Part shown: in pieces, positions 1 to 64,000 of the stretch | Numbering within the stretch: the first letter of the stretch is position 1 | Layout: each line of letters opens with the position of its first letter | From: a virus | IMG/VR virus record: IMGVR_UViG_3300014059_000004 | DNA: 64,000 bases | Strand: one strand, 5' to 3' | Notes under the pieces: generated by a model | What the model was told of the DNA's origin: nothing | Seen by the model: the letters and a program-made list of their open reading frames with translations, nothing else | The model's database searches: none | Position numbers and translations under genes: made by a program

Positions 1-729
1 GTGTACGAAGCGACTTGGGATGCATTTCGCAACAATGACATCGCCCTTTGCGCTTTCTTTGCGTACCCGGGTTACGTGATGACAGGCCTAGCGGCTGCAA
101 AGTCGCCAGGATCTGCTCTTCACTTGATGAACGTTCTGTCTGGCGGTTCTTTGGCTACGACTGTGAAGGGAATCAAGAACGCTTACAAGAAGAGCGGCGG
201 TGGATACTCTGCCCCGCATGGACCAATGTCTCCATCAGGTGGTTACGTTGCTGATCCGATGCCCGGTGGCTTCTTTGGCGAAGGGACTCTTCACGAAGAC
301 GGCAAAGGGAAGAAAAAGAAGAAGCTCCCGCCTATCGGCCAAGTTGTGACGAACAAGAAGCTAGTAGCGAAAGCTCTAGAATCTGATCGCGCTCGCAAGC
401 TGCAAGCTATTTCTAGAGAGATCATTAAGAAGACGTTGAGCAACGTTCTTCAGCAAGCCGAAGCCGTCTTGACTGCAAAGAGCATCCAGGAGCTCGAGAC
501 AAAGTTGGGCAAGAAGGTGAAGGGTTCTGAGAAGCTCAACAACTTGAAACCCGAAGAGCGACAGCAGCTCGAGGCCCAGCTGCTGTCAAACGTGAAGAAG
601 TCTATGACGCTCTTCTACGTGAAGAACTTGCAAGCTCAAGTAAAAGTTGCTATTGAAGCTGGAATCCCGAAAGATTCACCCTTCGTGTCAGATTATGCAG
701 AAGTGATTCAGAAGATCAAGAGCTTCTGA
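1..729 (+). CDS. hypothetical protein (5' partial), Gly/Lys-rich middle, coiled-coil-like C-term
   Basis: Open frame from window edge; KKKKK tract; coherent composition. Confidence 0.5.
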   Translation: MYEATWDAFRNNDIALCAFFAYPGYVMTGLAAAKSPGSALHLMNVLSGGSLATTVKGIKNAYKKSGGGYSAPHGPMSPSGGYVADPMPGGFFGEGTLHEDGKGKKKKKLPPIGQVVTNKKLVAKALESDRARKLQAISREIIKKTLSNVLQQAEAVLTAKSIQELETKLGKKVKGSEKLNNLKPEERQQLEAQLLSNVKKSMTLFYVKNLQAQVKVAIEAGIPKDSPFVSDYAEVIQKIKSF

Positions 730-738
730 ACACTTTCT

Positions 739-1737
739 ATGGCATGTAGTAATATTCTTCTCATGGCTAAGAAGAAGGTTGATCCAAAGAACTACAACGT
801 AGGTTTGATGCACCCTGACGAGCTCGGCGCTCTGAAGGCTCTTGTGAAAGAGTTCATCGGAAAGATTGAAGCGGTTGACAACGAGATCGAGCTCCTGAAA
901 GGTGATCGAGTTGAGATTATTGAAGAATATTCGACGCAACTTGATATGAAAACCCTTCAAGCTGCACTTAAAGTCGTCAAGATCCAATCGTCTGTTGCGC
1001 ACCGTGACACGTTCGATTTGTTCGTCGAAAGCCTCAGCGATCACATTTTAGGAGACACAATGGCCAAGAATTCAAAGACTAAGGCGAAGAAGGCGAAGAA
1101 AGTTGCGGCAGAACCATCACGTGAAGAACGGATGGAATCAGCAGTAAAGAAGGTCGCCAAGAAGAAGGAAAAGGCAGTCACTGCTAAAGTGAAGGTCGCG
1201 AAGACGTTCGAGCTGAACCTAACGAAGTTTGAGCTGCTGCACTTGAGAGATCTTCTCAGCGTTGCCCTCCCACCAGAAGGCCGCGTCACCGTGTCGCAAG
1301 CTCTTGCAAAGCTGGAGAATCGACCGTTGATCGAATCTTACCTGTGGAACAAGGTCAGCGATGCATGCATCTCAGCGGATCTTCCGATGGATTCATCAGC
1401 ACCTGATTACGTGGTTGCCCCTTCTGGCGCACCGCCACTCGGAGTCTTCCAGCTCGCGCAAGAAGAAGCTTCTGACTCATCTGACGATGATGCCTCGAGC
1501 ATCTTTGAAGATGAAGAAGATGATCTTGAAGGCCTCGACGAGCTCGATGAGCTTGAAGAGGATGACGAGGAAGAAGAAGACGAAGAAGGAGATTTACATG
1601 GACTTGAAAGTCGGACAGATCATATACGCGGTCTTGCCAAAGAAGATGATCGTGTACCCGCTGCGTTGCGTAGAGGAGATCACAAAGAAAACTTTGGAAG
1701 GAACGAAGATCGATTACATCTTGGAGTCTGGAGGTGA
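739..1737 (+). CDS. hypothetical protein with Lys-rich centre and strongly acidic D/E tail
   Basis: 332 aa ORF; acidic run EEDDEEEEDEEGD near 1560-1590; true 3' end uncertain (overlaps next gene). Confidence 0.45.
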   Translation: MACSNILLMAKKKVDPKNYNVGLMHPDELGALKALVKEFIGKIEAVDNEIELLKGDRVEIIEEYSTQLDMKTLQAALKVVKIQSSVAHRDTFDLFVESLSDHILGDTMAKNSKTKAKKAKKVAAEPSREERMESAVKKVAKKKEKAVTAKVKVAKTFELNLTKFELLHLRDLLSVALPPEGRVTVSQALAKLENRPLIESYLWNKVSDACISADLPMDSSAPDYVVAPSGAPPLGVFQLAQEEASDSSDDDASSIFEDEEDDLEGLDELDELEEDDEEEEDEEGDLHGLESRTDHIRGLAKEDDRVPAALRRGDHKENFGRNEDRLHLGVWR

Positions 1738-2041
1738 AGATCGTGAAAGGATCAACCTTGATGAGTTCAAAGGTGAGATCTTCGATTCTGTCGAGAAGCT
1801 AAAGTCTACGCTAGTCGCTCGGGCATCAAATCAGATCAACAAGATGGTCGATGCTGCCGTTGAGAAGGCTAACGCATGGTTCCCATCCAAGACGAGTCAG
1901 CTGCAAGACGATGATACAACTCTGTTCGGTGGATCTCCGCCAGATTCTTCACCGGTCGAAATTTCTACTGCTGAAGTCATGCTACCAGATGGCAGGGTTG
2001 TCAACGCAAAAGTCAAGGTTCATGAGTCGTTGAAGAGTTGA
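1598..2041 (+). CDS. hypothetical protein
   Basis: ATG at 1598 in frame of ORF 1361..2041 immediately after acidic tail of upstream gene; protein-like composition. Confidence 0.4.
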   Translation: MDLKVGQIIYAVLPKKMIVYPLRCVEEITKKTLEGTKIDYILESGGEDRERINLDEFKGEIFDSVEKLKSTLVARASNQINKMVDAAVEKANAWFPSKTSQLQDDDTTLFGGSPPDSSPVEISTAEVMLPDGRVVNAKVKVHESLKS

Positions 2042-2054
2042 TACTTAAGTCGTC

Positions 2055-2324
2055 ATGGTCAACATCTTGAAAGAGTTCATCCTTGAAGCTATCAAGGCTT
2101 CTTCTTCCTACATGAAGAAAGAACGTGTTAGAGCCGAGCTTCAAGAGATGATCGTTGCTTCTGTGAAGTCAGGTGCAATCTCTGATCAAAAATCACTAGA
2201 TGAATTCTTCTCAACGCTGGACATGGCGGCTCTTGCGCTAAAAGCAGTTCCTTACGAGGCCTACGTGCAGCTCGCTGGCGCAAAGAAGAGTGCAAAGTTA
2301 GCTCACAAAGCTTTACGATGGTAA
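2055..2324 (+). CDS. hypothetical protein
   Basis: 89 aa ORF, compact spacing. Confidence 0.45.
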   Translation: MVNILKEFILEAIKASSSYMKKERVRAELQEMIVASVKSGAISDQKSLDEFFSTLDMAALALKAVPYEAYVQLAGAKKSAKLAHKALRW

Positions 2325-2325
2325 C

Positions 2326-2733
2326 ATGAGCTCTGAACCGATTCGGACAAAGATCGAAGATGAAGTACGACGTTGGGATGCTGAGATGAAGTGCCTCCCT
2401 ACGAAAGAAGAGATCTTTGAGTTCGAGATTGTTCGAAGCGAAGGAAAGCACAACATGTTCGAGCGTGATAACGTCCAACGTTACGCGTTTGAAACCGGAC
2501 TGTACCATCTTGTCAATTGGATGGAGCGTTGCAAGGAACATCGCATCAGCTATCTCTCGATGTTCAACGTGGCATTTGCAGCAGCTGAGAAAGACTACGG
2601 TTCACGGGCGACTTGGATCACGCCTGAGATGAGAAAGAAGCGCAAGGCTGCAGCGCTCATCGCAAAGAAAGACAGGCTCCTTGCCGAACTTCGAGCGTTG
2701 GGTGCTGAAGAGAGTGAACTAGAAGACCCGTAA
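2326..2733 (+). CDS. hypothetical protein
   Basis: 135 aa ORF starting 2 nt after upstream stop. Confidence 0.5.
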   Translation: MSSEPIRTKIEDEVRRWDAEMKCLPTKEEIFEFEIVRSEGKHNMFERDNVQRYAFETGLYHLVNWMERCKEHRISYLSMFNVAFAAAEKDYGSRATWITPEMRKKRKAAALIAKKDRLLAELRALGAEESELEDP

Positions 2734-2749
2734 AGCTTACCATAGAAGT

Positions 2750-3307
2750 ATGGAACTGTCGAAGGCTCGTAGCATCGGAGAATCCTTGCTCAAGCTCATC
2801 GGACCAGCAGTGAAGCGAGCAGAGATCGCTGGGTCAGTCCGCCGTGAGAAGGAGACAGTCAAAGACATCGAGCTTGTCATCATTGTTGATGATTACGAGG
2901 CTCTCTTTGGTGCTCTTCGGTCGCGAGGAAAGTTCATCAAGCCTGGCGTTCCTGACATCATCGAATGGCCACCAAAGGTTGGTGCGAAGTACCTGCGCCT
3001 CCTCCTTGAAGAAGGAATCAAGCTAGATGTCTTCGTGGCAACGCCGGCGAACTGGGGCTCGTTGCTGTGCATGAGAACTGGGTCTGCAACTGCACCAAAC
3101 GGTAACGTCCACGGTGGGTTTGTTCCGAAGATGTTTTCGATTTGGAAGAAAGTTTCTGGCGGCGGCCGGATGCTGGGTTGCTTGCCAACGCGGCCAGATG
3201 GCACACAAGTTCACGTTCCTGAGGAGCGAGATTTCTTCGATTTGCTCGGTGTCCAGTGGGTTGAACCGCGCGATCGAACAAGTTCAAAGGCAGTCAAAGC
3301 AAAATGA
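2750..3307 (+). CDS. minimal DNA polymerase X (Pol beta-like nucleotidyltransferase)
   Basis: GSVRREKETVKDIELVI nucleotidyltransferase motif (GS...D-x-D) and C-terminal FFDLLGVQWVEPRDR resembling Pol beta C-terminus (FDYIQWKYREPKDR); 185 aa like ASFV Pol X. Confidence 0.72.
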   Translation: MELSKARSIGESLLKLIGPAVKRAEIAGSVRREKETVKDIELVIIVDDYEALFGALRSRGKFIKPGVPDIIEWPPKVGAKYLRLLLEEGIKLDVFVATPANWGSLLCMRTGSATAPNGNVHGGFVPKMFSIWKKVSGGGRMLGCLPTRPDGTQVHVPEERDFFDLLGVQWVEPRDRTSSKAVKAK

Positions 3308-3567
3308 GGATTTCTATGGATGATATTTTCGCCACTCTTACGACTCTTTTCATAGTTGTCATCGTGGCCGGGTTGATCGCATGCAGCGTCTTCGTCATCA
3401 AAGCTGACGGTCGAACAGACTATTGCTTCATCACCCGCGCTGATTACACCGGCAGGTACTCGTTGATGGCAAATCGACAGTGGAGGTTCAACAGAGAGAT
3501 TCAGTCATCCATGTCGATCGATGATCTTCATGCAACTGCCAAAAAGCTGGAGTGCCCTCTCAAATGA
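3304..3567 (+). CDS. small membrane protein
   Basis: ATGA overlap with PolX stop; hydrophobic helix LTTLFIVVIVAGLIACSVFVI. Confidence 0.5.
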   Translation: MRISMDDIFATLTTLFIVVIVAGLIACSVFVIKADGRTDYCFITRADYTGRYSLMANRQWRFNREIQSSMSIDDLHATAKKLECPLK

Positions 3568-3761
3568 ACGACACGAGCCTGGAATCGCGAGCCAAAGTCA
3601 TCCTCGAAGGAATCGATGATGAGATCGCCGATTGGTTCATCGCAGGTTGCCCAAACGACTTGATGACGCACCTGGGAATGACCCCTCAAGAGTACGCAAC
3701 GTTCTTGTTCAAACCTCAGCGCTGGGCGATCGATTACGTCGTGTCTCTTCATGGAGAGTGA
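3564..3761 (+). CDS. hypothetical protein
   Basis: ATG 3564 overlaps upstream TGA (ATGA). Confidence 0.4.
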   Translation: MNDTSLESRAKVILEGIDDEIADWFIAGCPNDLMTHLGMTPQEYATFLFKPQRWAIDYVVSLHGE

Positions 3762-3978
3762 ATATCCAACACCAGGGATGCTGTTCATACCCAAGACAGA
3801 TGATCTACTTGAAACGTGGGTTGTTATATCAACCCGCGTTCACGTGGTCGATGGCGTTCAGAAGTACACGATCTGTTGGTTGAGCGCTCGGCAAGAGTTG
3901 TTCGTTGGGCTGCCGCAACGTTGGGCTGCCGCAACCTATCGATCTTGTGTCAATAGCGTACATGAAGGTGCTCTATGA
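3751..3978 (+). CDS. small paralog (PGxL N-terminal motif)
   Basis: N-term MESEYPTPGMLFIPKTDD; similar to following three ORFs. Confidence 0.4.
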   Translation: MESEYPTPGMLFIPKTDDLLETWVVISTRVHVVDGVQKYTICWLSARQELFVGLPQRWAAATYRSCVNSVHEGAL

Positions 3979-4187
3979 AATCTATGATCACGCCGGGAAC
4001 GTTGTTGCTTAACAAGAACGATATGACCACGTGGTGGTTGCTTGTAAGCTACAATGTCGTGGAAGACTGCATCTATAACGTAGTGTGGTTTAACATAACA
4101 AACAGCGAGATCATCAGCGCACGAATACATGTCGACAGTCTGAAACGCACGGCGATGCGTGAACTTTACATGCTCATTGAACCATGA
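3975..4187 (+). CDS. small paralog (PGTLL motif)
   Basis: N-term MKSMITPGTLLLNKND; 4-nt overlap coupling. Confidence 0.45.
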   Translation: MKSMITPGTLLLNKNDMTTWWLLVSYNVVEDCIYNVVWFNITNSEIISARIHVDSLKRTAMRELYMLIEP

Positions 4188-4396
4188 AGAAAACGCCTAT
4201 CGTTCCTGGCATGATTTTGCTGTCAAAGTTTCAATCGTTCTCGTTCATGCTGCTGGCGTTGTACGATCATGATGCTCATGATAAGTGCGTCATATGGATG
4301 AACGTAGCAACGTCAGAGCTCACTAAGACTTTCATCGCAAAGAAGACAAAGCTGTACGTAGAAGATTACGATCACGAGTTCTGCGGGTTCATATGA
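4184..4396 (+). CDS. small paralog (PGMIL motif)
   Basis: N-term MKKTPIVPGMILLSK; coupled. Confidence 0.45.
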   Translation: MKKTPIVPGMILLSKFQSFSFMLLALYDHDAHDKCVIWMNVATSELTKTFIAKKTKLYVEDYDHEFCGFI

Positions 4397-4683
4397 GTAA
4401 TGTTGAACCGAAGATTGTGCCAGGAACGCTAGTGATCTCTGATTCTATATCTTGGCGTGGCGTCCTCTTGTGCACTGCCGTGTATAGATTGGGTAGCAAT
4501 TGCTACGTTCATTACGTAGGATTCTTCAAAGATGGTCGTGTGAAGTTCGACATAGTCGACGACAATTCGTGGCGACTTCACAATGAAACGTACGAAAAGT
4601 GGATGAATAATCCATCACGATACACGGTTGTGCAACCCTTATTGCTCTTGAGGTACAGTAAGATACATGGCAAGGCTTCTTGA
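4393..4683 (+). CDS. small paralog (PGTLV motif)
   Basis: N-term MSNVEPKIVPGTLVISD; coupled. Confidence 0.45.
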   Translation: MSNVEPKIVPGTLVISDSISWRGVLLCTAVYRLGSNCYVHYVGFFKDGRVKFDIVDDNSWRLHNETYEKWMNNPSRYTVVQPLLLLRYSKIHGKAS

Positions 4684-5815
4684 GAAGGTTTCTTTCGCAT
4701 GTCGAAACTCAGAGAAGGTGAAAGACCTCTCTGGGAACGATATCGAAGTTCGTCCGACGTTCACCTTCAACCCGGAATCGAAGACTTCCCCTGCGACTGC
4801 AAAGCGTTGGGTCGAGACAAACTGGTACGGCCGGAACAAGGGCGTGTTCGAACCCATCACAGAGCTTAACAGCGGGCTTGTGCTGAAGATCACGAACCTT
4901 GAAGTTCGCAGCGAAGGTGGTCGAGCGTACAAAGTCATCGATCAGTTCAATCGCCAGCACGATCTCCGTGAGGATCAACTTCTGGAGTGCATCAAGCGCG
5001 AGGGCATCGCTCCGGGTGGGAAGCTCGGCGGGCAGTTCGTGTGGGGCGTTGATGGGTCGACGCTTCGTCTGACTCTCGTTGGCGGTGATTCGTACGCAGA
5101 GATGGTTCAGGGTTCGATCGATGCTTCTGCAGCAGCATCTTGGAATCCTTTGACTTTGAAGACGATGACACCGGGCACGGTGTGCCAGAAGCGCGATGGA
5201 ACGAAGCTCGTCTTCTTGGGCCGTGCAAAATTCCCGCACCTGAATGGAACTCTTCATGCTTTCGTCGAGCTTCCTGCGCCACCCGAACGTTACGATCCCG
5301 AGGTGGCTGCTAACAACGGCGGTGATCCTTCCTTCGTCAAGAAGAACAACGATATCGCAGATGCATGGGATTCCATGTCATGGAAGGCTCGCTACGATTA
5401 CGTGGAGTTGGATCGATACGCACGTTACGATCGACCCGACAGAGAAGATCATCGAATCTACAAGCCCGTCATCTTCTTGAGCAGCCCGAAGTTCGTGTCT
5501 GCTGAAGAAGTTTTGAAGGACTTTCCTACATCGATGTTCATGAATGCTAACGATTCACGGCCGTACGTGACCGGAAACCAAGATGAACTGCGCAATTTTT
5601 ACCTCGACAACAGTCTTGGACCTCAGTACAATGCTACGTGGAACTGCTACGGTCACAACAACAGAAGCGCAGTTGCGGAACGAAAGCGTCTGCAGAAATT
5701 GATCGAGGAAGATCATGCAAAGGCACTGAAGGCTGCAAAGGAGGCTGTAACGTGGCTCTTAACGATGGCGCAGTGGAAGGTAAGAAGTTGTCGACAGAAC
5801 GCATCAAGGAGATGA
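4667..5815 (+). CDS. hypothetical protein (382 aa)
   Basis: Long ORF; stop TGA overlaps next ATG (ATGATGA at 5812-5817). Confidence 0.55.
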   Translation: MARLLEKVSFACRNSEKVKDLSGNDIEVRPTFTFNPESKTSPATAKRWVETNWYGRNKGVFEPITELNSGLVLKITNLEVRSEGGRAYKVIDQFNRQHDLREDQLLECIKREGIAPGGKLGGQFVWGVDGSTLRLTLVGGDSYAEMVQGSIDASAAASWNPLTLKTMTPGTVCQKRDGTKLVFLGRAKFPHLNGTLHAFVELPAPPERYDPEVAANNGGDPSFVKKNNDIADAWDSMSWKARYDYVELDRYARYDRPDREDHRIYKPVIFLSSPKFVSAEEVLKDFPTSMFMNANDSRPYVTGNQDELRNFYLDNSLGPQYNATWNCYGHNNRSAVAERKRLQKLIEEDHAKALKAAKEAVTWLLTMAQWKVRSCRQNASRR

Positions 5816-6306
5816 TGAAGGGTTGGTTGAACGATCCTAGCGCTCGTGGACGCTTTGATCACCTCGTTGATGTTGATCATTATCACAAGAATCATGGGAA
5901 GCCAAACTACTGGTTCAGCAAGCTGACGCTTCAAGAGTTCATCGACCGATCGGTTGCTAGGTTTGGATTGAAGCCCGGTCTGACGGCCGAGGAGGCTCGC
6001 CAGAAGATATGGGATCTGTGGTGCAATCCGAAGAGCTGGCAACGCACTGAGAAGCGGCGCCTCGGTGCAGATCACCTAGATTTTATCTATGAGATGAACG
6101 GAAACGTTCTTGGTGGTTTCATGGAAGATTTCATGGGCGATCACGATCGAGAGTTGTGCGCTCGGTATGCGGGGCGATCTGAGGCAGAGAAGTGCATCTA
6201 CAGGCTCTTCGACTCGAATCTATTCGGTGACAACTACAGGCTCGAGGTCGTCACCACGCCTGATGACAGTCATGTCATCGGTTGGGTCATCGTGGAGGAT
6301 TTATGA
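5812..6306 (+). CDS. hypothetical protein
   Basis: ATG at 5812 preceded by aaggag; in frame of ORF 5638..6306. Confidence 0.5.
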   Translation: MMKGWLNDPSARGRFDHLVDVDHYHKNHGKPNYWFSKLTLQEFIDRSVARFGLKPGLTAEEARQKIWDLWCNPKSWQRTEKRRLGADHLDFIYEMNGNVLGGFMEDFMGDHDRELCARYAGRSEAEKCIYRLFDSNLFGDNYRLEVVTTPDDSHVIGWVIVEDL

Positions 6307-7055
6307 AGATTTACATCCCTGATCTCGGAGATTCGTTCAGCGTCGAGCAGATGTCATGGTCTGTCACGATCAAGAAAGATTTTAGGAACACAGTTGCTCT
6401 TAAGTTGCTGAAGCTCTATAATCAGCCAGGTGAGGCAACTGTGACGCTTCCAGCCGGAACTACGTTTACCATCGATGACATCGGTGATGAATTCAACACA
6501 AACGACGTGACGATCATCATCACGAGCTGCGAGCGCCACGAGTACGTTGGCCTGCGGTTTGCAGTGAGCTTCCAGACAATCGGCTCTGTCAACTTGGATC
6601 TCGTTGCAAAGAATCAGCTACGAGGCGGAAACTACGCTGCATCTCTTCGGTCATCGGCTCGCGCTGCAGTTGATCCCAGTTACAAGGAGAAGAAAGAGAA
6701 GCGCAAGGCCGCTGAAGATCACATCAGAGCCATCCGCGAAGTTATCGTATCGATGGTCAACAATTCTGTGCCCGGTGCTAGAATGGAACATCTGGACGCA
6801 GTCGCTCAAAACGCTGAGAACTACTTGTACGCTGGCCGTGCACGCCCGTTGATGTACAACAAGCGTTACTTTAACAATCTGATGTACGATAAGAACATGT
6901 GGAACGTGCTGTCAACCAAGAAAGAGTCAGATGGTTCTGTTGTCAGGAAAGTTGGCTTCTACAGTCGTTCTGATTCTGGCGGCTTCATAGTTCGATCTCT
7001 CAACAACGAAATTCTTTCTGTAGAACCTTACTTGCCCACGGAGTCAACCAAGTGA
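6303..7055 (+). CDS. hypothetical protein
   Basis: ATGA coupling at 6303; 250 aa. Confidence 0.55.
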   Translation: MKIYIPDLGDSFSVEQMSWSVTIKKDFRNTVALKLLKLYNQPGEATVTLPAGTTFTIDDIGDEFNTNDVTIIITSCERHEYVGLRFAVSFQTIGSVNLDLVAKNQLRGGNYAASLRSSARAAVDPSYKEKKEKRKAAEDHIRAIREVIVSMVNNSVPGARMEHLDAVAQNAENYLYAGRARPLMYNKRYFNNLMYDKNMWNVLSTKKESDGSVVRKVGFYSRSDSGGFIVRSLNNEILSVEPYLPTESTK

Positions 7056-8266
7056 AATTTTTCGTACCTGCAGTTGGTTACCAGATCGTCCTCGCTGCTG
7101 ATTGGAACTTCTCGCTCTACCTCGAAGACAGGAACGACACGTGCCTGAAGCTCTTGGCGCCCAAAGTCTACGAGGATGTGAAAAGCAACTGGCACAATCG
7201 TTCCAAATCCGGAAAGGGCTGGCCGCTCGATTACAAGCACGAGTCTGTGATGCTGCCGAAAGGCACGAAGCTGGAGATCGATCGAGTTTACGTTCGAACT
7301 GCGAACAAGGCCAAGGAAGGATCTGACAACTACGATTCCATCACGTTCAAAGTTGTTGGCGAAAAATCGAAAGTTCGCTTCTGGGCGAAGCTCGAAGACG
7401 TCAACAACATCGAGTACGAGCTCCCAGACAACTTCACTGCAGGCAAAGAAGCTGCAGTGAAGGCAGCGAAGGCACCCAAGAAGCTGACGCTTAAGGATAT
7501 CACAACAACCATCGATGGCGCTTTGCACCTGTACGATCGGGAAGACAAGCGCAATTACCCGAAATGGTTGACAGCAACTGCGCAGGGTGAGATCAAGCAC
7601 CTGCTTGATACGTTCAATTCATTTGCAATTCCAATCAAGCGTGCCGAGAGTGAAGCTCGCCGGCAAGTTGCTGAGCGCGATGCAAAGTTGCGCTATGCAC
7701 AAGGTAACTTTCCTGCGTACTTGAAGACCACGATCAAATCTGTGGAAGAGTACGTGAAGTGGGACTTGCAGCACCGCAACTATAATCTCAGGTTGCAACC
7801 TGAGATTGATGACAAAGATCTCCGTGAAGATGCGGCTCGAGTCATCGCGTACCATCTTCTTAGTTACTACTGCGTTAGCAAGGTGCAGTTCAAGCGCAGA
7901 GCTGATGGTTCTGCAGTTCGAACGTGGTCATTTAAGGTCAGAGATAATGTTCCCACGCCGCCGAGCATCCATGCCATCGACGTGTCAAAGTATTGGTTGC
8001 AAGTCGCGGTCGATCCTACCGAGACAGAGATCGTCAGCTTCTCGTGCGGTGTGGACGGGAATCCTCCGCCAGTCGCTTTAGACCGCTCGGAGTTATCACG
8101 AGAAGCCCACGAATTAATTCGAGATAAACAAATGGTTAGTACTGTGGTATCATTTATCAGTAAATCGTGGGCTAACATCGACTGGGACAGCGTGTACTGC
8201 TGGCTCGTCGTTCCATGCACAGGAAGGATTCAAAGCAGATGTCGTTCATCAGATGGCCAGAGATAG
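7052..8266 (+). CDS. hypothetical protein (404 aa)
   Basis: GTGA coupling to upstream stop; long clean ORF. Confidence 0.55.
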   Translation: MKFFVPAVGYQIVLAADWNFSLYLEDRNDTCLKLLAPKVYEDVKSNWHNRSKSGKGWPLDYKHESVMLPKGTKLEIDRVYVRTANKAKEGSDNYDSITFKVVGEKSKVRFWAKLEDVNNIEYELPDNFTAGKEAAVKAAKAPKKLTLKDITTTIDGALHLYDREDKRNYPKWLTATAQGEIKHLLDTFNSFAIPIKRAESEARRQVAERDAKLRYAQGNFPAYLKTTIKSVEEYVKWDLQHRNYNLRLQPEIDDKDLREDAARVIAYHLLSYYCVSKVQFKRRADGSAVRTWSFKVRDNVPTPPSIHAIDVSKYWLQVAVDPTETEIVSFSCGVDGNPPPVALDRSELSREAHELIRDKQMVSTVVSFISKSWANIDWDSVYCWLVVPCTGRIQSRCRSSDGQR

Positions 8267-9237
8267 TCAACTTCCACACGCTTCGGAAGAACATCAGGAA
8301 CTACCCCCACATCGTGGGAGACGGTAACGTCACCTTCAGGCCCAAGGTGAAGCTTCATGGTGCCAATGCAGGGATCCAAGTCAGGCGAAAGGGCATCACA
8401 GTCCAGACCCGCGAGCAGTTCATCGCTCCTGGCAACGATTTTGCTGGGTTGGCAGCATGGGCTCACAGAGAATCGCAATCGTTTGTAGACACCGGTGCAG
8501 CAGTCGATAAAGTGATCTTCGGTGAATGGTGCGGACCTGGCATCAACAAGGGAACAGCATTGACGCAAGTCAGCAAGAAGTTCTTTGCTGTCTTTGCCGC
8601 TGCGACCCTAGACGCATTTGACAACGAAGAGTCGAAGCTGATCGTTGAACCTGACGAACTCGAGATGCTGGTCGCGGGCGTCCATGATGCGTACGTGCTT
8701 CCTTGGCACTCGAAGTCGTTCAACGTTAACATGTTGCACCATGCAAAAGATCTGCAACCCATCGTTGACAAGATAAACAGCGACGTTGCTGAAGTTGAGA
8801 GATGCGATCCCTGGGTAAAGTCCACGTTCCAAGTTGAGGGCGTCGGTGAAGGTCTCGTTTACTACCCACTGCCAACGACGGTGAAGACGTTCACGAACTT
8901 GGCTTTCAAGGCAAAGGGTGAAGCTCACAAGATCTTGACGCACGGAAAACCAGCGCAAGTTGATCCGGAAGTTGCCGCATCTGCAGCTGAGTTTGTCGCT
9001 CTCGTTCTGTCTGAAGCTCGCCTCGTGCAAGGTGTCGCCACGCTCGGTGGTGAATATCATCCGCGACTCACGGGACCGTTCTTGGCTTGGGTGTGCAAGG
9101 ACGTCTTCAAGGAAGCTCAAGCTGAGCTTGAAGCCAGCGGGTTGGAGTGGCACGACGTTCGTGGTCAGCTGCAAGCTGCTGCGCGTGCATGGTACTTGAA
9201 GAAGTGCAACGAAACGTTACGTCATGGTACAATCTAA
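8239..9237 (+). CDS. ATP-dependent RNA ligase, Rnl2-like (nick-sealing nucleotidyltransferase)
   Basis: Motif I KLHGAN (KxHGxN of Rnl2-type ligases), motif V-like AFKAKGEAHK; RBS aggaagga 10 nt before ATG 8239. Confidence 0.62.
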   Translation: MSFIRWPEIVNFHTLRKNIRNYPHIVGDGNVTFRPKVKLHGANAGIQVRRKGITVQTREQFIAPGNDFAGLAAWAHRESQSFVDTGAAVDKVIFGEWCGPGINKGTALTQVSKKFFAVFAAATLDAFDNEESKLIVEPDELEMLVAGVHDAYVLPWHSKSFNVNMLHHAKDLQPIVDKINSDVAEVERCDPWVKSTFQVEGVGEGLVYYPLPTTVKTFTNLAFKAKGEAHKILTHGKPAQVDPEVAASAAEFVALVLSEARLVQGVATLGGEYHPRLTGPFLAWVCKDVFKEAQAELEASGLEWHDVRGQLQAAARAWYLKKCNETLRHGTI

Positions 9238-9240
9238 GAA

Positions 9241-9412
9241 GATGCTACAACCTCACGTGGTTCTGTGCGACGGCATGAATTTTCTGCATCGAGCCCGAAG
9301 TGGATGGACAGGCGGTCCTGCGCCCGTCGTCTTCAACTTCATGAGGAACATCAGGTCTCTCGTGGAGACGCTATTCTTTGCCCCTCCAACACGGTTCGAT
9401 ATACTTAATTGA
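9241..9412 (+). pseudogene. orphan 5' fragment (about 57 codons) of the 5'-3' exonuclease gene, displaced by a homing-endonuclease insertion
   Basis: MLQPHVVLCDGMNFLHRARSGWTGGPAPVVFNFMRNIR aligns with N-terminus of the full FEN gene at 10075; ends ...DIL then stop overlapping the endonuclease ATG; GC-rich backbone-like composition. Confidence 0.6.
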
Positions 9413-10096
9413 ATGAGATATGTTTATCTGATTCAGAATCTAATCAACGGGAAAGTATATGTTGGGCAAACGAAAAATTTTTCCAATAGAAAAGCAGGAC
9501 ATTTGTATTCTGCCAAGAAAGGTGATCTTCGACCTCTTTACTGTTCCATCCGAAAATATGGTCATGAAAATTTCGAGTTTCGAATTCTAGAAGAGTGTGA
9601 TGATCATGAGTGTGATGATCGTGAAATTTATTGGATATCACATTATGATTCGTTTAACATCGATAGAGGTTATAATCTGACGCGTGGAGGAGAAGGATCT
9701 ACGGGTTGCGTTGTTTCGATAGAAACTCGTCAGAAAATGAGTGATAAACACCGCGGAAAACCTAAGTCACTAGAACATCGCCAGGCAATTTCTCGTGCAA
9801 GACTTGGTTGGGAAGGTTTGCGTGGCGCTAGAAATCCAAATTTCGGAACACATCTTACTGATCAAGCACGTAAAAAAATTAGTGAGCATGCTAAACTACG
9901 GATTGGAGTGAAAAATCCAAATTGTTCATTGACTGAAGATGATGTTAAGGGAATCAAGTATCAATTGTCAATTGGAACTAGAGTTTGTGACATTGTGAAA
10001 CTGTTCAATATTAGTCGTTCTCAAGTAAATCGGATTAAGCTTAACAAGCAATGGAAGCACGTAACAATAGAATTATGCGTCCTCATATTTGTCTAG
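9413..10096 (+). CDS. GIY-YIG homing endonuclease with NUMOD3-type DNA-binding repeats
   Basis: YVYLIQNLINGKVYVGQT...R...H GIY-YIG core; repeated ETRQKMSDKHRGK / EHRQAISRARLG / DQARKKISEHAK NUMOD-like motifs; strongly AT-rich versus flanks. Confidence 0.85.
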   Translation: MRYVYLIQNLINGKVYVGQTKNFSNRKAGHLYSAKKGDLRPLYCSIRKYGHENFEFRILEECDDHECDDREIYWISHYDSFNIDRGYNLTRGGEGSTGCVVSIETRQKMSDKHRGKPKSLEHRQAISRARLGWEGLRGARNPNFGTHLTDQARKKISEHAKLRIGVKNPNCSLTEDDVKGIKYQLSIGTRVCDIVKLFNISRSQVNRIKLNKQWKHVTIELCVLIFV

Positions 10097-11244
10097 TAGA
10101 TGGGATGAATTTTTTGCACCGGTCTAGAACTGGCTGGACAGCTGGTCCAGCTCCTGTAGTTTTTAATTTTTTTCGTAACATACGAGCACTAGTAGAAAAA
10201 CTTGATATCAGTCGCTTGTATTTCGTGCTTGAAGGCCATCCGCAAGCTCGTCACGATATCTTGCCGCAATACAAAGCGAACCGCATCGTAGAAGCCGGCA
10301 CCAAAGAGCACGATGAGATGGTGAAGTTCTTCAGCCAGGTCGACGAGATAGTCGGGTTGCTGGCTGGTTCTTTTCCGTTCTCTGTCGTGCGTCATCCTCA
10401 CCACGAGTGCGATGACACAATCTACAACCTCATCAAGCGTGGCACACGAGCCGTGAAGTGGACAGTTGTATCGAACGATTCTGACTTCACGCAGCTCCTA
10501 GATGAATTTGAGGGCGTCAGCATCTACAACCCCATGAAGAAGGCTTACGTTGAGCAAGCTCCCGCTGATTACGTTACATGGAAGGCTCTTCGTGGAGATC
10601 CAACAGACAACATCCCAAAGATCATTACGGATGGTGCTGCTACGGCGCTGATGGACGACCCGGATGCGTTGAAGGAGTTCTTCAATGATCCTGCTAATAA
10701 AGAAGCCTTTCGAAAGAACTATTCGCTCATCAAGTTCACCACGTGGTCTGACGAAGAGGCGCATGGCATGACGTCTTCGCAACCGACCAAAGATTGGGCG
10801 CCAGTCCGCTCTACGTTCGAGAAGTACGGCTTTAAGTCGCTTCTGAAAGATGAAGCTTGGGGAAAGTTCACTGCGACGTTTGATCACCTTTGGGGTGAAT
10901 ACTTACTCGTTATGAAGATCAAGCTTCGCGAGCTTAAGTCGATGATCAGAACGATTCTCACCGAGGGAATGACATCATTTGATGGCTGGAACGTCGGTGA
11001 CTGGGTGAAGTTGCCAGGCGGTGCTGTCGTTCAGATCGCTTCGTTTGAAGATACGCCGTCGACTGGTGGTAGCTACGTCACGTGCCGGACAACTGACGGC
11101 CGAGCTCAACGCGCTGACTACATGTTTGCAGACGCAGTGAAGCCAACGCCAGAAGAGATCAAGTCTTGGTCGAAGCACAAGAAATCTTCTGCTCGGCGCG
11201 AAGCTGATTACTACGCGAAGCACGGAACTCGCGGCGAATTCTGA
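10075..11244 (+). CDS. 5'-3' exonuclease / flap endonuclease (FEN, T4 RNase H / Pol I 5'-nuclease family)
   Basis: DGMNFLHR, QYKANR, ECDDTI, VVSNDSDFTQL motifs; first about 45 codons AT-rich like the endonuclease, remainder backbone-like. Confidence 0.8.
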   Translation: MRPHICLVDGMNFLHRSRTGWTAGPAPVVFNFFRNIRALVEKLDISRLYFVLEGHPQARHDILPQYKANRIVEAGTKEHDEMVKFFSQVDEIVGLLAGSFPFSVVRHPHHECDDTIYNLIKRGTRAVKWTVVSNDSDFTQLLDEFEGVSIYNPMKKAYVEQAPADYVTWKALRGDPTDNIPKIITDGAATALMDDPDALKEFFNDPANKEAFRKNYSLIKFTTWSDEEAHGMTSSQPTKDWAPVRSTFEKYGFKSLLKDEAWGKFTATFDHLWGEYLLVMKIKLRELKSMIRTILTEGMTSFDGWNVGDWVKLPGGAVVQIASFEDTPSTGGSYVTCRTTDGRAQRADYMFADAVKPTPEEIKSWSKHKKSSARREADYYAKHGTRGEF

Positions 11245-11302
11245 CGTAACTTCGGCGTCATCTCTTACCTATCAGCATGTAGCTGATCAAGGAGAGATTG
11301 AC

Positions 11303-11767
11303 ATGTCCAAGTTTCTGAAGTTTTTGGGTTACGCCTGGGCCGCGCCAGTGACGTTGTTTGGGTTGTTGTACGTTGCCCTGATGACCGCTGCGGGGTTTTA
11401 CAAATGGCACGGCGTCGAAGGAGACGCTCTTGTTTGGACTGTCAAACCCACATCACCAAGTTGGTTGATGGCGTTGTGGAAGAAGTGGGGCGGGCAAGCG
11501 ATCGGCAACGTGGTGGTGCTTAAAGTTTCACCCGTTGATCGTCCGATGGTTCTCATCCACGAGCAGAAGCACGTAGATCAAGTCATGCGGCTCGGAATCT
11601 TCCAGCCGATCATGTACGCACTGTGCTACGTAGCAATCAGAGTAGGTTGTCCTGGATCAGATCCCTACTGGTCATCACCTTTTGAGGTAGATGCAAGGCG
11701 CCATGCTGGACAGCTTGTTGACGTAGAAGGTTTGCTCAAGAAGTTGAAAGAAACTGGGAAGAGCTGA
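11303..11767 (+). CDS. membrane protein with HExxH motif (putative membrane-anchored metallopeptidase-like)
   Basis: N-terminal TM helix; LIHEQKHVDQ. Confidence 0.45.
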   Translation: MSKFLKFLGYAWAAPVTLFGLLYVALMTAAGFYKWHGVEGDALVWTVKPTSPSWLMALWKKWGGQAIGNVVVLKVSPVDRPMVLIHEQKHVDQVMRLGIFQPIMYALCYVAIRVGCPGSDPYWSSPFEVDARRHAGQLVDVEGLLKKLKETGKS

Positions 11768-11783
11768 TCAATACTTAGAGTAC

Positions 11784-12614
11784 ATGCATCAATCAGTCAT
11801 AGATGCTTTCAGCAGCTTCACGGGCCGCTTCGAAGGCGTCGTTGAGCACATGTACCTAGACGTCAAAGGCCTGGTGACGATCGCTCGGGGAAACCTGATC
11901 GATCCGATCTCTATGGCTACTTCGTTGCCATTTGAAAGGAAGTCTGGCGGGCTGGCACCGCCGGGTGAAATTGCTACAGAGTGGCACAACGTTAAAGCTA
12001 GGACAGATCTCGCGCTGAAGGGTGCTCCTTCGTTCAGGGCTATCACGGCTCTAAAGCTGTCTCAGAAATCTTGCGACGACCTGGTCAGGCGCAGGCTCCT
12101 AGAGATGGAAGCTCACGTCAAGAAGCGCTTCCCTGAGTTTGATTCATGGCCCGCAGATGCTCAGCTTGGGATCATGAGCATGTCTTGGGCTATGGGATCT
12201 GGCTTCAACTTTCCACGCTTCGAAGCCGCTGTGAAGAAGAAAGACTTCTTGACTGCAGCGGCAACGTGCAAGATGAATGAAGCAGGAAATCCCGGCTTGA
12301 AGCCTCGCAACGAGGCAAATGTAATCTTGTTCACCAACGCTGCTCGAGTTCTTGAAGAACCAGACACGTACCCCGCTATGACGCTTCACTGGCCTGACAA
12401 ACTTCCAGATCATCCTCTGATCCCAGTTGTCATCGAAGAGCCAGAGCCTGAAGTAAAAACTCAACCGTCAGTTGATATAATTGTGCCTGAGCCGCCTCCT
12501 GCACCTCTCCCAACACCAGATGCAAAAGGTTTCTTGGCGATCTTGTTCAACGCTGTCAAGTTCTTGATCTCAATGCTAACAGGGAAGAAGCTATTATGTA
12601 CGTACCAAAGCTAG
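11784..12614 (+). CDS. GH24 (T4-type) lysozyme with Pro-rich linker and C-terminal hydrophobic segment
   Basis: FEGVVEHMYLDVKGLVTIARG (E...D...TIG catalytic region) and ADAQLGIMSMSWAMGSGFNFPRFEAAVKKKDFLTAAATCKMN matching T4 lysozyme C-lobe; C-term PEPPPAPLPTP then GFLAILFNAVKFLISMLTG. Confidence 0.65.
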   Translation: MHQSVIDAFSSFTGRFEGVVEHMYLDVKGLVTIARGNLIDPISMATSLPFERKSGGLAPPGEIATEWHNVKARTDLALKGAPSFRAITALKLSQKSCDDLVRRRLLEMEAHVKKRFPEFDSWPADAQLGIMSMSWAMGSGFNFPRFEAAVKKKDFLTAAATCKMNEAGNPGLKPRNEANVILFTNAARVLEEPDTYPAMTLHWPDKLPDHPLIPVVIEEPEPEVKTQPSVDIIVPEPPPAPLPTPDAKGFLAILFNAVKFLISMLTGKKLLCTYQS

Positions 12615-13402
12615 GCGGCTGGAAAGCCGACCACGAAGATCCAGATCATGACGCAAGCAAGAACTACGTCTTTGCGGATAATATCTCTAAGTTCGCAGCT
12701 GCATCACCAGCTAGCGCTCCGCAAGAGGTCGACGGCGTCCTAGATCTGCGCCAGTGGTGCTCACCGGTCGAGGATCAGGGAGCTATAGGAAGTTGTACGG
12801 GCAACGGTGTCGTTGGGGCTCTCGAGTTTCTTCAGATCCGCAACGGCAAACCTTTCGTAGACCTGTCTAGGATGTTCGTCTACTACAATGCTCGTTTGAT
12901 GTCACGAATGCAAGATCGCGATGAGGGTGCTTACATTCACATGGCGTTCGGAACGCTGTCATCGTTGGGAACTTGTGCAGAAGAAAAGTGGCCTTATGAC
13001 ACCAGCAAGGTCTTCATTCGACCGTCTTGGGGTTCTTACAGGGACGCTTACGTCAACAAAATTGACAGCTACTATTCTATCGGTGGATCTGGTCAAGCGC
13101 AGAAAAACTACATCATCTCTGCGCTGCAAGCAAGCCATCCGATCGTCTTTGGCATGACTGTCGATAAAGATTACATGGCGTACCGCGGCGGTCCACCCGT
13201 TGCGATGCCAAAGTCCGTTAGGGCCGGCGCTGGAGGTCACTGCCAAGTGATCGTAGGCTACGATCTTGGAAGAGAGCTGTGGTTGGTTCGCAACTCTTGG
13301 GGAACTTGGTGGGGAGATGATGGTTACGCTTGGGTGCCGTTTAAGTACCTAGACGAAAGCTCTGCAAACAGCTTTTGGGTACCGTTTTTGGAGGGTACAT
13401 GA
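12596..13402 (+). CDS. papain-like cysteine peptidase (C1 family)
   Basis: DLRQWCSPVEDQGAIGSC (Q/C catalytic region), HCQVIVGYD (His), NSWGTWWGDDGY (Asn/Trp). Confidence 0.8.
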   Translation: MYVPKLGGWKADHEDPDHDASKNYVFADNISKFAAASPASAPQEVDGVLDLRQWCSPVEDQGAIGSCTGNGVVGALEFLQIRNGKPFVDLSRMFVYYNARLMSRMQDRDEGAYIHMAFGTLSSLGTCAEEKWPYDTSKVFIRPSWGSYRDAYVNKIDSYYSIGGSGQAQKNYIISALQASHPIVFGMTVDKDYMAYRGGPPVAMPKSVRAGAGGHCQVIVGYDLGRELWLVRNSWGTWWGDDGYAWVPFKYLDESSANSFWVPFLEGT

Positions 13403-13722
13403 GCGATCAACAGCTGCTGAAAGAGTACGTCTCAACTATCATTGCTGAGCTCAAGCTTGACACAAAGTTCATCGCCCGGCTAAAGAGGCACATGGCGCCG
13501 TCGCTAGCATCAAATGGTCGCACTGCTGCCGTTTTCTGGATCAGAAAGACAGAAGAGATCAATGATGAACCTCTGCCTGATAATATCAGACGTGAGATCA
13601 TCGATTATGCATCTTCAAAGTACGCGAAGCTATTCCGCAAGCACAACAATGATTTCAAGGAAACAGATTCAGCGCTTGTTGGGCTCATCAATGCTAAGTT
13701 TGGGTACTTGAGAGAAATTTGA
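13399..13722 (+). CDS. hypothetical protein
   Basis: ATGA coupling with protease stop; RBS ggaggg. Confidence 0.45.
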   Translation: MSDQQLLKEYVSTIIAELKLDTKFIARLKRHMAPSLASNGRTAAVFWIRKTEEINDEPLPDNIRREIIDYASSKYAKLFRKHNNDFKETDSALVGLINAKFGYLREI

Positions 13723-13729
13723 GAGAATA

Positions 13730-14104
13730 ATGAAAAAATTGGGCGCAGTATCTATCCTTCTCATTACGTTGATTATTTCTGGGTGCCCTCGTGGGTCCAA
13801 CGTAACACCTCAACCGCCAGTTGTGACCGATACGGGTGACTGCCAGGCTGCATGTGATCGTCTCAACAGCTTGGGTTGCGAAGAGGGCCGTGATATCGAC
13901 ATGAAGAGGTTGTGCGCTGACACTGGTGATTGTGACTTGGGTCATGGTTGCGTAGCGAACCACTGCGTGGCAACGTGCAGCGTGTTCTGCCGTGATACGC
14001 AAGCAGCAGGCGTTTGGCTCGCTCCGTCTTGCGTCAAGAACATAACGAGCTGCGATCAGATCGAATCATGTCCACTTCCAGAACCAAAGAAGTTAAGCTT
14101 CTGA
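13730..14104 (+). CDS. Cys-rich lipoprotein
   Basis: Signal peptide with lipobox LIISGC; 14 Cys. Confidence 0.55.
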   Translation: MKKLGAVSILLITLIISGCPRGSNVTPQPPVVTDTGDCQAACDRLNSLGCEEGRDIDMKRLCADTGDCDLGHGCVANHCVATCSVFCRDTQAAGVWLAPSCVKNITSCDQIESCPLPEPKKLSF

Positions 14105-14577
14105 AGCAGCTCATCCGTGAGATGTTGACAGATCCTCGACCGCCGATAACAAACGTCGAAGTGGGTGGTTCGTTGGCAAATGACGAAGAAGACGAGACGC
14201 TCGCAGCTTTGAATGCCCCGCGAGCTGCATGCGTTCTTGTTAGGAACCCAAACGGAAAGATCTTGGCAGTCTCTAGGAAAGATGATCCAAACGATTTTGG
14301 ATTGCCGGGTGGGAAAGTGGATCCTGGTGAGGTTGAGGTTGAAGCCGCTGCAAGAGAGCTTGAAGAAGAGACTGGTTACACTGCTGTAAATCTAACAAAA
14401 GTGTTCTCGCAGAAAGATGATGCTGGTTACTTCGTGACGACTTACTCTTGCTCAGTCATGGGTAACGTTGACACTGATGAATCTGGTGTGGTGAAGTGGG
14501 TTGAACCCGCTGTTCTCCTGCAAGGATCTTTCAGCGACTACAATCGAAAGCTGTTCAAGAGGGTGGGAATCCTATGA
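14068..14577 (+). CDS. Nudix hydrolase
   Basis: Nudix box GLPGGKVDPGEVEVEAAARELEEETG. Confidence 0.75.
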   Translation: MSTSRTKEVKLLKQLIREMLTDPRPPITNVEVGGSLANDEEDETLAALNAPRAACVLVRNPNGKILAVSRKDDPNDFGLPGGKVDPGEVEVEAAARELEEETGYTAVNLTKVFSQKDDAGYFVTTYSCSVMGNVDTDESGVVKWVEPAVLLQGSFSDYNRKLFKRVGIL

Positions 14578-15248
14578 AGCAACACTTGAAGTCGTACATA
14601 TCACACCTCATTGAAGCAGCAGTGGGCGGAGATCAAGCTATAGATGCTGGGCTAGCTCTTTATAGGGGACAGCGAGAAGGTAAGATTTACTACGTTCTTT
14701 ACGAGCCCAAGACTCTAGCGTCTGTCATGCAAGAACCGGGTTTCTGGAGCATGCGATTCTCCAAACCTCTCGATGAATTTATCTACGGTTTCATCGAAGC
14801 CATCCCACACTCTGACGAGTGCAATGACGCTATCGAAGTTCATCGATCTGCAGCGTCTAAAGGTTACGGTCCGCTCATGTACGATATTGTCATGAGCGAC
14901 GGCGACGGTGGCTTGATGCCAGACAGGGTATCGACAAATTCTTCTGCCGAGAAGTTGTGGCAATATTACTCTTCGAAGCGCAGCGACGTTGACAAGAAAC
15001 CGTTTGATGATCGTGATGATCCAAAGACACCAGAAGAATGCGATGACTGCGAGCTTGTGAAAGATCCAAACAAGGTATTGAACTACTCTTACGACGGGCC
15101 AGGACAAAGCGCGGCAAAATCAAGCTTGATCCAAAGGCATGGTGAAGTTGCTCAGCAGCTGGCAAAGCACGACGTGAAGCAATCATCGCTAGAAAATGTT
15201 CTGTACCAACTTGGTAACACGTACTTTGACAAGAAGTACGGCAGATGA
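14574..15248 (+). CDS. hypothetical protein
   Basis: ATGA coupling to Nudix stop; 224 aa. Confidence 0.5.
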   Translation: MKQHLKSYISHLIEAAVGGDQAIDAGLALYRGQREGKIYYVLYEPKTLASVMQEPGFWSMRFSKPLDEFIYGFIEAIPHSDECNDAIEVHRSAASKGYGPLMYDIVMSDGDGGLMPDRVSTNSSAEKLWQYYSSKRSDVDKKPFDDRDDPKTPEECDDCELVKDPNKVLNYSYDGPGQSAAKSSLIQRHGEVAQQLAKHDVKQSSLENVLYQLGNTYFDKKYGR

Positions 15249-15272
15249 ACTTGCTCAGCTAGACGAATTACA

Positions 15273-15719
15273 ATGTTGGCAAGTGGTATGATACCGCTAG
15301 CAAGTCCTCACAGTCTCATACAAGAATCTCTATGGCCCAATGAATGGCTCGTCCTCGTCAGCTGCATCATGCTGAACCGGACGAAGAGAACGCAGGTAGA
15401 AAAGATCCTACCTGAATTCATGTCTCGTTGGTCAACGCCTGAGAAGTACTTGGAGAGCTCCCCAGCTGAAGTCGCTGACTTGATCCGGTCGCTTGGATTC
15501 AAGAATCGTCGCGAAGCCACGATCAGGTCAATGACAAAGGCTTACGTGAGCAAATCTTGGTCAGATGCCCGGGAGCTGCCCGGTATCGGTGAGTACGGTT
15601 GGAGATCATGGAAGATGTTCTTCCAATGCGATGTGGGTAGCTACCGCCCGTCAGACGGTGCGTTGGGCATATACTACGACTGGATAAAGAAACATGAGCA
15701 ACGCAAAGAAGATCGCTGA
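15273..15719 (+). CDS. HhH-GPD DNA glycosylase, MBD4 catalytic-domain-like (mismatch T/U glycosylase family)
   Basis: LIQESLWPNEWLVLVSCIMLNRT...SPAEVADLIRSLGFKNRREATI...LPGIGEYGWRSWKMF...YYDWIKKHE parallels MBD4 glycosylase domain. Confidence 0.68.
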   Translation: MLASGMIPLASPHSLIQESLWPNEWLVLVSCIMLNRTKRTQVEKILPEFMSRWSTPEKYLESSPAEVADLIRSLGFKNRREATIRSMTKAYVSKSWSDARELPGIGEYGWRSWKMFFQCDVGSYRPSDGALGIYYDWIKKHEQRKEDR

Positions 15720-16023
15720 ACGCGTTAAAGAGAAAGCGCCGAAGGCTCCACGAAAGAAGAGAGTGAAGATCGATCCAAAGACAGTGCCTGCGATCGCTGA
15801 CGGCGTGCTGCTAGCACCAGTTGGTAGCAAGATCTTGGTGACTCGGTTGCGCCATGCTCGTCCTCACACTTCATCTTGCGAGATTCACAAGATCGATGAA
15901 GATGGAACGATCCACGCGTGGGACGAGACGCTCAACCAGTGGTTTCTCTTCAAGGCATCAGACAATGTCGATGTCAGGTTCTACAATGCCGCGGCTGCTG
16001 GTGCTGCTGCGCTGGAGGGATGA
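15694..16023 (+). CDS. small basic protein
   Basis: 109 aa ORF ending adjacent to next ATG. Confidence 0.45.
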   Translation: MSNAKKIAERVKEKAPKAPRKKRVKIDPKTVPAIADGVLLAPVGSKILVTRLRHARPHTSSCEIHKIDEDGTIHAWDETLNQWFLFKASDNVDVRFYNAAAAGAAALEG

Positions 16024-16839
16024 ATGCCCGAGGGTGTTGAAGTCACGTTGAGCGTCGAAGAGATCAACAACCTGTTCAGCGGTGAGATCATTCGTGCCGT
16101 TCAGCTGCACAACACTGGTCGTTACTCTTCGAAAGAGCCCGCTGGTTACCAAAATTTCGCTTCTGCTGTTCGTGATGGCTACATGATGGAAGCAGCTCGC
16201 GTAAAGGGAAAGTTCTCATGGTGGACGTTCAAGAAAGATCTTGAGCCCGATTGGTACATGATGTGCACCTACGGGATGACGGGAAAGTGGACGACGCGGC
16301 CCATGGCTGGGCACGCCGTCATGTCAATCATGTCTGATGAGTTGACAACGACGTTCATTGACCAGCGTCGATTCGGGACGTTGAGCTTCACGTCTTCTGC
16401 TGAAGCGCTAGCTTCAAAGCTGAAGTCAATAGGTCCTGACATGCTTAACGCACCACCGGATGATGAAGAATTCATCGAGCGCATGATGTTCAAGAGCAAT
16501 CGAACGATCGCTGAAGCTCTGATGGACCAAAGCTGCGTCTCTGGCGTCGGCAATTACTTGAAGTGTGAATCTTTGTATGCTGCGAAGATATCACCGCATC
16601 GTCCAGTTTCGTCGCTAACCCACGAAGACTTTGCTGACCTACGATCAGCTATCATAATGATGATGAACCTATCGTACGAGCTCGGTGGGGCTTACTCAGT
16701 GGGTCCGGATGGCACATCATGGATATCAGACAGATTTTCAGTGTACAATCAAGTCACTGATCCTCATGGATTCCCAGTAGAAAAAAAAGCGACCGCTGAC
16801 GGTCGAACAACTTACTGGTGTCCAAAAAGACAGAAGTAG
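16024..16839 (+). CDS. Fpg/Nei family DNA glycosylase / AP lyase
   Basis: N-terminal MPEGVEV (catalytic Pro2-Glu3), DQRRFG, H2TH region LMDQSCVSGVGNYLKCESLYAAKISP, C-terminal YWCPKRQ zinc-finger-like. Confidence 0.8.
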   Translation: MPEGVEVTLSVEEINNLFSGEIIRAVQLHNTGRYSSKEPAGYQNFASAVRDGYMMEAARVKGKFSWWTFKKDLEPDWYMMCTYGMTGKWTTRPMAGHAVMSIMSDELTTTFIDQRRFGTLSFTSSAEALASKLKSIGPDMLNAPPDDEEFIERMMFKSNRTIAEALMDQSCVSGVGNYLKCESLYAAKISPHRPVSSLTHEDFADLRSAIIMMMNLSYELGGAYSVGPDGTSWISDRFSVYNQVTDPHGFPVEKKATADGRTTYWCPKRQK

Positions 16840-16842
16840 AAG

Positions 16843-17175
16843 ATGGAAAAAGTAGCACCGCGCTATTCTCCTGACATGGTCAGAGAGAACGTTCAGCGCA
16901 ACATTGAAAGACTATTCGCTGGGTACAGCGCTGGAAGACCGGCGAACTGGTCATGTGATGTCAGAACTAAAGAAGTGATAACGACTGCTAACTGGCTCGG
17001 TGAAGAGCTCCAGCGCATTGGCCTAGACGATGCTGGAGCCAAAGTTCAGAACGCGCAGTTCAACAGAAGGGTTCGTTCAGAAGAAGATTTGTGGTCAATT
17101 GCGTCCCAAATTTTGAACGATGCGCTGGATGGCAACGTTGACAGGAACAGGAGACCTCATCGACGATGGAGCTAA
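16843..17175 (+). CDS. hypothetical protein
   Basis: 110 aa ORF. Confidence 0.45.
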   Translation: MEKVAPRYSPDMVRENVQRNIERLFAGYSAGRPANWSCDVRTKEVITTANWLGEELQRIGLDDAGAKVQNAQFNRRVRSEEDLWSIASQILNDALDGNVDRNRRPHRRWS

Positions 17176-17414
17176 GCCCAGTAAGCGAATTCGTTGCACG
17201 TTTTACGTTGAAGGTGACGCAATTGATAGAAACAGAATTGTGTTACGTTTCTTGGGATACGTTTGTTCAGAACGACAGCGGCACACGTGGTGTAATTCTG
17301 AAAAAGAACACGATGTGCATCCTCACGCACTTGGGACCAGATTACGCAAAAGTCATCGTTCCTTCGTTGGGTGATTCTTTCTTCGTGCTTCGAACCTTCA
17401 TAAGGCACCTATGA
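17166..17414 (+). CDS. hypothetical small protein
   Basis: Coupled at both ends (overlaps upstream stop; TGA overlaps 17411 ATG). Confidence 0.4.
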   Translation: MELSPVSEFVARFTLKVTQLIETELCYVSWDTFVQNDSGTRGVILKKNTMCILTHLGPDYAKVIVPSLGDSFFVLRTFIRHL

Positions 17415-18328
17415 TGAGACGTAAGAACAGCAACATGCTGCTGCGCATTGCGCAAGCAGATGCATTGGCGTTGGGCATCGAATTCATCGATAAAGAGAAG
17501 CATGGCGAGCTTTTTGAAGCTGTTGGCTCTATGAATCGTTACGTTCAGCACCCAACGTACGAGCTGATGAAACCGGGCTGGTACTCAGATGATACCCAGC
17601 AGAGCATTGCGATCGCAGAGTTGCTGTGCACCAGCGAATCACCCAGCGCCGTTGATTTTGTTGGCAAATTTTGGGAAGTTCATGCAAGAGATCCACGCGA
17701 TGGTTACAGCAGAGCGATGCAAGAGCTACTAGAGTCTTCGAAGAACGGTGATGAGCTGAAGCTGAAGCTTCAACCAAATTCCGACAAGAACGGTGCAGCG
17801 ATGCGCTCGGTTCCCATAGGCGTCATCAAAGATCCAGATGCCGTCGTTCGCTACGCTGGGTTGCAAGCAGCTACGACGCATGCCACGTGGGGTGGCATCA
17901 ACTCCTCGATCGCTGTTGCATTGATGTCGCATTATGCCCTCTACGATCGTCGAGATTTTAATCACATGCTAGGATGGTGTAGCCGTTACCTAGATTCTTT
18001 TGATTATTTCTCGAAGCCCTGGGAGGGCCCTGTGAAGGCTCGACCGAAGCAGCCGGGGGATCGTGGCCTCGGTTGGAACACGGCTTGGGCTGTTCATACG
18101 TTGCTTGTCGAAGAAAAATCGCTAGCGGGTATCATGTCTCGAGTTGCGAGCTGGGGTGGTGACACAGACTCTGTCGCTGCGATCGCATGGGGCATTGCAT
18201 CTGCACGCTACTCTGACGAAGTGTTGCCGAGCTTCCTTGAAACCGACCTTGAAGCTAGCCGTGATGGTAACTACGGTGTACAGTTCCTCAAGGATCTTGG
18301 TGAGCAGCTGATGTGCAAGTACGCTTGA
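17411..18328 (+). CDS. ADP-ribosylglycohydrolase (ARH/DraG family)
   Basis: ADALALG, YSDDTQ, NGAAMR, TTHATWGG, SWGGDTDSVAAIAWGIA motifs. Confidence 0.75.
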   Translation: MMRRKNSNMLLRIAQADALALGIEFIDKEKHGELFEAVGSMNRYVQHPTYELMKPGWYSDDTQQSIAIAELLCTSESPSAVDFVGKFWEVHARDPRDGYSRAMQELLESSKNGDELKLKLQPNSDKNGAAMRSVPIGVIKDPDAVVRYAGLQAATTHATWGGINSSIAVALMSHYALYDRRDFNHMLGWCSRYLDSFDYFSKPWEGPVKARPKQPGDRGLGWNTAWAVHTLLVEEKSLAGIMSRVASWGGDTDSVAAIAWGIASARYSDEVLPSFLETDLEASRDGNYGVQFLKDLGEQLMCKYA

Positions 18329-18332
18329 AGCT

Positions 18333-20225
18333 GTGGCTTGTAAAATAGCTGATCTGCAGGGTACATTTCAACTTATGGCACCAAGCACCAAAGCCAAGAA
18401 ATCTGTCATCGATAGCATCACGACGTTCCACAGCACTTTGAAAGTGAAGGTGTCAGATCTAAGGAACATCCAAGAAGAGCACGGCGACATGTGTTGCACG
18501 TTCATCGACGATGTTGTTCATGAGTATGACAATTGCGGCGAGGCAAAAGAGTGCAGCCAGTGCAAGGCGATGAACGATAATGACGCTCGTTTCTGCAAGC
18601 GGTGCGCTTACCCACAAGCAGGTTACGAGTTCATCAGCATCCCAAAGATCTATTGGTCAGATGTTGAAAACACTGCAAAGAATTCTTTTGAGAACGTAGT
18701 CATCAAGAAGCTTGTACCCCTGACAACGGGTCGAGCATTCTTCATCATGACGTACGTCAATCCAGATTATGAGCACGTTACAAAAGTCGTGGGGGCGGCG
18801 ATCGTAGACGGGAAGTACGAAGAGTGCGACGTGACTTTCACGTCGAAAGCAAACAAGCGAGTTCGTTACAACGTTGAACTTTTAGCACCACGAGACAAAA
18901 TGACTGAAAAGAACAAGACGCTAGTGACGCAAGTTAGAGATTTCTTCAACGTGAGCAAGGTGAAGCAAGTCATCCACGTTGGAACTGACATCTTTCAAGC
19001 ATCAACGCCTTTCTTGGAAGATCCCACCTGGTGGAACGGTTTGAAGAGCAGCTTCTCGATCTCCAAAGTGCTCATCGAGCAGTTTGAAGTGTGGGGAGAT
19101 GATTTCTTCTCTAGCGATGAGTGGTCTGCACCTTACAGCAGGGACTTCAACTCTACGATCATCAAGGTCGTCAGTCGCTATCCTTACGAGAACATTCGCA
19201 CCAACGATGATGCTACGATCATTCGCATGATCGATGCCGATGGCATCAAGATGGGTTACACGATGAACACCCGTCTCAACGTTCCTGGCAACATCTACGT
19301 TGATACTGCGAAGCTGAAAGAGGCTCAAGCTCTCATCAAGAAGATCTTGTGGGAATCGTTGAAAGATTCAAACCTCGTCATGAGGCAGAACAAGCGCGTT
19401 GGAACGTCTGACGATGATTCTAGGATCGTGTTTGAATCTGACGATGCCTTTCATCCCCTTGCATCTGAGAGAGCAACTTCGTACGCAGCATACTTGAAGC
19501 GGTGCATCGACGCTGACGTGCCGCGGTCAGTGATGCTGTACGGTCCGCCGGGGACTGGAAAGTCTACGATGGCTCGAACCATCGTGGAGAACCTTGGCAT
19601 GCGCAGCTTCCGAATTCGCGTTGAGGATGTTGCTAACCTTGAGAGCTCTACGCTCTTTGAGGCTATCACGATCTTTGAACCCGATGCAATCATCTTGGAT
19701 GACTTTGACAGAGCGCATGCGCAGGCGCAGCTGCTCGAGACGCTCGAGTTCTTCCAGAGGCACGTGAAGCTTGTCATCGCAACTGTCAACAATCGTAACA
19801 GTCTTGATGAGGCAATCCTTCGCCCTGGTCGCTTCGATGAGATGTTGTTTGTGAAGACAATGGACGGTGATGTTGTCAGGTCGATCCTTGGAACTTACGC
19901 TGATGAGGCTTACGAGCTCGTCAAGAATTGGCCCATCGCCTTCATCCAAGAGTACGTGAAGAGGCGTCGGTTCATGTCTGCCGCTGAAGCATCTGAGTCT
20001 ACGATCGAGCTCTCGAAGCGTGTTGCTCGCCTCGAGAAGTACGAGGATGATCCAGCGCCTGAAGTGACAACACTTGATGATCACTCTATGAAGACTGATC
20101 CGCCCGATAACGGTCCTATCACTGAAGATCTTGAAGGTGAAGAGAACGAAGAAGGAGGCGGCCCCGAGGGCGACGCCCCTTTTTGTCCACCGCTAGAAAC
20201 CTTAGTGATCTTACTACGAAGCTAG
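18333..20225 (+). CDS. AAA+ ATPase with N-terminal Cys-cluster (zinc-ribbon-like) region
   Basis: Walker A LYGPPGTGKST, Walker B AIILDDFD, SRH ILRPGRFDE; CSQCKAMNDNDARFCKRC; acidic C-terminus. Confidence 0.75.
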   Translation: MACKIADLQGTFQLMAPSTKAKKSVIDSITTFHSTLKVKVSDLRNIQEEHGDMCCTFIDDVVHEYDNCGEAKECSQCKAMNDNDARFCKRCAYPQAGYEFISIPKIYWSDVENTAKNSFENVVIKKLVPLTTGRAFFIMTYVNPDYEHVTKVVGAAIVDGKYEECDVTFTSKANKRVRYNVELLAPRDKMTEKNKTLVTQVRDFFNVSKVKQVIHVGTDIFQASTPFLEDPTWWNGLKSSFSISKVLIEQFEVWGDDFFSSDEWSAPYSRDFNSTIIKVVSRYPYENIRTNDDATIIRMIDADGIKMGYTMNTRLNVPGNIYVDTAKLKEAQALIKKILWESLKDSNLVMRQNKRVGTSDDDSRIVFESDDAFHPLASERATSYAAYLKRCIDADVPRSVMLYGPPGTGKSTMARTIVENLGMRSFRIRVEDVANLESSTLFEAITIFEPDAIILDDFDRAHAQAQLLETLEFFQRHVKLVIATVNNRNSLDEAILRPGRFDEMLFVKTMDGDVVRSILGTYADEAYELVKNWPIAFIQEYVKRRRFMSAAEASESTIELSKRVARLEKYEDDPAPEVTTLDDHSMKTDPPDNGPITEDLEGEENEEGGGPEGDAPFCPPLETLVILLRS

Positions 20226-20419
20226 AATGGGTTCAGTCTGAACAAAAAGGAGAATTTAAGCCCGCGCCCTTGAAGCCTGTTACGCCCGCGCAGCTGAAGA
20301 AATTTTACGCTCAACTGCGTCTACAGTATCCTGGGAAGATTGGTATTGCAAAGGTCAGTGAGGCTAGAGAGTTCAACAAGATGCTGAAAAAGCTAGTGTT
20401 TGGCAACAAGAAGAAGTGA
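20183..20419 (+). CDS. possible small protein
   Basis: 78 aa ORF overlapping 3' end of AAA+ gene; weak. Confidence 0.25.
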   Translation: MSTARNLSDLTTKLEWVQSEQKGEFKPAPLKPVTPAQLKKFYAQLRLQYPGKIGIAKVSEAREFNKMLKKLVFGNKKK

Positions 20420-20452
20420 AACTTTGATCTGCACAGATGTAAGATTGAATCA

Positions 20453-21385
20453 ATGCTAGGCGTTTGCTGCCATTGGCTTAAGTCTCACGTGCAACCACGC
20501 ACGGGTAACACTGTTCTCGTCAATGAGATGTCTGAACGTACGTTGCAGCTGGGAAGGTTCCAGCGCGGCGCGTACACTGACGAGCAGATCCGTGTTACGT
20601 ACATCAGCAACATCAAGAACCTCGCTGCGATGATACCCAAGGTGTCAGCAGCGGGGATTCGTCTATTTCGAATTTCGTCATCTCTGTTCCCGCTTGCTGA
20701 TAAAGTGCCTCGCAAGACGTGGGACAATCCTGCGGTTCGTGCAGAGTTGCAGCGTGCTGGCACAGCAGCAATCTCACGTGGTATACGGTTGACAACGCAC
20801 CCAGGTCAGTTCTGCGTCATATCGTCCGATTCTGACCGCGTTGTTGAGAATTCTTTCAACGAGTTGTCACTTCATGGCTGGATCTTTGATGCCATGGGTC
20901 TCCCGCGGTCGCCGCACGCAGCAATCAACATTCACGGTGGTAAGGGTGACCGTCATTCACGGCTCGTTGATGGCATTCGTTCGTTGCCACAGTCTGTTCG
21001 GTCTAGGCTTACGCTTGAGAACGATGAGTCAGCGTACTCTGTCGTCGACTTGCTACCCGTCTACAAGGAAACTGGCGTGCCGATCGTGTGGGATTCGCAC
21101 CATCATACGTTCAACGACGGCGAGCTAACTGCTGACGAAGCGTTCAATGTAACACAGTTGACATGGCCGAAAGGTGTGATACCTCTTCAGCACATATCAA
21201 ACACTGAGCCTTCATTGTTGAACGGTTCATTTATTGACAGGAGGAAGCATAGCGACTACATCCATCATGTTCCTGATTGTCAGCTCCGTGGGCTTAGGGA
21301 TGATACAATCGCCGTAGAAGTCGAAGCTAAGCACAAGAATCTTAGCGTTGACCTCATGGCATCGATGTTCAACATACCTAAATGA
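20453..21385 (+). CDS. uvdE: UV damage endonuclease UvdE
   Basis: RISSSLFP, THPGQF, INIHGGKGDR, LTLENDESAYSV, PIVWDSHHH motifs of UvdE/TIM-barrel AP endonuclease family. Confidence 0.8.
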   Translation: MLGVCCHWLKSHVQPRTGNTVLVNEMSERTLQLGRFQRGAYTDEQIRVTYISNIKNLAAMIPKVSAAGIRLFRISSSLFPLADKVPRKTWDNPAVRAELQRAGTAAISRGIRLTTHPGQFCVISSDSDRVVENSFNELSLHGWIFDAMGLPRSPHAAINIHGGKGDRHSRLVDGIRSLPQSVRSRLTLENDESAYSVVDLLPVYKETGVPIVWDSHHHTFNDGELTADEAFNVTQLTWPKGVIPLQHISNTEPSLLNGSFIDRRKHSDYIHHVPDCQLRGLRDDTIAVEVEAKHKNLSVDLMASMFNIPK

Positions 21386-21410
21386 TATGGGCTCGGAGTG
21401 ACTACTTATC

Positions 21411-21734
21411 ATGAGAATTAAGATGGCAACTAGAACACCTTCTAAGGGATCACTCACGGACGGTACTGAATTCCAGCTGCACAAATCTCAATTGATGTTG
21501 TTCAGCGGGATCATGAGCAAGGTGATTGATTTCACTGAACACAAGCTTCTGAAGTGCATTGATTCGGTTGATGACGTGCAGCAGAAAGTAGTGTTGAAAG
21601 ATCTCCTTGACAAGTACAGAAAAGGCACAGTTGCGGTATCATGGCGAAAAGGCCGACCGGTTCAACTACCAGTGACTAAGGAAAAGTTACTTCTGAACAC
21701 TGCGTCAGATTGTGGTAAAATGAAGGTACCATGA
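21411..21734 (+). CDS. hypothetical protein upstream of chaperonin
   Basis: 107 aa; no GroES mobile-loop signature. Confidence 0.45.
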   Translation: MRIKMATRTPSKGSLTDGTEFQLHKSQLMLFSGIMSKVIDFTEHKLLKCIDSVDDVQQKVVLKDLLDKYRKGTVAVSWRKGRPVQLPVTKEKLLLNTASDCGKMKVP

Positions 21735-23356
21735 TCAATGACGTCGAGACACACAACATTACGAAAGTTTTCTTCAAGAACGACGCGAGGCGTAGACTCT
21801 ATCGAGGAATAGAGTGCACAGCTGAAAGCGTTGCATGCACGCTGGGACCGAAAAGAAAGACAGTCGTCATCCAGAAGAAAGATGGACCGCCAGTTGTCAC
21901 CAAGGACGGCGTTACGGTTTCAAAGTCAGTCAGGCCCAAAGATCCAGTTGAAAGGATGGGAGCAGATCTGATCAGGGAGGCAGCATCACAGACGAACGAG
22001 GTTGCTGGTGATGGCACAACGACAGCAACGGTGTTGACTTACGCTCTAGTCAAGGGTGGGTTGAAGTACCTTGAAGCAGGGTTTGAAGCAAAAGAGCTGT
22101 GCGAAGGGATGGAACGAGCTCGAGTGCTAGTCGATGAATACCTTGTGAAATCTGCTAAGAAGCTGACGACCAAAGAAGAGATCGCTCAGGTCGGCACGAT
22201 CTCTGCGAACGGCGACGGTCGCATCGGCAACCTCATCGCTGATGCGATGGAGAAGGTCGGATCTGACGGCATCATCACCGTTGAGGATGCAAAAGGAATG
22301 GAGACAACGCTTGAAACTGTCGAAGGTATGCAGTTCGAGCGTGGTTACTTGAGCCCTTACTTCGTCACCAACCAAGAACGAATGAATGTCACTTACAATG
22401 ATGCTCGCGTTCTTGTCACTGACAAGAAACTATCATCGCTGAGCGAGCTGATTCCTCTGCTTGAGAAAGTCGTAAGATCCCAGTCAAAGCTGCTCATCAT
22501 TGCCGAAGATGTTGATGGTGAAGCGATGCAAGGACTGGTCGTCAACCGCGTCAATGCGAACCTAGCAGTCGTTGCTGTCAAAGCACCGGGTTACGGAAAA
22601 CACAAGGATGAACTGCTTCACGATATCGCAGTTCTTACTGGTACGACAGTTGTGTCGCCAGCTGCTGGATTGAAGATCGAGAAGCTTGAGCTCAACGATC
22701 TTGGTACTGTCAAGAAGGTCGTCGTTGATGCTAAGTCGACAACGTTGGTCGGAGCTGGCGCATCTCGGCCCGCTGTTGACGCTCACGTTGCAAATCTTAG
22801 GACGCAGCTCGAAGACGTGACGCTAACAACTGATGAAGTGACAAAGTTGAAGGTGCGCATCGCGCGGCTTGCTTCTGGCGTTGCTGTCATCAAGGTCGGA
22901 GGCTCAACTGAGCTTGAGATGATTGAGAAGAAGTATCGCATCGAAGATGCTCTGAACGCAACGCGAGCAGCGGTCGCCGAGGGCATCGTAGCTGGCGGCG
23001 GAACTGCATTCTTCAATGCCACGTGGATGGTTGACGTGCCTCAAGATGATGTTGGTGCAAAGCTTGTCATGACATCAATCCTAGCACCCTTGCAGACGAT
23101 CGTTTCGAATGCCGGAAAGTCACATGAAGTCGTCATCAACAATCTACGAAGTGGAATGATCAAGTCAGACATCCAGTTTCGTGGTTACGACGCTGCAAGC
23201 GACAGAGAAGTTGACATGTTTGCTCATGGCATCATCGATCCAGTGAAAGTTTCCAGGACGGCTTTGAAGAACGCAGTTTCAGTAGCAATCACATTTTTGT
23301 CTATCGGCGCAGTGATAGTTGAAGACACCAAGGATAGTGAAAAAGATGATCAATGA
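21731..23356 (+). CDS. groL: GroEL/Hsp60-type chaperonin
   Basis: TLGPKRKTVV, AGDGTTTATVL, equatorial/apical signature regions, GGGTAF near C-term; ATGA coupling. Confidence 0.9.
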   Translation: MINDVETHNITKVFFKNDARRRLYRGIECTAESVACTLGPKRKTVVIQKKDGPPVVTKDGVTVSKSVRPKDPVERMGADLIREAASQTNEVAGDGTTTATVLTYALVKGGLKYLEAGFEAKELCEGMERARVLVDEYLVKSAKKLTTKEEIAQVGTISANGDGRIGNLIADAMEKVGSDGIITVEDAKGMETTLETVEGMQFERGYLSPYFVTNQERMNVTYNDARVLVTDKKLSSLSELIPLLEKVVRSQSKLLIIAEDVDGEAMQGLVVNRVNANLAVVAVKAPGYGKHKDELLHDIAVLTGTTVVSPAAGLKIEKLELNDLGTVKKVVVDAKSTTLVGAGASRPAVDAHVANLRTQLEDVTLTTDEVTKLKVRIARLASGVAVIKVGGSTELEMIEKKYRIEDALNATRAAVAEGIVAGGGTAFFNATWMVDVPQDDVGAKLVMTSILAPLQTIVSNAGKSHEVVINNLRSGMIKSDIQFRGYDAASDREVDMFAHGIIDPVKVSRTALKNAVSVAITFLSIGAVIVEDTKDSEKDDQ

Positions 23357-23729
23357 AGAGTTGAACAAAGAAGAGAACGTAAAGATCGAGGACATTGACT
23401 GGGAGTCTGTCTCGCACGGCGAGAAGATGTCATTCAGCACGATTCAGTTCCTTGCTGATATGTACGGCAACTCAGTGACCGTCAGCAAGGAAGTTTACAG
23501 CGCGAAGCTTGAAACGATGTTCATCTCTGTTGTCATCGTTCTAGTGGGCCTGCTGGTGAAGATGTCAATGGTTGGAATCATCTGCACCGTTGGAATCTAC
23601 ATGTTCTTGAGCACGATCATAGCAGCATTCAAAGAAGGAGCGGCTCGAGTGCTTCATGATGATGCGTTGATCTTGCTTCGTGGCACGCTGCTCGTCTTCA
23701 AGAAGAAATACCCGTCTAGCAAGAAGTGA
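23346..23729 (+). CDS. membrane protein
   Basis: Two hydrophobic helices (VVIVLVGLLVKMSMVGIICTVGIYMFLSTIIAAF). Confidence 0.5.
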   Translation: MINEELNKEENVKIEDIDWESVSHGEKMSFSTIQFLADMYGNSVTVSKEVYSAKLETMFISVVIVLVGLLVKMSMVGIICTVGIYMFLSTIIAAFKEGAARVLHDDALILLRGTLLVFKKKYPSSKK

Positions 23730-23747
23730 GTTTTACTTATTGAGAAG

Positions 23748-23945
23748 ATGAAATTCCAAGTTGGTGATCTTGTCACGATTGCAAACAACAACGGATACGT
23801 TTCAACTAAAGACTCTGGTCTCATCATCTCTGTAAGAGCTGCGAACCAGAATAAGTCTTACCAGTACGAGAGCGTGTACTACGTGTGGCTGAACAAGGGC
23901 TCTATGATGGGTCCCTTGTTCAGCCACGAACTTCTAGGCTTCTAG
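23748..23945 (+). CDS. array-family paralog (plus strand outlier)
   Basis: N-term MKFQVGDLV. Confidence 0.5.
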   Translation: MKFQVGDLVTIANNNGYVSTKDSGLIISVRAANQNKSYQYESVYYVWLNKGSMMGPLFSHELLGF

Positions 23946-24173
23946 AAGCTTTATCTGCGATTCATGAGCAGTTGTTAGTCGACCAAGGCTTGGAAAGTAT
24001 ACAACGATCGTCCCGTACAGAGTGTAGTCTGGGATTTCGTTGCTTCCAACATCTACTTGAACGACGATGCCAATGTCTTTTGGGCTCAACACGTAGTACT
24101 TGTTAGGGTCAGAGCAATTGAGGGCCGTGACAACCCTTGCTCTCTGCGTCTCTACCAAGTCGCCCGGTTTCAT
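23934..24173 (-). CDS. array paralog
   Basis: N-term MKPGDLV. Confidence 0.55.
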   Translation of the reverse strand: MKPGDLVETQRARVVTALNCSDPNKYYVLSPKDIGIVVQVDVGSNEIPDYTLYGTIVVYFPSLGRLTTAHESQIKLLEA

Positions 24174-24176
24174 CTT

Positions 24177-24431
24177 TTACAACGATAGCCAATTGCTGTC
24201 CCAGCTAACTGTGTCGCACCCGTAATCGTACAAACGACCGTTGATCAGCAACGACACGTGAGTTCTTTGACCCTTGCTTTGAGATCTTACGATCACAGCA
24301 ATCATGCCGCTCTTGATTGCTATGGATGATGGTCTTCTGATGAGCGGCGCTGCCCATCCCAAGATCAGCTTCCTTGCCATCACTAGATCACCAGGCTTAG
24401 GCGTATTCAAATTTTCTCCAAGATTTTCCAC
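24177..24431 (-). CDS. array paralog
   Basis: PKPGDLV near N-term. Confidence 0.5.
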   Translation of the reverse strand: MENLGENLNTPKPGDLVMARKLILGWAAPLIRRPSSIAIKSGMIAVIVRSQSKGQRTHVSLLINGRLYDYGCDTVSWDSNWLSL

Positions 24432-24633
24432 GCTCAGATTCCCAAAAGAGAGCAGTCTGCAAGGTGCCGTCAGAGCATAGTACTACAATCTCGTGCGCTC
24501 GTACATTTTCACCGAACGAAGTCACGATCTTGACGATCGATCCAAACCGCGGTTTGATTGCACCCTTTCCAAACCATGCGACTAGATCACCCACATCCAG
24601 AGTTTTTGGTGTTGATGTGAATCTTTGAAGCAT
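24397..24633 (-). CDS. array paralog (start trimmed to internal ATG)
   Basis: MLQRFTSTPKTLDVGDLV. Confidence 0.45.
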   Translation of the reverse strand: MLQRFTSTPKTLDVGDLVAWFGKGAIKPRFGSIVKIVTSFGENVRAHEIVVLCSDGTLQTALFWESERGKSWRKFEYA

Positions 24634-24814
24634 GTCCACACTCGGGGCAGCTGAACGTGATCCAAAAACCGCCCCTGACAACGCGCTCTGGGTGCTTTGA
24701 GCCACATTCACCGCAGCAACCTTCAGCTTCAGCGCGTAGCTTGCGTATCCAAGGATGTTCATCTGATGATGTTGCTTCGACGAGCACCGTGAACATTCTA
24801 GCGATATTCAGCAT
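24587..24814 (-). CDS. possible zinc-ribbon small protein
   Basis: CCGECGSKH...(17)...SCPECGHASK; overlaps untrimmed neighbour, uncertain. Confidence 0.3.
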   Translation of the reverse strand: MLNIARMFTVLVEATSSDEHPWIRKLRAEAEGCCGECGSKHPERVVRGGFWITFSCPECGHASKIHINTKNSGCG

Positions 24815-24826
24815 TGCCCGACAAGG

Positions 24827-25027
24827 TTAAGTATCGCTGAGAATCTCAACTTTGTCAATGATCCACCAAGTAGCAACTTCGAACGTTTGGTGCTCATAGA
24901 ACAAACCAGTTTTATCGTCAGTGTGCCACAGGATTGTCACAAGAGCACCATCTGGTATGACGAAACCTTTGAACGTGCGATACAGCTGGTTGAGCTTGAC
25001 AAGATCGCCAGGCCGTATCGTGAGCAT
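24827..25027 (-). CDS. array paralog
   Basis: N-term MLTIRPGDLV. Confidence 0.55.
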   Translation of the reverse strand: MLTIRPGDLVKLNQLYRTFKGFVIPDGALVTILWHTDDKTGLFYEHQTFEVATWWIIDKVEILSDT

Positions 25028-25074
25028 AGATCATTGTACAATGAACTTGGTACGAAGTACAGTATCATTTACAG

Positions 25075-25455
25075 ATGGAATTTGACTTGGGTGAGGGAGC
25101 TCACCATGTGCACGTTGGTGGTGTTAATGCAGAGATGGAGTTGCCGGCAAGCTTTAACGTGCTACCGCGTGAAGATCAAGTGCAAGCTCAGCTAGCAGCT
25201 GATTTTTTCCAACGCATCGTTGCTGCAGAGCGCGAGGGTTCTAAGGTTACGCTAGTCACAGCGATCGGTGAGATCTTTGTTCTTCGTGCTGGTGATGCAG
25301 GTCTGCCAGATGGTGATGTGCACCCTGGTGATTTCGGTAAGAAGATCACTGTCGGTGACTTTGAAGCATTGTCAAGTTGGATTCTTGCGTTGAGCACCAA
25401 GATAATCAGCGTTGTTGACTTATTTAGTAGATGCGAATCAACGTCGAAAGAGTAA
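25075..25455 (+). CDS. possible hypothetical protein
   Basis: 126 aa ORF, no motif; weak. Confidence 0.3.
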   Translation: MEFDLGEGAHHVHVGGVNAEMELPASFNVLPREDQVQAQLAADFFQRIVAAEREGSKVTLVTAIGEIFVLRAGDAGLPDGDVHPGDFGKKITVGDFEALSSWILALSTKIISVVDLFSRCESTSKE

Positions 25456-25667
25456 GGCAGATCGTTCGTGAAGAGATCGAAAGAATGATGAATCGATCTG
25501 CTGGGATGTTCGGCGGTGGAGGTATAAGCAGGTCAGACAATGGTGTCGTGCCTCCACCTCCAGGATTGGGCAGTCCGAGCGAAGAGATAGAGAATGAAAA
25601 ACAAGAACAAGATGAACCAAGCCAGTCAGTCGTCCGAGCAAACAACAGAGCGGGAAGACGCGATTGA
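25431..25667 (+). CDS. small protein, paralog of 29098..29499 (shared RVRQIVxEEI motif)
   Basis: MRINVERVRQIVREEIER... vs VKITIARVRQIVLEEILRE. Confidence 0.45.
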   Translation: MRINVERVRQIVREEIERMMNRSAGMFGGGGISRSDNGVVPPPPGLGSPSEEIENEKQEQDEPSQSVVRANNRAGRRD

Positions 25668-25866
25668 GCTTCAAGGCGTGGTGGATGAAGCTCTACCTGG
25701 GACGCTGTTTAGCGTCATCGTAGAAGGCGGCAATAAAGTTCTAGCCACGCTGTCTGGCAAGCTTCGCATCAACAGGATCAGGTTGATCCCAGGTGATCGT
25801 GTTACAGTGGCGGTTTCGCCCTATGACTGTTCTCGAGGGCGCGTATTGTGGCGACTCTTAACATAG
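25594..25866 (+). CDS. infA: translation initiation factor IF-1 homolog
   Basis: EDAIELQGVVDEALPGTLFSVIVEGGNKVLATLSGKLRINRIRLIPGDRVTVAVSPYDCSRGRVLWR aligns over full length with bacterial IF-1 (S1-like OB fold). Confidence 0.75.
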   Translation: MKNKNKMNQASQSSEQTTEREDAIELQGVVDEALPGTLFSVIVEGGNKVLATLSGKLRINRIRLIPGDRVTVAVSPYDCSRGRVLWRLLT

Positions 25867-25877
25867 ATTTCAACTAC

Positions 25878-26737
25878 TTACGCAACGTGCTCGACGTGCT
25901 GCATAACTTCAGCATGTCGGGCTTTCAGCGTTCCAGCGATCAGCTTTGCTTCGCCGTTCCATTCGGCAGCCAGATCGTTCATTCCATGCGACTTGAGCTC
26001 TTCAGCAACTTCCTTGCTTGCGGCGCTGAGCGTTGATGCTATGCTGCTCCATGGAACTGATGCAAAAGTTTTCCCAGCTTTCACCAAGTCTGCGTGCTGG
26101 TAGACACGCCCGGCGCCGCCGAACGATGGATCTAGCATCGTCTTCAGCTCACCCGGTTTATCGCCGAACTTTCCGCCTTTCCTACCACCTTGAGCTCTGA
26201 ACGTCAGAGACCCGCCTGGGTCGATGCGCGTTGCCTTTCCTTTGTCTGCGATGACGTTGCCCGATCCGGTGCCGATGACGTCCCAGTTTGCAAGGAAGAT
26301 GTCAACGTACACGCCAGCTGACAGCATGCTAGCCAATTCTTTAGCTGGGATCGTTTCAAGTGCCATCTTGCCTGCAACGGCTGACGTAGCCAGTCCAACC
26401 TTGCCACCTTTGCGATCGTACACGAGCTCAACGTTTGGGATGTCGACACCTGGGTACAGCGAGTAAACTTTGTACGCAAGGTACTCAACTAGGATCTGCA
26501 AGCTTGGGTTGACGCCATCAAACAACGACTCGTCTGAGAACTTCAAGTAGTACTTGTTGCCACCGATGCTGCACGTCTTCATGACGTGAGTAGAACCTGC
26601 TGCGAAGCAGACGTCACCTACGTCTTCAATGTCAACTTCGTTGAGGACTGCTACCCTGATGAGCTCCTTCAGCTCGTTTATTCTTATAAGCATAGGTGGT
26701 TTTCCTTGGTTCTTTTTCTTTGAATTAACTGTGGGCA
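25878..26737 (-). CDS. hypothetical protein (about 286 aa)
   Basis: Start trimmed to MPTVNSKK just downstream of upstream stop; Gly-rich C-term. Confidence 0.5.
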
Positions 26738-26769
26738 TCCTGTGACCACCAGCGGTTAAATATAGGGTC

Positions 26770-36030: not shown

Positions 36031-36260
36031 GCCGGCTTCAAGAAGTCAAGGTTGCACAGTATCGTGTGACCCATGGGTGCATAGAAGTATAGTGCACCGC
36101 GGCCCTGAGCATAGGGATCGACATCTTCCATGTCCATGATCTGGATGATCAGTAGCAATGTCCCAGGTAGCGTGATGTAGTGCGTTGATCGATCTTCGAT
36201 GACGCGAAATGCTAGCCTCGTTGTCGTGGTGACTAAGTCACCCGGAGAAAAATTGTTCAT
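36027..36260 (-). CDS. array paralog
   Basis: MNNFSPGDLV. Confidence 0.55.
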   Translation of the reverse strand: MNNFSPGDLVTTTTRLAFRVIEDRSTHYITLPGTLLLIIQIMDMEDVDPYAQGRGALYFYAPMGHTILCNLDFLKPA

Positions 36261-36327
36261 GAAGCTCCGCTTGTCATAGTTTCATACGCCCAGCAAGCAT
36301 CACCACGATAGTTTGTAGCAATAGATT

Positions 36328-36558
36328 TCATCGCAGAGGTTCAAGGAAGATTGATCTAACCCATCCCACCTGATGGTTGTTGGCAACGTATATGCAGCAA
36401 TCTACTTTATCATCACCGTAGCCTTGAGTTCCTACAACGATGCAGATGGAACCTTTGGCTTTGGTGCAACGTTTGTACTCCCAATCGGGTTCTTTCAAAG
36501 AACGTGATCGTAGAGCAACATCACACTGGAATATCATCATATCGCCGGTAGAGACCAT
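36328..36558 (-). CDS. array paralog
   Basis: MVSTGDMMI. Confidence 0.5.
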   Translation of the reverse strand: MVSTGDMMIFQCDVALRSRSLKEPDWEYKRCTKAKGSICIVVGTQGYGDDKVDCCIYVANNHQVGWVRSIFLEPLR

Positions 36559-36806
36559 CAGGCATCCTCAAGCAAACCAGAACGTAGCCAACCTAGGTGC
36601 ACTCCCGTAGCAGTGTTGGCGAGAACGTAGCAATCTACTTCATAGTTGAAGCCGCCCAACGGATTGACTCCAAGCAGCAACAGGTAATGAAGTTGACTTC
36701 GTCCCACAGTAGCACCATACTCCCATCGAACGTCATTGATCGGTGCAGATCGTAGCGTGATCGCATGGCAATTGATCTTCAGAAGAGAACCGATCTTGAG
36801 ATTCAT
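36558..36806 (-). CDS. array paralog
   Basis: MNLKIGSLL. Confidence 0.55.
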   Translation of the reverse strand: MNLKIGSLLKINCHAITLRSAPINDVRWEYGATVGRSQLHYLLLLGVNPLGGFNYEVDCYVLANTATGVHLGWLRSGLLEDA

Positions 36807-37045
36807 GGCAATTGCAGCTCTTCTTCAAACAGCAAGCATCGCTGCCCGCTTGGGTTGATCAACTCTGTGCACTTTGAACCCATGATGATCCGCGAGTCGA
36901 TGACCACGTGGAAACCATTTTGGATGAGACCGCAGTAACAGTTACTTCCACCGCGCTCCAGGTAATTCTTGTTTCCAAACTGCATCTCGGGACGTGGGAC
37001 AACAAGCTCGCCGACAGAGAACTTGGCTACGTATTTTTCTCGCAT
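36803..37045 (-). CDS. array paralog
   Basis: KFSVGELV. Confidence 0.5.
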   Translation of the reverse strand: MREKYVAKFSVGELVVPRPEMQFGNKNYLERGGSNCYCGLIQNGFHVVIDSRIIMGSKCTELINPSGQRCLLFEEELQLP

Positions 37046-37239
37046 GATTCTTTCACAACGTTAACGTGGATAACCCAGGTTCGAACGATGATGCCAGAGG
37101 GTGTCATCAGCAGGCAAGTTTCTTCGTTAATCTTCAAAGACACCACGACATGGATGCCTTCTTCAAGCGGACGAAGCACCAACCCAAAGCCGTAGTAGTT
37201 GCGGCTGCTTATTGTCACAAGATCACCTGGATGATACAT
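37027..37239 (-). CDS. array paralog
   Basis: MYHPGDLV. Confidence 0.55.
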   Translation of the reverse strand: MYHPGDLVTISSRNYYGFGLVLRPLEEGIHVVVSLKINEETCLLMTPSGIIVRTWVIHVNVVKESCEKNT

Positions 37240-37478
37240 TAGGACAACTTCATCATGCAGTCAGAGTACGCCCAATACACTTCTCCTGATGGTGCTAGAA
37301 CTGCTAGAAAGTGCTTGTTTGGATTTCTCACCGCTGTTGGTTCAATTCCGATGATCACATGATATCCACGCTTTATGGGTCGATGATAGAACCATTGATC
37401 ATTTTTCTGCGATCTGTGATAGCTCCAAGCATCCTCGAAGCCTTCCGCAGGGACGAACGCAATGTCTCCTATTTTCAC
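37239..37478 (-). CDS. array paralog
   Basis: MKIGDIAFV. Confidence 0.55.
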   Translation of the reverse strand: MKIGDIAFVPAEGFEDAWSYHRSQKNDQWFYHRPIKRGYHVIIGIEPTAVRNPNKHFLAVLAPSGEVYWAYSDCMMKLS

Positions 37479-37705
37479 TCAATCACCGTCATCTGCATTG
37501 TTTGCAAGTACAGTATGCGCCCTTGCGGGGTAAGAATTCCGACTCTGTCATACTCGCTTGTGCAAGGAGGTGCGTGGACGACGATGCACAGGCCAGCGTT
37601 ATTTGTGAGTATCCTTGTGATCGCATCTCCCCGGAAGCTTTCGTAGAAGAAAAGGTTGCCGTGAGGCCTAACAAGCATCCCAACGGACTTCTGGTATTTT
37701 GACAT
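37475..37705 (-). CDS. array paralog (trimmed)
   Basis: MSKYQKSVGMLV. Confidence 0.45.
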   Translation of the reverse strand: MSKYQKSVGMLVRPHGNLFFYESFRGDAITRILTNNAGLCIVVHAPPCTSEYDRVGILTPQGRILYLQTMQMTVIE

Positions 37706-37706
37706 C

Positions 37707-37913
37707 TTACGCCAATCTTTCAAGACGTTGCACAAGCTCCACATGATCAACGTGGCACAACGCAATTTTACCGCATCGCAGCAGCAACCTAACATGAGTG
37801 TTTCCCATCATGCCGAGCACGACCAGCGAGCCCGCGAACTTTTTCTCACCGAACGTGCGTATGTAAGGTTCCATGTTGACAAGGTCACCAACCTTAAACC
37901 TGCCCGGGGTCAT
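37707..37913 (-). CDS. array paralog
   Basis: MTPGRFKVGDLV. Confidence 0.55.
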   Translation of the reverse strand: MTPGRFKVGDLVNMEPYIRTFGEKKFAGSLVVLGMMGNTHVRLLLRCGKIALCHVDHVELVQRLERLA

Positions 37914-38176
37914 AGCATCACATTTCCGCGTAAGTCAACAATGATCTTTATCTGAGATGAAAATAGGAACTTAACTTGACTGTCAGCAGTGAGCAAGCCG
38001 ATCACGTGAAGATCCGGGCACAACATTGCATGAGTGCAGCCCGGTGAATATATGACAGTGCACAAGCTGGCCCAGTTCGTGAGCTCATTTCCCACTTTCT
38101 GTGCTTCTATATCATCAAAAAAGAAGATGTCGTCGATAGGCTTAACAATCGCTCCGGGCTTAACAACGGGTTTCAT
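37910..38176 (-). CDS. array paralog
   Basis: MKPVVKPGAIV. Confidence 0.5.
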   Translation of the reverse strand: MKPVVKPGAIVKPIDDIFFFDDIEAQKVGNELTNWASLCTVIYSPGCTHAMLCPDLHVIGLLTADSQVKFLFSSQIKIIVDLRGNVML

Positions 38177-38427
38177 CTTAGCTGCTCAATCTCGTCATCG
38201 TAAAGTTGAACGATCCTTCCGTCGCTGTTGTTGAGCAGCATTACAACGCTGAGATTGTCAGGATGATAACCCAAGAACACGTAACCAGATGATACGTCAG
38301 AACTTGAAATTTCATCTCCACTCGCTGTGAAGTGATTGTAACCATATCCTTCATCGACTACAACGTACATGGCACTGCCCGGTGCGAAGTCAGTGACAAC
38401 AAGATCGCCTGCCCGAAATGTCTTCAT
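38173..38427 (-). CDS. array paralog (trimmed)
   Basis: MKTFRAGDLV. Confidence 0.5.
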   Translation of the reverse strand: MKTFRAGDLVVTDFAPGSAMYVVVDEGYGYNHFTASGDEISSSDVSSGYVFLGYHPDNLSVVMLLNNSDGRIVQLYDDEIEQLR

Positions 38428-38678
38428 ACAACCTCGAACTCCCCAGCTCTCAGCGACAGTATTTCTCCGTCGGAGGTGATGAACTGAGCGTAATTTGCTG
38501 GCTCGTTCACGCGCCATGCTGTCCAGCAGATGAACACAAGAACGTCATCTCTCTTGACAACACGTTCAGATGCCGTTGCGCTAGCAAAGTTGATGTACTG
38601 CAAATTGCTGTTGGCACATGCTCTCGTTGGGCGGCAGAGATCACCAGACAGAATTTTGACGCTTGAATGGTTCATCAT
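38424..38678 (-). CDS. array paralog
   Basis: KILSGDLC. Confidence 0.5.
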   Translation of the reverse strand: MMNHSSVKILSGDLCRPTRACANSNLQYINFASATASERVVKRDDVLVFICWTAWRVNEPANYAQFITSDGEILSLRAGEFEVV

Positions 38679-38899
38679 AGTTCTTTGAACTCACCCTCGA
38701 TCAGTCCAACGATCTGATCACCCAAGATGAAGTAGCACAGCCTTGGGTATTCTCGATCAGCGCTGTACAAGAACACTAGCTTGTGATGACGGAATATGGC
38801 GATGCGCTTGTGCATAGCAAAATGAGCGTTGCAGTAAATTTCACCTTCAAGCTCTGGTGTTGGTGAGCAAAGAGCACCGGCTCGGATGCCATCCGTCAC
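38675..38899 (-). CDS. array paralog
   Basis: MTDGIRAGALC. Confidence 0.5.
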   Translation of the reverse strand: MTDGIRAGALCSPTPELEGEIYCNAHFAMHKRIAIFRHHKLVFLYSADREYPRLCYFILGDQIVGLIEGEFKEL

Positions 38900-39171
38900 A
38901 GCGCCTCGATCTCTTCAGCAAGGAGAAATGTGACAGTTTTGAGCTGTGCGTGCAGCAAAATAGCAATTGTGGACATCTCCATAGTTGAAACGTCAATCCT
39001 CCGCGCCTGCAAGAATCCGATGCACAAGAACGTGACGTTTGGGTTAACCCGCGGAAGATTCATGTTGACAGTCCAAACGTTCGTTCCGTTTTCGCGAGGC
39101 GTGATGTTCATGTACCTGAACTGGATGACGTCTCCCGAGGGGGTGCACAGATCACCGACTTTGATCGTCAT
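38896..39171 (-). CDS. array paralog
   Basis: MTIKVGDLC. Confidence 0.55.
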   Translation of the reverse strand: MTIKVGDLCTPSGDVIQFRYMNITPRENGTNVWTVNMNLPRVNPNVTFLCIGFLQARRIDVSTMEMSTIAILLHAQLKTVTFLLAEEIEAL

Positions 39172-39401
39172 AGCAACTTAAATTCTCTGTTGTACAGCGA
39201 TGCTATCGTTCCATCAGGCAGCACAAATACAGCCATCGACGTACTTTGCGTAGAGAGGGTGACAATGTTAACCCAGCCGATGAACAACAGCACGTCGTTC
39301 TTTTGCGCCCAAACATTAGTTGGAAAATTTCCAACCGGATCGATGTAGCTTACTGCACCGTTTCCAATCGGAGAGCATAGATCACCAACTTTTATGCTCA
39401 T
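39168..39401 (-). CDS. array paralog
   Basis: MSIKVGDLC. Confidence 0.55.
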   Translation of the reverse strand: MSIKVGDLCSPIGNGAVSYIDPVGNFPTNVWAQKNDVLLFIGWVNIVTLSTQSTSMAVFVLPDGTIASLYNREFKLL

Positions 39402-39628
39402 ATCTTATGAAACTCTCCATCATAAAGCATCACGATTGATCCATCTGGGAGAATGAACTTTGCTATGCGTCGATCACTGTAGGAAGAACCTTCAGGATGC
39501 CAACAAACGAACAGAAGAATATCACTGTAGGCAGCTTTTCGACCGGTTACTACGTTGCGAGCAGACAAGTAGTTAACATTCCCAAGCCCTGTTTTGGTGG
39601 GTATGCAAATGTCACCACTATCATACAT
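39398..39628 (-). CDS. array paralog
   Basis: MYDSGDIC. Confidence 0.55.
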   Translation of the reverse strand: MYDSGDICIPTKTGLGNVNYLSARNVVTGRKAAYSDILLFVCWHPEGSSYSDRRIAKFILPDGSIVMLYDGEFHKI

Positions 39629-39863
39629 GCGTCACCTCGCTTTTGTGCAGCCAGACAACTTTACCATCGTTTACGCGCATGAGAGCGCAAGCGTTCCAAT
39701 CGTAACTAATCTTAAAGCCAACTACTACGTACATTTCATCGTGCTCAGCGGGGCTTGACTTTGAATCGTAGATCGCGTGCTTGGCGCCCAATGACGACTC
39801 CAAGATGTAGTAACGCTTGCTAAGCGTCGGTGCTAGCTTCACAAGATCGCCAATGTTAAACAT
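39621..39863 (-). CDS. array paralog (trimmed)
   Basis: MFNIGDLV. Confidence 0.5.
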   Translation of the reverse strand: MFNIGDLVKLAPTLSKRYYILESSLGAKHAIYDSKSSPAEHDEMYVVVGFKISYDWNACALMRVNDGKVVWLHKSEVTHV

Positions 39864-40098
39864 GCTGGAGCTCGTTCTCGTACAGGTGAACAATTTTAAG
39901 ATCTTCGATGCTCCACAATGTGGAAATATTCTTGTACATTCCACCGTGAACGATCGTCATCTGCCCGATGTAAACGTACAAGTCTCCGCGCTTAGTGTAA
40001 TCCCAGTTTTCGGGGGTTGCTGTAGATCCATCGGGATTGATAAACGCTCTGCCTAGAGCATCTCTTCTTGGCGTCACCAGATCACCAATCCTGAACAT
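39856..40098 (-). CDS. array paralog (trimmed)
   Basis: MFRIGDLV. Confidence 0.5.
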   Translation of the reverse strand: MFRIGDLVTPRRDALGRAFINPDGSTATPENWDYTKRGDLYVYIGQMTIVHGGMYKNISTLWSIEDLKIVHLYENELQHV

Positions 40099-40346
40099 AA
40101 CACTTCTACGACTTCTTTTGAAGTAAGGTAAGTGATGATGCACTGGGGGATCATCAACAGCACGTACACCTTGTTGTCATCAACAAGACCAGATTCTAGA
40201 GCTCCTACGATCAAGTAACGATGGTTGCTAGATACTGTTACCATCTTGTGATTTCCTCGCCAGTCACCGGGATATCTCTCGTCAGGTTTCATGTAAGCGT
40301 AACCCCAAGAGTCTTCGACTGCTCGGACGTAAGATCCAATCTTCAT
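40074..40346 (-). CDS. array paralog
   Basis: MKIGSYV. Confidence 0.5.
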   Translation of the reverse strand: MKIGSYVRAVEDSWGYAYMKPDERYPGDWRGNHKMVTVSSNHRYLIVGALESGLVDDNKVYVLLMIPQCIITYLTSKEVVEVLCSGLVIW

Positions 40347-40570
40347 GCCAGCTCAACTTTCTCCACATTGATGTAGAGCACTGCTCCCGAAACGTGCAGC
40401 AGAGCGCACAAGTAGATCGGATCAGAAGACTTCCCAACTGTTACGTAACCCAAGAGCACGTAGCGATCTCGAGCTCTAACGCGCCTGGTTGTCCGGACAG
40501 AGCGATGGGTCAAGTAGTGATGAGCTCCCGCAGTAGATTTTGGCTTCAACAAGGATCCAGTGTTGAACAT
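40343..40570 (-). CDS. array paralog (trimmed)
   Basis: MFNTGSLL. Confidence 0.45.
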   Translation of the reverse strand: MFNTGSLLKPKSTAGAHHYLTHRSVRTTRRVRARDRYVLLGYVTVGKSSDPIYLCALLHVSGAVLYINVEKVELA

Positions 40571-40809
40571 GCTAACACCCATGCATCGACGTCGGCGTCG
40601 AACAAGAGGCCAAGGTTTCCAGTGTCAACTATCATGACGCAGATAATCCTGTTGTAGTCCGCCGTTTCTGGTGCGTAACCAATCAGCAAGAATCGATCTG
40701 ATCCTTGGATCTTGCGATCGTTAGACACTTCAAGCCCGTCGCCCGACAGCGTCAAGTAGTTTTGTCCGATCATGGAAGCCTTTGGTCGCAGCAGGTCACC
40801 CGTTTTCAT
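40546..40809 (-). CDS. array paralog (trimmed)
   Basis: MKTGDLL. Confidence 0.5.
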   Translation of the reverse strand: MKTGDLLRPKASMIGQNYLTLSGDGLEVSNDRKIQGSDRFLLIGYAPETADYNRIICVMIVDTGNLGLLFDADVDAWVLACSTLDPC

Positions 40810-40834
40810 GCCCCTTGAAGCTCGCCTTCCCACA

Positions 40835-41050
40835 TCATGCCCACGTGCGCATCACCAGAGCACATGACATACACGATGTGCTTTGTGCCAAATTCATCTC
40901 CTTCACACCGATGACAAAGTAGATGTCTTTGAGCGACGTCACTCGTGAGCTCCACGAAGGCAGCACGGCGCCATTTTCAACGACGAGGAACGAGGCACCG
41001 TCCATGCTCCTCTTCAACCTGACGATATCACCAGGCGCGAAATTGCTCAT
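40835..41050 (-). CDS. array paralog
   Basis: MSNFAPGDIV. Confidence 0.55.
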   Translation of the reverse strand: MSNFAPGDIVRLKRSMDGASFLVVENGAVLPSWSSRVTSLKDIYFVIGVKEMNLAQSTSCMSCALVMRTWA

Positions 41051-41295
41051 AGCGCAACGACCTCATCGATCCACAATTCACCGACGTGCTGATCTCTGGT
41101 TCTCAGCAACCAACAACGTCCACGCTTTCCACCGTCAGAAATTGTCACTTGTTCGTATCCAATGATCATGAATACGTCTCTGACCCGTGCTCGAGGACCA
41201 TCAAGTCCCCCAAATCCTGCTCGCTTAAGAAATGGATAATCATGCGCAGTGTTGATGATTGTCACGAGCGCGCCGATGCATGAAGCGTTAACCAC
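41047..41295 (-). CDS. array paralog
   Basis: MVNASCIGALV. Confidence 0.5.
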   Translation of the reverse strand: MVNASCIGALVTIINTAHDYPFLKRAGFGGLDGPRARVRDVFMIIGYEQVTISDGGKRGRCWLLRTRDQHVGELWIDEVVAL

Positions 41296-41527
41296 AAGTC
41301 ACCTCGTTAACGTCCCAATCGTCAAGGAAGACGAGCGACATGTCGCGCCTCAGGCACATCACGATGTTTCGACGACTCATGTCGTACGAGGAAACGACGG
41401 TTAGAAACTCAGATTCATCCACCAGCATAGATGAATCGTTCCACTGACGACACCAACAATCATCCAGCAATTTAAGGCCACGAGCTTCGCTGTGCGGTTT
41501 AACAAGCATGCCAGGAAGATGACGCAT
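41288..41527 (-). CDS. array paralog
   Basis: MRHLPGMLV. Confidence 0.5.
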   Translation of the reverse strand: MRHLPGMLVKPHSEARGLKLLDDCWCRQWNDSSMLVDESEFLTVVSSYDMSRRNIVMCLRRDMSLVFLDDWDVNEVTCG

Positions 41528-41587
41528 CCTCTTAACATCTTACCACTCTGGGCCCGAGCTGTGCACAGCGCTCGTGGGCCTCACGAT

Positions 41588-41854
41588 TTAATCGCACAAA
41601 TCATCCGATGGTTTCCATCTCAATACCCCCAAATAAACTAGAGAGCACCCTCGAGCCCGGAGCAGCAGGTACGTGCTCTTGAGGCCGATCAACGGCGCCA
41701 ACTCCGGCGATATGGGAATCTCTGAGATGAAGATGAGGTATTCACCCTTCTCAATATCATGGTCGTAGGATGCCCACTGCGGCGTGCCTCGTTCGCCGTA
41801 GTACAGCGTCCAGCATCTCTTGCTAGCCTTGAGCAACGTTCCAGGTTTTATCAC
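41588..41854 (-). CDS. array paralog
   Basis: MIKPGTLL. Confidence 0.55.
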   Translation of the reverse strand: MIKPGTLLKASKRCWTLYYGERGTPQWASYDHDIEKGEYLIFISEIPISPELAPLIGLKSTYLLLRARGCSLVYLGVLRWKPSDDLCD

Positions 41855-41866
41855 AGTAGGCCTACT

Positions 41867-42130
41867 TCATAGGTGTAAAAGTTTCGCTACGTTCCTTGCG
41901 TCGACGGTGCACAGTTCACCAGACGATTTCATGACTCGGATGTACTTCGAAGACTTGTTGAACCAATAGTGCATCAACTCTTCTTCTTTGTCACCAACGT
42001 TGCAGATGAACACTAGCAGCTGACTGTTTAGGATGACGCCTTGTTCTGGGTGCAACTTCCAATTAGCGCCAGCACCAAAGAAGCAGGGTATGACGTAATC
42101 TGTCGGCTGCAGCAAGTCGCCCGTCAACAC
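41867..42130 (-). CDS. array paralog
   Basis: MLTGDLL. Confidence 0.55.
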   Translation of the reverse strand: MLTGDLLQPTDYVIPCFFGAGANWKLHPEQGVILNSQLLVFICNVGDKEEELMHYWFNKSSKYIRVMKSSGELCTVDARNVAKLLHL

Positions 42131-42399
42131 AGCGCCACCTCATGCGCGTACAAGTTGATCAATCCTATCGTTGGTGAAAAGAGGTGAAGCACAGAGCCTC
42201 CTTCGATGTACGCTTCATGCCCAATGCAAAGAAGAAATTCTTTCTTGGTGTTTGGTATTCCATAGCGGAATGATGTGACCCAAGAGCCCTTAAGGTGCCG
42301 TGTCAACGGCGGCATGTTGACTGCAGCGTCAGACGGTACTACGATCGATCCGCAGCTGATTTTAGTGCCATGGCAATCTGTGGGCGCGCGCACTTTCAT
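42124..42399 (-). CDS. divergent array paralog (trimmed)
   Basis: MKVRAPTDCHGTKISCGSIV; ATGA coupling. Confidence 0.4.
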   Translation of the reverse strand: MKVRAPTDCHGTKISCGSIVVPSDAAVNMPPLTRHLKGSWVTSFRYGIPNTKKEFLLCIGHEAYIEGGSVLHLFSPTIGLINLYAHEVALC

Positions 42400-42641
42400 A
42401 GGGTCACAACGTCCCTTCTGTCGATGTAGACAATCCTCCCAGACTCTCTGATGACGCGTGCAATGTTTTCTGGTGACTTCGTCCACCGCGAGAAGTACTC
42501 GTAATCGCAGTCATCTTGTGTAAGATCGCTGACGTAAATAAGAATTTCTTTCCACAAGATCGTCGTGTAACCAGCCGGCTCTCTGTCAGCGAAGCAGTAT
42601 ATCGCTTCGTGCCCTGGTATCACAAGATCGCCTGACTTCAC
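42396..42641 (-). CDS. array paralog
   Basis: MKSGDLVI. Confidence 0.55.
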   Translation of the reverse strand: MKSGDLVIPGHEAIYCFADREPAGYTTILWKEILIYVSDLTQDDCDYEYFSRWTKSPENIARVIRESGRIVYIDRRDVVTL

Positions 42642-42886
42642 GGGATGACCTCAAATTCTCTCGTGCATATTTCGTACAAAGCACCGTCCTTAGAGCTCAA
42701 AGCATAAGCAGTTGTTTCACCCTCAACGGGAATCATGCCCATGTACGCATACACCGGTCCTGGTGCTTCATAAAACGCTTCGTACGTCTTAGAAACGTTC
42801 CACTTATAAATCCAGTGACGAGATCCAGAAGCGTCAGCTTTCGGTCGAAGCAACGTTCCAAGAAGTAGATCATCTAGATCGATCAT
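42638..42886 (-). CDS. array paralog (trimmed)
   Basis: MIDLDDLLLGTLL. Confidence 0.45.
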   Translation of the reverse strand: MIDLDDLLLGTLLRPKADASGSRHWIYKWNVSKTYEAFYEAPGPVYAYMGMIPVEGETTAYALSSKDGALYEICTREFEVIP

Positions 42887-43131
42887 AGCTTTGATAGCAT
42901 CCTTTTGTCGACGTACACGAGGCTGCAATCAGCACGCATGATCATCATCGTCGCAGCGGTGTACGTGCCCAACGATGGATGCACCCTTCTTTGGTCATCA
43001 CGGGAGAGCTTGCAGATGAACGTGCAAATTTCATCGCTAGCTATCGTTCTGATCAGCAGACCGAATTCAGGGTGCACTTCGAAGCACGTTGTTGCTGCGA
43101 ACCGCGATGCGACAAGGTCACCTGATTTCAT
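42883..43131 (-). CDS. array paralog
   Basis: MKSGDLVA. Confidence 0.55.
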   Translation of the reverse strand: MKSGDLVASRFAATTCFEVHPEFGLLIRTIASDEICTFICKLSRDDQRRVHPSLGTYTAATMMIMRADCSLVYVDKRMLSKL

Positions 43132-43373
43132 AGCTCTTCAACGTTCTCAGCATCGGTCAAGTAGATTTCACAATCTGGCGTAAGAATGTACAGAGCCGGA
43201 GCATCATCACGGTCAACCATGTTTCCGAGGTACACGTACAGTGGTCGACCGTGAGCTGTGATCACCTGCGAGTGAATCGGATTTGTTGAGTACAACCAAT
43301 GAAATGAAGAGGTTGGGATCAACAATGATCCTATCTTCAGCTTTTTCACGCTCTTCACGGTGCATCGCTCCAC
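43128..43373 (-). CDS. array paralog
   Basis: KLKIGSLL. Confidence 0.5.
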   Translation of the reverse strand: MERCTVKSVKKLKIGSLLIPTSSFHWLYSTNPIHSQVITAHGRPLYVYLGNMVDRDDAPALYILTPDCEIYLTDAENVEEL

Positions 43374-43591
43374 AGGATCAGCATGTCTTTTGTCGTTCGA
43401 TCATAGTTGATAACGATGCCAGCTGGCTCCGGAGCAAAATCGTTTAGTTTGCGATCGTAGTCATCCCACGCCGGTCTGACAACATCACCAGGAAGCCAGA
43501 ACACGTCGCGAGCTGGAATCTCGTAAGCGTGCTCAAATTCCACGAGGTAACCGATCTGCGTCCAGCGATGTTGTATCAGTTGGGGTGACAT
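43355..43591 (-). CDS. divergent array paralog
   Basis: FWLPGDVV. Confidence 0.4.
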   Translation of the reverse strand: MSPQLIQHRWTQIGYLVEFEHAYEIPARDVFWLPGDVVRPAWDDYDRKLNDFAPEPAGIVINYDRTTKDMLILWSDAP

Positions 43592-43743
43592 GGTTCAAAG
43601 CAGTAATCAGGGAACACTAGCACTTTTGTGTCTCTAGCCCGCAGGACGATTCCGTACCATCGCGAACCAGCTTGGTCCTTCCAGGACTCTGCATCGCCGA
43701 GAAAAATAAGCAGATCGCCGACGTCAAAGGAAACATCATTCAT
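43576..43743 (-). CDS. array paralog (short, 55 aa, found by eye in a gap of the ORF track)
   Basis: MNDVSFDVGDLL...VLVFPDYCFEP. Confidence 0.4.
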   Translation of the reverse strand: MNDVSFDVGDLLIFLGDAESWKDQAGSRWYGIVLRARDTKVLVFPDYCFEPCHPN

Positions 43744-43919
43744 GCTAGCACCATGATATCATAGGCGTAGTATGTTAGCACCCCGCCGTTTGGCAGCATC
43801 ACTCGAACGATCAGATCACCCCAAGCCCCAACGCGAAGGCCGATGCAAACCATGATGGTGTCATGAGGATGATATCCAATCTTCGCCTGAACTAGATCGC
43901 CGATCTTAATCTTCTTCAC
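43740..43919 (-). CDS. array paralog (GTG start, 59 aa)
   Basis: VKKIKIGDLV...VMLPNGGVLTYYAYDIMVLA; ATGA coupling downstream. Confidence 0.4.
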   Translation of the reverse strand: MKKIKIGDLVQAKIGYHPHDTIMVCIGLRVGAWGDLIVRVMLPNGGVLTYYAYDIMVLA

Positions 43920-44128
43920 GGGAGACTCAAGTCGTGGTTGTACACGTAAATCAAGTGACCAGATGGAAGAATCACCAACGCGTAATTACCACCATGCACT
44001 CGATAGTCGTTCAAGTAAACAGCAAGTCGCTCGTTAGAGCCAAAGTTGCGAATCTTTGGATGATCAGAATCAAGCTCGCATATGATGACATTGTCTCTGT
44101 TGATCTTCACCAAAGTACCGGTTTTCAT
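43916..44128 (-). CDS. array paralog
   Basis: MKTGTLV. Confidence 0.55.
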   Translation of the reverse strand: MKTGTLVKINRDNVIICELDSDHPKIRNFGSNERLAVYLNDYRVHGGNYALVILPSGHLIYVYNHDLSLP

Positions 44129-44304
44129 AGCTTCCTCAAGTTGCTCGCGTAGTACACTGCAATCTGTCCGTTGGGAAACATGACGCGAACCAGGCAGTCG
44201 CCGTGAAGGCTGTCAAGCGTTCCCATACACACCATGGGGCTCCGAGTCTGAGACAATCGGTTTTCAAATCGCAGCAGATCACCAGTCTTGAATGATTCTT
44301 TCAT
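44125..44304 (-). CDS. array paralog (59 aa, manual)
   Basis: MKESFKTGDLL...VMFPNGQIAVYYASNLRKL. Confidence 0.45.
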   Translation of the reverse strand: MKESFKTGDLLRFENRLSQTRSPMVCMGTLDSLHGDCLVRVMFPNGQIAVYYASNLRKL

Positions 44305-44522
44305 GCGGGCACCAAGTCAGCTGCAACGATGCGTGTCAACTTCCCTGACGGAAGCAGGACCCACTTGTAATCCTCGCCGGCGATCGTCTCGCAACCTACA
44401 CACATGCAGATGAAGTTGGGTTTAACTTTGAAGAACGCAAATTTCTCAAATCCCATGGGTATCATGGGTGCTTCAATGATCGTTGTGTGCCGCGTGGTAA
44501 GCAGATCTCCCGGCAGCATCAT
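44301..44522 (-). CDS. array paralog
   Basis: MMLPGDLL. Confidence 0.55.
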   Translation of the reverse strand: MMLPGDLLTTRHTTIIEAPMIPMGFEKFAFFKVKPNFICMCVGCETIAGEDYKWVLLPSGKLTRIVAADLVPA

Positions 44523-44692
44523 AGCAGCTCTCTCAGCTCGCTTGCGTATCGCCAGGCAACTTGCCCAGACGAGCAGACAACGCAGGCAATGCTAGGGTGA
44601 ACATGGTCCGTGCCCACGTAGATCAACACTGACCTCTTTGGTATTACGTGGTTATCGTAGATCCAATAGACCAGATCCCCGGATTTCATCAT
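44519..44692 (-). CDS. array paralog (57 aa, manual)
   Basis: MMKSGDLVYW...SSGQVAWRYASELREL. Confidence 0.45.
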   Translation of the reverse strand: MMKSGDLVYWIYDNHVIPKRSVLIYVGTDHVHPSIACVVCSSGQVAWRYASELRELL

Positions 44693-44856
44693 TGCTCCGC
44701 GTGCTTCAGATCACAGACGTAGAACCAATCAATCTGCCCATTCGGTGCTATAACGTAAGCGAATGCAGAATCCGGATCACAACGACACAAGTAGATGTAC
44801 ACGGTGTGCTGGGCGGCCCAGTTAACCAAGTCACCGCTACGAAATGAATCGCTCAC
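44689..44856 (-). CDS. array paralog (GTG start, manual)
   Basis: VSDSFRSGDLV...IAPNGQIDWFYVCDLKHAEQ. Confidence 0.4.
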   Translation of the reverse strand: MSDSFRSGDLVNWAAQHTVYIYLCRCDPDSAFAYVIAPNGQIDWFYVCDLKHAEQ

Positions 44857-45101
44857 TTGACAACCTTGAACTGGTGCGGGAAAGAGACCCAGATCTCACC
44901 GCGGAACAATACGACAGCGAGGTTACAATCATCCCACGTGACCGTGCCAAGAAAAGTGCCAGCTGCTCGGCATTCTTCATCTGTGGGCTTGAAATCTTTA
45001 TACACGAGCCGCGCGCCGTCCTCATGCAGTGAAATGGTCGTCACGTACGTACTTCCATGCGATTGTAGAATCACCATGTCACCCGGAAGTGTCACTGCCA
45101 T
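44853..45101 (-). CDS. array paralog
   Basis: MAVTLPGDMV. Confidence 0.5.
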   Translation of the reverse strand: MAVTLPGDMVILQSHGSTYVTTISLHEDGARLVYKDFKPTDEECRAAGTFLGTVTWDDCNLAVVLFRGEIWVSFPHQFKVVK

Positions 45102-45141
45102 CTAACAATTGTAACCCATTTTGTGGCACCAGTGCACAGCG

Positions 45142-45360
45142 TTACAAAGGCCTTAGTCTTGATGGATGAACTTCTACCAAGACACCAGACGGAAGCAAGA
45201 TAAGAACCAAGCTTCCGTTGCCACGACCGCTAATACCAACGTACACGAAAGGTCCAGAACCGGGAACTTCGAAGCCGTGAAGACCATATTCATAGGGTGC
45301 TTTCAACGTGAGGACGTACAGATCTCTCGAGTCGCTGCAGACCAGATCGCCGATCTTCAT
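45142..45360 (-). CDS. array paralog (trimmed)
   Basis: MKIGDLVC. Confidence 0.5.
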   Translation of the reverse strand: MKIGDLVCSDSRDLYVLTLKAPYEYGLHGFEVPGSGPFVYVGISGRGNGSLVLILLPSGVLVEVHPSRLRPL

Positions 45361-45518
45361 AGCAGCTCTAGTGCACCAACGTAGTATCTGTTGACGCGTC
45401 CGCTGAACAGCAAGACCCAAGCCCAAGTCGCTCCTGACTTGAGCTGACCAAACCCTATGATGATGCACGCTTCTGGCAAATAATTTTTTCGTGGGACAAC
45501 CAAGTCACCAACTTTCAT
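45357..45518 (-). CDS. array paralog (53 aa, manual)
   Basis: MKVGDLVVPRKN...LLFSGRVNRYYVGALELL. Confidence 0.45.
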   Translation of the reverse strand: MKVGDLVVPRKNYLPEACIIIGFGQLKSGATWAWVLLFSGRVNRYYVGALELL

Positions 45519-45530
45519 AGCGACACCTCA

Positions 45531-45758
45531 TCAGATGAAAAACACGTTGTCGACGTACGTAACAACCAGCTCACCAGTTTCGCGCATCACCATGATGCGA
45601 TTGCGATGAAACTGGGTAGGCTCGATAATGAAGACACCGACGCACAGCAACACTTCATCGTCAACCAAGCACTGACCCAGGTAATAACCAGATATCGGAT
45701 TGCAGGTTGATATGAACTTGCTCTTCGAGCAGACAAGATCTCCAGGTTCGATATTCAT
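45531..45758 (-). CDS. array paralog
   Basis: MNIEPGDLV. Confidence 0.55.
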   Translation of the reverse strand: MNIEPGDLVCSKSKFISTCNPISGYYLGQCLVDDEVLLCVGVFIIEPTQFHRNRIMVMRETGELVVTYVDNVFFI

Positions 45759-46015
45759 TCAACCCACTGCAGCTCTTTAACGGAGCCGGCGTACGTAGAG
45801 ATAACACGACCGTCTGGTAGCAAGATCCACACGTACTGCAAACCGTCAACTTTGAAGCTGTTTACGTATACAGCAACGCAGAAGTTTACGGCGAAATCAT
45901 CTGCAATCTTTGATTGCCTCACTTTGAGGAAGTGATCTGCCTCGTGCGGATTCATTGAAATTCTCTTGAACGTGGGAACGACCAGAACACCAGCTTTCAT
46001 AGTGGACTCCTCCAA
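45755..46015 (-). CDS. array paralog
   Basis: MKAGVLVV. Confidence 0.5.
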   Translation of the reverse strand: MEESTMKAGVLVVPTFKRISMNPHEADHFLKVRQSKIADDFAVNFCVAVYVNSFKVDGLQYVWILLPDGRVISTYAGSVKELQWVE

Positions 46016-46185
46016 AGCGGTTGTACGTCGCTTTCGTAGAACTTTTTGATGTTCCCGTTCGACCCCATAAGAATTGCGACCTTTGCCACTTCGTACATCA
46101 CACCGGCCAAGTAAACATAGATCTCACGGTCCCATGCAAAAGAAACGGTGACAAGATCACCTGTGACAAAATTATGTTTCATCAA
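45997..46185 (-). CDS. array paralog
   Basis: NFVTGDLV. Confidence 0.55.
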   Translation of the reverse strand: MMKHNFVTGDLVTVSFAWDREIYVYLAGVMYEVAKVAILMGSNGNIKKFYESDVQPLWRSPL

Positions 46186-46402
46186 TCTTCAGATCGCTCC
46201 TTGCTACCGTTGCTACTTGCCCATGCGATGTCAGAACCAAGTACGCCCTGATGTTGCCAACGAACATCTGCGCAAGGTAGATGAAGACCACATGCCCACG
46301 CTCTGGATCCCATGCCCGGACTGAATTCCATTTGCCGTGACGATCTAGCTCAATGTACGTTGTGTACACTGCGCTCAGCAAGTCACCAGCACGAATCGTC
46401 AT
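46172..46402 (-). CDS. array paralog
   Basis: MTIRAGDLL. Confidence 0.55.
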   Translation of the reverse strand: MTIRAGDLLSAVYTTYIELDRHGKWNSVRAWDPERGHVVFIYLAQMFVGNIRAYLVLTSHGQVATVARSDLKIDET

Positions 46403-46572
46403 TGTATCTCCAGAAGCTCATCAACCCAACGCCAGCGAACATCGCCGGTCGGGCGGATGATAAGAGCAACGTGCTCGGTGTCAGACGCAGTGCAGATGAA
46501 CACGTTGATGCCCGGAACTTCATCATGGATCCAATAGACCAGATCGCCTGACTTAAACTGTTCACGCTTCAT
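46399..46572 (-). CDS. array paralog (57 aa, manual)
   Basis: MKREQFKSGDLV...RPTGDVRWRWVDELLEIQ. Confidence 0.45.
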   Translation of the reverse strand: MKREQFKSGDLVYWIHDEVPGINVFICTASDTEHVALIIRPTGDVRWRWVDELLEIQ

Positions 46573-46732
46573 GCAGCAGTTCCAGCTCGTTCAACCAATA
46601 CTCTACAGCACAACCTTCTACATTTATAACCAGAGCAAAGTGGTAAAAGTTCCCAGCTGGGACATACGAACTCACGTATATAAGCGGTTCGTTGCGATTA
46701 AATGCCCAACACACCAGATCACCAGCTTTCAT
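46562..46732 (-). CDS. array paralog (56 aa, manual)
   Basis: MKAGDLVCWAFN...YWLNELELL. Confidence 0.45.
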   Translation of the reverse strand: MKAGDLVCWAFNRNEPLIYVSSYVPAGNFYHFALVINVEGCAVEYWLNELELLHEA

Positions 46733-46772
46733 GCTAGCACAAAATCTCCGTCAGTGATGAGCAGATCTCCAG

Positions 46773-46955
46773 TCACCATGCTCTCTTCATGTCATCGTAA
46801 TCAAACCGTGAAACAGTGCCATCAGGACACATGAACCAACCGTGAGTCCAATTGTTAGAGCTGCACAGGAAGATGAACATGCTCTTGTGATTCCACTTGG
46901 AAATTTTCGGTATGAAGTACGGACAGTATGCCGCATCGCCAGAATAAAATTTCAT
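46773..46955 (-). CDS. array paralog
   Basis: MKFYSGDAA. Confidence 0.5.
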   Translation of the reverse strand: MKFYSGDAAYCPYFIPKISKWNHKSMFIFLCSSNNWTHGWFMCPDGTVSRFDYDDMKRAW

Positions 46956-47167
46956 GTTACGAGCCTCAATTCCGCAGTGTGAGCCGCTGCAAACGTTCCA
47001 TCGGGAAGAAGGACGATGGTGAGGTAATCAAGCGGCCCTGGGCAAGTCCCGCAGCAGATGAAGGGACCAATACCTTCGAAGTGACGAACGTCACCGTTAT
47101 TTGGATCAGCTGCATTCCACACGACAATGTCTTTGAAGCGAGAGGTTAGAAGGTCACCAGTTCTCAT
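46952..47167 (-). CDS. array paralog
   Basis: MRTGDLL. Confidence 0.55.
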   Translation of the reverse strand: MRTGDLLTSRFKDIVVWNAADPNNGDVRHFEGIGPFICCGTCPGPLDYLTIVLLPDGTFAAAHTAELRLVT

Positions 47168-47370
47168 TTGATCACCTTAAGCTCTGAAGCTCTCGTGTAC
47201 ATGATCTTGCCGTTTGGAAGAAGGATGATTGTGAGTTGACCGCCGATGTCACCAAGGCAGATGAACGGTCCACGGCCAGTGAGCATGCGGCCGCCCTGAC
47301 ACAGCTTATCATCCATCTCAAAGACGAACGTGTCCTTCCACGCGCCACAGACAAGATCACCGGTCTTCAT
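47164..47370 (-). CDS. array paralog
   Basis: MKTGDLVC. Confidence 0.55.
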   Translation of the reverse strand: MKTGDLVCGAWKDTFVFEMDDKLCQGGRMLTGRGPFICLGDIGGQLTIILLPNGKIMYTRASELKVIK

Positions 47371-47576
47371 CGTGACACCGCTTCGAATTCATCTGTTATG
47401 ATGTGAACGACACGGCCATCAGGTGACAATGCCAGCCCACGTGCGGGTGACAGCAGCAAGAAGTAACCGAACGAGCGCCTGTACCACTGGCTACCGTGGG
47501 TTGACATGATCGTGGTCGTGAAAGTATCTCCCATCGGTAGAAGAAGATCACCGTGGATAAATGGAAAGCGGCTCAT
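47367..47576 (-). CDS. array paralog
   Basis: FIHGDLLL. Confidence 0.5.
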   Translation of the reverse strand: MSRFPFIHGDLLLPMGDTFTTTIMSTHGSQWYRRSFGYFLLLSPARGLALSPDGRVVHIITDEFEAVSR

Positions 47577-47788
47577 CGGGAGATAACCTTCACAAAATCA
47601 TCAATCTTGATTATCACGATCCGTTCTCCAAGAAGCCCATACACGTACTCTTGATCTCGTACCGAGTAACCAATCACGAGGAGAGGGTCAACTATCTCCG
47701 TACCCCACGTGCCCCTACGAACATCGTAAACAGGGGCGTACTTCCCTTCGTAATTCCCGGCCAGAAGATCACCGATCACTGGAGACAA
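47573..47788 (-). CDS. array paralog
   Basis: MSPVIGDLL. Confidence 0.55.
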   Translation of the reverse strand: MSPVIGDLLAGNYEGKYAPVYDVRRGTWGTEIVDPLLVIGYSVRDQEYVYGLLGERIVIIKIDDFVKVISR

Positions 47789-48020
47789 CCTTCAAATCAG
47801 AAGCTAGAACACGGGAAACGCGGCCAGAAGGAAACATCACCCAGCACAGCGAGACACCCCGGACGTTGCAGACACCAAGGTAGATGAGCGGAAAATCACC
47901 AGCTACATCGACCAGGCGACCCGAGAACTTGCCAGGCTGCACTTCAGCATACTCAACCACGTAGGTGGCGATGAAGCCTTCTTTGCGCCGGATTCTAAGA
48001 ACGTCTCCAAGCGTCATCAT
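47769..48020 (-). CDS. array paralog
   Basis: MMTLGDVL. Confidence 0.5.
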   Translation of the reverse strand: MMTLGDVLRIRRKEGFIATYVVEYAEVQPGKFSGRLVDVAGDFPLIYLGVCNVRGVSLCWVMFPSGRVSRVLASDLKVVSSDR

Positions 48021-48220
48021 AGGGGTGACACCTCTCCAGAAGAAACCACGAGGATCTTATCACCAGCAAGGACGTACACGTAATGTTCAGCCCAAATTTC
48101 ATGGTAACCCAAGAAGACCATGGGACCCAAGCGCTCCACGAGCCACTTCTCATGCGATGGGCCAGCATACTGGAACGTTGGATACTTCGACCTAAGAAGG
48201 TCACCGCAGTTAAAAGCCAT
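48017..48220 (-). CDS. array paralog (trimmed)
   Basis: MAFNCGDLL. Confidence 0.5.
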   Translation of the reverse strand: MAFNCGDLLRSKYPTFQYAGPSHEKWLVERLGPMVFLGYHEIWAEHYVYVLAGDKILVVSSGEVSPL

Positions 48221-48447
48221 CAGAGTGGTCGCCATCGGTGGGGGTAAGTGATCAAAATGCGGGACCGGTGAAGAACAATGGTGCAATCGACATCATCGAT
48301 CTTTAGGGTGCCAACGGCGACCCCGGCCGCAGCATCGTCTTCACCAGTGGGGTAAAACATGCGGCAGCGAAATGGTGCGGTGCTGACAACTGTCGGGAAG
48401 ACATCGTCGAAAGAATCCAACCGAACCAAATCACCGGGGGAGAACAT
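48220..48447 (-). CDS. array paralog
   Basis: MFSPGDLV. Confidence 0.55.
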   Translation of the reverse strand: MFSPGDLVRLDSFDDVFPTVVSTAPFRCRMFYPTGEDDAAAGVAVGTLKIDDVDCTIVLHRSRILITYPHRWRPL

Positions 48448-48450
48448 GCC

Positions 48451-48588
48451 TCACCTCGTTCTTCCAAAGGTAGATGAAGCACCCGTGATTGTGAGCTGAT
48501 CGTACATGCGGGAGACAAGGATGAAGATGTACCCCGCTGGGTAATCCAACACGGGGCGGGAGAGAACCAGCAAGTCTCCAGCTCTCAT
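48451..48588 (-). CDS. array paralog (45 aa, manual, possibly truncated)
   Basis: MRAGDLLVLSRP. Confidence 0.35.
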   Translation of the reverse strand: MRAGDLLVLSRPVLDYPAGYIFILVSRMYDQLTITGASSTFGRTR

Positions 48589-48592
48589 CTGA

Positions 48593-48898
48593 TCACCACG
48601 AAGTCACTATCATAGATGGCAACGAGCTCTCCGCAATAGAGAACGTAGCTGTAGTTCGGATTCCATGGATGCCGTGAGACGTAGGTGACCATGAAGTTGC
48701 GAGGCATATGCACACGTCCGGTTCGCCACGCAGGTTACAGATGAACGTGTACAGATGATTTTCACAGCGTCCATCCCCAGCACCCCACTTCGCGAAGTAG
48801 CTATTTTCATCGAATCCTGCGAGCTTTGAGAAACGCAACCCTTTTGCGCTCTGCGTTGTCATCAGAAGATCACCTGGAGACCACGTGTAAGTGATCAA
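48593..48898 (-). CDS. array paralog
   Basis: TWSPGDLL. Confidence 0.5.
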   Translation of the reverse strand: MITYTWSPGDLLMTTQSAKGLRFSKLAGFDENSYFAKWGAGDGRCENHLYTFICNLRGEPDVCICLATSWSPTSHGIHGIRTTATFSIAESSLPSMIVTSW

Positions 48899-49131
48899 AC
48901 TTTCACCATGTTGATGACTCTCGTCATTATGACTTCGTTCGCCGAGCTCAAGTACGTGCCGATGCTTCCGAAGTCGCCGTTGACGTTGACTGGGCCGACG
49001 TACATGTACATCGCGTTCGAACGAAGCAACTTATCGCCGAACAGGATGTCTTTTCCATCGCGGGTCATGACTATGACGCTGCCGTACGTGCAACCGCTTT
49101 CAGATTCTAGCTTGAACAACTCACCAATCAT
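48895..49131 (-). CDS. array paralog (trimmed)
   Basis: MIGELF; ATGA coupling. Confidence 0.45.
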   Translation of the reverse strand: MIGELFKLESESGCTYGSVIVMTRDGKDILFGDKLLRSNAMYMYVGPVNVNGDFGSIGTYLSSANEVIMTRVINMVKV

Positions 49132-49391
49132 AGGCTCACCAACGTTCCGTACTTGCAGTAGATAATCTTCCCATCGGGTGTCAAGTAAGCAGCACGCACG
49201 GTGCAGTTGGTCGCCCGTGCTTCTCCAACGTATACGTATGGGCCCTGGGTGACAAGCTGCTCGCCCAAAAGACACCATACGTACTCAACTTGAGTCCTCA
49301 ACGAGTCTGTTACTTTGGTGTAACGGTGAAGCGCCCAAGTCCAGTGACCCAAGATGCTAGGATCAGCAATGAACAGATCGCCTGTTTTCAT
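49128..49391 (-). CDS. array paralog (trimmed)
   Basis: MKTGDLF. Confidence 0.5.
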   Translation of the reverse strand: MKTGDLFIADPSILGHWTWALHRYTKVTDSLRTQVEYVWCLLGEQLVTQGPYVYVGEARATNCTVRAAYLTPDGKIIYCKYGTLVSL

Positions 49392-49603
49392 AGGTGTTCG
49401 AACGCGTGAGACGCTGCATACCTGATCTGACCATCGCGGCGCAAGTACATCGCAAGATTTTGACCCCACTTCGTTATGAAGATGAAGACTTCGCCCGTAT
49501 TAACAAAATCTGAAGTGAAGAAATGACCGTTGATGTCGACGTACGACATCGTCTTTGACCACTTGCACTTCACCAAGTCACCAGTCTTGAACTCTGTGTT
49601 CAT
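49388..49603 (-). CDS. array paralog
   Basis: EFKTGDLV. Confidence 0.55.
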   Translation of the reverse strand: MNTEFKTGDLVKCKWSKTMSYVDINGHFFTSDFVNTGEVFIFITKWGQNLAMYLRRDGQIRYAASHAFEHL

Positions 49604-49830
49604 AGTGGTTCGAAGTTTCCTTTGAGTGATATTACAATGGAACTGGTAACGTTGACAAAGTAGTAGCTATAGCTCTTGTCATAGTCACCCAAGTACATTA
49701 GAAGTGTGGCTCTATCAACCATTTGTCCCATCGTACCAAGACCATGACTTGTTTTCACGAACGTGATAGCAAAGTCAAATGGCAACGATCGTCTCAAGCA
49801 AACGAGCTGTCCGACAGTCTGCGCCTTCAT
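49600..49830 (-). CDS. array paralog
   Basis: MKAQTVGQLV. Confidence 0.5.
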   Translation of the reverse strand: MKAQTVGQLVCLRRSLPFDFAITFVKTSHGLGTMGQMVDRATLLMYLGDYDKSYSYYFVNVTSSIVISLKGNFEPL

Positions 49831-49873
49831 GGTTCAATCTTTACGAAGGCATATTCGCGACACGCACGAACCT

Positions 49874-50062
49874 TCAAATCAACGGTTGACAGAAAGTAAG
49901 AAAGACGCCCATTTTAACGTGTGGAACTTTGCTCAAGTATACGTGCAGTTGAAACGCAGACGCAATTGTACCGTTCCAGACCCAAAAGCCCCTATCGTCG
50001 TATTGATACACGTAGACCCCATGCGAACCCTTGGCTACCACAAGATCGCCGCTCTTCATCAC
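49874..50062 (-). CDS. array paralog
   Basis: MMKSGDLVV. Confidence 0.55.
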   Translation of the reverse strand: MMKSGDLVVAKGSHGVYVYQYDDRGFWVWNGTIASAFQLHVYLSKVPHVKMGVFLTFCQPLI

Positions 50063-50277
50063 CGCACCGGTGTTACGTCAAAGATATCGCAAACAATTAT
50101 TTTCCCCGTCGAGCAGTGCAAGAAGTACGTCAACGTGTCGCTGTTCACAACACCCACGTAGATCAGAAGATCTCTTACTGGAATTCGTTCTCCATCGTTA
50201 AACCAGCCCTCATCTTCAACCCAAATTTGAGCGCGAACATGCTCACTGCGTGCTCTAGCAAGATCGCCCGCGCGCAT
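50059..50277 (-). CDS. array paralog
   Basis: MRAGDLA. Confidence 0.5.
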   Translation of the reverse strand: MRAGDLARARSEHVRAQIWVEDEGWFNDGERIPVRDLLIYVGVVNSDTLTYFLHCSTGKIIVCDIFDVTPVR

Positions 50278-50513
50278 AATATCACCTGCATCCCGTCAAC
50301 TTCGACAAAGACTATTTGGCACCGCGGGATGCAGAAGAAGCTACCGATCACTGAATCGTCTGCTTTTCCCAAGTACATGCACTGTTCATCGGAATACAAC
50401 ATGTATGACTTCAACCCTTTCGATGCGTCGTGCATCCACCACTTGCCCCCTTCTGCATAGAACGTTCTGGGTCCATAGCGTGATCGTGTTCTCACCAAAT
50501 CACCGGTGCACAT
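50175..50513 (-). CDS. array paralog (trimmed; 3' third overlaps neighbour in another frame)
   Basis: MCTGDLV. Confidence 0.4.
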   Translation of the reverse strand: MCTGDLVRTRSRYGPRTFYAEGGKWWMHDASKGLKSYMLYSDEQCMYLGKADDSVIGSFFCIPRCQIVFVEVDGMQVILCARAILLEHAVSMFALKFGLKMRAGLTMENEFQ

Positions 50514-50520
50514 GCCTTGA

Positions 50521-50649
50521 TCAGACGACATGAAACTCATGAACAAGACCGCGGCCGCTGTGAAAACGTGACGCCTTTTGCGCTGGATCATCACCAATGA
50601 AGTACAAAAAGTTGCTGTACGTTGACGTTAGCAGATCGCCGACTTTCAT
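50521..50649 (-). CDS. array paralog, short (42 aa, manual)
   Basis: MKVGDLLTSTYSNFLYFIGDD. Confidence 0.35.
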   Translation of the reverse strand: MKVGDLLTSTYSNFLYFIGDDPAQKASRFHSGRGLVHEFHVV

Positions 50650-50867
50650 AGTGTTTCAAGCTCGTGCATCGCAGCCCAGCCAACCTCACCCCATGGGAAC
50701 ATGAATATAAAACCTGGCGTTCCACCAACGTCTGTAAACGTACCCAAGTACAATAGGAAGAAGTATCGACCGCTCAACATCCGTGCGCCGGTCAAAATAC
50801 CATCGTTGAATCGACAGTACATGATGTCGTCGTACTTCGACCTAAGCAGATCACCAGGGCTAAACAT
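50646..50867 (-). CDS. array paralog (trimmed)
   Basis: MFSPGDLL. Confidence 0.5.
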   Translation of the reverse strand: MFSPGDLLRSKYDDIMYCRFNDGILTGARMLSGRYFFLLYLGTFTDVGGTPGFIFMFPWGEVGWAAMHELETL

Positions 50868-51082
50868 GCTCTCAAGCTCTCCATCGGAATCCGGACAACA
50901 GAACCATCCGGCTTCATGATCCACCCGCAGGGGACAACAGTTCCCTTCGAGGTGCCCACGAGCTCGCGGGACAACCAGATGCAAGGTCCAGATGGCCACT
51001 TCCCAGAAGCTCTAGGGCGGTTGTAGACATCTACTTCAACCCAGTACATCCCCACAATGCGGCACAAGTCACCGGTCAGCAT
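50792..51082 (-). CDS. array paralog (trimmed; tail overlaps next member)
   Basis: MLTGDLC. Confidence 0.45.
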   Translation of the reverse strand: MLTGDLCRIVGMYWVEVDVYNRPRASGKWPSGPCIWLSRELVGTSKGTVVPCGWIMKPDGSVVRIPMESLRACLALVICLGRSTTTSCTVDSTMVF

Positions 51083-51450
51083 CTCTCTCCCCTTATGGTA
51101 AACTACAGCACCGCAGAAGTGCACTGCTGGGGGAAGTGCTTCTGACTTGACCCCTTCATCCCCGAATGGCTCTTTGGAGGGCTTCCGCCGCCCGAGTCAC
51201 AGATGCCCTCAGGTGGCAATTCCTCACGGGAGTACTGCTGTGCAGTTTCCTTGGGAACCCCGGCGAAATTATCGTCTATGAGGATGTGGGTCATCGCGGT
51301 GCAGCTCTGTGAGGTTGTCGGTTGTCACGTAGCAGAGAAGACAGATGGGAAGACACTTTCCTCACAGCGACGCACGAGGGGGACTTTTCTCGTGGGAATT
51401 CCTCACAGCGATCACGATTTCAGGGTAGCTGGGAATGGCACTAACGGGTT

Positions 51451-51473
51451 CATCGCGGTGATCAATTTCTCAC
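51451..51473. repeat. left copy of 23-bp perfect inverted repeat (CATCGCGGTGATCAATTTCTCAC)
   Basis: Exact reverse complement found at 51744..51766. Confidence 0.7.
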
Positions 51474-51715
51474 CCAATTTTTTCAGAGTGCTCGAAGAGG
51501 TAGAGGATGTGACTCTCTGTATCTGGACCACTGAGTACCCATACCTCTGGTTGACCGATCTTGCTGGAGACCAAGAATGTCCACGGTGATGTCGATAGGA
51601 GGATGTAGATGCTCGGAGCGCTTGTGTCGTACCAGACGTCTCCCGGCTCGAGCTGGACCGCCGCTCGATGGATACCATTTTCATCACCGCGCATCGCAGC
51701 GCTACTTGCCTTCAT
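51470..51715 (-). CDS. possible divergent array member lying between the 23-bp inverted repeats
   Basis: VQLEPGDVWYD; weak. Confidence 0.3.
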   Translation of the reverse strand: MKASSAAMRGDENGIHRAAVQLEPGDVWYDTSAPSIYILLSTSPWTFLVSSKIGQPEVWVLSGPDTESHILYLFEHSEKIG

Positions 51716-51743
51716 CTTGGTTCTTATGGGTTGTGTGTCTCAC

Positions 51744-51766
51744 GTGAGAAATTGATCACCGCGATG
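51744..51766. repeat. right copy of 23-bp perfect inverted repeat
   Basis: GTGAGAAATTGATCACCGCGATG = reverse complement of 51451..51473; adjacent 10-bp palindrome CTCACGTGAG. Confidence 0.7.
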
Positions 51767-51896
51767 AATTTGGCTCTCGCAAAAGTCTCCGGGCAGCTCT
51801 TGACCGCCGCTCGAGGTCCATTCTTGAGCCTCATATTTCACTTGGAGTACTTCACCATGTAAGTCAACCGTGCCTCAGTCGTCACGCGGAACTCCT

Positions 51897-52100
51897 TCAG
51901 CCCCCATCGTGGTAGAAGATGATCGTGATGTTCTTGGGTACCGTGCCAGGGGTGATCGACCACGAGGCTTCCGGCTCGCTCTTGTAGATGAGAAGATCTG
52001 GGAGCGCGGTCTTGAAGACGATGATGTCTCCCGGCACCATGCGTGCCACAGGTACTTGTGGCAGAAGATCGATGAACGGCCAGCTGCCCCGCCCCTTCAT
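51897..52100 (-). CDS. array paralog (trimmed)
   Basis: VARMVPGDIIV. Confidence 0.45.
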   Translation of the reverse strand: MKGRGSWPFIDLLPQVPVARMVPGDIIVFKTALPDLLIYKSEPEASWSITPGTVPKNITIIFYHDGG

Positions 52101-52330
52101 GGGTTCACCCTGAGAATGTCGGGTGTGAGCGGCGTGCGCTCGTAGGCCCTCGTCGAGCGCCACAAATTCAGCGTGCTCAATTCAAGAGACCAGAAGTAGA
52201 CAAATTCACCAGTTACGTGGACTGAGACTACCAAGTCGTAGCGCGGGCGGTTGTCGCTGACAGGGTCACCTTCCCAAACGAAGACATCTCCAGGTCTTAC
52301 TTCTCCGTGCTTCAAGTTCTTCAGGATCAT
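52097..52330 (-). CDS. array paralog
   Basis: EVRPGDVFV. Confidence 0.5.
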   Translation of the reverse strand: MILKNLKHGEVRPGDVFVWEGDPVSDNRPRYDLVVSVHVTGEFVYFWSLELSTLNLWRSTRAYERTPLTPDILRVNP

Positions 52331-52578
52331 GATACCTTGACAACAACATCTTTGAATGTTGAACCTCGCATCGCGGACCAGAAGTGACCATTGTGAGCTC
52401 GCCAGAGGTGCACCTCAACGACGCCCCATTCATTGATGACGTTTGCTATGACCAGCTCCAAGTAAGGCCCAACATCTTCGTGCATCTCTGAATCGCAAGA
52501 CGTCCAGATGACCAGGTCACCCGGTTGAAGAGCGTCGATCTCCGCTTCTGTGAGGTACTTCGGATTCATCAGCTTCAT
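52327..52578 (-). CDS. array paralog
   Basis: ALQPGDLVI. Confidence 0.5.
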   Translation of the reverse strand: MKLMNPKYLTEAEIDALQPGDLVIWTSCDSEMHEDVGPYLELVIANVINEWGVVEVHLWRAHNGHFWSAMRGSTFKDVVVKVS

Positions 52579-52905
52579 TCAGTTAACTCGAACGTACTCA
52601 TTGATGTCACCTTTATTCCACTCCCTAGACACGTGCTTCCCGGAGAGCCTACCGTACGTAGAAGAATAGATGATAAACGTCACAGTGCCACGTTGAGAAC
52701 CAGAACCGTCCCAGGGGCGTGCAAAGTTGCAGATCACAAGACCCATCGTATGATACTGCACCACCCCGGGTGCAGCGGTCGAGACCGGCCCAGAGAAGAA
52801 AAGAAGATCGCCCGGGACCAGGTCTTTTGCAACGTCGCGCCAATTCATCAGCCCGGCCTTTTTCAGCCGAGCTCGATCAGTTTCGTTGATAATGGTGGCA
52901 AACAT
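52579..52905 (-). CDS. array paralog
   Basis: DLVPGDLLF. Confidence 0.5.
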   Translation of the reverse strand: MFATIINETDRARLKKAGLMNWRDVAKDLVPGDLLFFSGPVSTAAPGVVQYHTMGLVICNFARPWDGSGSQRGTVTFIIYSSTYGRLSGKHVSREWNKGDINEYVRVN

Positions 52906-52915
52906 GTGCTCAACC

Positions 52916-53857
52916 TCAAAAAGGTACTCCCAGTAACAAATTTAACAGGAGCGAGAAATCTGAATCATTCCTGTCAGCGTTCAAGTTCACAGTGAACGGT
53001 GTCATCCCGTCGGGGGATATGCTGATCATTGACATTGTGACGATATCGTGACCCGCGCCGTGCATCTCATTCCGGACGGTTGCAACGACGAGCAAGTACT
53101 CGTTGAGCATCGAGCCCGGGACAGAAAAGAGCAAGTCGCCAGGCTCCAGCGTTCCGAACGTCCACCTTTTGCGGGCCACTGGTAACTTCACCTTCCGCGG
53201 TCGACCACGCTTCCGCTTAGCAGAGACCTCTGCGCGCTTCTCCTTGGCAGCACGCTCTGCAGCGATGACATCTTTCGGGCGGTTCTTGGAACCAGGCGGG
53301 CGACCGCGCTTCCCCTTGCGGACAGGCTTGGGCTCACCCTCCGGCGGCAGCGGTCGAACTCGCGGTCGGCCACGCTTCTTCTTGCCGATGGTCTCCTTGG
53401 CGATGGCCAGGCAGTACACGTCACCCTTCTTCGGGCCGGTGATGTAGTTGCCCAGGGCATGCTGCTTCAGGTCTTCGTTCCAGAGACCCACCACACCAGT
53501 CTCGTCATCGATGCTCTCCACCGTGTACGTCAGGGTATCGAGCCACGGACGCGCTGCCAGGACAGAAGCATAGCGCTCGATGACGATCTTGTCACCGATG
53601 TTAAAGAGCGGGAGGGGAGCACCGTCCACCACCACAAGCGCAGGCTTCAGGTGAGAGATGTCTGGCTTCCGGGCATTGCGGTCCGCCCACGCAGCGTCCG
53701 GATCGCGGCCAGCAAGACCCCAGTCTTCATCAGCGTCCGCAGGGAGAGCCGGCGGGGGAAGAGCAGATGCCGAAGCAACGAGTGCATTGACCTGGTCGGT
53801 GAGAGGGTTCGTCTCGTCCATAGGTTTATTGTACCACGTTTCTTCGAGGGTTTGCAC
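52916..53857 (-). CDS. two-domain array-family protein with three AT-hook motifs in the linker
   Basis: LFNIGDKIVI... and TLEPGDLLF... domains; KRGRPRV, GKRGRPPGSKNRPK, RKRGRPRKV (GRP cores). Confidence 0.55.
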   Translation of the reverse strand: MQTLEETWYNKPMDETNPLTDQVNALVASASALPPPALPADADEDWGLAGRDPDAAWADRNARKPDISHLKPALVVVDGAPLPLFNIGDKIVIERYASVLAARPWLDTLTYTVESIDDETGVVGLWNEDLKQHALGNYITGPKKGDVYCLAIAKETIGKKKRGRPRVRPLPPEGEPKPVRKGKRGRPPGSKNRPKDVIAAERAAKEKRAEVSAKRKRGRPRKVKLPVARKRWTFGTLEPGDLLFSVPGSMLNEYLLVVATVRNEMHGAGHDIVTMSMISISPDGMTPFTVNLNADRNDSDFSLLLNLLLGVPF

Positions 53858-53929
53858 AGAATATTCGAATTAAATTGAGAGTGGTTTTCCACCCTCGAAT
53901 TGTGTGAATTCTCTGTGAGGCTCACGGGC

Positions 53930-54154
53930 CTAAAAGGCGGTCAATGAATCGTACGTGTCATCATGGGTCGGGTAGCTCTTCCAGACCTTAAAAGTTTCCA
54001 AGCTCATGAACCCAATGTCGAGCAATTCACCATCGTCGTGCTTCATCGTCTTCCAGATCACCATGACCATCGCCTTGCGACCGCCGCCGGGTCTCCAGCC
54101 TTCCTTGTCCCACAGGAGCAATGTCCCCGGTTGAAGATCTTTTACGTACACCAT
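53930..54154 (-). CDS. array paralog (QPGTLL variant)
   Basis: MVYVKDLQPGTLLLW. Confidence 0.5.
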   Translation of the reverse strand: MVYVKDLQPGTLLLWDKEGWRPGGGRKAMVMVIWKTMKHDDGELLDIGFMSLETFKVWKSYPTHDDTYDSLTAF

Positions 54155-54375
54155 AATAGCATCGTTGCGTAGCAGTACTGCTCGTCGACTTCACTGACAG
54201 TATCCCAGAATCTCTGCTCTTCCGCGCAGAAGAATCTGACCCTCCTCCAATAAACGTTGCTCTCGTGAGCCCAGATGCCGATCACCATGACTGTCACTGG
54301 CGTCGTCAACCTTGGAACGATTGTGCGATCCCAGCGCAATAGAGTTCCTGGTTGAATGTCTTGAACTTTGACCAT
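54142..54375 (-). CDS. array paralog (QPGTLL variant)
   Basis: MVKVQDIQPGTLLRW. Confidence 0.5.
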   Translation of the reverse strand: MVKVQDIQPGTLLRWDRTIVPRLTTPVTVMVIGIWAHESNVYWRRVRFFCAEEQRFWDTVSEVDEQYCYATMLLWCT

Positions 54376-54489
54376 GTGAAGAGTTCTTTTAGCGCTACGC
54401 AGGCACGTTTAACAGTATTCAACAATTGTATTACGTTCGAACATGAGCTGGGTTGTGTATAAGAGAACGAATACGTTGAATAAGAAAAT

Positions 54490-54711
54490 TTATATTGGGC
54501 TCACGATCACGTGCCCTGCGTTCTCGCAGGGATGATGTTCACCCCAAGGCTTTGTGCACCATTTATATTCCGGGTCGACATTGTTGAACGTTTCAACTTT
54601 GCCATCATGGATTGTGACCATCGTGCTACCCTTTGTGCTGACGAACACGTGGAGCGTTCGAACCCAAGTGACGATCGATCCGGGAAGTATGTTCTTTGTC
54701 TTTATTGTCAT
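54490..54711 (-). CDS. array paralog variant
   Basis: NILPGSIVTW. Confidence 0.45.
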   Translation of the reverse strand: MTIKTKNILPGSIVTWVRTLHVFVSTKGSTMVTIHDGKVETFNNVDPEYKWCTKPWGEHHPCENAGHVIVSPI

Positions 54712-54986
54712 TGTGCGAGGATGAAGGGGGTGACTGAGCTGCCGAGCTCACGCTTGAACTTCTCAATGTCACCGCACACGGGCCACAGGTGGTTCTCTTG
54801 GACCTCGATCCAGTTGAGCCGGCTCATGGGGGAGTGCCAGGAATGCTCAAGCATCGTGACTTTGTACCAGAAGTCGTCCTTCAACGTGGGATTGGGAACT
54901 TTACCGATGCACAAGACAACGTACAGCGAAGAAGCCCACTGGATGAGGGCACCAGTTTTGACATCAGTTGTGGGGATGAATAGCAT
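54708..54986 (-). CDS. array paralog variant
   Basis: DVKTGALIQW. Confidence 0.45.
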   Translation of the reverse strand: MLFIPTTDVKTGALIQWASSLYVVLCIGKVPNPTLKDDFWYKVTMLEHSWHSPMSRLNWIEVQENHLWPVCGDIEKFKRELGSSVTPFILAQ

Positions 54987-55062
54987 CTGTTGAATTGTGC
55001 AAACCCGTGGATTGACGCATGCGCGTCACCCGGTGGAGTGATGAGCTGGGCTCATCAACCTG

Positions 55063-55144
55063 TGGAGCAACCCTGAGTCGAACAGGGACCGCGCATGGCG
55101 GCTCGGGTGGTTTAAGCCCCAGACTCTCCTGAGATTATTGCCCC
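55063..55144 (-). other. tRNA-like element: canonical T-arm plus acceptor 3' strand (GGTCCCTGTTCGACTCAGGGTTGCTCCA), followed by 7-bp hairpin; 5' half does not fold into a canonical D/anticodon arm
   Basis: T-stem CCCTG/CAGGG, T-loop TTCGACT, 7-nt acceptor complement GGGGCAA 82 nt upstream; downstream hairpin GATGAGC-TGG-GCTCATC at 55040..55056. Confidence 0.35.
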
Positions 55145-55870
55145 TTGCCCGAGAGATCACGGGTCACTCATGGTTTCATTGTAACCGGTTTAGTGTATAT
55201 TATACACATGGTGATCGAGAAGTTTGTTGAAGCAAAAGTTCAACATCTACGCATGAAGTGTGATCAATGCAACGTTGAATTTGTTCGCAACAAAAACGTA
55301 AGAATGCTCATGTCGCGGCCTCGACAATATTGTTCATCTGGCTGCGCTTCTGGTGCTCTACGCAAAGGCGGTATTGCTGATGCTTCGCGAAAGAAGACAT
55401 GCACTGAGAAGTATGGATCATCTTACTTTATTATCACACCTCAAATTCTCGCGCAGAACGCAGAGAGATCTCACACGCCTGAAGCAGAAGCCCGCCGGCG
55501 GGCCGCCGTCAGAGAATCTTTGAAGAGCACAACAGTTCAGCTAAGACGTGGGCTGTTTTTGACACGATCTAAAGCTGAGATCAAGTTCTTTGATGCCCTG
55601 GCCGGGGCCTTGGGTTATAAACTAGAGACGCAAGTATACATCAACGGTTGGTGGATCGATGCTTGGTCACCTGTTCATGATGTTTGGCTTCAATTCGACG
55701 GCGTATACTGGCATTCAAAACCGGGCGCTGTTCTTCGTGATCGAGCTCAAGATCTGTGGTTTGCAGATCAAGGAAAAAGATTGATCAGAATCACTGATGT
55801 AGAAGCACGAAACGCCAGGTCCGTTGAAGACCTGGCGTTGAAGATTACTAATCCAGTGGGTAGTTCATAA
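55145..55870 (+). CDS. endonuclease-like protein: N-terminal Cys cluster plus C-terminal DUF559/Vsr-like PD-(D/E)xK-type domain
   Basis: CDQCNVEF...CSSGC; C-term WIDAWSPVHDVWLQFDGVYWH resembles E-x-D-G-x-x-W-H restriction-endonuclease-like motif. Confidence 0.45.
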   Translation: MPERSRVTHGFIVTGLVYIIHMVIEKFVEAKVQHLRMKCDQCNVEFVRNKNVRMLMSRPRQYCSSGCASGALRKGGIADASRKKTCTEKYGSSYFIITPQILAQNAERSHTPEAEARRRAAVRESLKSTTVQLRRGLFLTRSKAEIKFFDALAGALGYKLETQVYINGWWIDAWSPVHDVWLQFDGVYWHSKPGAVLRDRAQDLWFADQGKRLIRITDVEARNARSVEDLALKITNPVGSS

Positions 55871-56644
55871 CTCAAAGACGTTGATCTGACCCATCTCGTG
55901 CAGTCCTTCCTTATTGTAGCCAAGGACGTAACCCCGACCGGAACATCCAAACCTATTCTTTGTCACCTCGAAGATGCGCTGCCCGTAGGAAGGCGACTTC
56001 TCCTGCTGGTCGATGTAAAGCTTTCCTCGGACGTCGATGGCGTGGAGGATGCCGTTCTTCCCAGAGAACTCGCCGTCCTTGTTCACCTGGCCGATGAAGA
56101 CCACGCACCCGTAAGTCGCCTTGGCCCACTCGGTCAGCATCTCGGTTGCACGGAGCGGCGTGGTCCCGTTCGTCCCGTTGGAGTACTTCCCGTCGTCCAG
56201 AGTCTGCAAGGAGTCCTGGAGGATGAAGACCTGCTTGCCCTTGTGAACCTTGCGCAGTTCATCAGCATGGGCCAGGAGATCCGGCACCATGATGTCCTGC
56301 CCGCAGACGAAGCCGTGCTTCAGGTTGAGGCGCTCGGTGACCATGCGGACCTGGTGCAGGGATTCCTCGCCCGTGTTGTACAGGCAGATGTGACCGGACT
56401 TCGTGATGGAATCTGCAACCTGCAGCAGCATCGTGGTCTTCCCAGCACCCGGCGTACCCGTCAGCATCATCACCGAGGAAGGCACGAATCCCTCACCGCC
56501 CACCGCATCGTCGAACCAGGTGACGCCCGTCTTCACTCGCCGGCGCAGGGCATCCGGGACCTTGACGTCCATGATGTTCGTCCCACGCTTCAGGCCTTTG
56601 ATCCCAACATTGATTGACATTGACCGGGCCATTGTATACCTCAA
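55865..56644 (-). CDS. RecA-superfamily ATPase (single-domain RadA/Sak4/KaiC-like)
   Basis: Walker A LTGTPGAGKTTMLLQ, Walker B VFILQDSLQ, 259 aa. Confidence 0.55.
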   Translation of the reverse strand: MRYTMARSMSINVGIKGLKRGTNIMDVKVPDALRRRVKTGVTWFDDAVGGEGFVPSSVMMLTGTPGAGKTTMLLQVADSITKSGHICLYNTGEESLHQVRMVTERLNLKHGFVCGQDIMVPDLLAHADELRKVHKGKQVFILQDSLQTLDDGKYSNGTNGTTPLRATEMLTEWAKATYGCVVFIGQVNKDGEFSGKNGILHAIDVRGKLYIDQQEKSPSYGQRIFEVTKNRFGCSGRGYVLGYNKEGLHEMGQINVFEL

Positions 56645-56801
56645 TCCTGTGGTTGTACAGATTGGTGATCGTTTATGAAAGTCAAGCTGCGAAGCGCGGG
56701 ATCCTATCCGGATTCCCCTTTCCGCCGCAGCGGCATAGTCTAGTTATACCCCAACCCTGAAGCCCTTTGCACCCTCACAGATCTCCGGTGCTCAAATTGC
56801 T

Positions 56802-56881
56802 GTGGGCCTCACGAGTAAAACGATTTAATGGGGAGGTAGGGTAACACCTTCCGACCATGGGAAGGTCACGGTGAGGCCCAC
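56802..56881. other. structured intergenic element: 11-bp outer stem GTGGGCCTCAC...GTGAGGCCCAC enclosing 7-bp hairpin ACCTTCC-gaccatg-GGAAGGT
   Basis: Inverted complementarity read directly; contains the 30-bp motif also present inverted at 61931..61962. Confidence 0.45.
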
Positions 56882-56939
56882 GTGTGACCTGACGGCCGGT
56901 GTGGTAAGGTGGCCGCAGGATGCTGACGTGGGAAGGGGT

Positions 56940-56975
56940 GTGCAAAGGCAACCGCGATGGTGGTACTATAAGATC
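56940..56975 (+). promoter_or_regulatory. conserved promoter-like motif GTGCAAAG-N16-TACTAT-AAGATC immediately before ATG
   Basis: One of four instances with identical spacing (also 57545, 62035, 63877). Confidence 0.55.
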
Positions 56976-57290
56976 ATGGCACGAATCAAGACGAACGGCA
57001 CGGCGCAGATGATTCTCTCGTACCTGAAGGCTTCTCACGAGTGGGGACCCTTCACGGAGCGCCAGATCCTGGATCAGGTTCGACCCAAGGGTTGTTCACC
57101 GCGGTGGGGGAACTCTTACTTCCTCGTGGGCAAGGGCAACGCTCACGAGATTTCACTCATCAAGCGAGGTCTCATCGACGTGGTGGCAGAATCCACGCGC
57201 GGTGCAAGGATGTACGCGATCTCAGAGCTCGGGCGTAAAGTTCTCCAGGCGTCTCTGATGATCCCTGCGCTACCGCGCTCCGCAGTGTAA
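56976..57290 (+). CDS. small winged-helix-like protein (MARIKTNGT...), paralog of gene starting at 63913
   Basis: ATG directly after promoter motif; N-terminus shared with 63913 ORF (MARINQND). Confidence 0.5.
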   Translation: MARIKTNGTAQMILSYLKASHEWGPFTERQILDQVRPKGCSPRWGNSYFLVGKGNAHEISLIKRGLIDVVAESTRGARMYAISELGRKVLQASLMIPALPRSAV

Positions 57291-57323
57291 TCGCAGCGAT
57301 CCTTAGCTTAGAATAGACTTACA

Positions 57324-57548
57324 ATGTCTCCCCGCGCAACGGTTGGTTTCGCTGCTATCGCAGCATTGCTGCTCTGGATCATAGTGTTCACTTACGGCGT
57401 GGTGAAGGGAATCTTGTTTTACCTGGGAATCGAAGTCTCAGCGAGTGCACTCTTCCCGTTCGTCACCACAGTCATCGTTCCTGCTCTCATCCTCCTGGGC
57501 ATCTACCGTGGGTATCGCCGGCTGATGAACTGGATCTCGGGGAAGTGA
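57324..57548 (+). CDS. small membrane protein (2 TM)
   Basis: FAAIAALLLWIIVFTYGVV and VTTVIVPALILLGIY helices. Confidence 0.45.
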   Translation: MSPRATVGFAAIAALLLWIIVFTYGVVKGILFYLGIEVSASALFPFVTTVIVPALILLGIYRGYRRLMNWISGK

Positions 57549-57580
57549 AAAGTCTCGCCTGAAAGGGTTATACTAAGATC
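57545..57580 (+). promoter_or_regulatory. promoter-like motif GTGAAAAG-N16-TATACT-AAGATC-ATG
   Basis: Second instance of the conserved motif. Confidence 0.55.
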
Positions 57581-58015
57581 ATGGCTGCCAAGAAGAACAA
57601 GAACGACGGGTTGGTTAACAACGTGAAGCACTACTTCAACGTTGCAACGTACGCAGAGATCGTTGCTCTGTCGAACGCATGCGCTCGGGAGCTTGGAAAG
57701 CGTGATTATGCTTTCCGGTTGGAGAATGCACAGCGCGAGGCAGATCGCATCAAGAAGCACATGAAGAAGACTTCGTGGAAGTCGATCGATCGTGGACGTC
57801 TTCCGTATCGTCCTGGTTACTCTATGGTAGGGTGTTACACACCCCCGCGGAAGCGGAAGTTCTTCTGCGGAGGCGTGTGGACTTACAACAAGCGTTTCTA
57901 TGCCCTCTCCAAGAGCGGTGCACTCTACGTGTTTGTTGAGTGGGCCCGTGAATGGGTTCGCAAGGATGTCCCTCGGTTAAAGAAAAAAGAATCGGGCGGG
58001 TGTCACTTAGTGTAA
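57581..58015 (+). CDS. basic hypothetical protein
   Basis: 144 aa ORF starting at the motif-adjacent ATG. Confidence 0.5.
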   Translation: MAAKKNKNDGLVNNVKHYFNVATYAEIVALSNACARELGKRDYAFRLENAQREADRIKKHMKKTSWKSIDRGRLPYRPGYSMVGCYTPPRKRKFFCGGVWTYNKRFYALSKSGALYVFVEWAREWVRKDVPRLKKKESGGCHLV

Positions 58016-58122
58016 AAGATACCCACCGCATGTTACAGTCAAACTACAATACGGTGCTGCGGTGCAAAAGGGTGCCGCAGCACCCTAGCGTTTCAACGAG
58101 GAAAAAGGGAAAAAAGAACAAC

Positions 58123-59283
58123 ATGACCGCAACTCCGATGTCCATTCACACGTTCTGCGAGGTAGCGCCGAAGCTTCCGCGCGATACTTCCATCCTGCTC
58201 CGAGGCCCGCACGGCATCGGAAAGTCGCAGGTGGTCCGGCAGGTGGTCCGCAAGATCGCCGAGCTCGAGGGCCTGGGTGAGCTGGAGCTCATTGACAGGC
58301 GCCTGTCGCAGATGTCCGAGGGTGACATGATCGGTCTTCCGTCGACCGACGGTGAGGTCACCCGGTTCAACCCGCCCGACTGGTTCAAGCGTGCTTGCGT
58401 CAAGCCGTGCGCTCTGTTCCTCGACGAGCTGAATCGTGCAACTCACGAGGTCATGCAGGCTGCGTTCCAGATCGTTCTGGACCGTGAGCTGAACGGCATG
58501 AAGCTTCACCCGAACTCGCGGGTCTTCTCCGCGATCAACTCCAGCGCCGAGTACACCGTCAACGAGATGGACCCTGCGCTGCTCGATCGTTTCTGGACGG
58601 TCGACCTGCGTCCGGATGTCAAGGACTGGATCGATTGGGCAACGACCGAGGGGAAGATCTCCAACACTCTCGTCGACTTCATCCGCGCTCACGGTGAGAC
58701 GTGGCTCGACACGCCGAAGAAGACCGAGCCTGGAACTGTGTCGACCTCGCGGCGCTCCTGGGAGCGACTGTCGAACGCTCACAAGCTTCTCGGCATCGAG
58801 GAGGAGCCGACCAACCCGCTCTTCTACTCCGTCGCCCTGGGCTACGTGGGAACGGAGGCAACGATCGCCTACGTGGACTTTGCGAAGTCCGTGGACACCC
58901 GCGTCGATGGATCTGACGTGATCAACAACTGGAAGAAGTTCGAGAAGAAGGTGGAGAAGCTCTCGCAGGATCGCCTCAACGGTCTCGTCGAGAAGGTGGC
59001 AGATTACGTCAAGAAGGAGGTCGGTGACAAGCTGACGGACAAGCAAGGCAAGAACCTGCAGGCCTTCATGAAGTTCCTGCCGGGTGAGCTCCGCATCAAC
59101 GCATGGGCGAAGATGATGGAAGGCGGCGTCGACAACGTCAACATGGCGAAGTCGATCCACAAGTACTGCGTGCCGGACATCCTGGACGTCTTCGGGGTGC
59201 CTTTCGGCGCAGCGGGCGTGAACATTACGCCAAATATTCCTGGCTTTCTAAAGGATAAGGACGCCAAGAAGTTACGGACCTGA
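58123..59283 (+). CDS. MoxR/CobS-like AAA+ ATPase (AAA_5)
   Basis: Walker A LLRGPHGIGKSQ, Walker B ALFLDELNRA, 386 aa; RBS aaaaaggga. Confidence 0.68.
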   Translation: MTATPMSIHTFCEVAPKLPRDTSILLRGPHGIGKSQVVRQVVRKIAELEGLGELELIDRRLSQMSEGDMIGLPSTDGEVTRFNPPDWFKRACVKPCALFLDELNRATHEVMQAAFQIVLDRELNGMKLHPNSRVFSAINSSAEYTVNEMDPALLDRFWTVDLRPDVKDWIDWATTEGKISNTLVDFIRAHGETWLDTPKKTEPGTVSTSRRSWERLSNAHKLLGIEEEPTNPLFYSVALGYVGTEATIAYVDFAKSVDTRVDGSDVINNWKKFEKKVEKLSQDRLNGLVEKVADYVKKEVGDKLTDKQGKNLQAFMKFLPGELRINAWAKMMEGGVDNVNMAKSIHKYCVPDILDVFGVPFGAAGVNITPNIPGFLKDKDAKKLRT

Positions 59284-59289
59284 GAACGG

Positions 59290-59769
59290 GTGTCGAAAGT
59301 GGCAACACAATCGAGCACCCGTTGGAAAGAGGCGCTGGATGAGCTTGAGGCTTGGTGCAGTTCAAAGGGGCTCAAGCTCTTCTTCCTGCGTTCTGAACGA
59401 ACGGGTGCGTACTGGGATCTGAGCCGTGAGATCATCGTTAACTCACGGTTCTGCGACGAAACGAAGTGCTACATCATCCTCCATGAAGCGGGTCACTACC
59501 TGTACTCCATCGATCACAGCGGCGGTCGAAGCTCATGGCGGGTGAAAGCGATAGAACCGCAGAGCGATTCGCCGGTGCACCTCCGCCACGAACATGCTCT
59601 GAACCTCTTGAAAGAAGAGTACGAAGCATGGGATAGGGGACTGAAGCTCGGGCGTCGTCTGGGCATCCTACCAACGGGTGATCTACCGAAGAACTGGTCA
59701 AAGCTGAAGAACAAGTGCCTGGCTAGCTACGTTGCTGATACTGCTGCGAAGCTCGCGGAGAAACCATGA
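59290..59769 (+). CDS. putative zinc metallopeptidase (HExxH)
   Basis: ILHEAGHYLYS motif. Confidence 0.45.
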   Translation: MSKVATQSSTRWKEALDELEAWCSSKGLKLFFLRSERTGAYWDLSREIIVNSRFCDETKCYIILHEAGHYLYSIDHSGGRSSWRVKAIEPQSDSPVHLRHEHALNLLKEEYEAWDRGLKLGRRLGILPTGDLPKNWSKLKNKCLASYVADTAAKLAEKP

Positions 59770-60341
59770 AGAAGATCAAGATTCCATCGCACCCTGACGT
59801 TGCCGCACAGATCGTCTCATCGAACCCGATGACAATGATCGCATTCCAGCACGTCATGCTGCAGAGCGGTATCGTGCCCATCACAACGGTGGGATCTGAC
59901 GTCAACAAGCTGCTGAAGGACCAAGGGGTTTCAGAGGAGGATCAGCGCACCCTGAAGCGAAAGTTCCGAAAGCTGTGGCGAACTGCTGCAAAGCGCGTGG
60001 AGAAGAGCAACAGCGGAACAGCAGCGATCAGGGAAGCAAGGGCCGCAGCGCTTCGCACGAAGCCGGTGCCAAATGCACCTGAAGCTCCAGTGCCGCCACC
60101 GAATCGTTTTCACAAAGAGGCTCGGAAGGCTCTGGTCTTCATGACTCTCAGACCGCAGATCCAGGCGCTGGTCGACAGCATGGTCGATCTTACGACCAAG
60201 AAGGAGTTACATCGAATGATACGATCTGGCCCAGGCCCGCCCCGCTTACACTTGCTACGATTGACCTTGGATATGCAGGTGACAGAATCCGAAAGGATGT
60301 CCAGTAACCAATTGAAGACTGTGAAACACTTGTTGAGTTGA
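59766..60341 (+). CDS. hypothetical protein
   Basis: ATGA coupling; 191 aa. Confidence 0.45.
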   Translation: MKKIKIPSHPDVAAQIVSSNPMTMIAFQHVMLQSGIVPITTVGSDVNKLLKDQGVSEEDQRTLKRKFRKLWRTAAKRVEKSNSGTAAIREARAAALRTKPVPNAPEAPVPPPNRFHKEARKALVFMTLRPQIQALVDSMVDLTTKKELHRMIRSGPGPPRLHLLRLTLDMQVTESERMSSNQLKTVKHLLS

Positions 60342-60379
60342 AACGACAAACGCCCGGGGTATCCCTCCCCGGGCGTTTT

Positions 60380-61120
60380 CTATTTGAGCTTAAGGCTTAA
60401 AAGAGAACGAACGCCAGCACCGTACCACGGGCGCTTGATGGAGCAAGACAATGCATCCAGGACAACGTACCCGATGTGCTTGCCTTCTCCCGTTGCTTCG
60501 GCATCGTTCGGATCCAGGCCGATGTCGTCTTTCTGGCCCATCCTGTTGACACCGCTCTGGACGTAGCCGAAGCGCCAGCAACCCAAGACAGTGCCGACGA
60601 TGAGAATTTCACCACCGTAACCATCGTCTTCTTTGTACGTAACGAGCTCGCCGAGCTTACGGCGGGGCAGCTGGGCCATGCGTAATTCCTCAATGACAGG
60701 TTTGAGACATGCTAGGGTTGGGATGATGTAGCATCCCGTGCCGATGATGAACGTGTGGCGGAGGAGACGCAGCGTGGCATCCTTCTTCCGCTCTTCGCTT
60801 CTGATAGAGCCTGCGAACACAGCGACCGTGCCGATCTTTGCGATCGGTTCTGAACTACGCCCTGTCATGCGCTCCATGAGAACTGGGTACGCCGGCTGCG
60901 TGTAGTACTTTGGAAGGTACTCTTCGTACAGCGGTACTGTCACTGTGAACATCGATCCTGCATGCTGCAGCGCAGAGATCCATGCCTCGTAGATCTTCGG
61001 ATCTACGGACGGGGGATCTGTCGCGCCTCTGAATGGCGGGAGCTGAAGAACTTCAACCTTGGGTGGTGGCTTACCGCCCGAAGTTCCCGTCCACTTGATG
61101 ATGGGTCGCTTCTTCGCCAT
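60380..61120 (-). CDS. hypothetical protein (246 aa)
   Basis: Clean ORF; convergent with upstream block. Confidence 0.5.
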   Translation of the reverse strand: MAKKRPIIKWTGTSGGKPPPKVEVLQLPPFRGATDPPSVDPKIYEAWISALQHAGSMFTVTVPLYEEYLPKYYTQPAYPVLMERMTGRSSEPIAKIGTVAVFAGSIRSEERKKDATLRLLRHTFIIGTGCYIIPTLACLKPVIEELRMAQLPRRKLGELVTYKEDDGYGGEILIVGTVLGCWRFGYVQSGVNRMGQKDDIGLDPNDAEATGEGKHIGYVVLDALSCSIKRPWYGAGVRSLLSLKLK

Positions 61121-61123
61121 TCC

Positions 61124-61483
61124 TCAACCCCTCGAGATTTCGATCGAGAAGCGAACGACGATGTACGTCATGACCGCGGGGGCGTAAGGAAGACCCGTGA
61201 TCAGATTGATCGGACGTTCGTCGACGATCTCACCCGAGTCAGCGACCCCCACAGCGGGCACGGTCACCCGCTGGGTCTCCCAAGTGAAAGCTGTGAAAGG
61301 CGATGCCTCGCGGGGAGCGAGGCCAGTCATCCGAAACAGCTCCAGAACGCGGCCTTGCGAGTTGAGCTGCCCATTCCCAGACGTCAGCTGGTACGTCTGC
61401 TCGTAACGACCTTCACCGAGGGATTCCTCGGAAATCAGGACGAGCTCCAGGATCGGGATGGGATTGATGTGACATATCCTCAT
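61124..61483 (-). CDS. hypothetical protein
   Basis: 119 aa ORF tightly following. Confidence 0.45.
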   Translation of the reverse strand: MRICHINPIPILELVLISEESLGEGRYEQTYQLTSGNGQLNSQGRVLELFRMTGLAPREASPFTAFTWETQRVTVPAVGVADSGEIVDERPINLITGLPYAPAVMTYIVVRFSIEISRG

Positions 61484-61527
61484 GGTTGGCCTCCTAAGAG
61501 GATTCTACAACTTTCTGCGGTGAATGT

Positions 61528-61839
61528 TCACTTCGTGGCTTCGAACCAAGCCTTGAACTGCTGCGATTGCTCGGGCGTCAGGGTGCCGACGTGCCACATG
61601 CACTCCACGGCACCATTGTACTTGTAGTCGTACACAGCCACGTTGAATCCAGGACCTTCGAAGATCCACTCGTGGGTCGTCTTATACCCATCACCAGGGA
61701 GCGGTTCACCGAACCGGGCGACCATCTGCTTCAGGGTTCCTCGGACAGTTACACCGTGGAACGACGTTTCGTTGATGTCTGCATCGGGGTTCGGCCTGAA
61801 CATGATCCAACTATAACTCATTCCCCCCGTGAGTTGCAC
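61528..61839 (-). CDS. hypothetical protein
   Basis: 103 aa ORF. Confidence 0.45.
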   Translation of the reverse strand: MQLTGGMSYSWIMFRPNPDADINETSFHGVTVRGTLKQMVARFGEPLPGDGYKTTHEWIFEGPGFNVAVYDYKYNGAVECMWHVGTLTPEQSQQFKAWFEATK

Positions 61840-61930
61840 CCGGTCATACCCTCGCCCGCGGGCATTCCATTACCACCACCTTCCAACCCCCGACCGGTCG
61901 CACAGGTGACCCACGGTGACCCCCGAAAAG

Positions 61931-61962
61931 CCGGAAGGTGTTACCCTACCACCCTATTAAAT
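61931..61962. repeat. inverted copy of about 30-bp motif (CCGGAAGGTGTTACCCTACCACCCTATTAAAT) shared with 56824..56853
   Basis: Reverse complement matches ATTTAATGGGGAGGTAGGGTAACACCTTCCG with 2 mismatches; both in divergent intergenic regions. Confidence 0.6.
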
Positions 61963-62034
61963 GAGAAGCACGTGAGTGATTATACTCAGGGTACAATTAC
62001 AACGCGGGTATAATCGAAAATAATCTTGCGCTCC

Positions 62035-62070
62035 GTGAAAGAACGACCGCTGCCATGGTACAACTAGATC
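62035..62070 (+). promoter_or_regulatory. promoter-like motif GTGAAAGA-N16-TACAAC-TAGATC-ATG
   Basis: Third instance, same spacing. Confidence 0.5.
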
Positions 62071-63201
62071 ATGATGGAGCGGCGGAAAGGAAACGCCCCT
62101 CCCAGAAACCTCTCACAAGAAACCCAAAGGAATACACACACCATGTCGATGAAGAACCCCACCTCGCCCCGCCGCATCTACTCCACCCGCGGCACGATGG
62201 TTTTCCTCTTCAAGGGCAAGCGCTACTGCCCGGCCGGTGAGTCGGCCTTCGTCACCAAGGCGCCTTGCACTGTCGTCGAGGAGCACAAGGACGGAAGCCT
62301 CACGGTGAAGCAGCGCCTCCCGAAGAAGGCTGGCATCACGGAGGTCTGGGTCGAGTTCGCAGAGTTACCGAGGCAGTGTAAAGACGAGTTAGGACGAGTT
62401 AGAGTAAAAACACACGGCGAGGGGATGATCCCTCGCCAAGTGAGAGACATCTCTCACCAGAGAACGCGGAAACTTTCAAAGAGGAAAAAGGATATACACA
62501 TGAGCGAGAACACGAACGAGAACAAGGCGACCGAGGCTGCTTCCACGAGCGAGACGACGGACGTCGTCGATGCGGCGCTGAAGGCCGCGCTGGCACGGAA
62601 GGCTGCGAAGGCTGCGGGTGGAGCGAAGACGGCTGCTCCGAGTGCAAAGCCTGCGAAGGCGACCGACGCGGAGCGGGAGGCCAAGAAGGCTCAGATCGAG
62701 GCGGATCGGAAGGCCCGCAAGGAGGCGAAGGAGGCGGAGCGAGCGGAGAAGCTGGCTCTTGCACAGGCGAACCGGAAGCCGGCTCACATGTCCAAGGTCG
62801 AGAAGGCAGCGGAGCGTCTGCCGCGCCTCGAGGGCACGGCCGAGCATCTGTTCACCGATGCGACCGCGAATCTCAGCCGCGACCAGGTGACTGCTCTTGC
62901 ACTGCACCTCCAGCACTTCAACCGCGCTCAGGCCACCGAGCGTGCCCTCACGGCGAAGCTCGAGGTCGGTGCAAACGTCCGGATCACCGGTGGCGATCCT
63001 CGCTTCATCGGGCTGACGGGTGAGCTCTCCAAGGTCCAGCGCATCCGGTGCTATTGCACTGTTCCTGGCCTCGACCGCGACGTCTATCTCTTCACGAGCG
63101 ATGTCACGGTGATCGAGGAGGACTCGGAGTCGGAGACGGTCGAGAACACTGGTACGGATGGCTTAGAAATTGGAGAGCTAGTGAACGAAATCGCTTGTTA
63201 G
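62071..63201 (+). CDS. hypothetical protein with central Ala/Lys-rich low-complexity (histone-H1-like) segment; possible internal restart at 62503
   Basis: ATG at motif-defined position; KAAAKAAGGAKTAAPSAKPAKATDAEREAKKAQIEADRKARKEAKEAERAEK. Confidence 0.5.
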   Translation: MMERRKGNAPPRNLSQETQRNTHTMSMKNPTSPRRIYSTRGTMVFLFKGKRYCPAGESAFVTKAPCTVVEEHKDGSLTVKQRLPKKAGITEVWVEFAELPRQCKDELGRVRVKTHGEGMIPRQVRDISHQRTRKLSKRKKDIHMSENTNENKATEAASTSETTDVVDAALKAALARKAAKAAGGAKTAAPSAKPAKATDAEREAKKAQIEADRKARKEAKEAERAEKLALAQANRKPAHMSKVEKAAERLPRLEGTAEHLFTDATANLSRDQVTALALHLQHFNRAQATERALTAKLEVGANVRITGGDPRFIGLTGELSKVQRIRCYCTVPGLDRDVYLFTSDVTVIEEDSESETVENTGTDGLEIGELVNEIAC

Positions 63202-63847
63202 CTCTCCACCTAATTGCCTTCTCTCTTATAAGCGCCTTGGTTTTCTCAGTATGCCCAGCGTACTGATGATTATCAAGGCGCTTTTGTTTTTCTCTTTTCA
63301 CAGCTGCAAGTCGAATCCTTTCTCTTGTTTCTTCTGAGATTGGTTTTCGATTCTTCTGTGAACGTCTCATCTTCTCAAGCGTTGCAGCACTGTGTTTCCG
63401 ACCAGTCGACGATTCAATCATCTTTTTCTTGATTTCGTCAGTTGATTGTGCAATGCGGACACCTCGACTGATCTTTCTTTTTGTCTCTTCTGAAGTGACA
63501 TGTCCCATCTTTGCTTTGCTCACCTTTTCTGCGATGAAAGGATTGTGCATTGGACTAGTTTCACCTCCCAGAGTTAGATTAGCGCCCCACCAATCTGGTC
63601 CTCCATGTGCGTACGTTTTGTATTCTGTTATGAGACGTTGTTCATGTTGAAGAGCCTCGAGTTCATCATCAGTTTCAAATACAACTGATCGAAATTGCCC
63701 GTACTTTGCTGCAATTCGTGAATGAAATTCATTCCGTTCTAGCGAATTCACTCGCTTAAGATTACCTTTCCCAACGTAGTATGGTCTTTTTACATCTTCA
63801 TTAGTGTAGTCGACGTATACGCAGTAGCGACATGAAAGTTGAAACAT
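63104..63847 (-). CDS. GIY-YIG homing endonuclease (I-TevI-like with NUMOD3 repeats), free-standing
   Basis: YVDYTNEDVKRPYYVGKG...R...E core; ETKRKISRG / ETRERIRLAA repeats; AT-rich; 3' end overlaps upstream gene antisense by about 98 nt. Confidence 0.75.
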   Translation of the reverse strand: MFQLSCRYCVYVDYTNEDVKRPYYVGKGNLKRVNSLERNEFHSRIAAKYGQFRSVVFETDDELEALQHEQRLITEYKTYAHGGPDWWGANLTLGGETSPMHNPFIAEKVSKAKMGHVTSEETKRKISRGVRIAQSTDEIKKKMIESSTGRKHSAATLEKMRRSQKNRKPISEETRERIRLAAVKREKQKRLDNHQYAGHTEKTKALIREKAIRWRANKRFRSLALQFLSHPYQCSRPSPTPSPPRSP

Positions 63848-63876
63848 TGATTGAATTATACAACGTTTGATCGTTT

Positions 63877-63912
63877 GTGCAAAGTTGGCGGCGAAAAGGT
63901 TACAGTAAGATC
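63877..63912 (+). promoter_or_regulatory. promoter-like motif GTGCAAAG-N16-TACAGT-AAGATC-ATG
   Basis: Fourth instance. Confidence 0.55.
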
Positions 63913-64000
63913 ATGGCCCGAATCAACCAGAACGACACGAAGACGGTTGCGATGCTTCTCAGCGACGAGCTGAGCTCGATCCTCGAGGACGCCGCGGACG
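63913..64000 (+). CDS. 5' partial gene, paralog of 56976..57290 (MARINQNDTKTVAML...)
   Basis: Runs off window end; N-terminus shared with 56976 gene. Confidence 0.4.
   Translation, partial: MARINQNDTKTVAMLLSDELSSILEDAAD

Follow-up and report, generated by a model that had tools for sequence, protein, structure and literature searches.

The minus strand of positions 55063-55144 carries a real, conserved gene for an 82-nt tRNA-shaped RNA. We read its product as probably a conserved, alanine-chargeable, non-decoding tRNA mimic, encoded downstream of a RadA-like ATPase gene, because in a comparison of sequences the end recognized by AlaRS is kept and there is no conserved anticodon arm. The window, i.e. 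the whole 64,000-nt stretch of DNA that was analysed (IMG/VR record IMGVR_UViG_3300014059_000004), belongs to an uncultured phage that is close to none of 50,697 annotated phage records; IMG/VR also includes a near-identical contig of 81.6 kb.

As the initial annotation had pointed out, the minus strand from 55090 to 55063 (GGTCCCTGTTCGACTCAGGGTTGCTCCA) reads as a T-stem and T-loop followed by a 7-nt acceptor strand and a discriminator A, with the other acceptor strand, GGGGCAA, at 55144-55138. The two strands had been described as perfectly complementary: they do form 7 bp, but position 3 is a G3·U70 wobble, and this wobble is the most informative feature of the element. The parts of the RNA are as follows.

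55063-55144, minus strand: gene of the 82-nt tRNA-shaped RNA, with G1 at 55144 and the discriminator A73 at 55063, supported by ARAGORN and by the minimum free energy cloverleaf
55138-55144, minus strand: acceptor 5' strand GGGGCAA, pairing with 55064-55070 and including the G of the G3·U70 wobble
55123-55134, minus strand: short D hairpin UCUC-AGGA-GAGU, whose stem has 3 bp and a U·U and whose 4-nt loop includes GG
55104-55121, minus strand: weak hairpin in the anticodon-arm position, UGGGG / CUUAAAC / C-A-CCCG, from which the 'UAA anticodon' of ARAGORN originates
55088-55102, minus strand: long variable arm, with a 5-bp stem and a 5-nt loop
55071-55087, minus strand: T arm CCCUG-UUCGACU-CAGGG
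55064-55070, minus strand: acceptor 3' strand UUGCUCC, followed by A73 at 55063 and then by a C at 55062

The 3' CCA is not encoded. The cloverleaf, with its 7-bp acceptor, canonical T arm and long variable arm, emerges unaided from thermodynamic folding of the region; compared with shuffled controls, it is not unusually stable (z = -0.8). The middle of the molecule had been reported to resist folding into canonical D and anticodon arms, and rightly so: the D arm has a 3-4-bp stem and a loop of only 4 nt (AGGA), and the arm in the anticodon position forms 5 bp and the 7-nt loop CUUAAAC if A37 is bulged, or else 4 bp and a 10-nt loop. A scan of both strands of the window gave a single site, 55063-55144, where a T-loop motif goes with fully paired T (5/5) and acceptor (7/7) stems. 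The ARAGORN check that had been recommended gave a single gene in the whole window, a tRNA-Leu(UAA) at 55062-55144 on the minus strand, whose anticodon falls at position 31 and not at 34-35. The uniqueness of the site, the ARAGORN call, and the conservation with covariation in other phages together show that the element is more than a chance resemblance.

It is nevertheless not a canonical tRNA. The 7-bp acceptor stem and the 5-bp T stem with a UUCRANY loop are there, but a 5-bp anticodon stem with a 7-nt loop is not conserved among the orthologues. Rfam at gathering thresholds (29 bits for RF00005) gave no match anywhere in the window, and in a 401-nt search at 54900-55300 neither RF00005 nor the tmRNA models appeared at E<=10. 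RF00005 was likewise silent on the RNA copies of the related loci L005, L024 and L109, and RF00023 (tmRNA) on the window and on the L005 and L109 RNAs; the best Rfam match of the L109 RNA was tRNA-Sec, sub-threshold at 19 bits. Positive controls behaved as follows: the same kind of Rfam run gave 45-69 bits for the ordinary tRNAs of L026 and L027, and RF00023 gave 158 bits for the full tmRNA of L026 and, under the same conditions, 43.2 bits for the RNA of phage DS6A and 32.9 bits for that of L028. Lack of a covariance-model hit together with lack of a match to any host tRNA 3' end had been named beforehand as grounds for giving up the element; the Rfam tRNA and tmRNA models are indeed silent, and the gene is supported by ARAGORN, conservation and covariation. 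The absence of an RF00005 match at E<=10, added to an anticodon arm that is not conserved in the homologues, is why we do not consider the window RNA a canonical tRNA. Among the three possibilities offered initially, an 'unusual or type-II tRNA' comes closest, in that the tRNA shape is complete and the variable arm is long.

Homologues were sought by anchoring the search on the RadA-like ATPase protein, and about 20 related loci were fetched. Three sequence types of the RNA (82/83, 109 and 110 nt) were found downstream of the same ATPase gene in related uncultured phages. The 82-nt window type is present as an identical copy in L024, L103 and L104; L004 (IMGVR_UViG_3300033121_002167), whose flanks differ by 1.5-9% from those of the window, has at 1478-1560 the same RNA as window 55063-55144 with one extra C in the variable arm. 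The second type (L005 and L101) is 109 nt long and begins 12 nt past the ATPase stop codon; the third (L109) is 110 nt long; a small ORF follows the ATPase gene there, and the RNA begins 10 nt past the stop codon of this ORF. Since these loci were found by synteny and not by RNA sequence, the acceptor ends of the L005/L101 and L109 RNAs are unbiased observations.

Three lineages among the about 20 related ATPase loci thus have the RNA; in the other relatives the slot after the ATPase gene is empty, or holds a canonical tRNA-Lys (L016) or an unrelated tRNA-like RNA (L102). Eleven contig look-ups for the remaining close homologues of the ATPase added one type (L109) and more copies of the L005 type (L101), and no RNA was found in the slot of L098-100, L105-108 and L110-112 (five further lineages) or of L115-L119. 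In BLAST searches of the 50,697 phage records at near and distant settings, the locus and both RNA types matched generic T arms only, an exact 25-mer search of viral contigs returned only the phage's own contig, and covariance model R1, built on the family and giving the window RNA 84.9 bits, detected over about 410 kb no additional member and no second copy in the window. Pattern scanning of metagenomes gave one genuine copy, that of L024, the remaining matches being due to chance; the L026 match, which is not homologous, falls within a genuine tmRNA, in its pseudoknot 4. In cellular genomes, a relaxed alanine-acceptor pattern picked up 67 loci, most of them ordinary tRNA-Ala genes whose GC-rich leader happens to contain GGGGC..GGA; among the rest are two genes for tRNA-Tyr, a real tmRNA matched in its 3' part, and some odd sequences. 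L113, a viral match at longer gap, is explained likewise, and the sole addition made by acceptor-free patterns in viral contigs (L114) was a chance match. As neither the pattern scans (viral contigs, metagenomes and cellular genomes) nor the covariance model added members, the RNA family, small and unannotated, is rare and patchy, within a narrow clade of uncultured phages.

Comparison of the three types reveals which parts of the molecule are held constant. In the acceptor, D and T helices, 93.8% of the alignment cells are paired, against 39-59% (about 50%) when the partners are slid, and 7 pairs change on both sides. Acceptor pairs 1-5 (G-C, G-C, G·U, G-C and C-G) and A73 are invariant in all types, pairs 6 and 7 being A-U/A-U, G-C/C-G and G-C/A-U. 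In the T stem, three of the five pairs vary with compensation. The conserved D hairpin NCUC-NGGA-GAGN starts with a pair that depends on the type (U·U, U-A or C-G). The D loop NGGA and the T loop UUCGANU are constant across the family; they are what a tRNA elbow needs, and NGGA can supply G18G19. The central arms drift: the one in the anticodon position has 4-5 bp in the window and 11-12 bp with an internal loop in L005 and L109, where it is capped by 3-4-nt loops (UUAG or GGC(G)), and the variable arm ranges from 5 to 10 bp, the latter in L109. Because the arms go from 4-5 to 10-12 bp, and those of the longer types end in loops of 3-4 nt, the family as a whole does not have a 'UAA anticodon'. 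A first alignment had equated the CUUAAAC hairpin of the window with the CUUAGG tip of the L005 arm, both containing leucine anticodons; it was dropped, because L109 has GGC(G) at that place and the window stem aligns opposite the basal stem of L005, so that we treat the likeness as chance. The RNAs of L005 and L109 are far more stable than shuffled controls (z = -3.5 and -3.0), each forming a clean cloverleaf of five helices.

Constraint is also visible at short range. The four window-type strains show zero substitutions in the 82 nt of the RNA, whereas their downstream gene is at 86-94% nucleotide identity and the 3' end of their ATPase gene at 93-98.5% identity. Together, G1-C72, G2-C71, G3·U70 and A73, invariant in the window, L004, L005 and L109 types, constitute the alanine identity set as given in PMC9976931. 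The other attributes of a tRNA-Ala, an NGC anticodon in a canonical arm and a short variable loop, are not found. With only three divergent sequence types, the invariance of G3·U70 depends on few independent lineages; our rough estimate is p ~0.02.

The features that surround the RNA gene are listed below.

55865-56644, minus strand: gene of a RadA/Sms-like RecA-family ATPase (Pfam KaiC/AAA_25/DnaB_C), the syntenic anchor upstream of the RNA
55145-55870, plus strand: opposite-strand ORF with a probable ATG at 55208 and a weak Vsr/EDxHD-type endonuclease signature
55145-55167, minus strand: 5' leader with the motif ACCCGTGATCT, common to L005 (ACCCGCGATCT, directly after the ATPase stop codon)
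55039-55057, minus strand: optional 3' hairpin with loop CCA, found in the window, L004 and L103 (with another loop in L103)
54993-55054, minus strand: 62-nt segment missing from L024, which includes most of the hairpin
54708-54986, minus strand: first small gene downstream (92 aa), the yardstick for flank divergence

On the 3' side, the stem-loop described immediately after the acceptor exists (TGATGAGC-CCA-GCTCATCA), though with 8 bp instead of 7 and without U tract. It is missing from L024 and L104, whose RNA is identical to that of the window; in L104, 29 nt of the 54993-55054 segment are deleted, and CTCCAC direct repeats flank the deletion. Being an optional indel between strains with the same RNA, the hairpin lies outside the conserved unit. 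Further downstream, 54142-54986 (minus strand) and beyond hold consecutive small genes (92, 73 and 77 aa) with alike N-terminal motifs (..D/N-I/V-xPG..V/L-xW..), apparently the start of an 'array' of small paralogous genes; similar small genes follow the ATPase gene of the relative L003.

On the 5' side, the ATPase is about 30% identical to RadA and has 702 homologues. The spacer between its gene and the RNA differs in content, without homology, between configurations: the window and L004 have the opposite-strand ORF there, L024 has two ORFs, and there are tandem repeats of CACCCGAT (four or three copies) in L103 and L104, and nothing in L005, so that it looks like an insertion hot spot. The ORF at 55145-55870, which is not in L024, L103, L104 or L005, gave three matches, to a PHROG homing endonuclease (E=5e-4), to Pfam REase_MTES_1575 (E=0.014) and to PDB 3r3p, 'Mobile intron protein' (E=0.35); weak but concordant, they suggest a Vsr/EDxHD-type homing endonuclease. 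Its product has a CxxC motif, the weak endonuclease match falls in the C-terminal domain, and the ORF abuts the 5' end of the RNA gene. Directly before its ATG at 55208, and 49 nt upstream of the first base of the RNA, is a perfect palindrome containing TATAAT (GTGTATA-A-TATACAC, 55193-55207), which, judged by its sequence, could be an operator or promoter element. A sigma-70-like promoter was not found on the strand of the RNA. Canonical tRNA genes occur near the same ATPase gene in relatives, Lys-UUU in the same slot of L016 (5829-5903) and Ser-CGA upstream in L011 (4796-4883), and L003 has canonical Arg-CCU, Leu-UAA and Arg-UCU tRNAs in a divergent operon (1742-2779); the ATPase neighbourhood is a general tRNA-gene slot.

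Bacterial tRNA-Ala shares with the window RNA the first five acceptor pairs, A73 and the 7/5 acceptor/T branch. The D stem CUC/GAG of the window RNA and the flanking 'UA' resemble GGGGCUAUAGCUCAG...GAGAGC, and the 5' 21 nt of the window RNA are likewise similar to tRNA-Ala, with the D loop shortened. The differences are in the remainder: no NGC anticodon and no conserved anticodon loop, silence of RF00005, a D loop cut to 4 nt, and a long variable arm where tRNA-Ala has a 5-nt variable loop. Allo-tRNAs and tRNA-Sec have in common with the family a non-canonical cloverleaf, a long variable arm and an extended D stem with a 4-nt loop. The allo-tRNAs, however, have an 8/4 or 9/3 acceptor/T branch and a 7-nt anticodon loop, against a 7/5 branch and an anticodon-position arm of varying length here. 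In PMC5389517, G3:U70 occurs together with non-alanine anticodons in some allo-tRNAs and irregular natural tRNAs, and some of these RNAs are thought to be charged yet unused in translation.

Other unusual RNAs were encountered on the way. In L102, a relative with 78% identity, the ATPase gene is immediately followed, at 1089-1164 (plus strand), by a 76-nt tRNA-like RNA on which ARAGORN is silent; it has the acceptor AGCCCA/UGGGCU, discriminator G and an encoded CCA, and folds as a cloverleaf with a 4-nt loop on the arm in the anticodon position (z = -2.4). The tRNA cluster of L027 includes two RNAs with G3·U70 acceptors: one of 108 nt at 1065-1172 (plus strand), with a D hairpin GUGU-UAGGA-ACAC, a non-tRNA middle and no Rfam match, and one at 1390-1448 (plus strand) that is a 59-nt tRNA without anticodon arm (RF00005, 44.5 bits). 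The bacterial loci L074 (3534-3620, minus strand), L046, L080 and L086 have odd GGGGC.../...GCUCCA sequences not called by ARAGORN; that of L074 has a very stable fold (z = -4.4). Finally, the minus strand of L028, a 126-kb viral contig, has at 7914-8013 a 100-nt match to RF00023 (32.9 bits, E=6e-10) with an acceptor, one long helix and a T arm, which appears to be a second phage tmRNA reduced to its tRNA-like domain ('TLD-only'), like that of DS6A.

The ARAGORN call suggests an odd but working decoding tRNA that would use the anticodon UAA to read UUA and UUG; we regard this as rather unlikely. It could be charged by LeuRS, in line with its A73 and its long variable arm, or, via G3·U70, by AlaRS, in which case alanine would be placed at leucine codons. 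Like a type-II tRNA-Leu(UAA), e.g. the canonical one of L003 (CUUAAAA), the window variant has in its loop CUUAAAC both U33 and A37; relatives do carry tRNA genes, one canonical tRNA-Lys even occupying the same slot, and natural irregular tRNAs with mismatched identity and anticodon exist (PMC5389517). Unlike tRNA-Leu, the window RNA has a G3·U70 acceptor, a minimal D loop, a bulged stem or 10-nt loop in the anticodon position, and no sequence similarity to real tRNA-Leu; the arm itself is unconserved in the homologues, L005 and L109 having 11-12 bp and a 3-4-nt loop, and RF00005 is silent at E<=10. Among the leucine identity elements, A73 and the GG are present, but E. coli LeuRS needs the hinge elements A15-U48 and A20a (PMC9976931), and neither A15 nor A20a fits into a D loop of 4 nt. 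UUA is moreover the rarest leucine codon of the phage (4% of Leu codons), and codon demand was rejected on this ground as an explanation of the RNA. Because the 'UAA' is unconserved, the codon that it would read is the rarest for leucine and the hinge elements are lacking, we take the ARAGORN isotype as accidental; decoding is possible only for the short window variant.

The alanine-type end made the initial hint at tmRNA a useful lead, the acceptor being of the tRNA-Ala/tmRNA type. A member of the tmRNA family reduced to the tRNA-like domain (a TLD-only ssrA), which would bind SmpB and block or replace host trans-translation, is in our opinion improbable all the same. The likeness to the TLD-only (CDS-less) RNAs of mycobacteriophage DS6A (located at JN698994 28478-28560) and of L028 is considerable: these too are phage-encoded, of about 83 nt (83 nt in DS6A, 82 nt here), with a GGGGC.../...GCUCC-A acceptor including G3·U70 and A73 and a canonical T arm, without tag reading frame and without encoded CCA, and they are not decoders; the vicinity of replication genes also fits. 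But RF00023, which detects both of them, is silent on the window, L005 and L109 RNAs, the tmRNA-specific D-loop (GGaUUCGAC) and helix-2a (GGAC) signature of that model is lacking, and the family has two central arms and a 4-nt loop on a D stem, unlike a TLD with its single helix 2 and stemless D loop. On these grounds the window family is like the DS6A RNA in concept without being a member of its family. An equally small chance is given to an RNA-processing or stabilizing module, whose tRNA shape would recruit RNase P and RNase Z so that the polycistronic transcript is cut between the ATPase gene and the small-gene array or a 3' end is protected, the alanine-type acceptor being a mere relic. 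The start of the L005 and L109 RNAs 10-12 nt past a stop codon, the location at a boundary between gene blocks and the missing sigma-70-like promoter on the RNA strand would all suit such a module; it leaves unexplained why the G·U and acceptor pairs 1-5 are invariant while other stem pairs drift, and most relatives with the same gene order do without the RNA. That the gene is a decaying, functionless pseudogene or, as had been proposed, a tRNA remnant might be argued from the non-canonical D and anticodon arms, the silent covariance models and the weak thermodynamic signal of the window copy. Zero substitutions across four strains despite a 2-14% flank difference, compensatory changes between lineages and the high stability of the L005 and L109 versions contradict this and make it very unlikely. 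Least probable, to the point of being barely conceivable, is the tRNA- or tmRNA-derived attachment-site core (attP) also put forward initially. The T arm and acceptor 3' strand do resemble the segment targeted by many integrases, as in the attachment cores that phages derive from tRNAs, and the site is at a junction of variable content. Nonetheless, the 21-nt 3' end (GTTCGACTCAGGGTTGCTCCA) had 0 exact matches among 185,579 species genomes, the ORFs of 150 aa or more in the 64-kb window gave neither integrase nor recombinase families, and the full cloverleaf, with both acceptor strands, is present and covarying; an att core is rejected for these reasons.

The non-decoding, alanine-type tRNA mimic thus remains our preferred reading. 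The RNA would be transcribed together with the upstream genes, to judge from the L005 and L109 arrangements, in which it starts 10-12 nt past a stop codon. RNase P and 3' nucleases would then release it, the CCA-adding enzyme would complete its end, and the host AlaRS, which reads the acceptor end only, would charge it with alanine. That such an end can direct alanine insertion is illustrated by the G3:U70 allo-tRNAs of Mukai et al. 2017 (PMC5389517), which, when given CUA anticodons, put alanine at the amber codon in E. coli. The acceptor/T-elbow half of the mimic would occupy or divert a host factor handling alanyl-tRNA or tmRNA. By analogy, and as a guess, the target could be SmpB-tmRNA ribosome rescue, as with the TLD-only RNA of DS6A, which inhibits endogenous tmRNA in E. 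coli (PMC4131195, PMC11915505), or else a tRNA-directed defence enzyme. No SmpB family was among the 14 families reported for the 44 ORFs at E<=1e-6. In published SmpB-TLD structures, SmpB binds the TLD in the region where the window RNA has its D stem and anticodon-position arm, which makes titration of SmpB doubtful. Several points speak against the mimic reading: the small number of divergent sequence types, the rarity and patchiness of the family, the ordinary stability of the window fold, the lack of the tmRNA-specific signature, and the canonical-looking 7-nt loop CUUAAAC (U33, A37) that the window RNA can form with one A bulged.

Besides GroEL and several DNA-repair enzymes, the phage genome specifies an RNA ligase, a homing endonuclease of the GIY-YIG type and a protein similar to the major vault protein. 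The RNA ligase (PF09414; 8215-9234, plus strand), beside which lies the GIY-YIG/NUMOD3 homing endonuclease (9413-10093, plus strand), hints at RNA or tRNA repair during infection. The vault-like protein (31338-34079, minus strand) has 914 aa with major-vault-protein domains (MVP_shoulder E=2e-30, Vault_3 and Vault) and its gene lies where the G+C content is higher; in eukaryotes, vaults contain small RNAs.

The family is best described as a variant among the phage tRNA/tmRNA-like mimic RNAs. More tentatively, it may stand for an as yet undescribed functional class of phage RNAs, alanine-chargeable tRNA mimics without anticodon, distinct from both tRNA and tmRNA. The anticodon-less tRNA-like RNAs of L102 and L027, although unrelated in sequence, may belong to the same mimic class. 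By keeping only the acceptor/T-elbow half, which is what host enzymes read, mimics of this kind could serve as decoys or inhibitors of ribosome rescue or of tRNA-targeting immunity. The usual explanation of tRNA genes in phages is codon supply or, lately, escape from tRNA-cleaving defences, and the TLD-only RNA of DS6A is, to our knowledge, the sole tested precedent for a non-decoding use. A conserved alanine acceptor end joined to a drifting anticodon half points to a use outside decoding, and the label 'tRNA-Leu' given by ARAGORN would here mislead annotation and arguments based on codon usage. If the RNA is charged and acts as a mimic, the idea of phage RNAs that block tmRNA would be extended beyond the tmRNA family, and this 82-110-nt RNA would be a simple object for studying how phages interfere with translation quality control or with tRNA-directed immunity.

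Follow-up and report, generated by a model that had tools for sequence, protein, structure and literature searches.

The λ cI mRNA, transcribed from PRM, is a leaderless phage mRNA, and in the Thermus phage φYS40 most middle and late transcripts are reportedly leaderless, from promoters said to lack a canonical −35 and to combine a −10 element with a TGTG-type upstream motif. Leaderless genes whose −10 element immediately precedes the reading frame are reportedly also well known in mycobacteria. The middle promoters of T4 contain the MotA box (a/t)(a/t)(a/t)TGCTTtA, centered at −30, which is read by a phage-encoded DNA-binding protein in the course of AsiA/MotA sigma appropriation. Sigma factors made of two polypeptides have precedents in T4 gp55 with gp33 and in SigO–RsoA of Bacillus subtilis. 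Early phage genes are usually expressed with the host sigma. For Deinococcus radiodurans, it was shown experimentally that a −10 element directly upstream of an ORF drives leaderless genes (PMC12340547), and leaderless mRNAs predominate in haloarchaea (PMC3986360). An RpoD-like sigma, as in the 'group 2' jumbo phages, often occurs together with a gp33-type helix-turn-helix partner in jumbo phages that lack an RNA polymerase of their own (PMC7824862). The 5′ UTRs of phage AR9 measure 26 to 491 nt (PMC5312081), and no leaderless transcript was found for φKZ (PMC8244752).

The window described in this article is the whole analyzed stretch of 64,000 nucleotides from the IMG/VR virus record IMGVR_UViG_3300014059_000004; its DNA shows no match to isolated phages. 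It contains a recurring cassette that spans ~39 bases from an upstream box through an ATG and follows the grammar GTG(C/A/T)AA, 18 nt, TAnnnT, 6 nt (sometimes 7–9), ATG. The original prediction had described four such loci as GTGMAAAG-N16-TANNNT-N6-ATG. This holds exactly at 56940, 57545, and 63877, but the fourth box reads GTGAAAGA with TACAAC as the −10; with a 6-mer as the box, the fixed geometry extends to this site as well (GTGAAA-N18-TACAAC-TAGATC-ATG, 62071). A window-wide search with the predicted pattern adds one exact match at 2290 (ATG 2326), as opposed to none in 100 dinucleotide shuffles. The motif is real, but four loci understate its scope, and many further cassettes are present on both strands. 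The sites are as follows:

2290..2328, plus strand: GTGCAA-N18-TACGAT-GGTAAC-ATG; predicted leaderless gene 2326-2733
2714..2752, plus strand: GTGAAC-N18-TACCAT-AGAAGT-ATG; gene 2750-3307
4630..4669, plus strand: GTGCAA-N18-TACAGT, 7 nt, ATG 4667; gene 4667-5815
20416..20455, plus strand: GTGAAA-N18-TAAGAT, 7 nt, ATG 20453; gene 20453-21385, arrangement shared by many orthologues
31317..31358, minus strand: GTGCAT-N18-TACAAT, 9 nt, ATG 31319; gene 31319-30555
41525..41566, minus strand: GTGCAC-N18-TAAGAT, 9 nt, ATG 41527; gene 41527-41288
45099..45137, minus strand: GTGCAC-N18-TACAAT-TGTTAG-ATG; gene 45101-44853
53819..53857, minus strand: GTGCAA-N18-TACAAT-AAACCT-ATG, 22.3 bits; predicted leaderless gene 53821-52916, 301 aa
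55169..55207, minus strand: GTGTAT-N18-TACAAT promoter; precedes a doubtful tRNA call and a leftward operon of small genes
56734..56772, minus strand: GTGCAA-N18-TATAAC-TAGACT-ATG; the ATG opens only a 10-codon ORF (MPLRRKGESG), ~100 nt upstream of the RadA-like gene 56632-55865
56940..56978, plus strand: GTGCAA-N18-TACTAT-AAGATC-ATG, 19.9 bits; predicted leaderless gene 56976-57290 (104 aa, weak EarA-like winged-helix match)
57285..57326, plus strand: GTGTAA-N18-TAGAAT, 9 nt, ATG 57324; 74-aa membrane protein, predicted 5′ UTR of 0–3 nt
57545..57583, plus strand: GTGAAA-N18-TATACT-AAGATC-ATG, 32.5 bits; predicted leaderless gene 57581-58015
58010..58091, plus strand: two tandem promoters of the same class, −10s at 58034-58039 and 58086-58091; purine-rich leaders of 25–77 nt to the MoxR/N4 gp24-like ATPase gene 58123-59283
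61502..61531, minus strand: GTGAAC-N18-TAGAAT promoter, 11-nt leader with AGGAGG; gene 61483-61124
61801..61839, minus strand: GTGCAA-N18-TATAGT-TGGATC-ATG; predicted leaderless gene 61803-61528, 91 aa
62035..62073, plus strand: GTGAAA-N18-TACAAC-TAGATC-ATG; ATG 62071 doubtful as true start
62376..62405, plus strand: GTGTAA-N18-TAGAGT promoter, 28.2 bits; predicted transcription start ~62412, leader of ~88 nt to ATG 62500, orthologous promoter in the related contig L001
63845..63883, minus strand: divergent TTTGCA-N17-TATAAT, 7 nt, ATG 63847; GIY-YIG endonuclease gene 63104-63847
63877..63915, plus strand: GTGCAA-N18-TACAGT-AAGATC-ATG, 32.6 bits; predicted leaderless gene from 63913, running off the window

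The −35 of the GIY-YIG promoter overlaps the box of the 63877 cassette. Besides the four loci predicted originally, an ATG lies 6–9 nt past the −10 at 2326, 2750, 4667, 9242, 18375, 20453, and 57324 on the plus strand, and at 61803, 53821, 45101, 41527, 31319, and 63847 on the minus strand. One of the original four is better read differently: what lies past ATG 62071 is similar to the leader at 56736, with a better start at 62144. Rather than opening a leaderless gene, as predicted, 62071 is probably part of a leadered start or of a short ORF upstream of the gene.

The enrichment of this geometry is strong. At a spacing of 18 nt, the pair GTG[ACT]AA and TANNNT occurs 14 times exactly, with the TAnnnT −10 present in every exact site, as compared with ~0.9 expected; the 200 shuffles gave ~0.9 pairs per spacing and at most five at 18 nt. 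With one mismatch allowed, the window contains ~25 sites, ~16 of which place the ATG of a long ORF 6–9 nt past the −10. A weight matrix trained solely on sites of related contigs, with none from the window, gives scores of at least 8 bits to 12 window sites versus 0.245 per shuffle.

The same cassette recurs far beyond the window. Scanning IMG/VR for the pattern yielded first 9 and later 85 stretches, many of which have 5–18 copies within a few kilobases, and the related uncultured phage contigs, which reach 309–370 kb, contain hundreds of copies. The stretches tested are true relatives of the window by tblastx, and the contigs fetched via its RadA-like protein match this protein at 67–100%. 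Behind the strongest copies, small genes are densely arrayed and resemble early genes, and neighboring genes within the relatives' arrays at times share N-terminal sequence. The ATG sits exactly 6 nt past the −10 in 107 of 137 sites of the first set and later in 386 of 560 distinct sites (69%), and neither GTG nor TTG is among the eight commonest triplets at this position. The consensus of 85 distinct leaderless sites contains G at −14 (91%), C at −1 (93%), and A at +1; the T, A, and T of the −10 stand at 100% by construction of the search, whereas G at −14 emerges independently. The most information-rich part of the motif is the box, which is extended in many relatives to GTGCAAAGT, comprising nine invariant bases from −36 to −28. 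AAGATC, which precedes several of the window's ATGs, is the local version of the family consensus A(A/G)(G/A)A(C/T)C and no separate element. Conservation is also seen gene by gene: orthologues of genes 20453 and 2750 (the latter in four other contigs) retain the cassette at the start codon while the spacers have diverged. In the contigs L006, L183, and L144, the cassette lies 3–10 nt upstream of tRNA genes, and leadered copies carry no ATG after the discriminator. Because it stands ahead of tRNA genes and leadered genes, the cassette is a transcription signal.

Taken together, the cassette probably serves as the standard promoter in this phage and across a large uncultured clade of jumbo phages; it would yield leaderless mRNAs, and we prefer a phage sigma as its reader. 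It would be a σ70-type promoter with the box at −36 to −28, a spacer of 18 bp (inside the σ70 range of 16–18), G at −14, the −10 at −12 to −7, and a 6-nt discriminator whose last base, at −1, is C. The ATG comes directly next in about two thirds of the copies; since it follows the discriminator without a gap, the start codon's A would be the first transcribed base, leaving the mRNA with neither a 5′ UTR nor a Shine–Dalgarno sequence. The discriminator occupies the 6 nt before the ATG and leaves no room for such a sequence, which the leadered genes of the same window carry as AGGAGG or GGAAAAAGG. A leaderless mRNA of this kind would load directly on 70S ribosomes with fMet-tRNA. The other copies would drive genes that have purine-rich leaders, an upstream ORF of 10 codons, or tRNA genes, the last in relatives. 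The reader would be the host core RNA polymerase with the clade's own RpoD-like sigma, and an invariant ~100-aa protein encoded downstream may assist it. As far as the sequence goes, the leaderless transcripts and the phage-specific reader of the original prediction are both supported, the former by the ATG locked 6 nt past the −10 in the relatives and the latter by the non-TTGACA box, its core at 35–61% GC, and the relatives' sigma.

Compared with Deinococcus-Thermus and Actinobacteria, the arrangement is alike in that TAnnnT lies 6–7 nt before the ATG, a Shine–Dalgarno sequence is lacking, and transcription would start on the start codon. However, it belongs here to a phage clade instead of a host genome, and an invariant non-TTGACA box and a fixed discriminator form a rigid ~39-bp cassette reused hundreds of times. 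With φYS40 and λ cI, it shares phage mRNAs predicted to begin at AUG; in φYS40 the upstream motif is of the TGTG type, whereas here a box lies at −36, and no relationship in sequence to these phages was found. The T4 middle promoters likewise combine a TAnnnT-type −10 with a phage-specific box of ~9 bp replacing the −35, but GTGCAAAGT is centered near −32 and the MotA box at −30, and T4 middle mRNAs are not leaderless. A T4-type middle promoter was rejected, as the box sequence differs and neither MotA nor AsiA is among the 14 Pfam families matched by the 115 window ORFs scanned. φKZ and AR9 likewise repeat short phage-specific promoters of high conservation throughout a giant genome; in contrast, these are AT-rich and read by phage multisubunit RNA polymerases.

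The RpoD-like sigma is encoded in 346 IMG/VR stretches, including contigs with close homologues (73–79%) of the window's RadA-like gene. It matches Escherichia coli RpoD with phmmer at 1e-40 to 1e-49, and Pfam recognizes Sigma70_r2 and r3 in it, with no hit to r4. The alignment displays a conserved −10-reading region (STYATWW.RQA) and a remnant of region 4.2 that is truncated, variable, and non-basic. Compared with the split sigmas, this sigma retains regions 1.2 to 4.1 and has lost only a functional region 4.2. A partner protein of ~100 aa is encoded 0–800 nt downstream on the same strand at all 78 of 78 sigma loci; its core is nearly invariant (NYREIAD...MNHSSARNYVLRVMRKF), and neither a Pfam family nor a significant fold match was found for it. 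The sigma itself matched only RpoD-like genes below 42% identity, and the partner had no match. Their gene order suggests a partnership. Among all window ORFs of at least 60 aa, none matches a Pfam family for sigma, RNA polymerase, MotA, or AsiA, and by extrapolation from its relatives this phage would encode both proteins elsewhere. The co-occurrence of sigma and cassette and the loss of canonical region 4.2 are consistent with this sigma directing transcription from the cassette, as it may do.

It is possible, although we do not favor it, that the host primary sigma holoenzyme alone reads the cassette, with GTGCAA as a settled −35 variant, and that the phage sigma serves another class, for example late genes. 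The −10, G at −14, the 18-bp spacer, and C−1/A+1 are all canonical for a primary sigma, and the small-gene arrays, each gene with its own strong promoter, recall early regions known from other phages. No obviously different, host-type promoter lies near the operon that contains the sigma gene; if the cassette were readable by the phage sigma only, nothing would account for the first round of transcription. The TTTGCA-N17-TATAAT of the GIY-YIG gene is nearer the host consensus and has the same leaderless geometry. Against this stands the box, which in its forms GTGCAA, GTGAAA, and GTGTAA matches TTGACA at only three of six positions, too few to resemble the −35 hexamer and in line with the predicted departure from the σ70 consensus, and yet is the most informative element with nine invariant bases in many relatives. 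Its core (G/A)TG(C/T)AA moreover recurs, with few sites per locus, in contigs of 35–61% GC, which probably have different hosts, and the sigma of every larger relative is without canonical region 4.2. A more far-reaching reading, less likely than not, is that the clade runs much of its gene expression by a private initiation system, in which a two-part sigma (the RpoD-like protein without functional 4.2 and the ~100-aa protein as reader of the 9-bp GTGCAAAGT) would produce AUG-starting mRNAs and phage translation independent of Shine–Dalgarno sequences, possibly tunable by phage initiation factors; the window encodes a bacterial IF1 that is 53% identical to that of E. coli.

Improbably, the promoter could be real and its transcripts not truly leaderless, with the start a few nucleotides upstream (e.g., on an A of AAGA) or with an initiator element in place of a start codon at the ATG. 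ATGs without a gene lie past the −10 at 56736 (10 codons) and 55171 (4 codons), and the gap is 7–9 nt at several window sites. However, 351 of 381 scorable ATGs in the relatives (92%) open an ORF of at least 40 codons (median 77), alignments of homologues begin at the cassette ATG or no more than five codons from it, the ATG is missing from leadered copies, and a pyrimidine at −1 with a purine at +1 favors the A of the ATG as the start. A transcription start 1–3 nt upstream of the ATG would mean very short leaders instead of none.

There is very little chance that the cassette is no promoter and instead was left behind by gene duplication or represents a small repeat, mobile or recombinational, lying by chance upstream of genes. 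Two of the originally described genes (MARIK/MARIN) may be paralogues, with 53% identity over 17 aligned residues and a pairwise E of 0.007, the second gene running off the window, and N-termini are at times shared by array neighbors in relatives. But the cassette precedes unrelated genes, tRNA genes, and genes on both strands, always oriented with the downstream gene, and its conservation is confined to the two boxes and the discriminator, with variable spacers and flanks. Virtually negligible is an archaeal-type promoter (BRE/TATA near −30, leaderless transcripts as in haloarchaeal viruses), which would suit a box at −36 to −28, where such elements sit, but is already contradicted by gene content (the bacterial IF1, a GroEL-type chaperonin, and a gene with an AGGAGG Shine–Dalgarno sequence in the window, and the bacterial RpoD-like sigma in relatives) and by a box that is not AT-rich.

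Leaderless mRNAs and phage-specific promoters are each already known; no description was found in the literature searched of a giant-phage clade that fuses both in one reusable ~39-bp cassette. The clade has hundreds of copies, in contigs of 35–61% GC, and a sigma that has lost the canonical −35-reading domain. For these genomes, the cassette provides a precise rule for correcting start codons, as gene callers expecting a ribosome-binding site would mis-start such genes, and a sequence tag for pulling clade members from metagenomes. It also offers a testable system for how a sigma without region 4.2 locates an upstream box and for whether a phage privileges its own messages by leaderlessness.

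The promoter cassette, comprising a GTG(C/A/T)AA box, an 18-nt spacer, a TAnnnT -10 hexamer and a discriminator of about 6 nt that is mostly followed by an ATG, is confirmed in the window and extends beyond the four loci of the original prediction. The predicted pattern GTGMAAAG-N16-TANNNT-N6-ATG is matched exactly at three of these (56940, 57545 and 63877) and additionally at 2290. At the fourth, ahead of 62071, the geometry fits with a 6-mer box GTGAAA followed by 18 nt, but the site reads GTGAAAGA and its -10 is TACAAC. Enrichment over shuffled sequence had been set as a test, and 100 dinucleotide shuffles yielded no match to the pattern. The decisive statistic for the motif is the spacing: 14 GTG[ACT]AA-Nx-TANNNT pairs occur at x=18, compared with about 0.9 expected per spacing (200 shuffles; maximum of 5 at x=18). 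Lesser peaks at x=23-24 stem from TAAGAT-type hexamers overlapping the -10 and the discriminator. With one mismatch allowed, a search of the whole window finds about 25 credible sites, distributed over both strands, and a weight matrix built from the sites of relatives, independently of the window, gives 12 sites of at least 8 bits versus 0.245 per shuffle. At each credible site the box, the -10 and the gap were verified, as were the ATG and the length of its ORF.

Promoter sites of the window; the ATG classes come from the site-by-site check.
2326, 2750, 56976, 57581, 63913 (+): ATG 6 nt past the -10, long ORF
61803, 53821, 45101 (-): ATG 6 nt past the -10, long ORF
4667, 9242, 18375, 20453, 57324 (+): ATG 7-9 nt past the -10
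31319, 41527 (-): ATG 7-9 nt past the -10
63104-63847 (-): GIY-YIG gene, start at 63847; divergent TTTGCA-N17-TATAAT, its -35 overlapping the 63877 box
Ahead of the MoxR/N4 gp24-like ATPase gene at 58123 (58123-59283, +): tandem pair of leadered promoters
Ahead of ATG 62500: leadered promoter copy
Gene 61483: leadered copy, then an AGGAGG site
Ahead of the RadA-like gene (56632-55865, -): copy whose ATG opens just a 10-codon ORF

Leaderless expression, as originally proposed, is supported in silico by the locking of the ATG to the -10, by the long ORFs and by a pyrimidine/purine step at -1/+1. The geometry is that of a bacterial sigma-70-family promoter predicted to initiate on the A of the ATG: the -10 spans -12 to -7, position -14 is a G as in an extended -10, and the discriminator measures 6 nt; the start positions are inferred. 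The same promoter arrangement has been established by experiment for leaderless genes of Deinococcus (PMC12340547), whereas phiKZ and AR9 are without leaderless transcripts (PMC8244752, PMC5312081). An archaeal BRE/TATA promoter is rejected, the gene content being bacterial.

The cassette is shared by related uncultured phage contigs, of which scans of IMG/VR gave 9 and later 85 stretches, many with 5-18 exact copies per few kb, on contigs reaching 298 kb. The kinship of the tested stretches to the window is genuine by tblastx; contigs retrieved via the RadA-like protein match that of the window at 67-100%, and an 81.6-kb IMG/VR contig carries three window genes (RadA-like, 53821 and 45101) at 99-100% protein identity. 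In relatives, cassettes front arrays of small genes, with one promoter for each gene. The consensus of 85 distinct sites is c(a/g)GTGCAAAGT(t/c)c..c..ggA(a/c)(a/g)(t/g)G(g/a)TA(t/g)(a/g)nT-A(a/g)(g/a)A(c/t)C-ATG, with G at -14 in 91%, C at -1 in 93% and A at +1. A GATC (Dam) sequence as the point of AAGATC is rejected, since the consensus of the family reads AAGA(C/T)C, with AAGACC in most cases.

Among all related loci collected, the ATG lies exactly 6 nt past the -10 at 386 of 560 distinct sites, and an ATG at 6 nt opens an ORF of at least 40 codons in 351 of 381 cases (median 77), versus about 15% by chance according to our own estimate. Neither GTG nor TTG is among the eight commonest triplets at this position in relatives. 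Orthologues of genes 20453 and 2750 retain the cassette at the start codon with a different spacer sequence; their N termini vary by 0-5 codons, and the ATG is still locked to the -10. An ATG-less form of the promoter lies 3-10 nt upstream of tRNA genes at three related loci (L006, L183 and L144), hence the cassette is a transcription signal and not a translation signal. The tRNA arrays of relatives are dense (L183 1761-5863; L019 17225-19945), with 21 tRNA genes packed into about 4 kb. A tRNA with anticodon UUA among these is labelled tRNA-Stop, a hint of stop-codon suppression or recoding.

The site at 62071 is probably a leadered start or itself a short upstream ORF, because its first bases, ATG-N-N-N-GCGGCGGAAAGG, also start the 10-codon leader ORF ahead of the RadA-like gene and because a plausible alternative start lies downstream at 62144. 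Both predicted 5' ends (56704-56736, -; 62071-62100, +) encode M-x-x-RRKG, possibly as part of a leader peptide or 5' element that is conserved. The region 62071-63201 (+) is one 376-codon ORF; inside it lie a promoter (62376), a hairpin (62415-62438) and, just before the in-frame ATG at 62500, an RBS-like GAGGAAAAAGGA. Relatives conserve just the portion after 62500. This layout points to products that are nested or overlap, or to a stop codon that is missing. The low-GC GIY-YIG/NUMOD3 homing-type endonuclease gene (63104-63847, -) is inserted between two cassette-driven genes and has its own leaderless-type promoter, overlapping the neighbouring box on the opposite strand.

The window has a GC content of 51% and is laid out as one strand block at 1-24 kb, an opposite block at 24-54 kb and a mixed, GC-richer region at 55-64 kb. 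The promoter-dense part, 56000-64000, has 54-57% GC versus 47-51% over most of 1-54000, the exceptions being patches at 30-34 kb and 50-54 kb; several promoter-dense loci of relatives are GC-rich, too (e.g. L006, 59%; L007, 61%). The GC step near 55 kb is rejected as a prophage/host junction because promoters of the same class flank both sides and the ARAGORN tRNA located there has no Rfam support. This tRNA-Leu(taa) call (55062-55144, -), with an oddly placed anticodon and a cassette-class promoter just upstream (box 55207), is doubtful, as Rfam gives no tRNA match even at E <=1. Rfam has no match to any part of the window, thus the conserved regions are not explained by a riboswitch or leader RNA.

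Pfam matches in the window include GroEL, an AAA protein, a 5'-3' exonuclease, UvdE, Fpg, NUDIX, RNA ligase, ADP-ribosylglycohydrolase, a papain-like protease, GIY-YIG, IF1 and a major-vault-protein-like protein. The latter (31335-34079, -; 914 aa) has major-vault-protein shoulder, vault-repeat and SPFH matches, a content unusual for a phage, and its gene sits in a GC-rich patch (55-57% versus about 49% flanking). Four tandem small ORFs at 53930-54986 (-) have the N-terminal motif (V/I)xD(I/L)QPGTLLxW in common, which suggests a local paralogue expansion. The IF1 homologue (25594-25866, +; Pfam eIF-1a/IF-1, 7.7e-19; 53% identity to Escherichia coli IF1 over 68 aa) was not found in the relatives' loci examined; a phage IF1 may be relevant to a genome relying on leaderless mRNAs.

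Isolated phages gave no DNA match to 56800-64000 by megablast, and tblastn with the ATPase and GroEL gave only distant matches below 50% identity, hence no cultured relative or host can be named. An exact-protein look-up of GroEL returned no record, and exact 50-mers of the right end are absent from metagenome_contigs and viral_contigs. The IMG/VR contig 3300033121_002167 represents one side of this phage's genome alone. A cassette scan of genome_contigs found three short MAG contigs; two of these fall in "Proteobacteria" bins, which does not suffice to assign a host.

Within the motif, conservation is highest in the box, GTGCAA(AGT), which, as predicted, is not the sigma-70 -35 consensus TTGACA. 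The core of the box, (G/A)TG(C/T)AA, is found again in relatives whose GC content is 35-61%, with few sites per locus. All related loci collected were searched with the sigma factor and the RNA polymerase subunits of E. coli: RpoB and RpoC had no match at E <=1, and the sigma query detected an RpoD-like protein, about 250-270 aa long (E 1e-40 to 1e-49). By Pfam, it contains Sigma70_r2 (8e-23) and r3 and lacks r4, and the precomputed annotation of a 309-kb relative concurs. Regions 1.2 to 4.1 are conserved, including STYATWW.RQA; past RFGL, just Y.IT.EE...I..G.GL follows before the stop codon, and the positions of sigma-70 R584, R586 and R588 are non-basic and variable. This sigma is encoded in 346 IMG/VR stretches, including contigs with 73-79% homologues of the RadA-like gene of the window. 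In 78/78 loci examined, the sigma gene is followed on its own strand, 0-800 nt downstream, by a gene for a protein of about 100 aa, and all of these loci keep the order sigma, small membrane ORF, 100-aa protein. The core of the 100-aa protein, GYATV..D.GVNYREIAD.M.E.GF.MNHSSARNYVLRVMRKF, hardly varies; the protein has 670 homologues in a set of 5.8 billion proteins, on contigs up to 370 kb, and neither a Pfam family nor a match among isolated phages.

Sigma and partner genes of relatives.
L107 6001-6732: sigma without Pfam region 4
L183 8728-9531: sigma without Pfam region 4
L183 10001-10315: partner of about 100 aa

Because of the conserved non-TTGACA box, the sigma without a Pfam region 4 and its fixed neighbour, we propose the phage sigma as the reader of the cassette, possibly with the 100-aa partner. 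Against this stand a sigma operon that has no distinct host-type promoter, the strongest cassettes fronting arrays that resemble early genes, and the window itself, which is without a sigma; Pfam detects in it neither a sigma factor nor an RNA polymerase, MotA or AsiA. Judging by synteny with the 309-kb relative, the sigma operon of this phage would lie about 30 kb past the right end of the window. Jumbo phages lacking an RNA polymerase but encoding RpoD-like sigmas and gp33-type partners are a known class (PMC7824862). A split sigma, formed by the RpoD-like protein and its partner, is a bolder and less probable reading.

Both leaderless promoters and phage-specific promoter classes are already known kinds, and nothing on this clade emerged from literature searches on the motif string and on leaderless jumbo-phage promoters. 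The cassette defines a large clade of uncultured jumbo phages and serves to retrieve its members.
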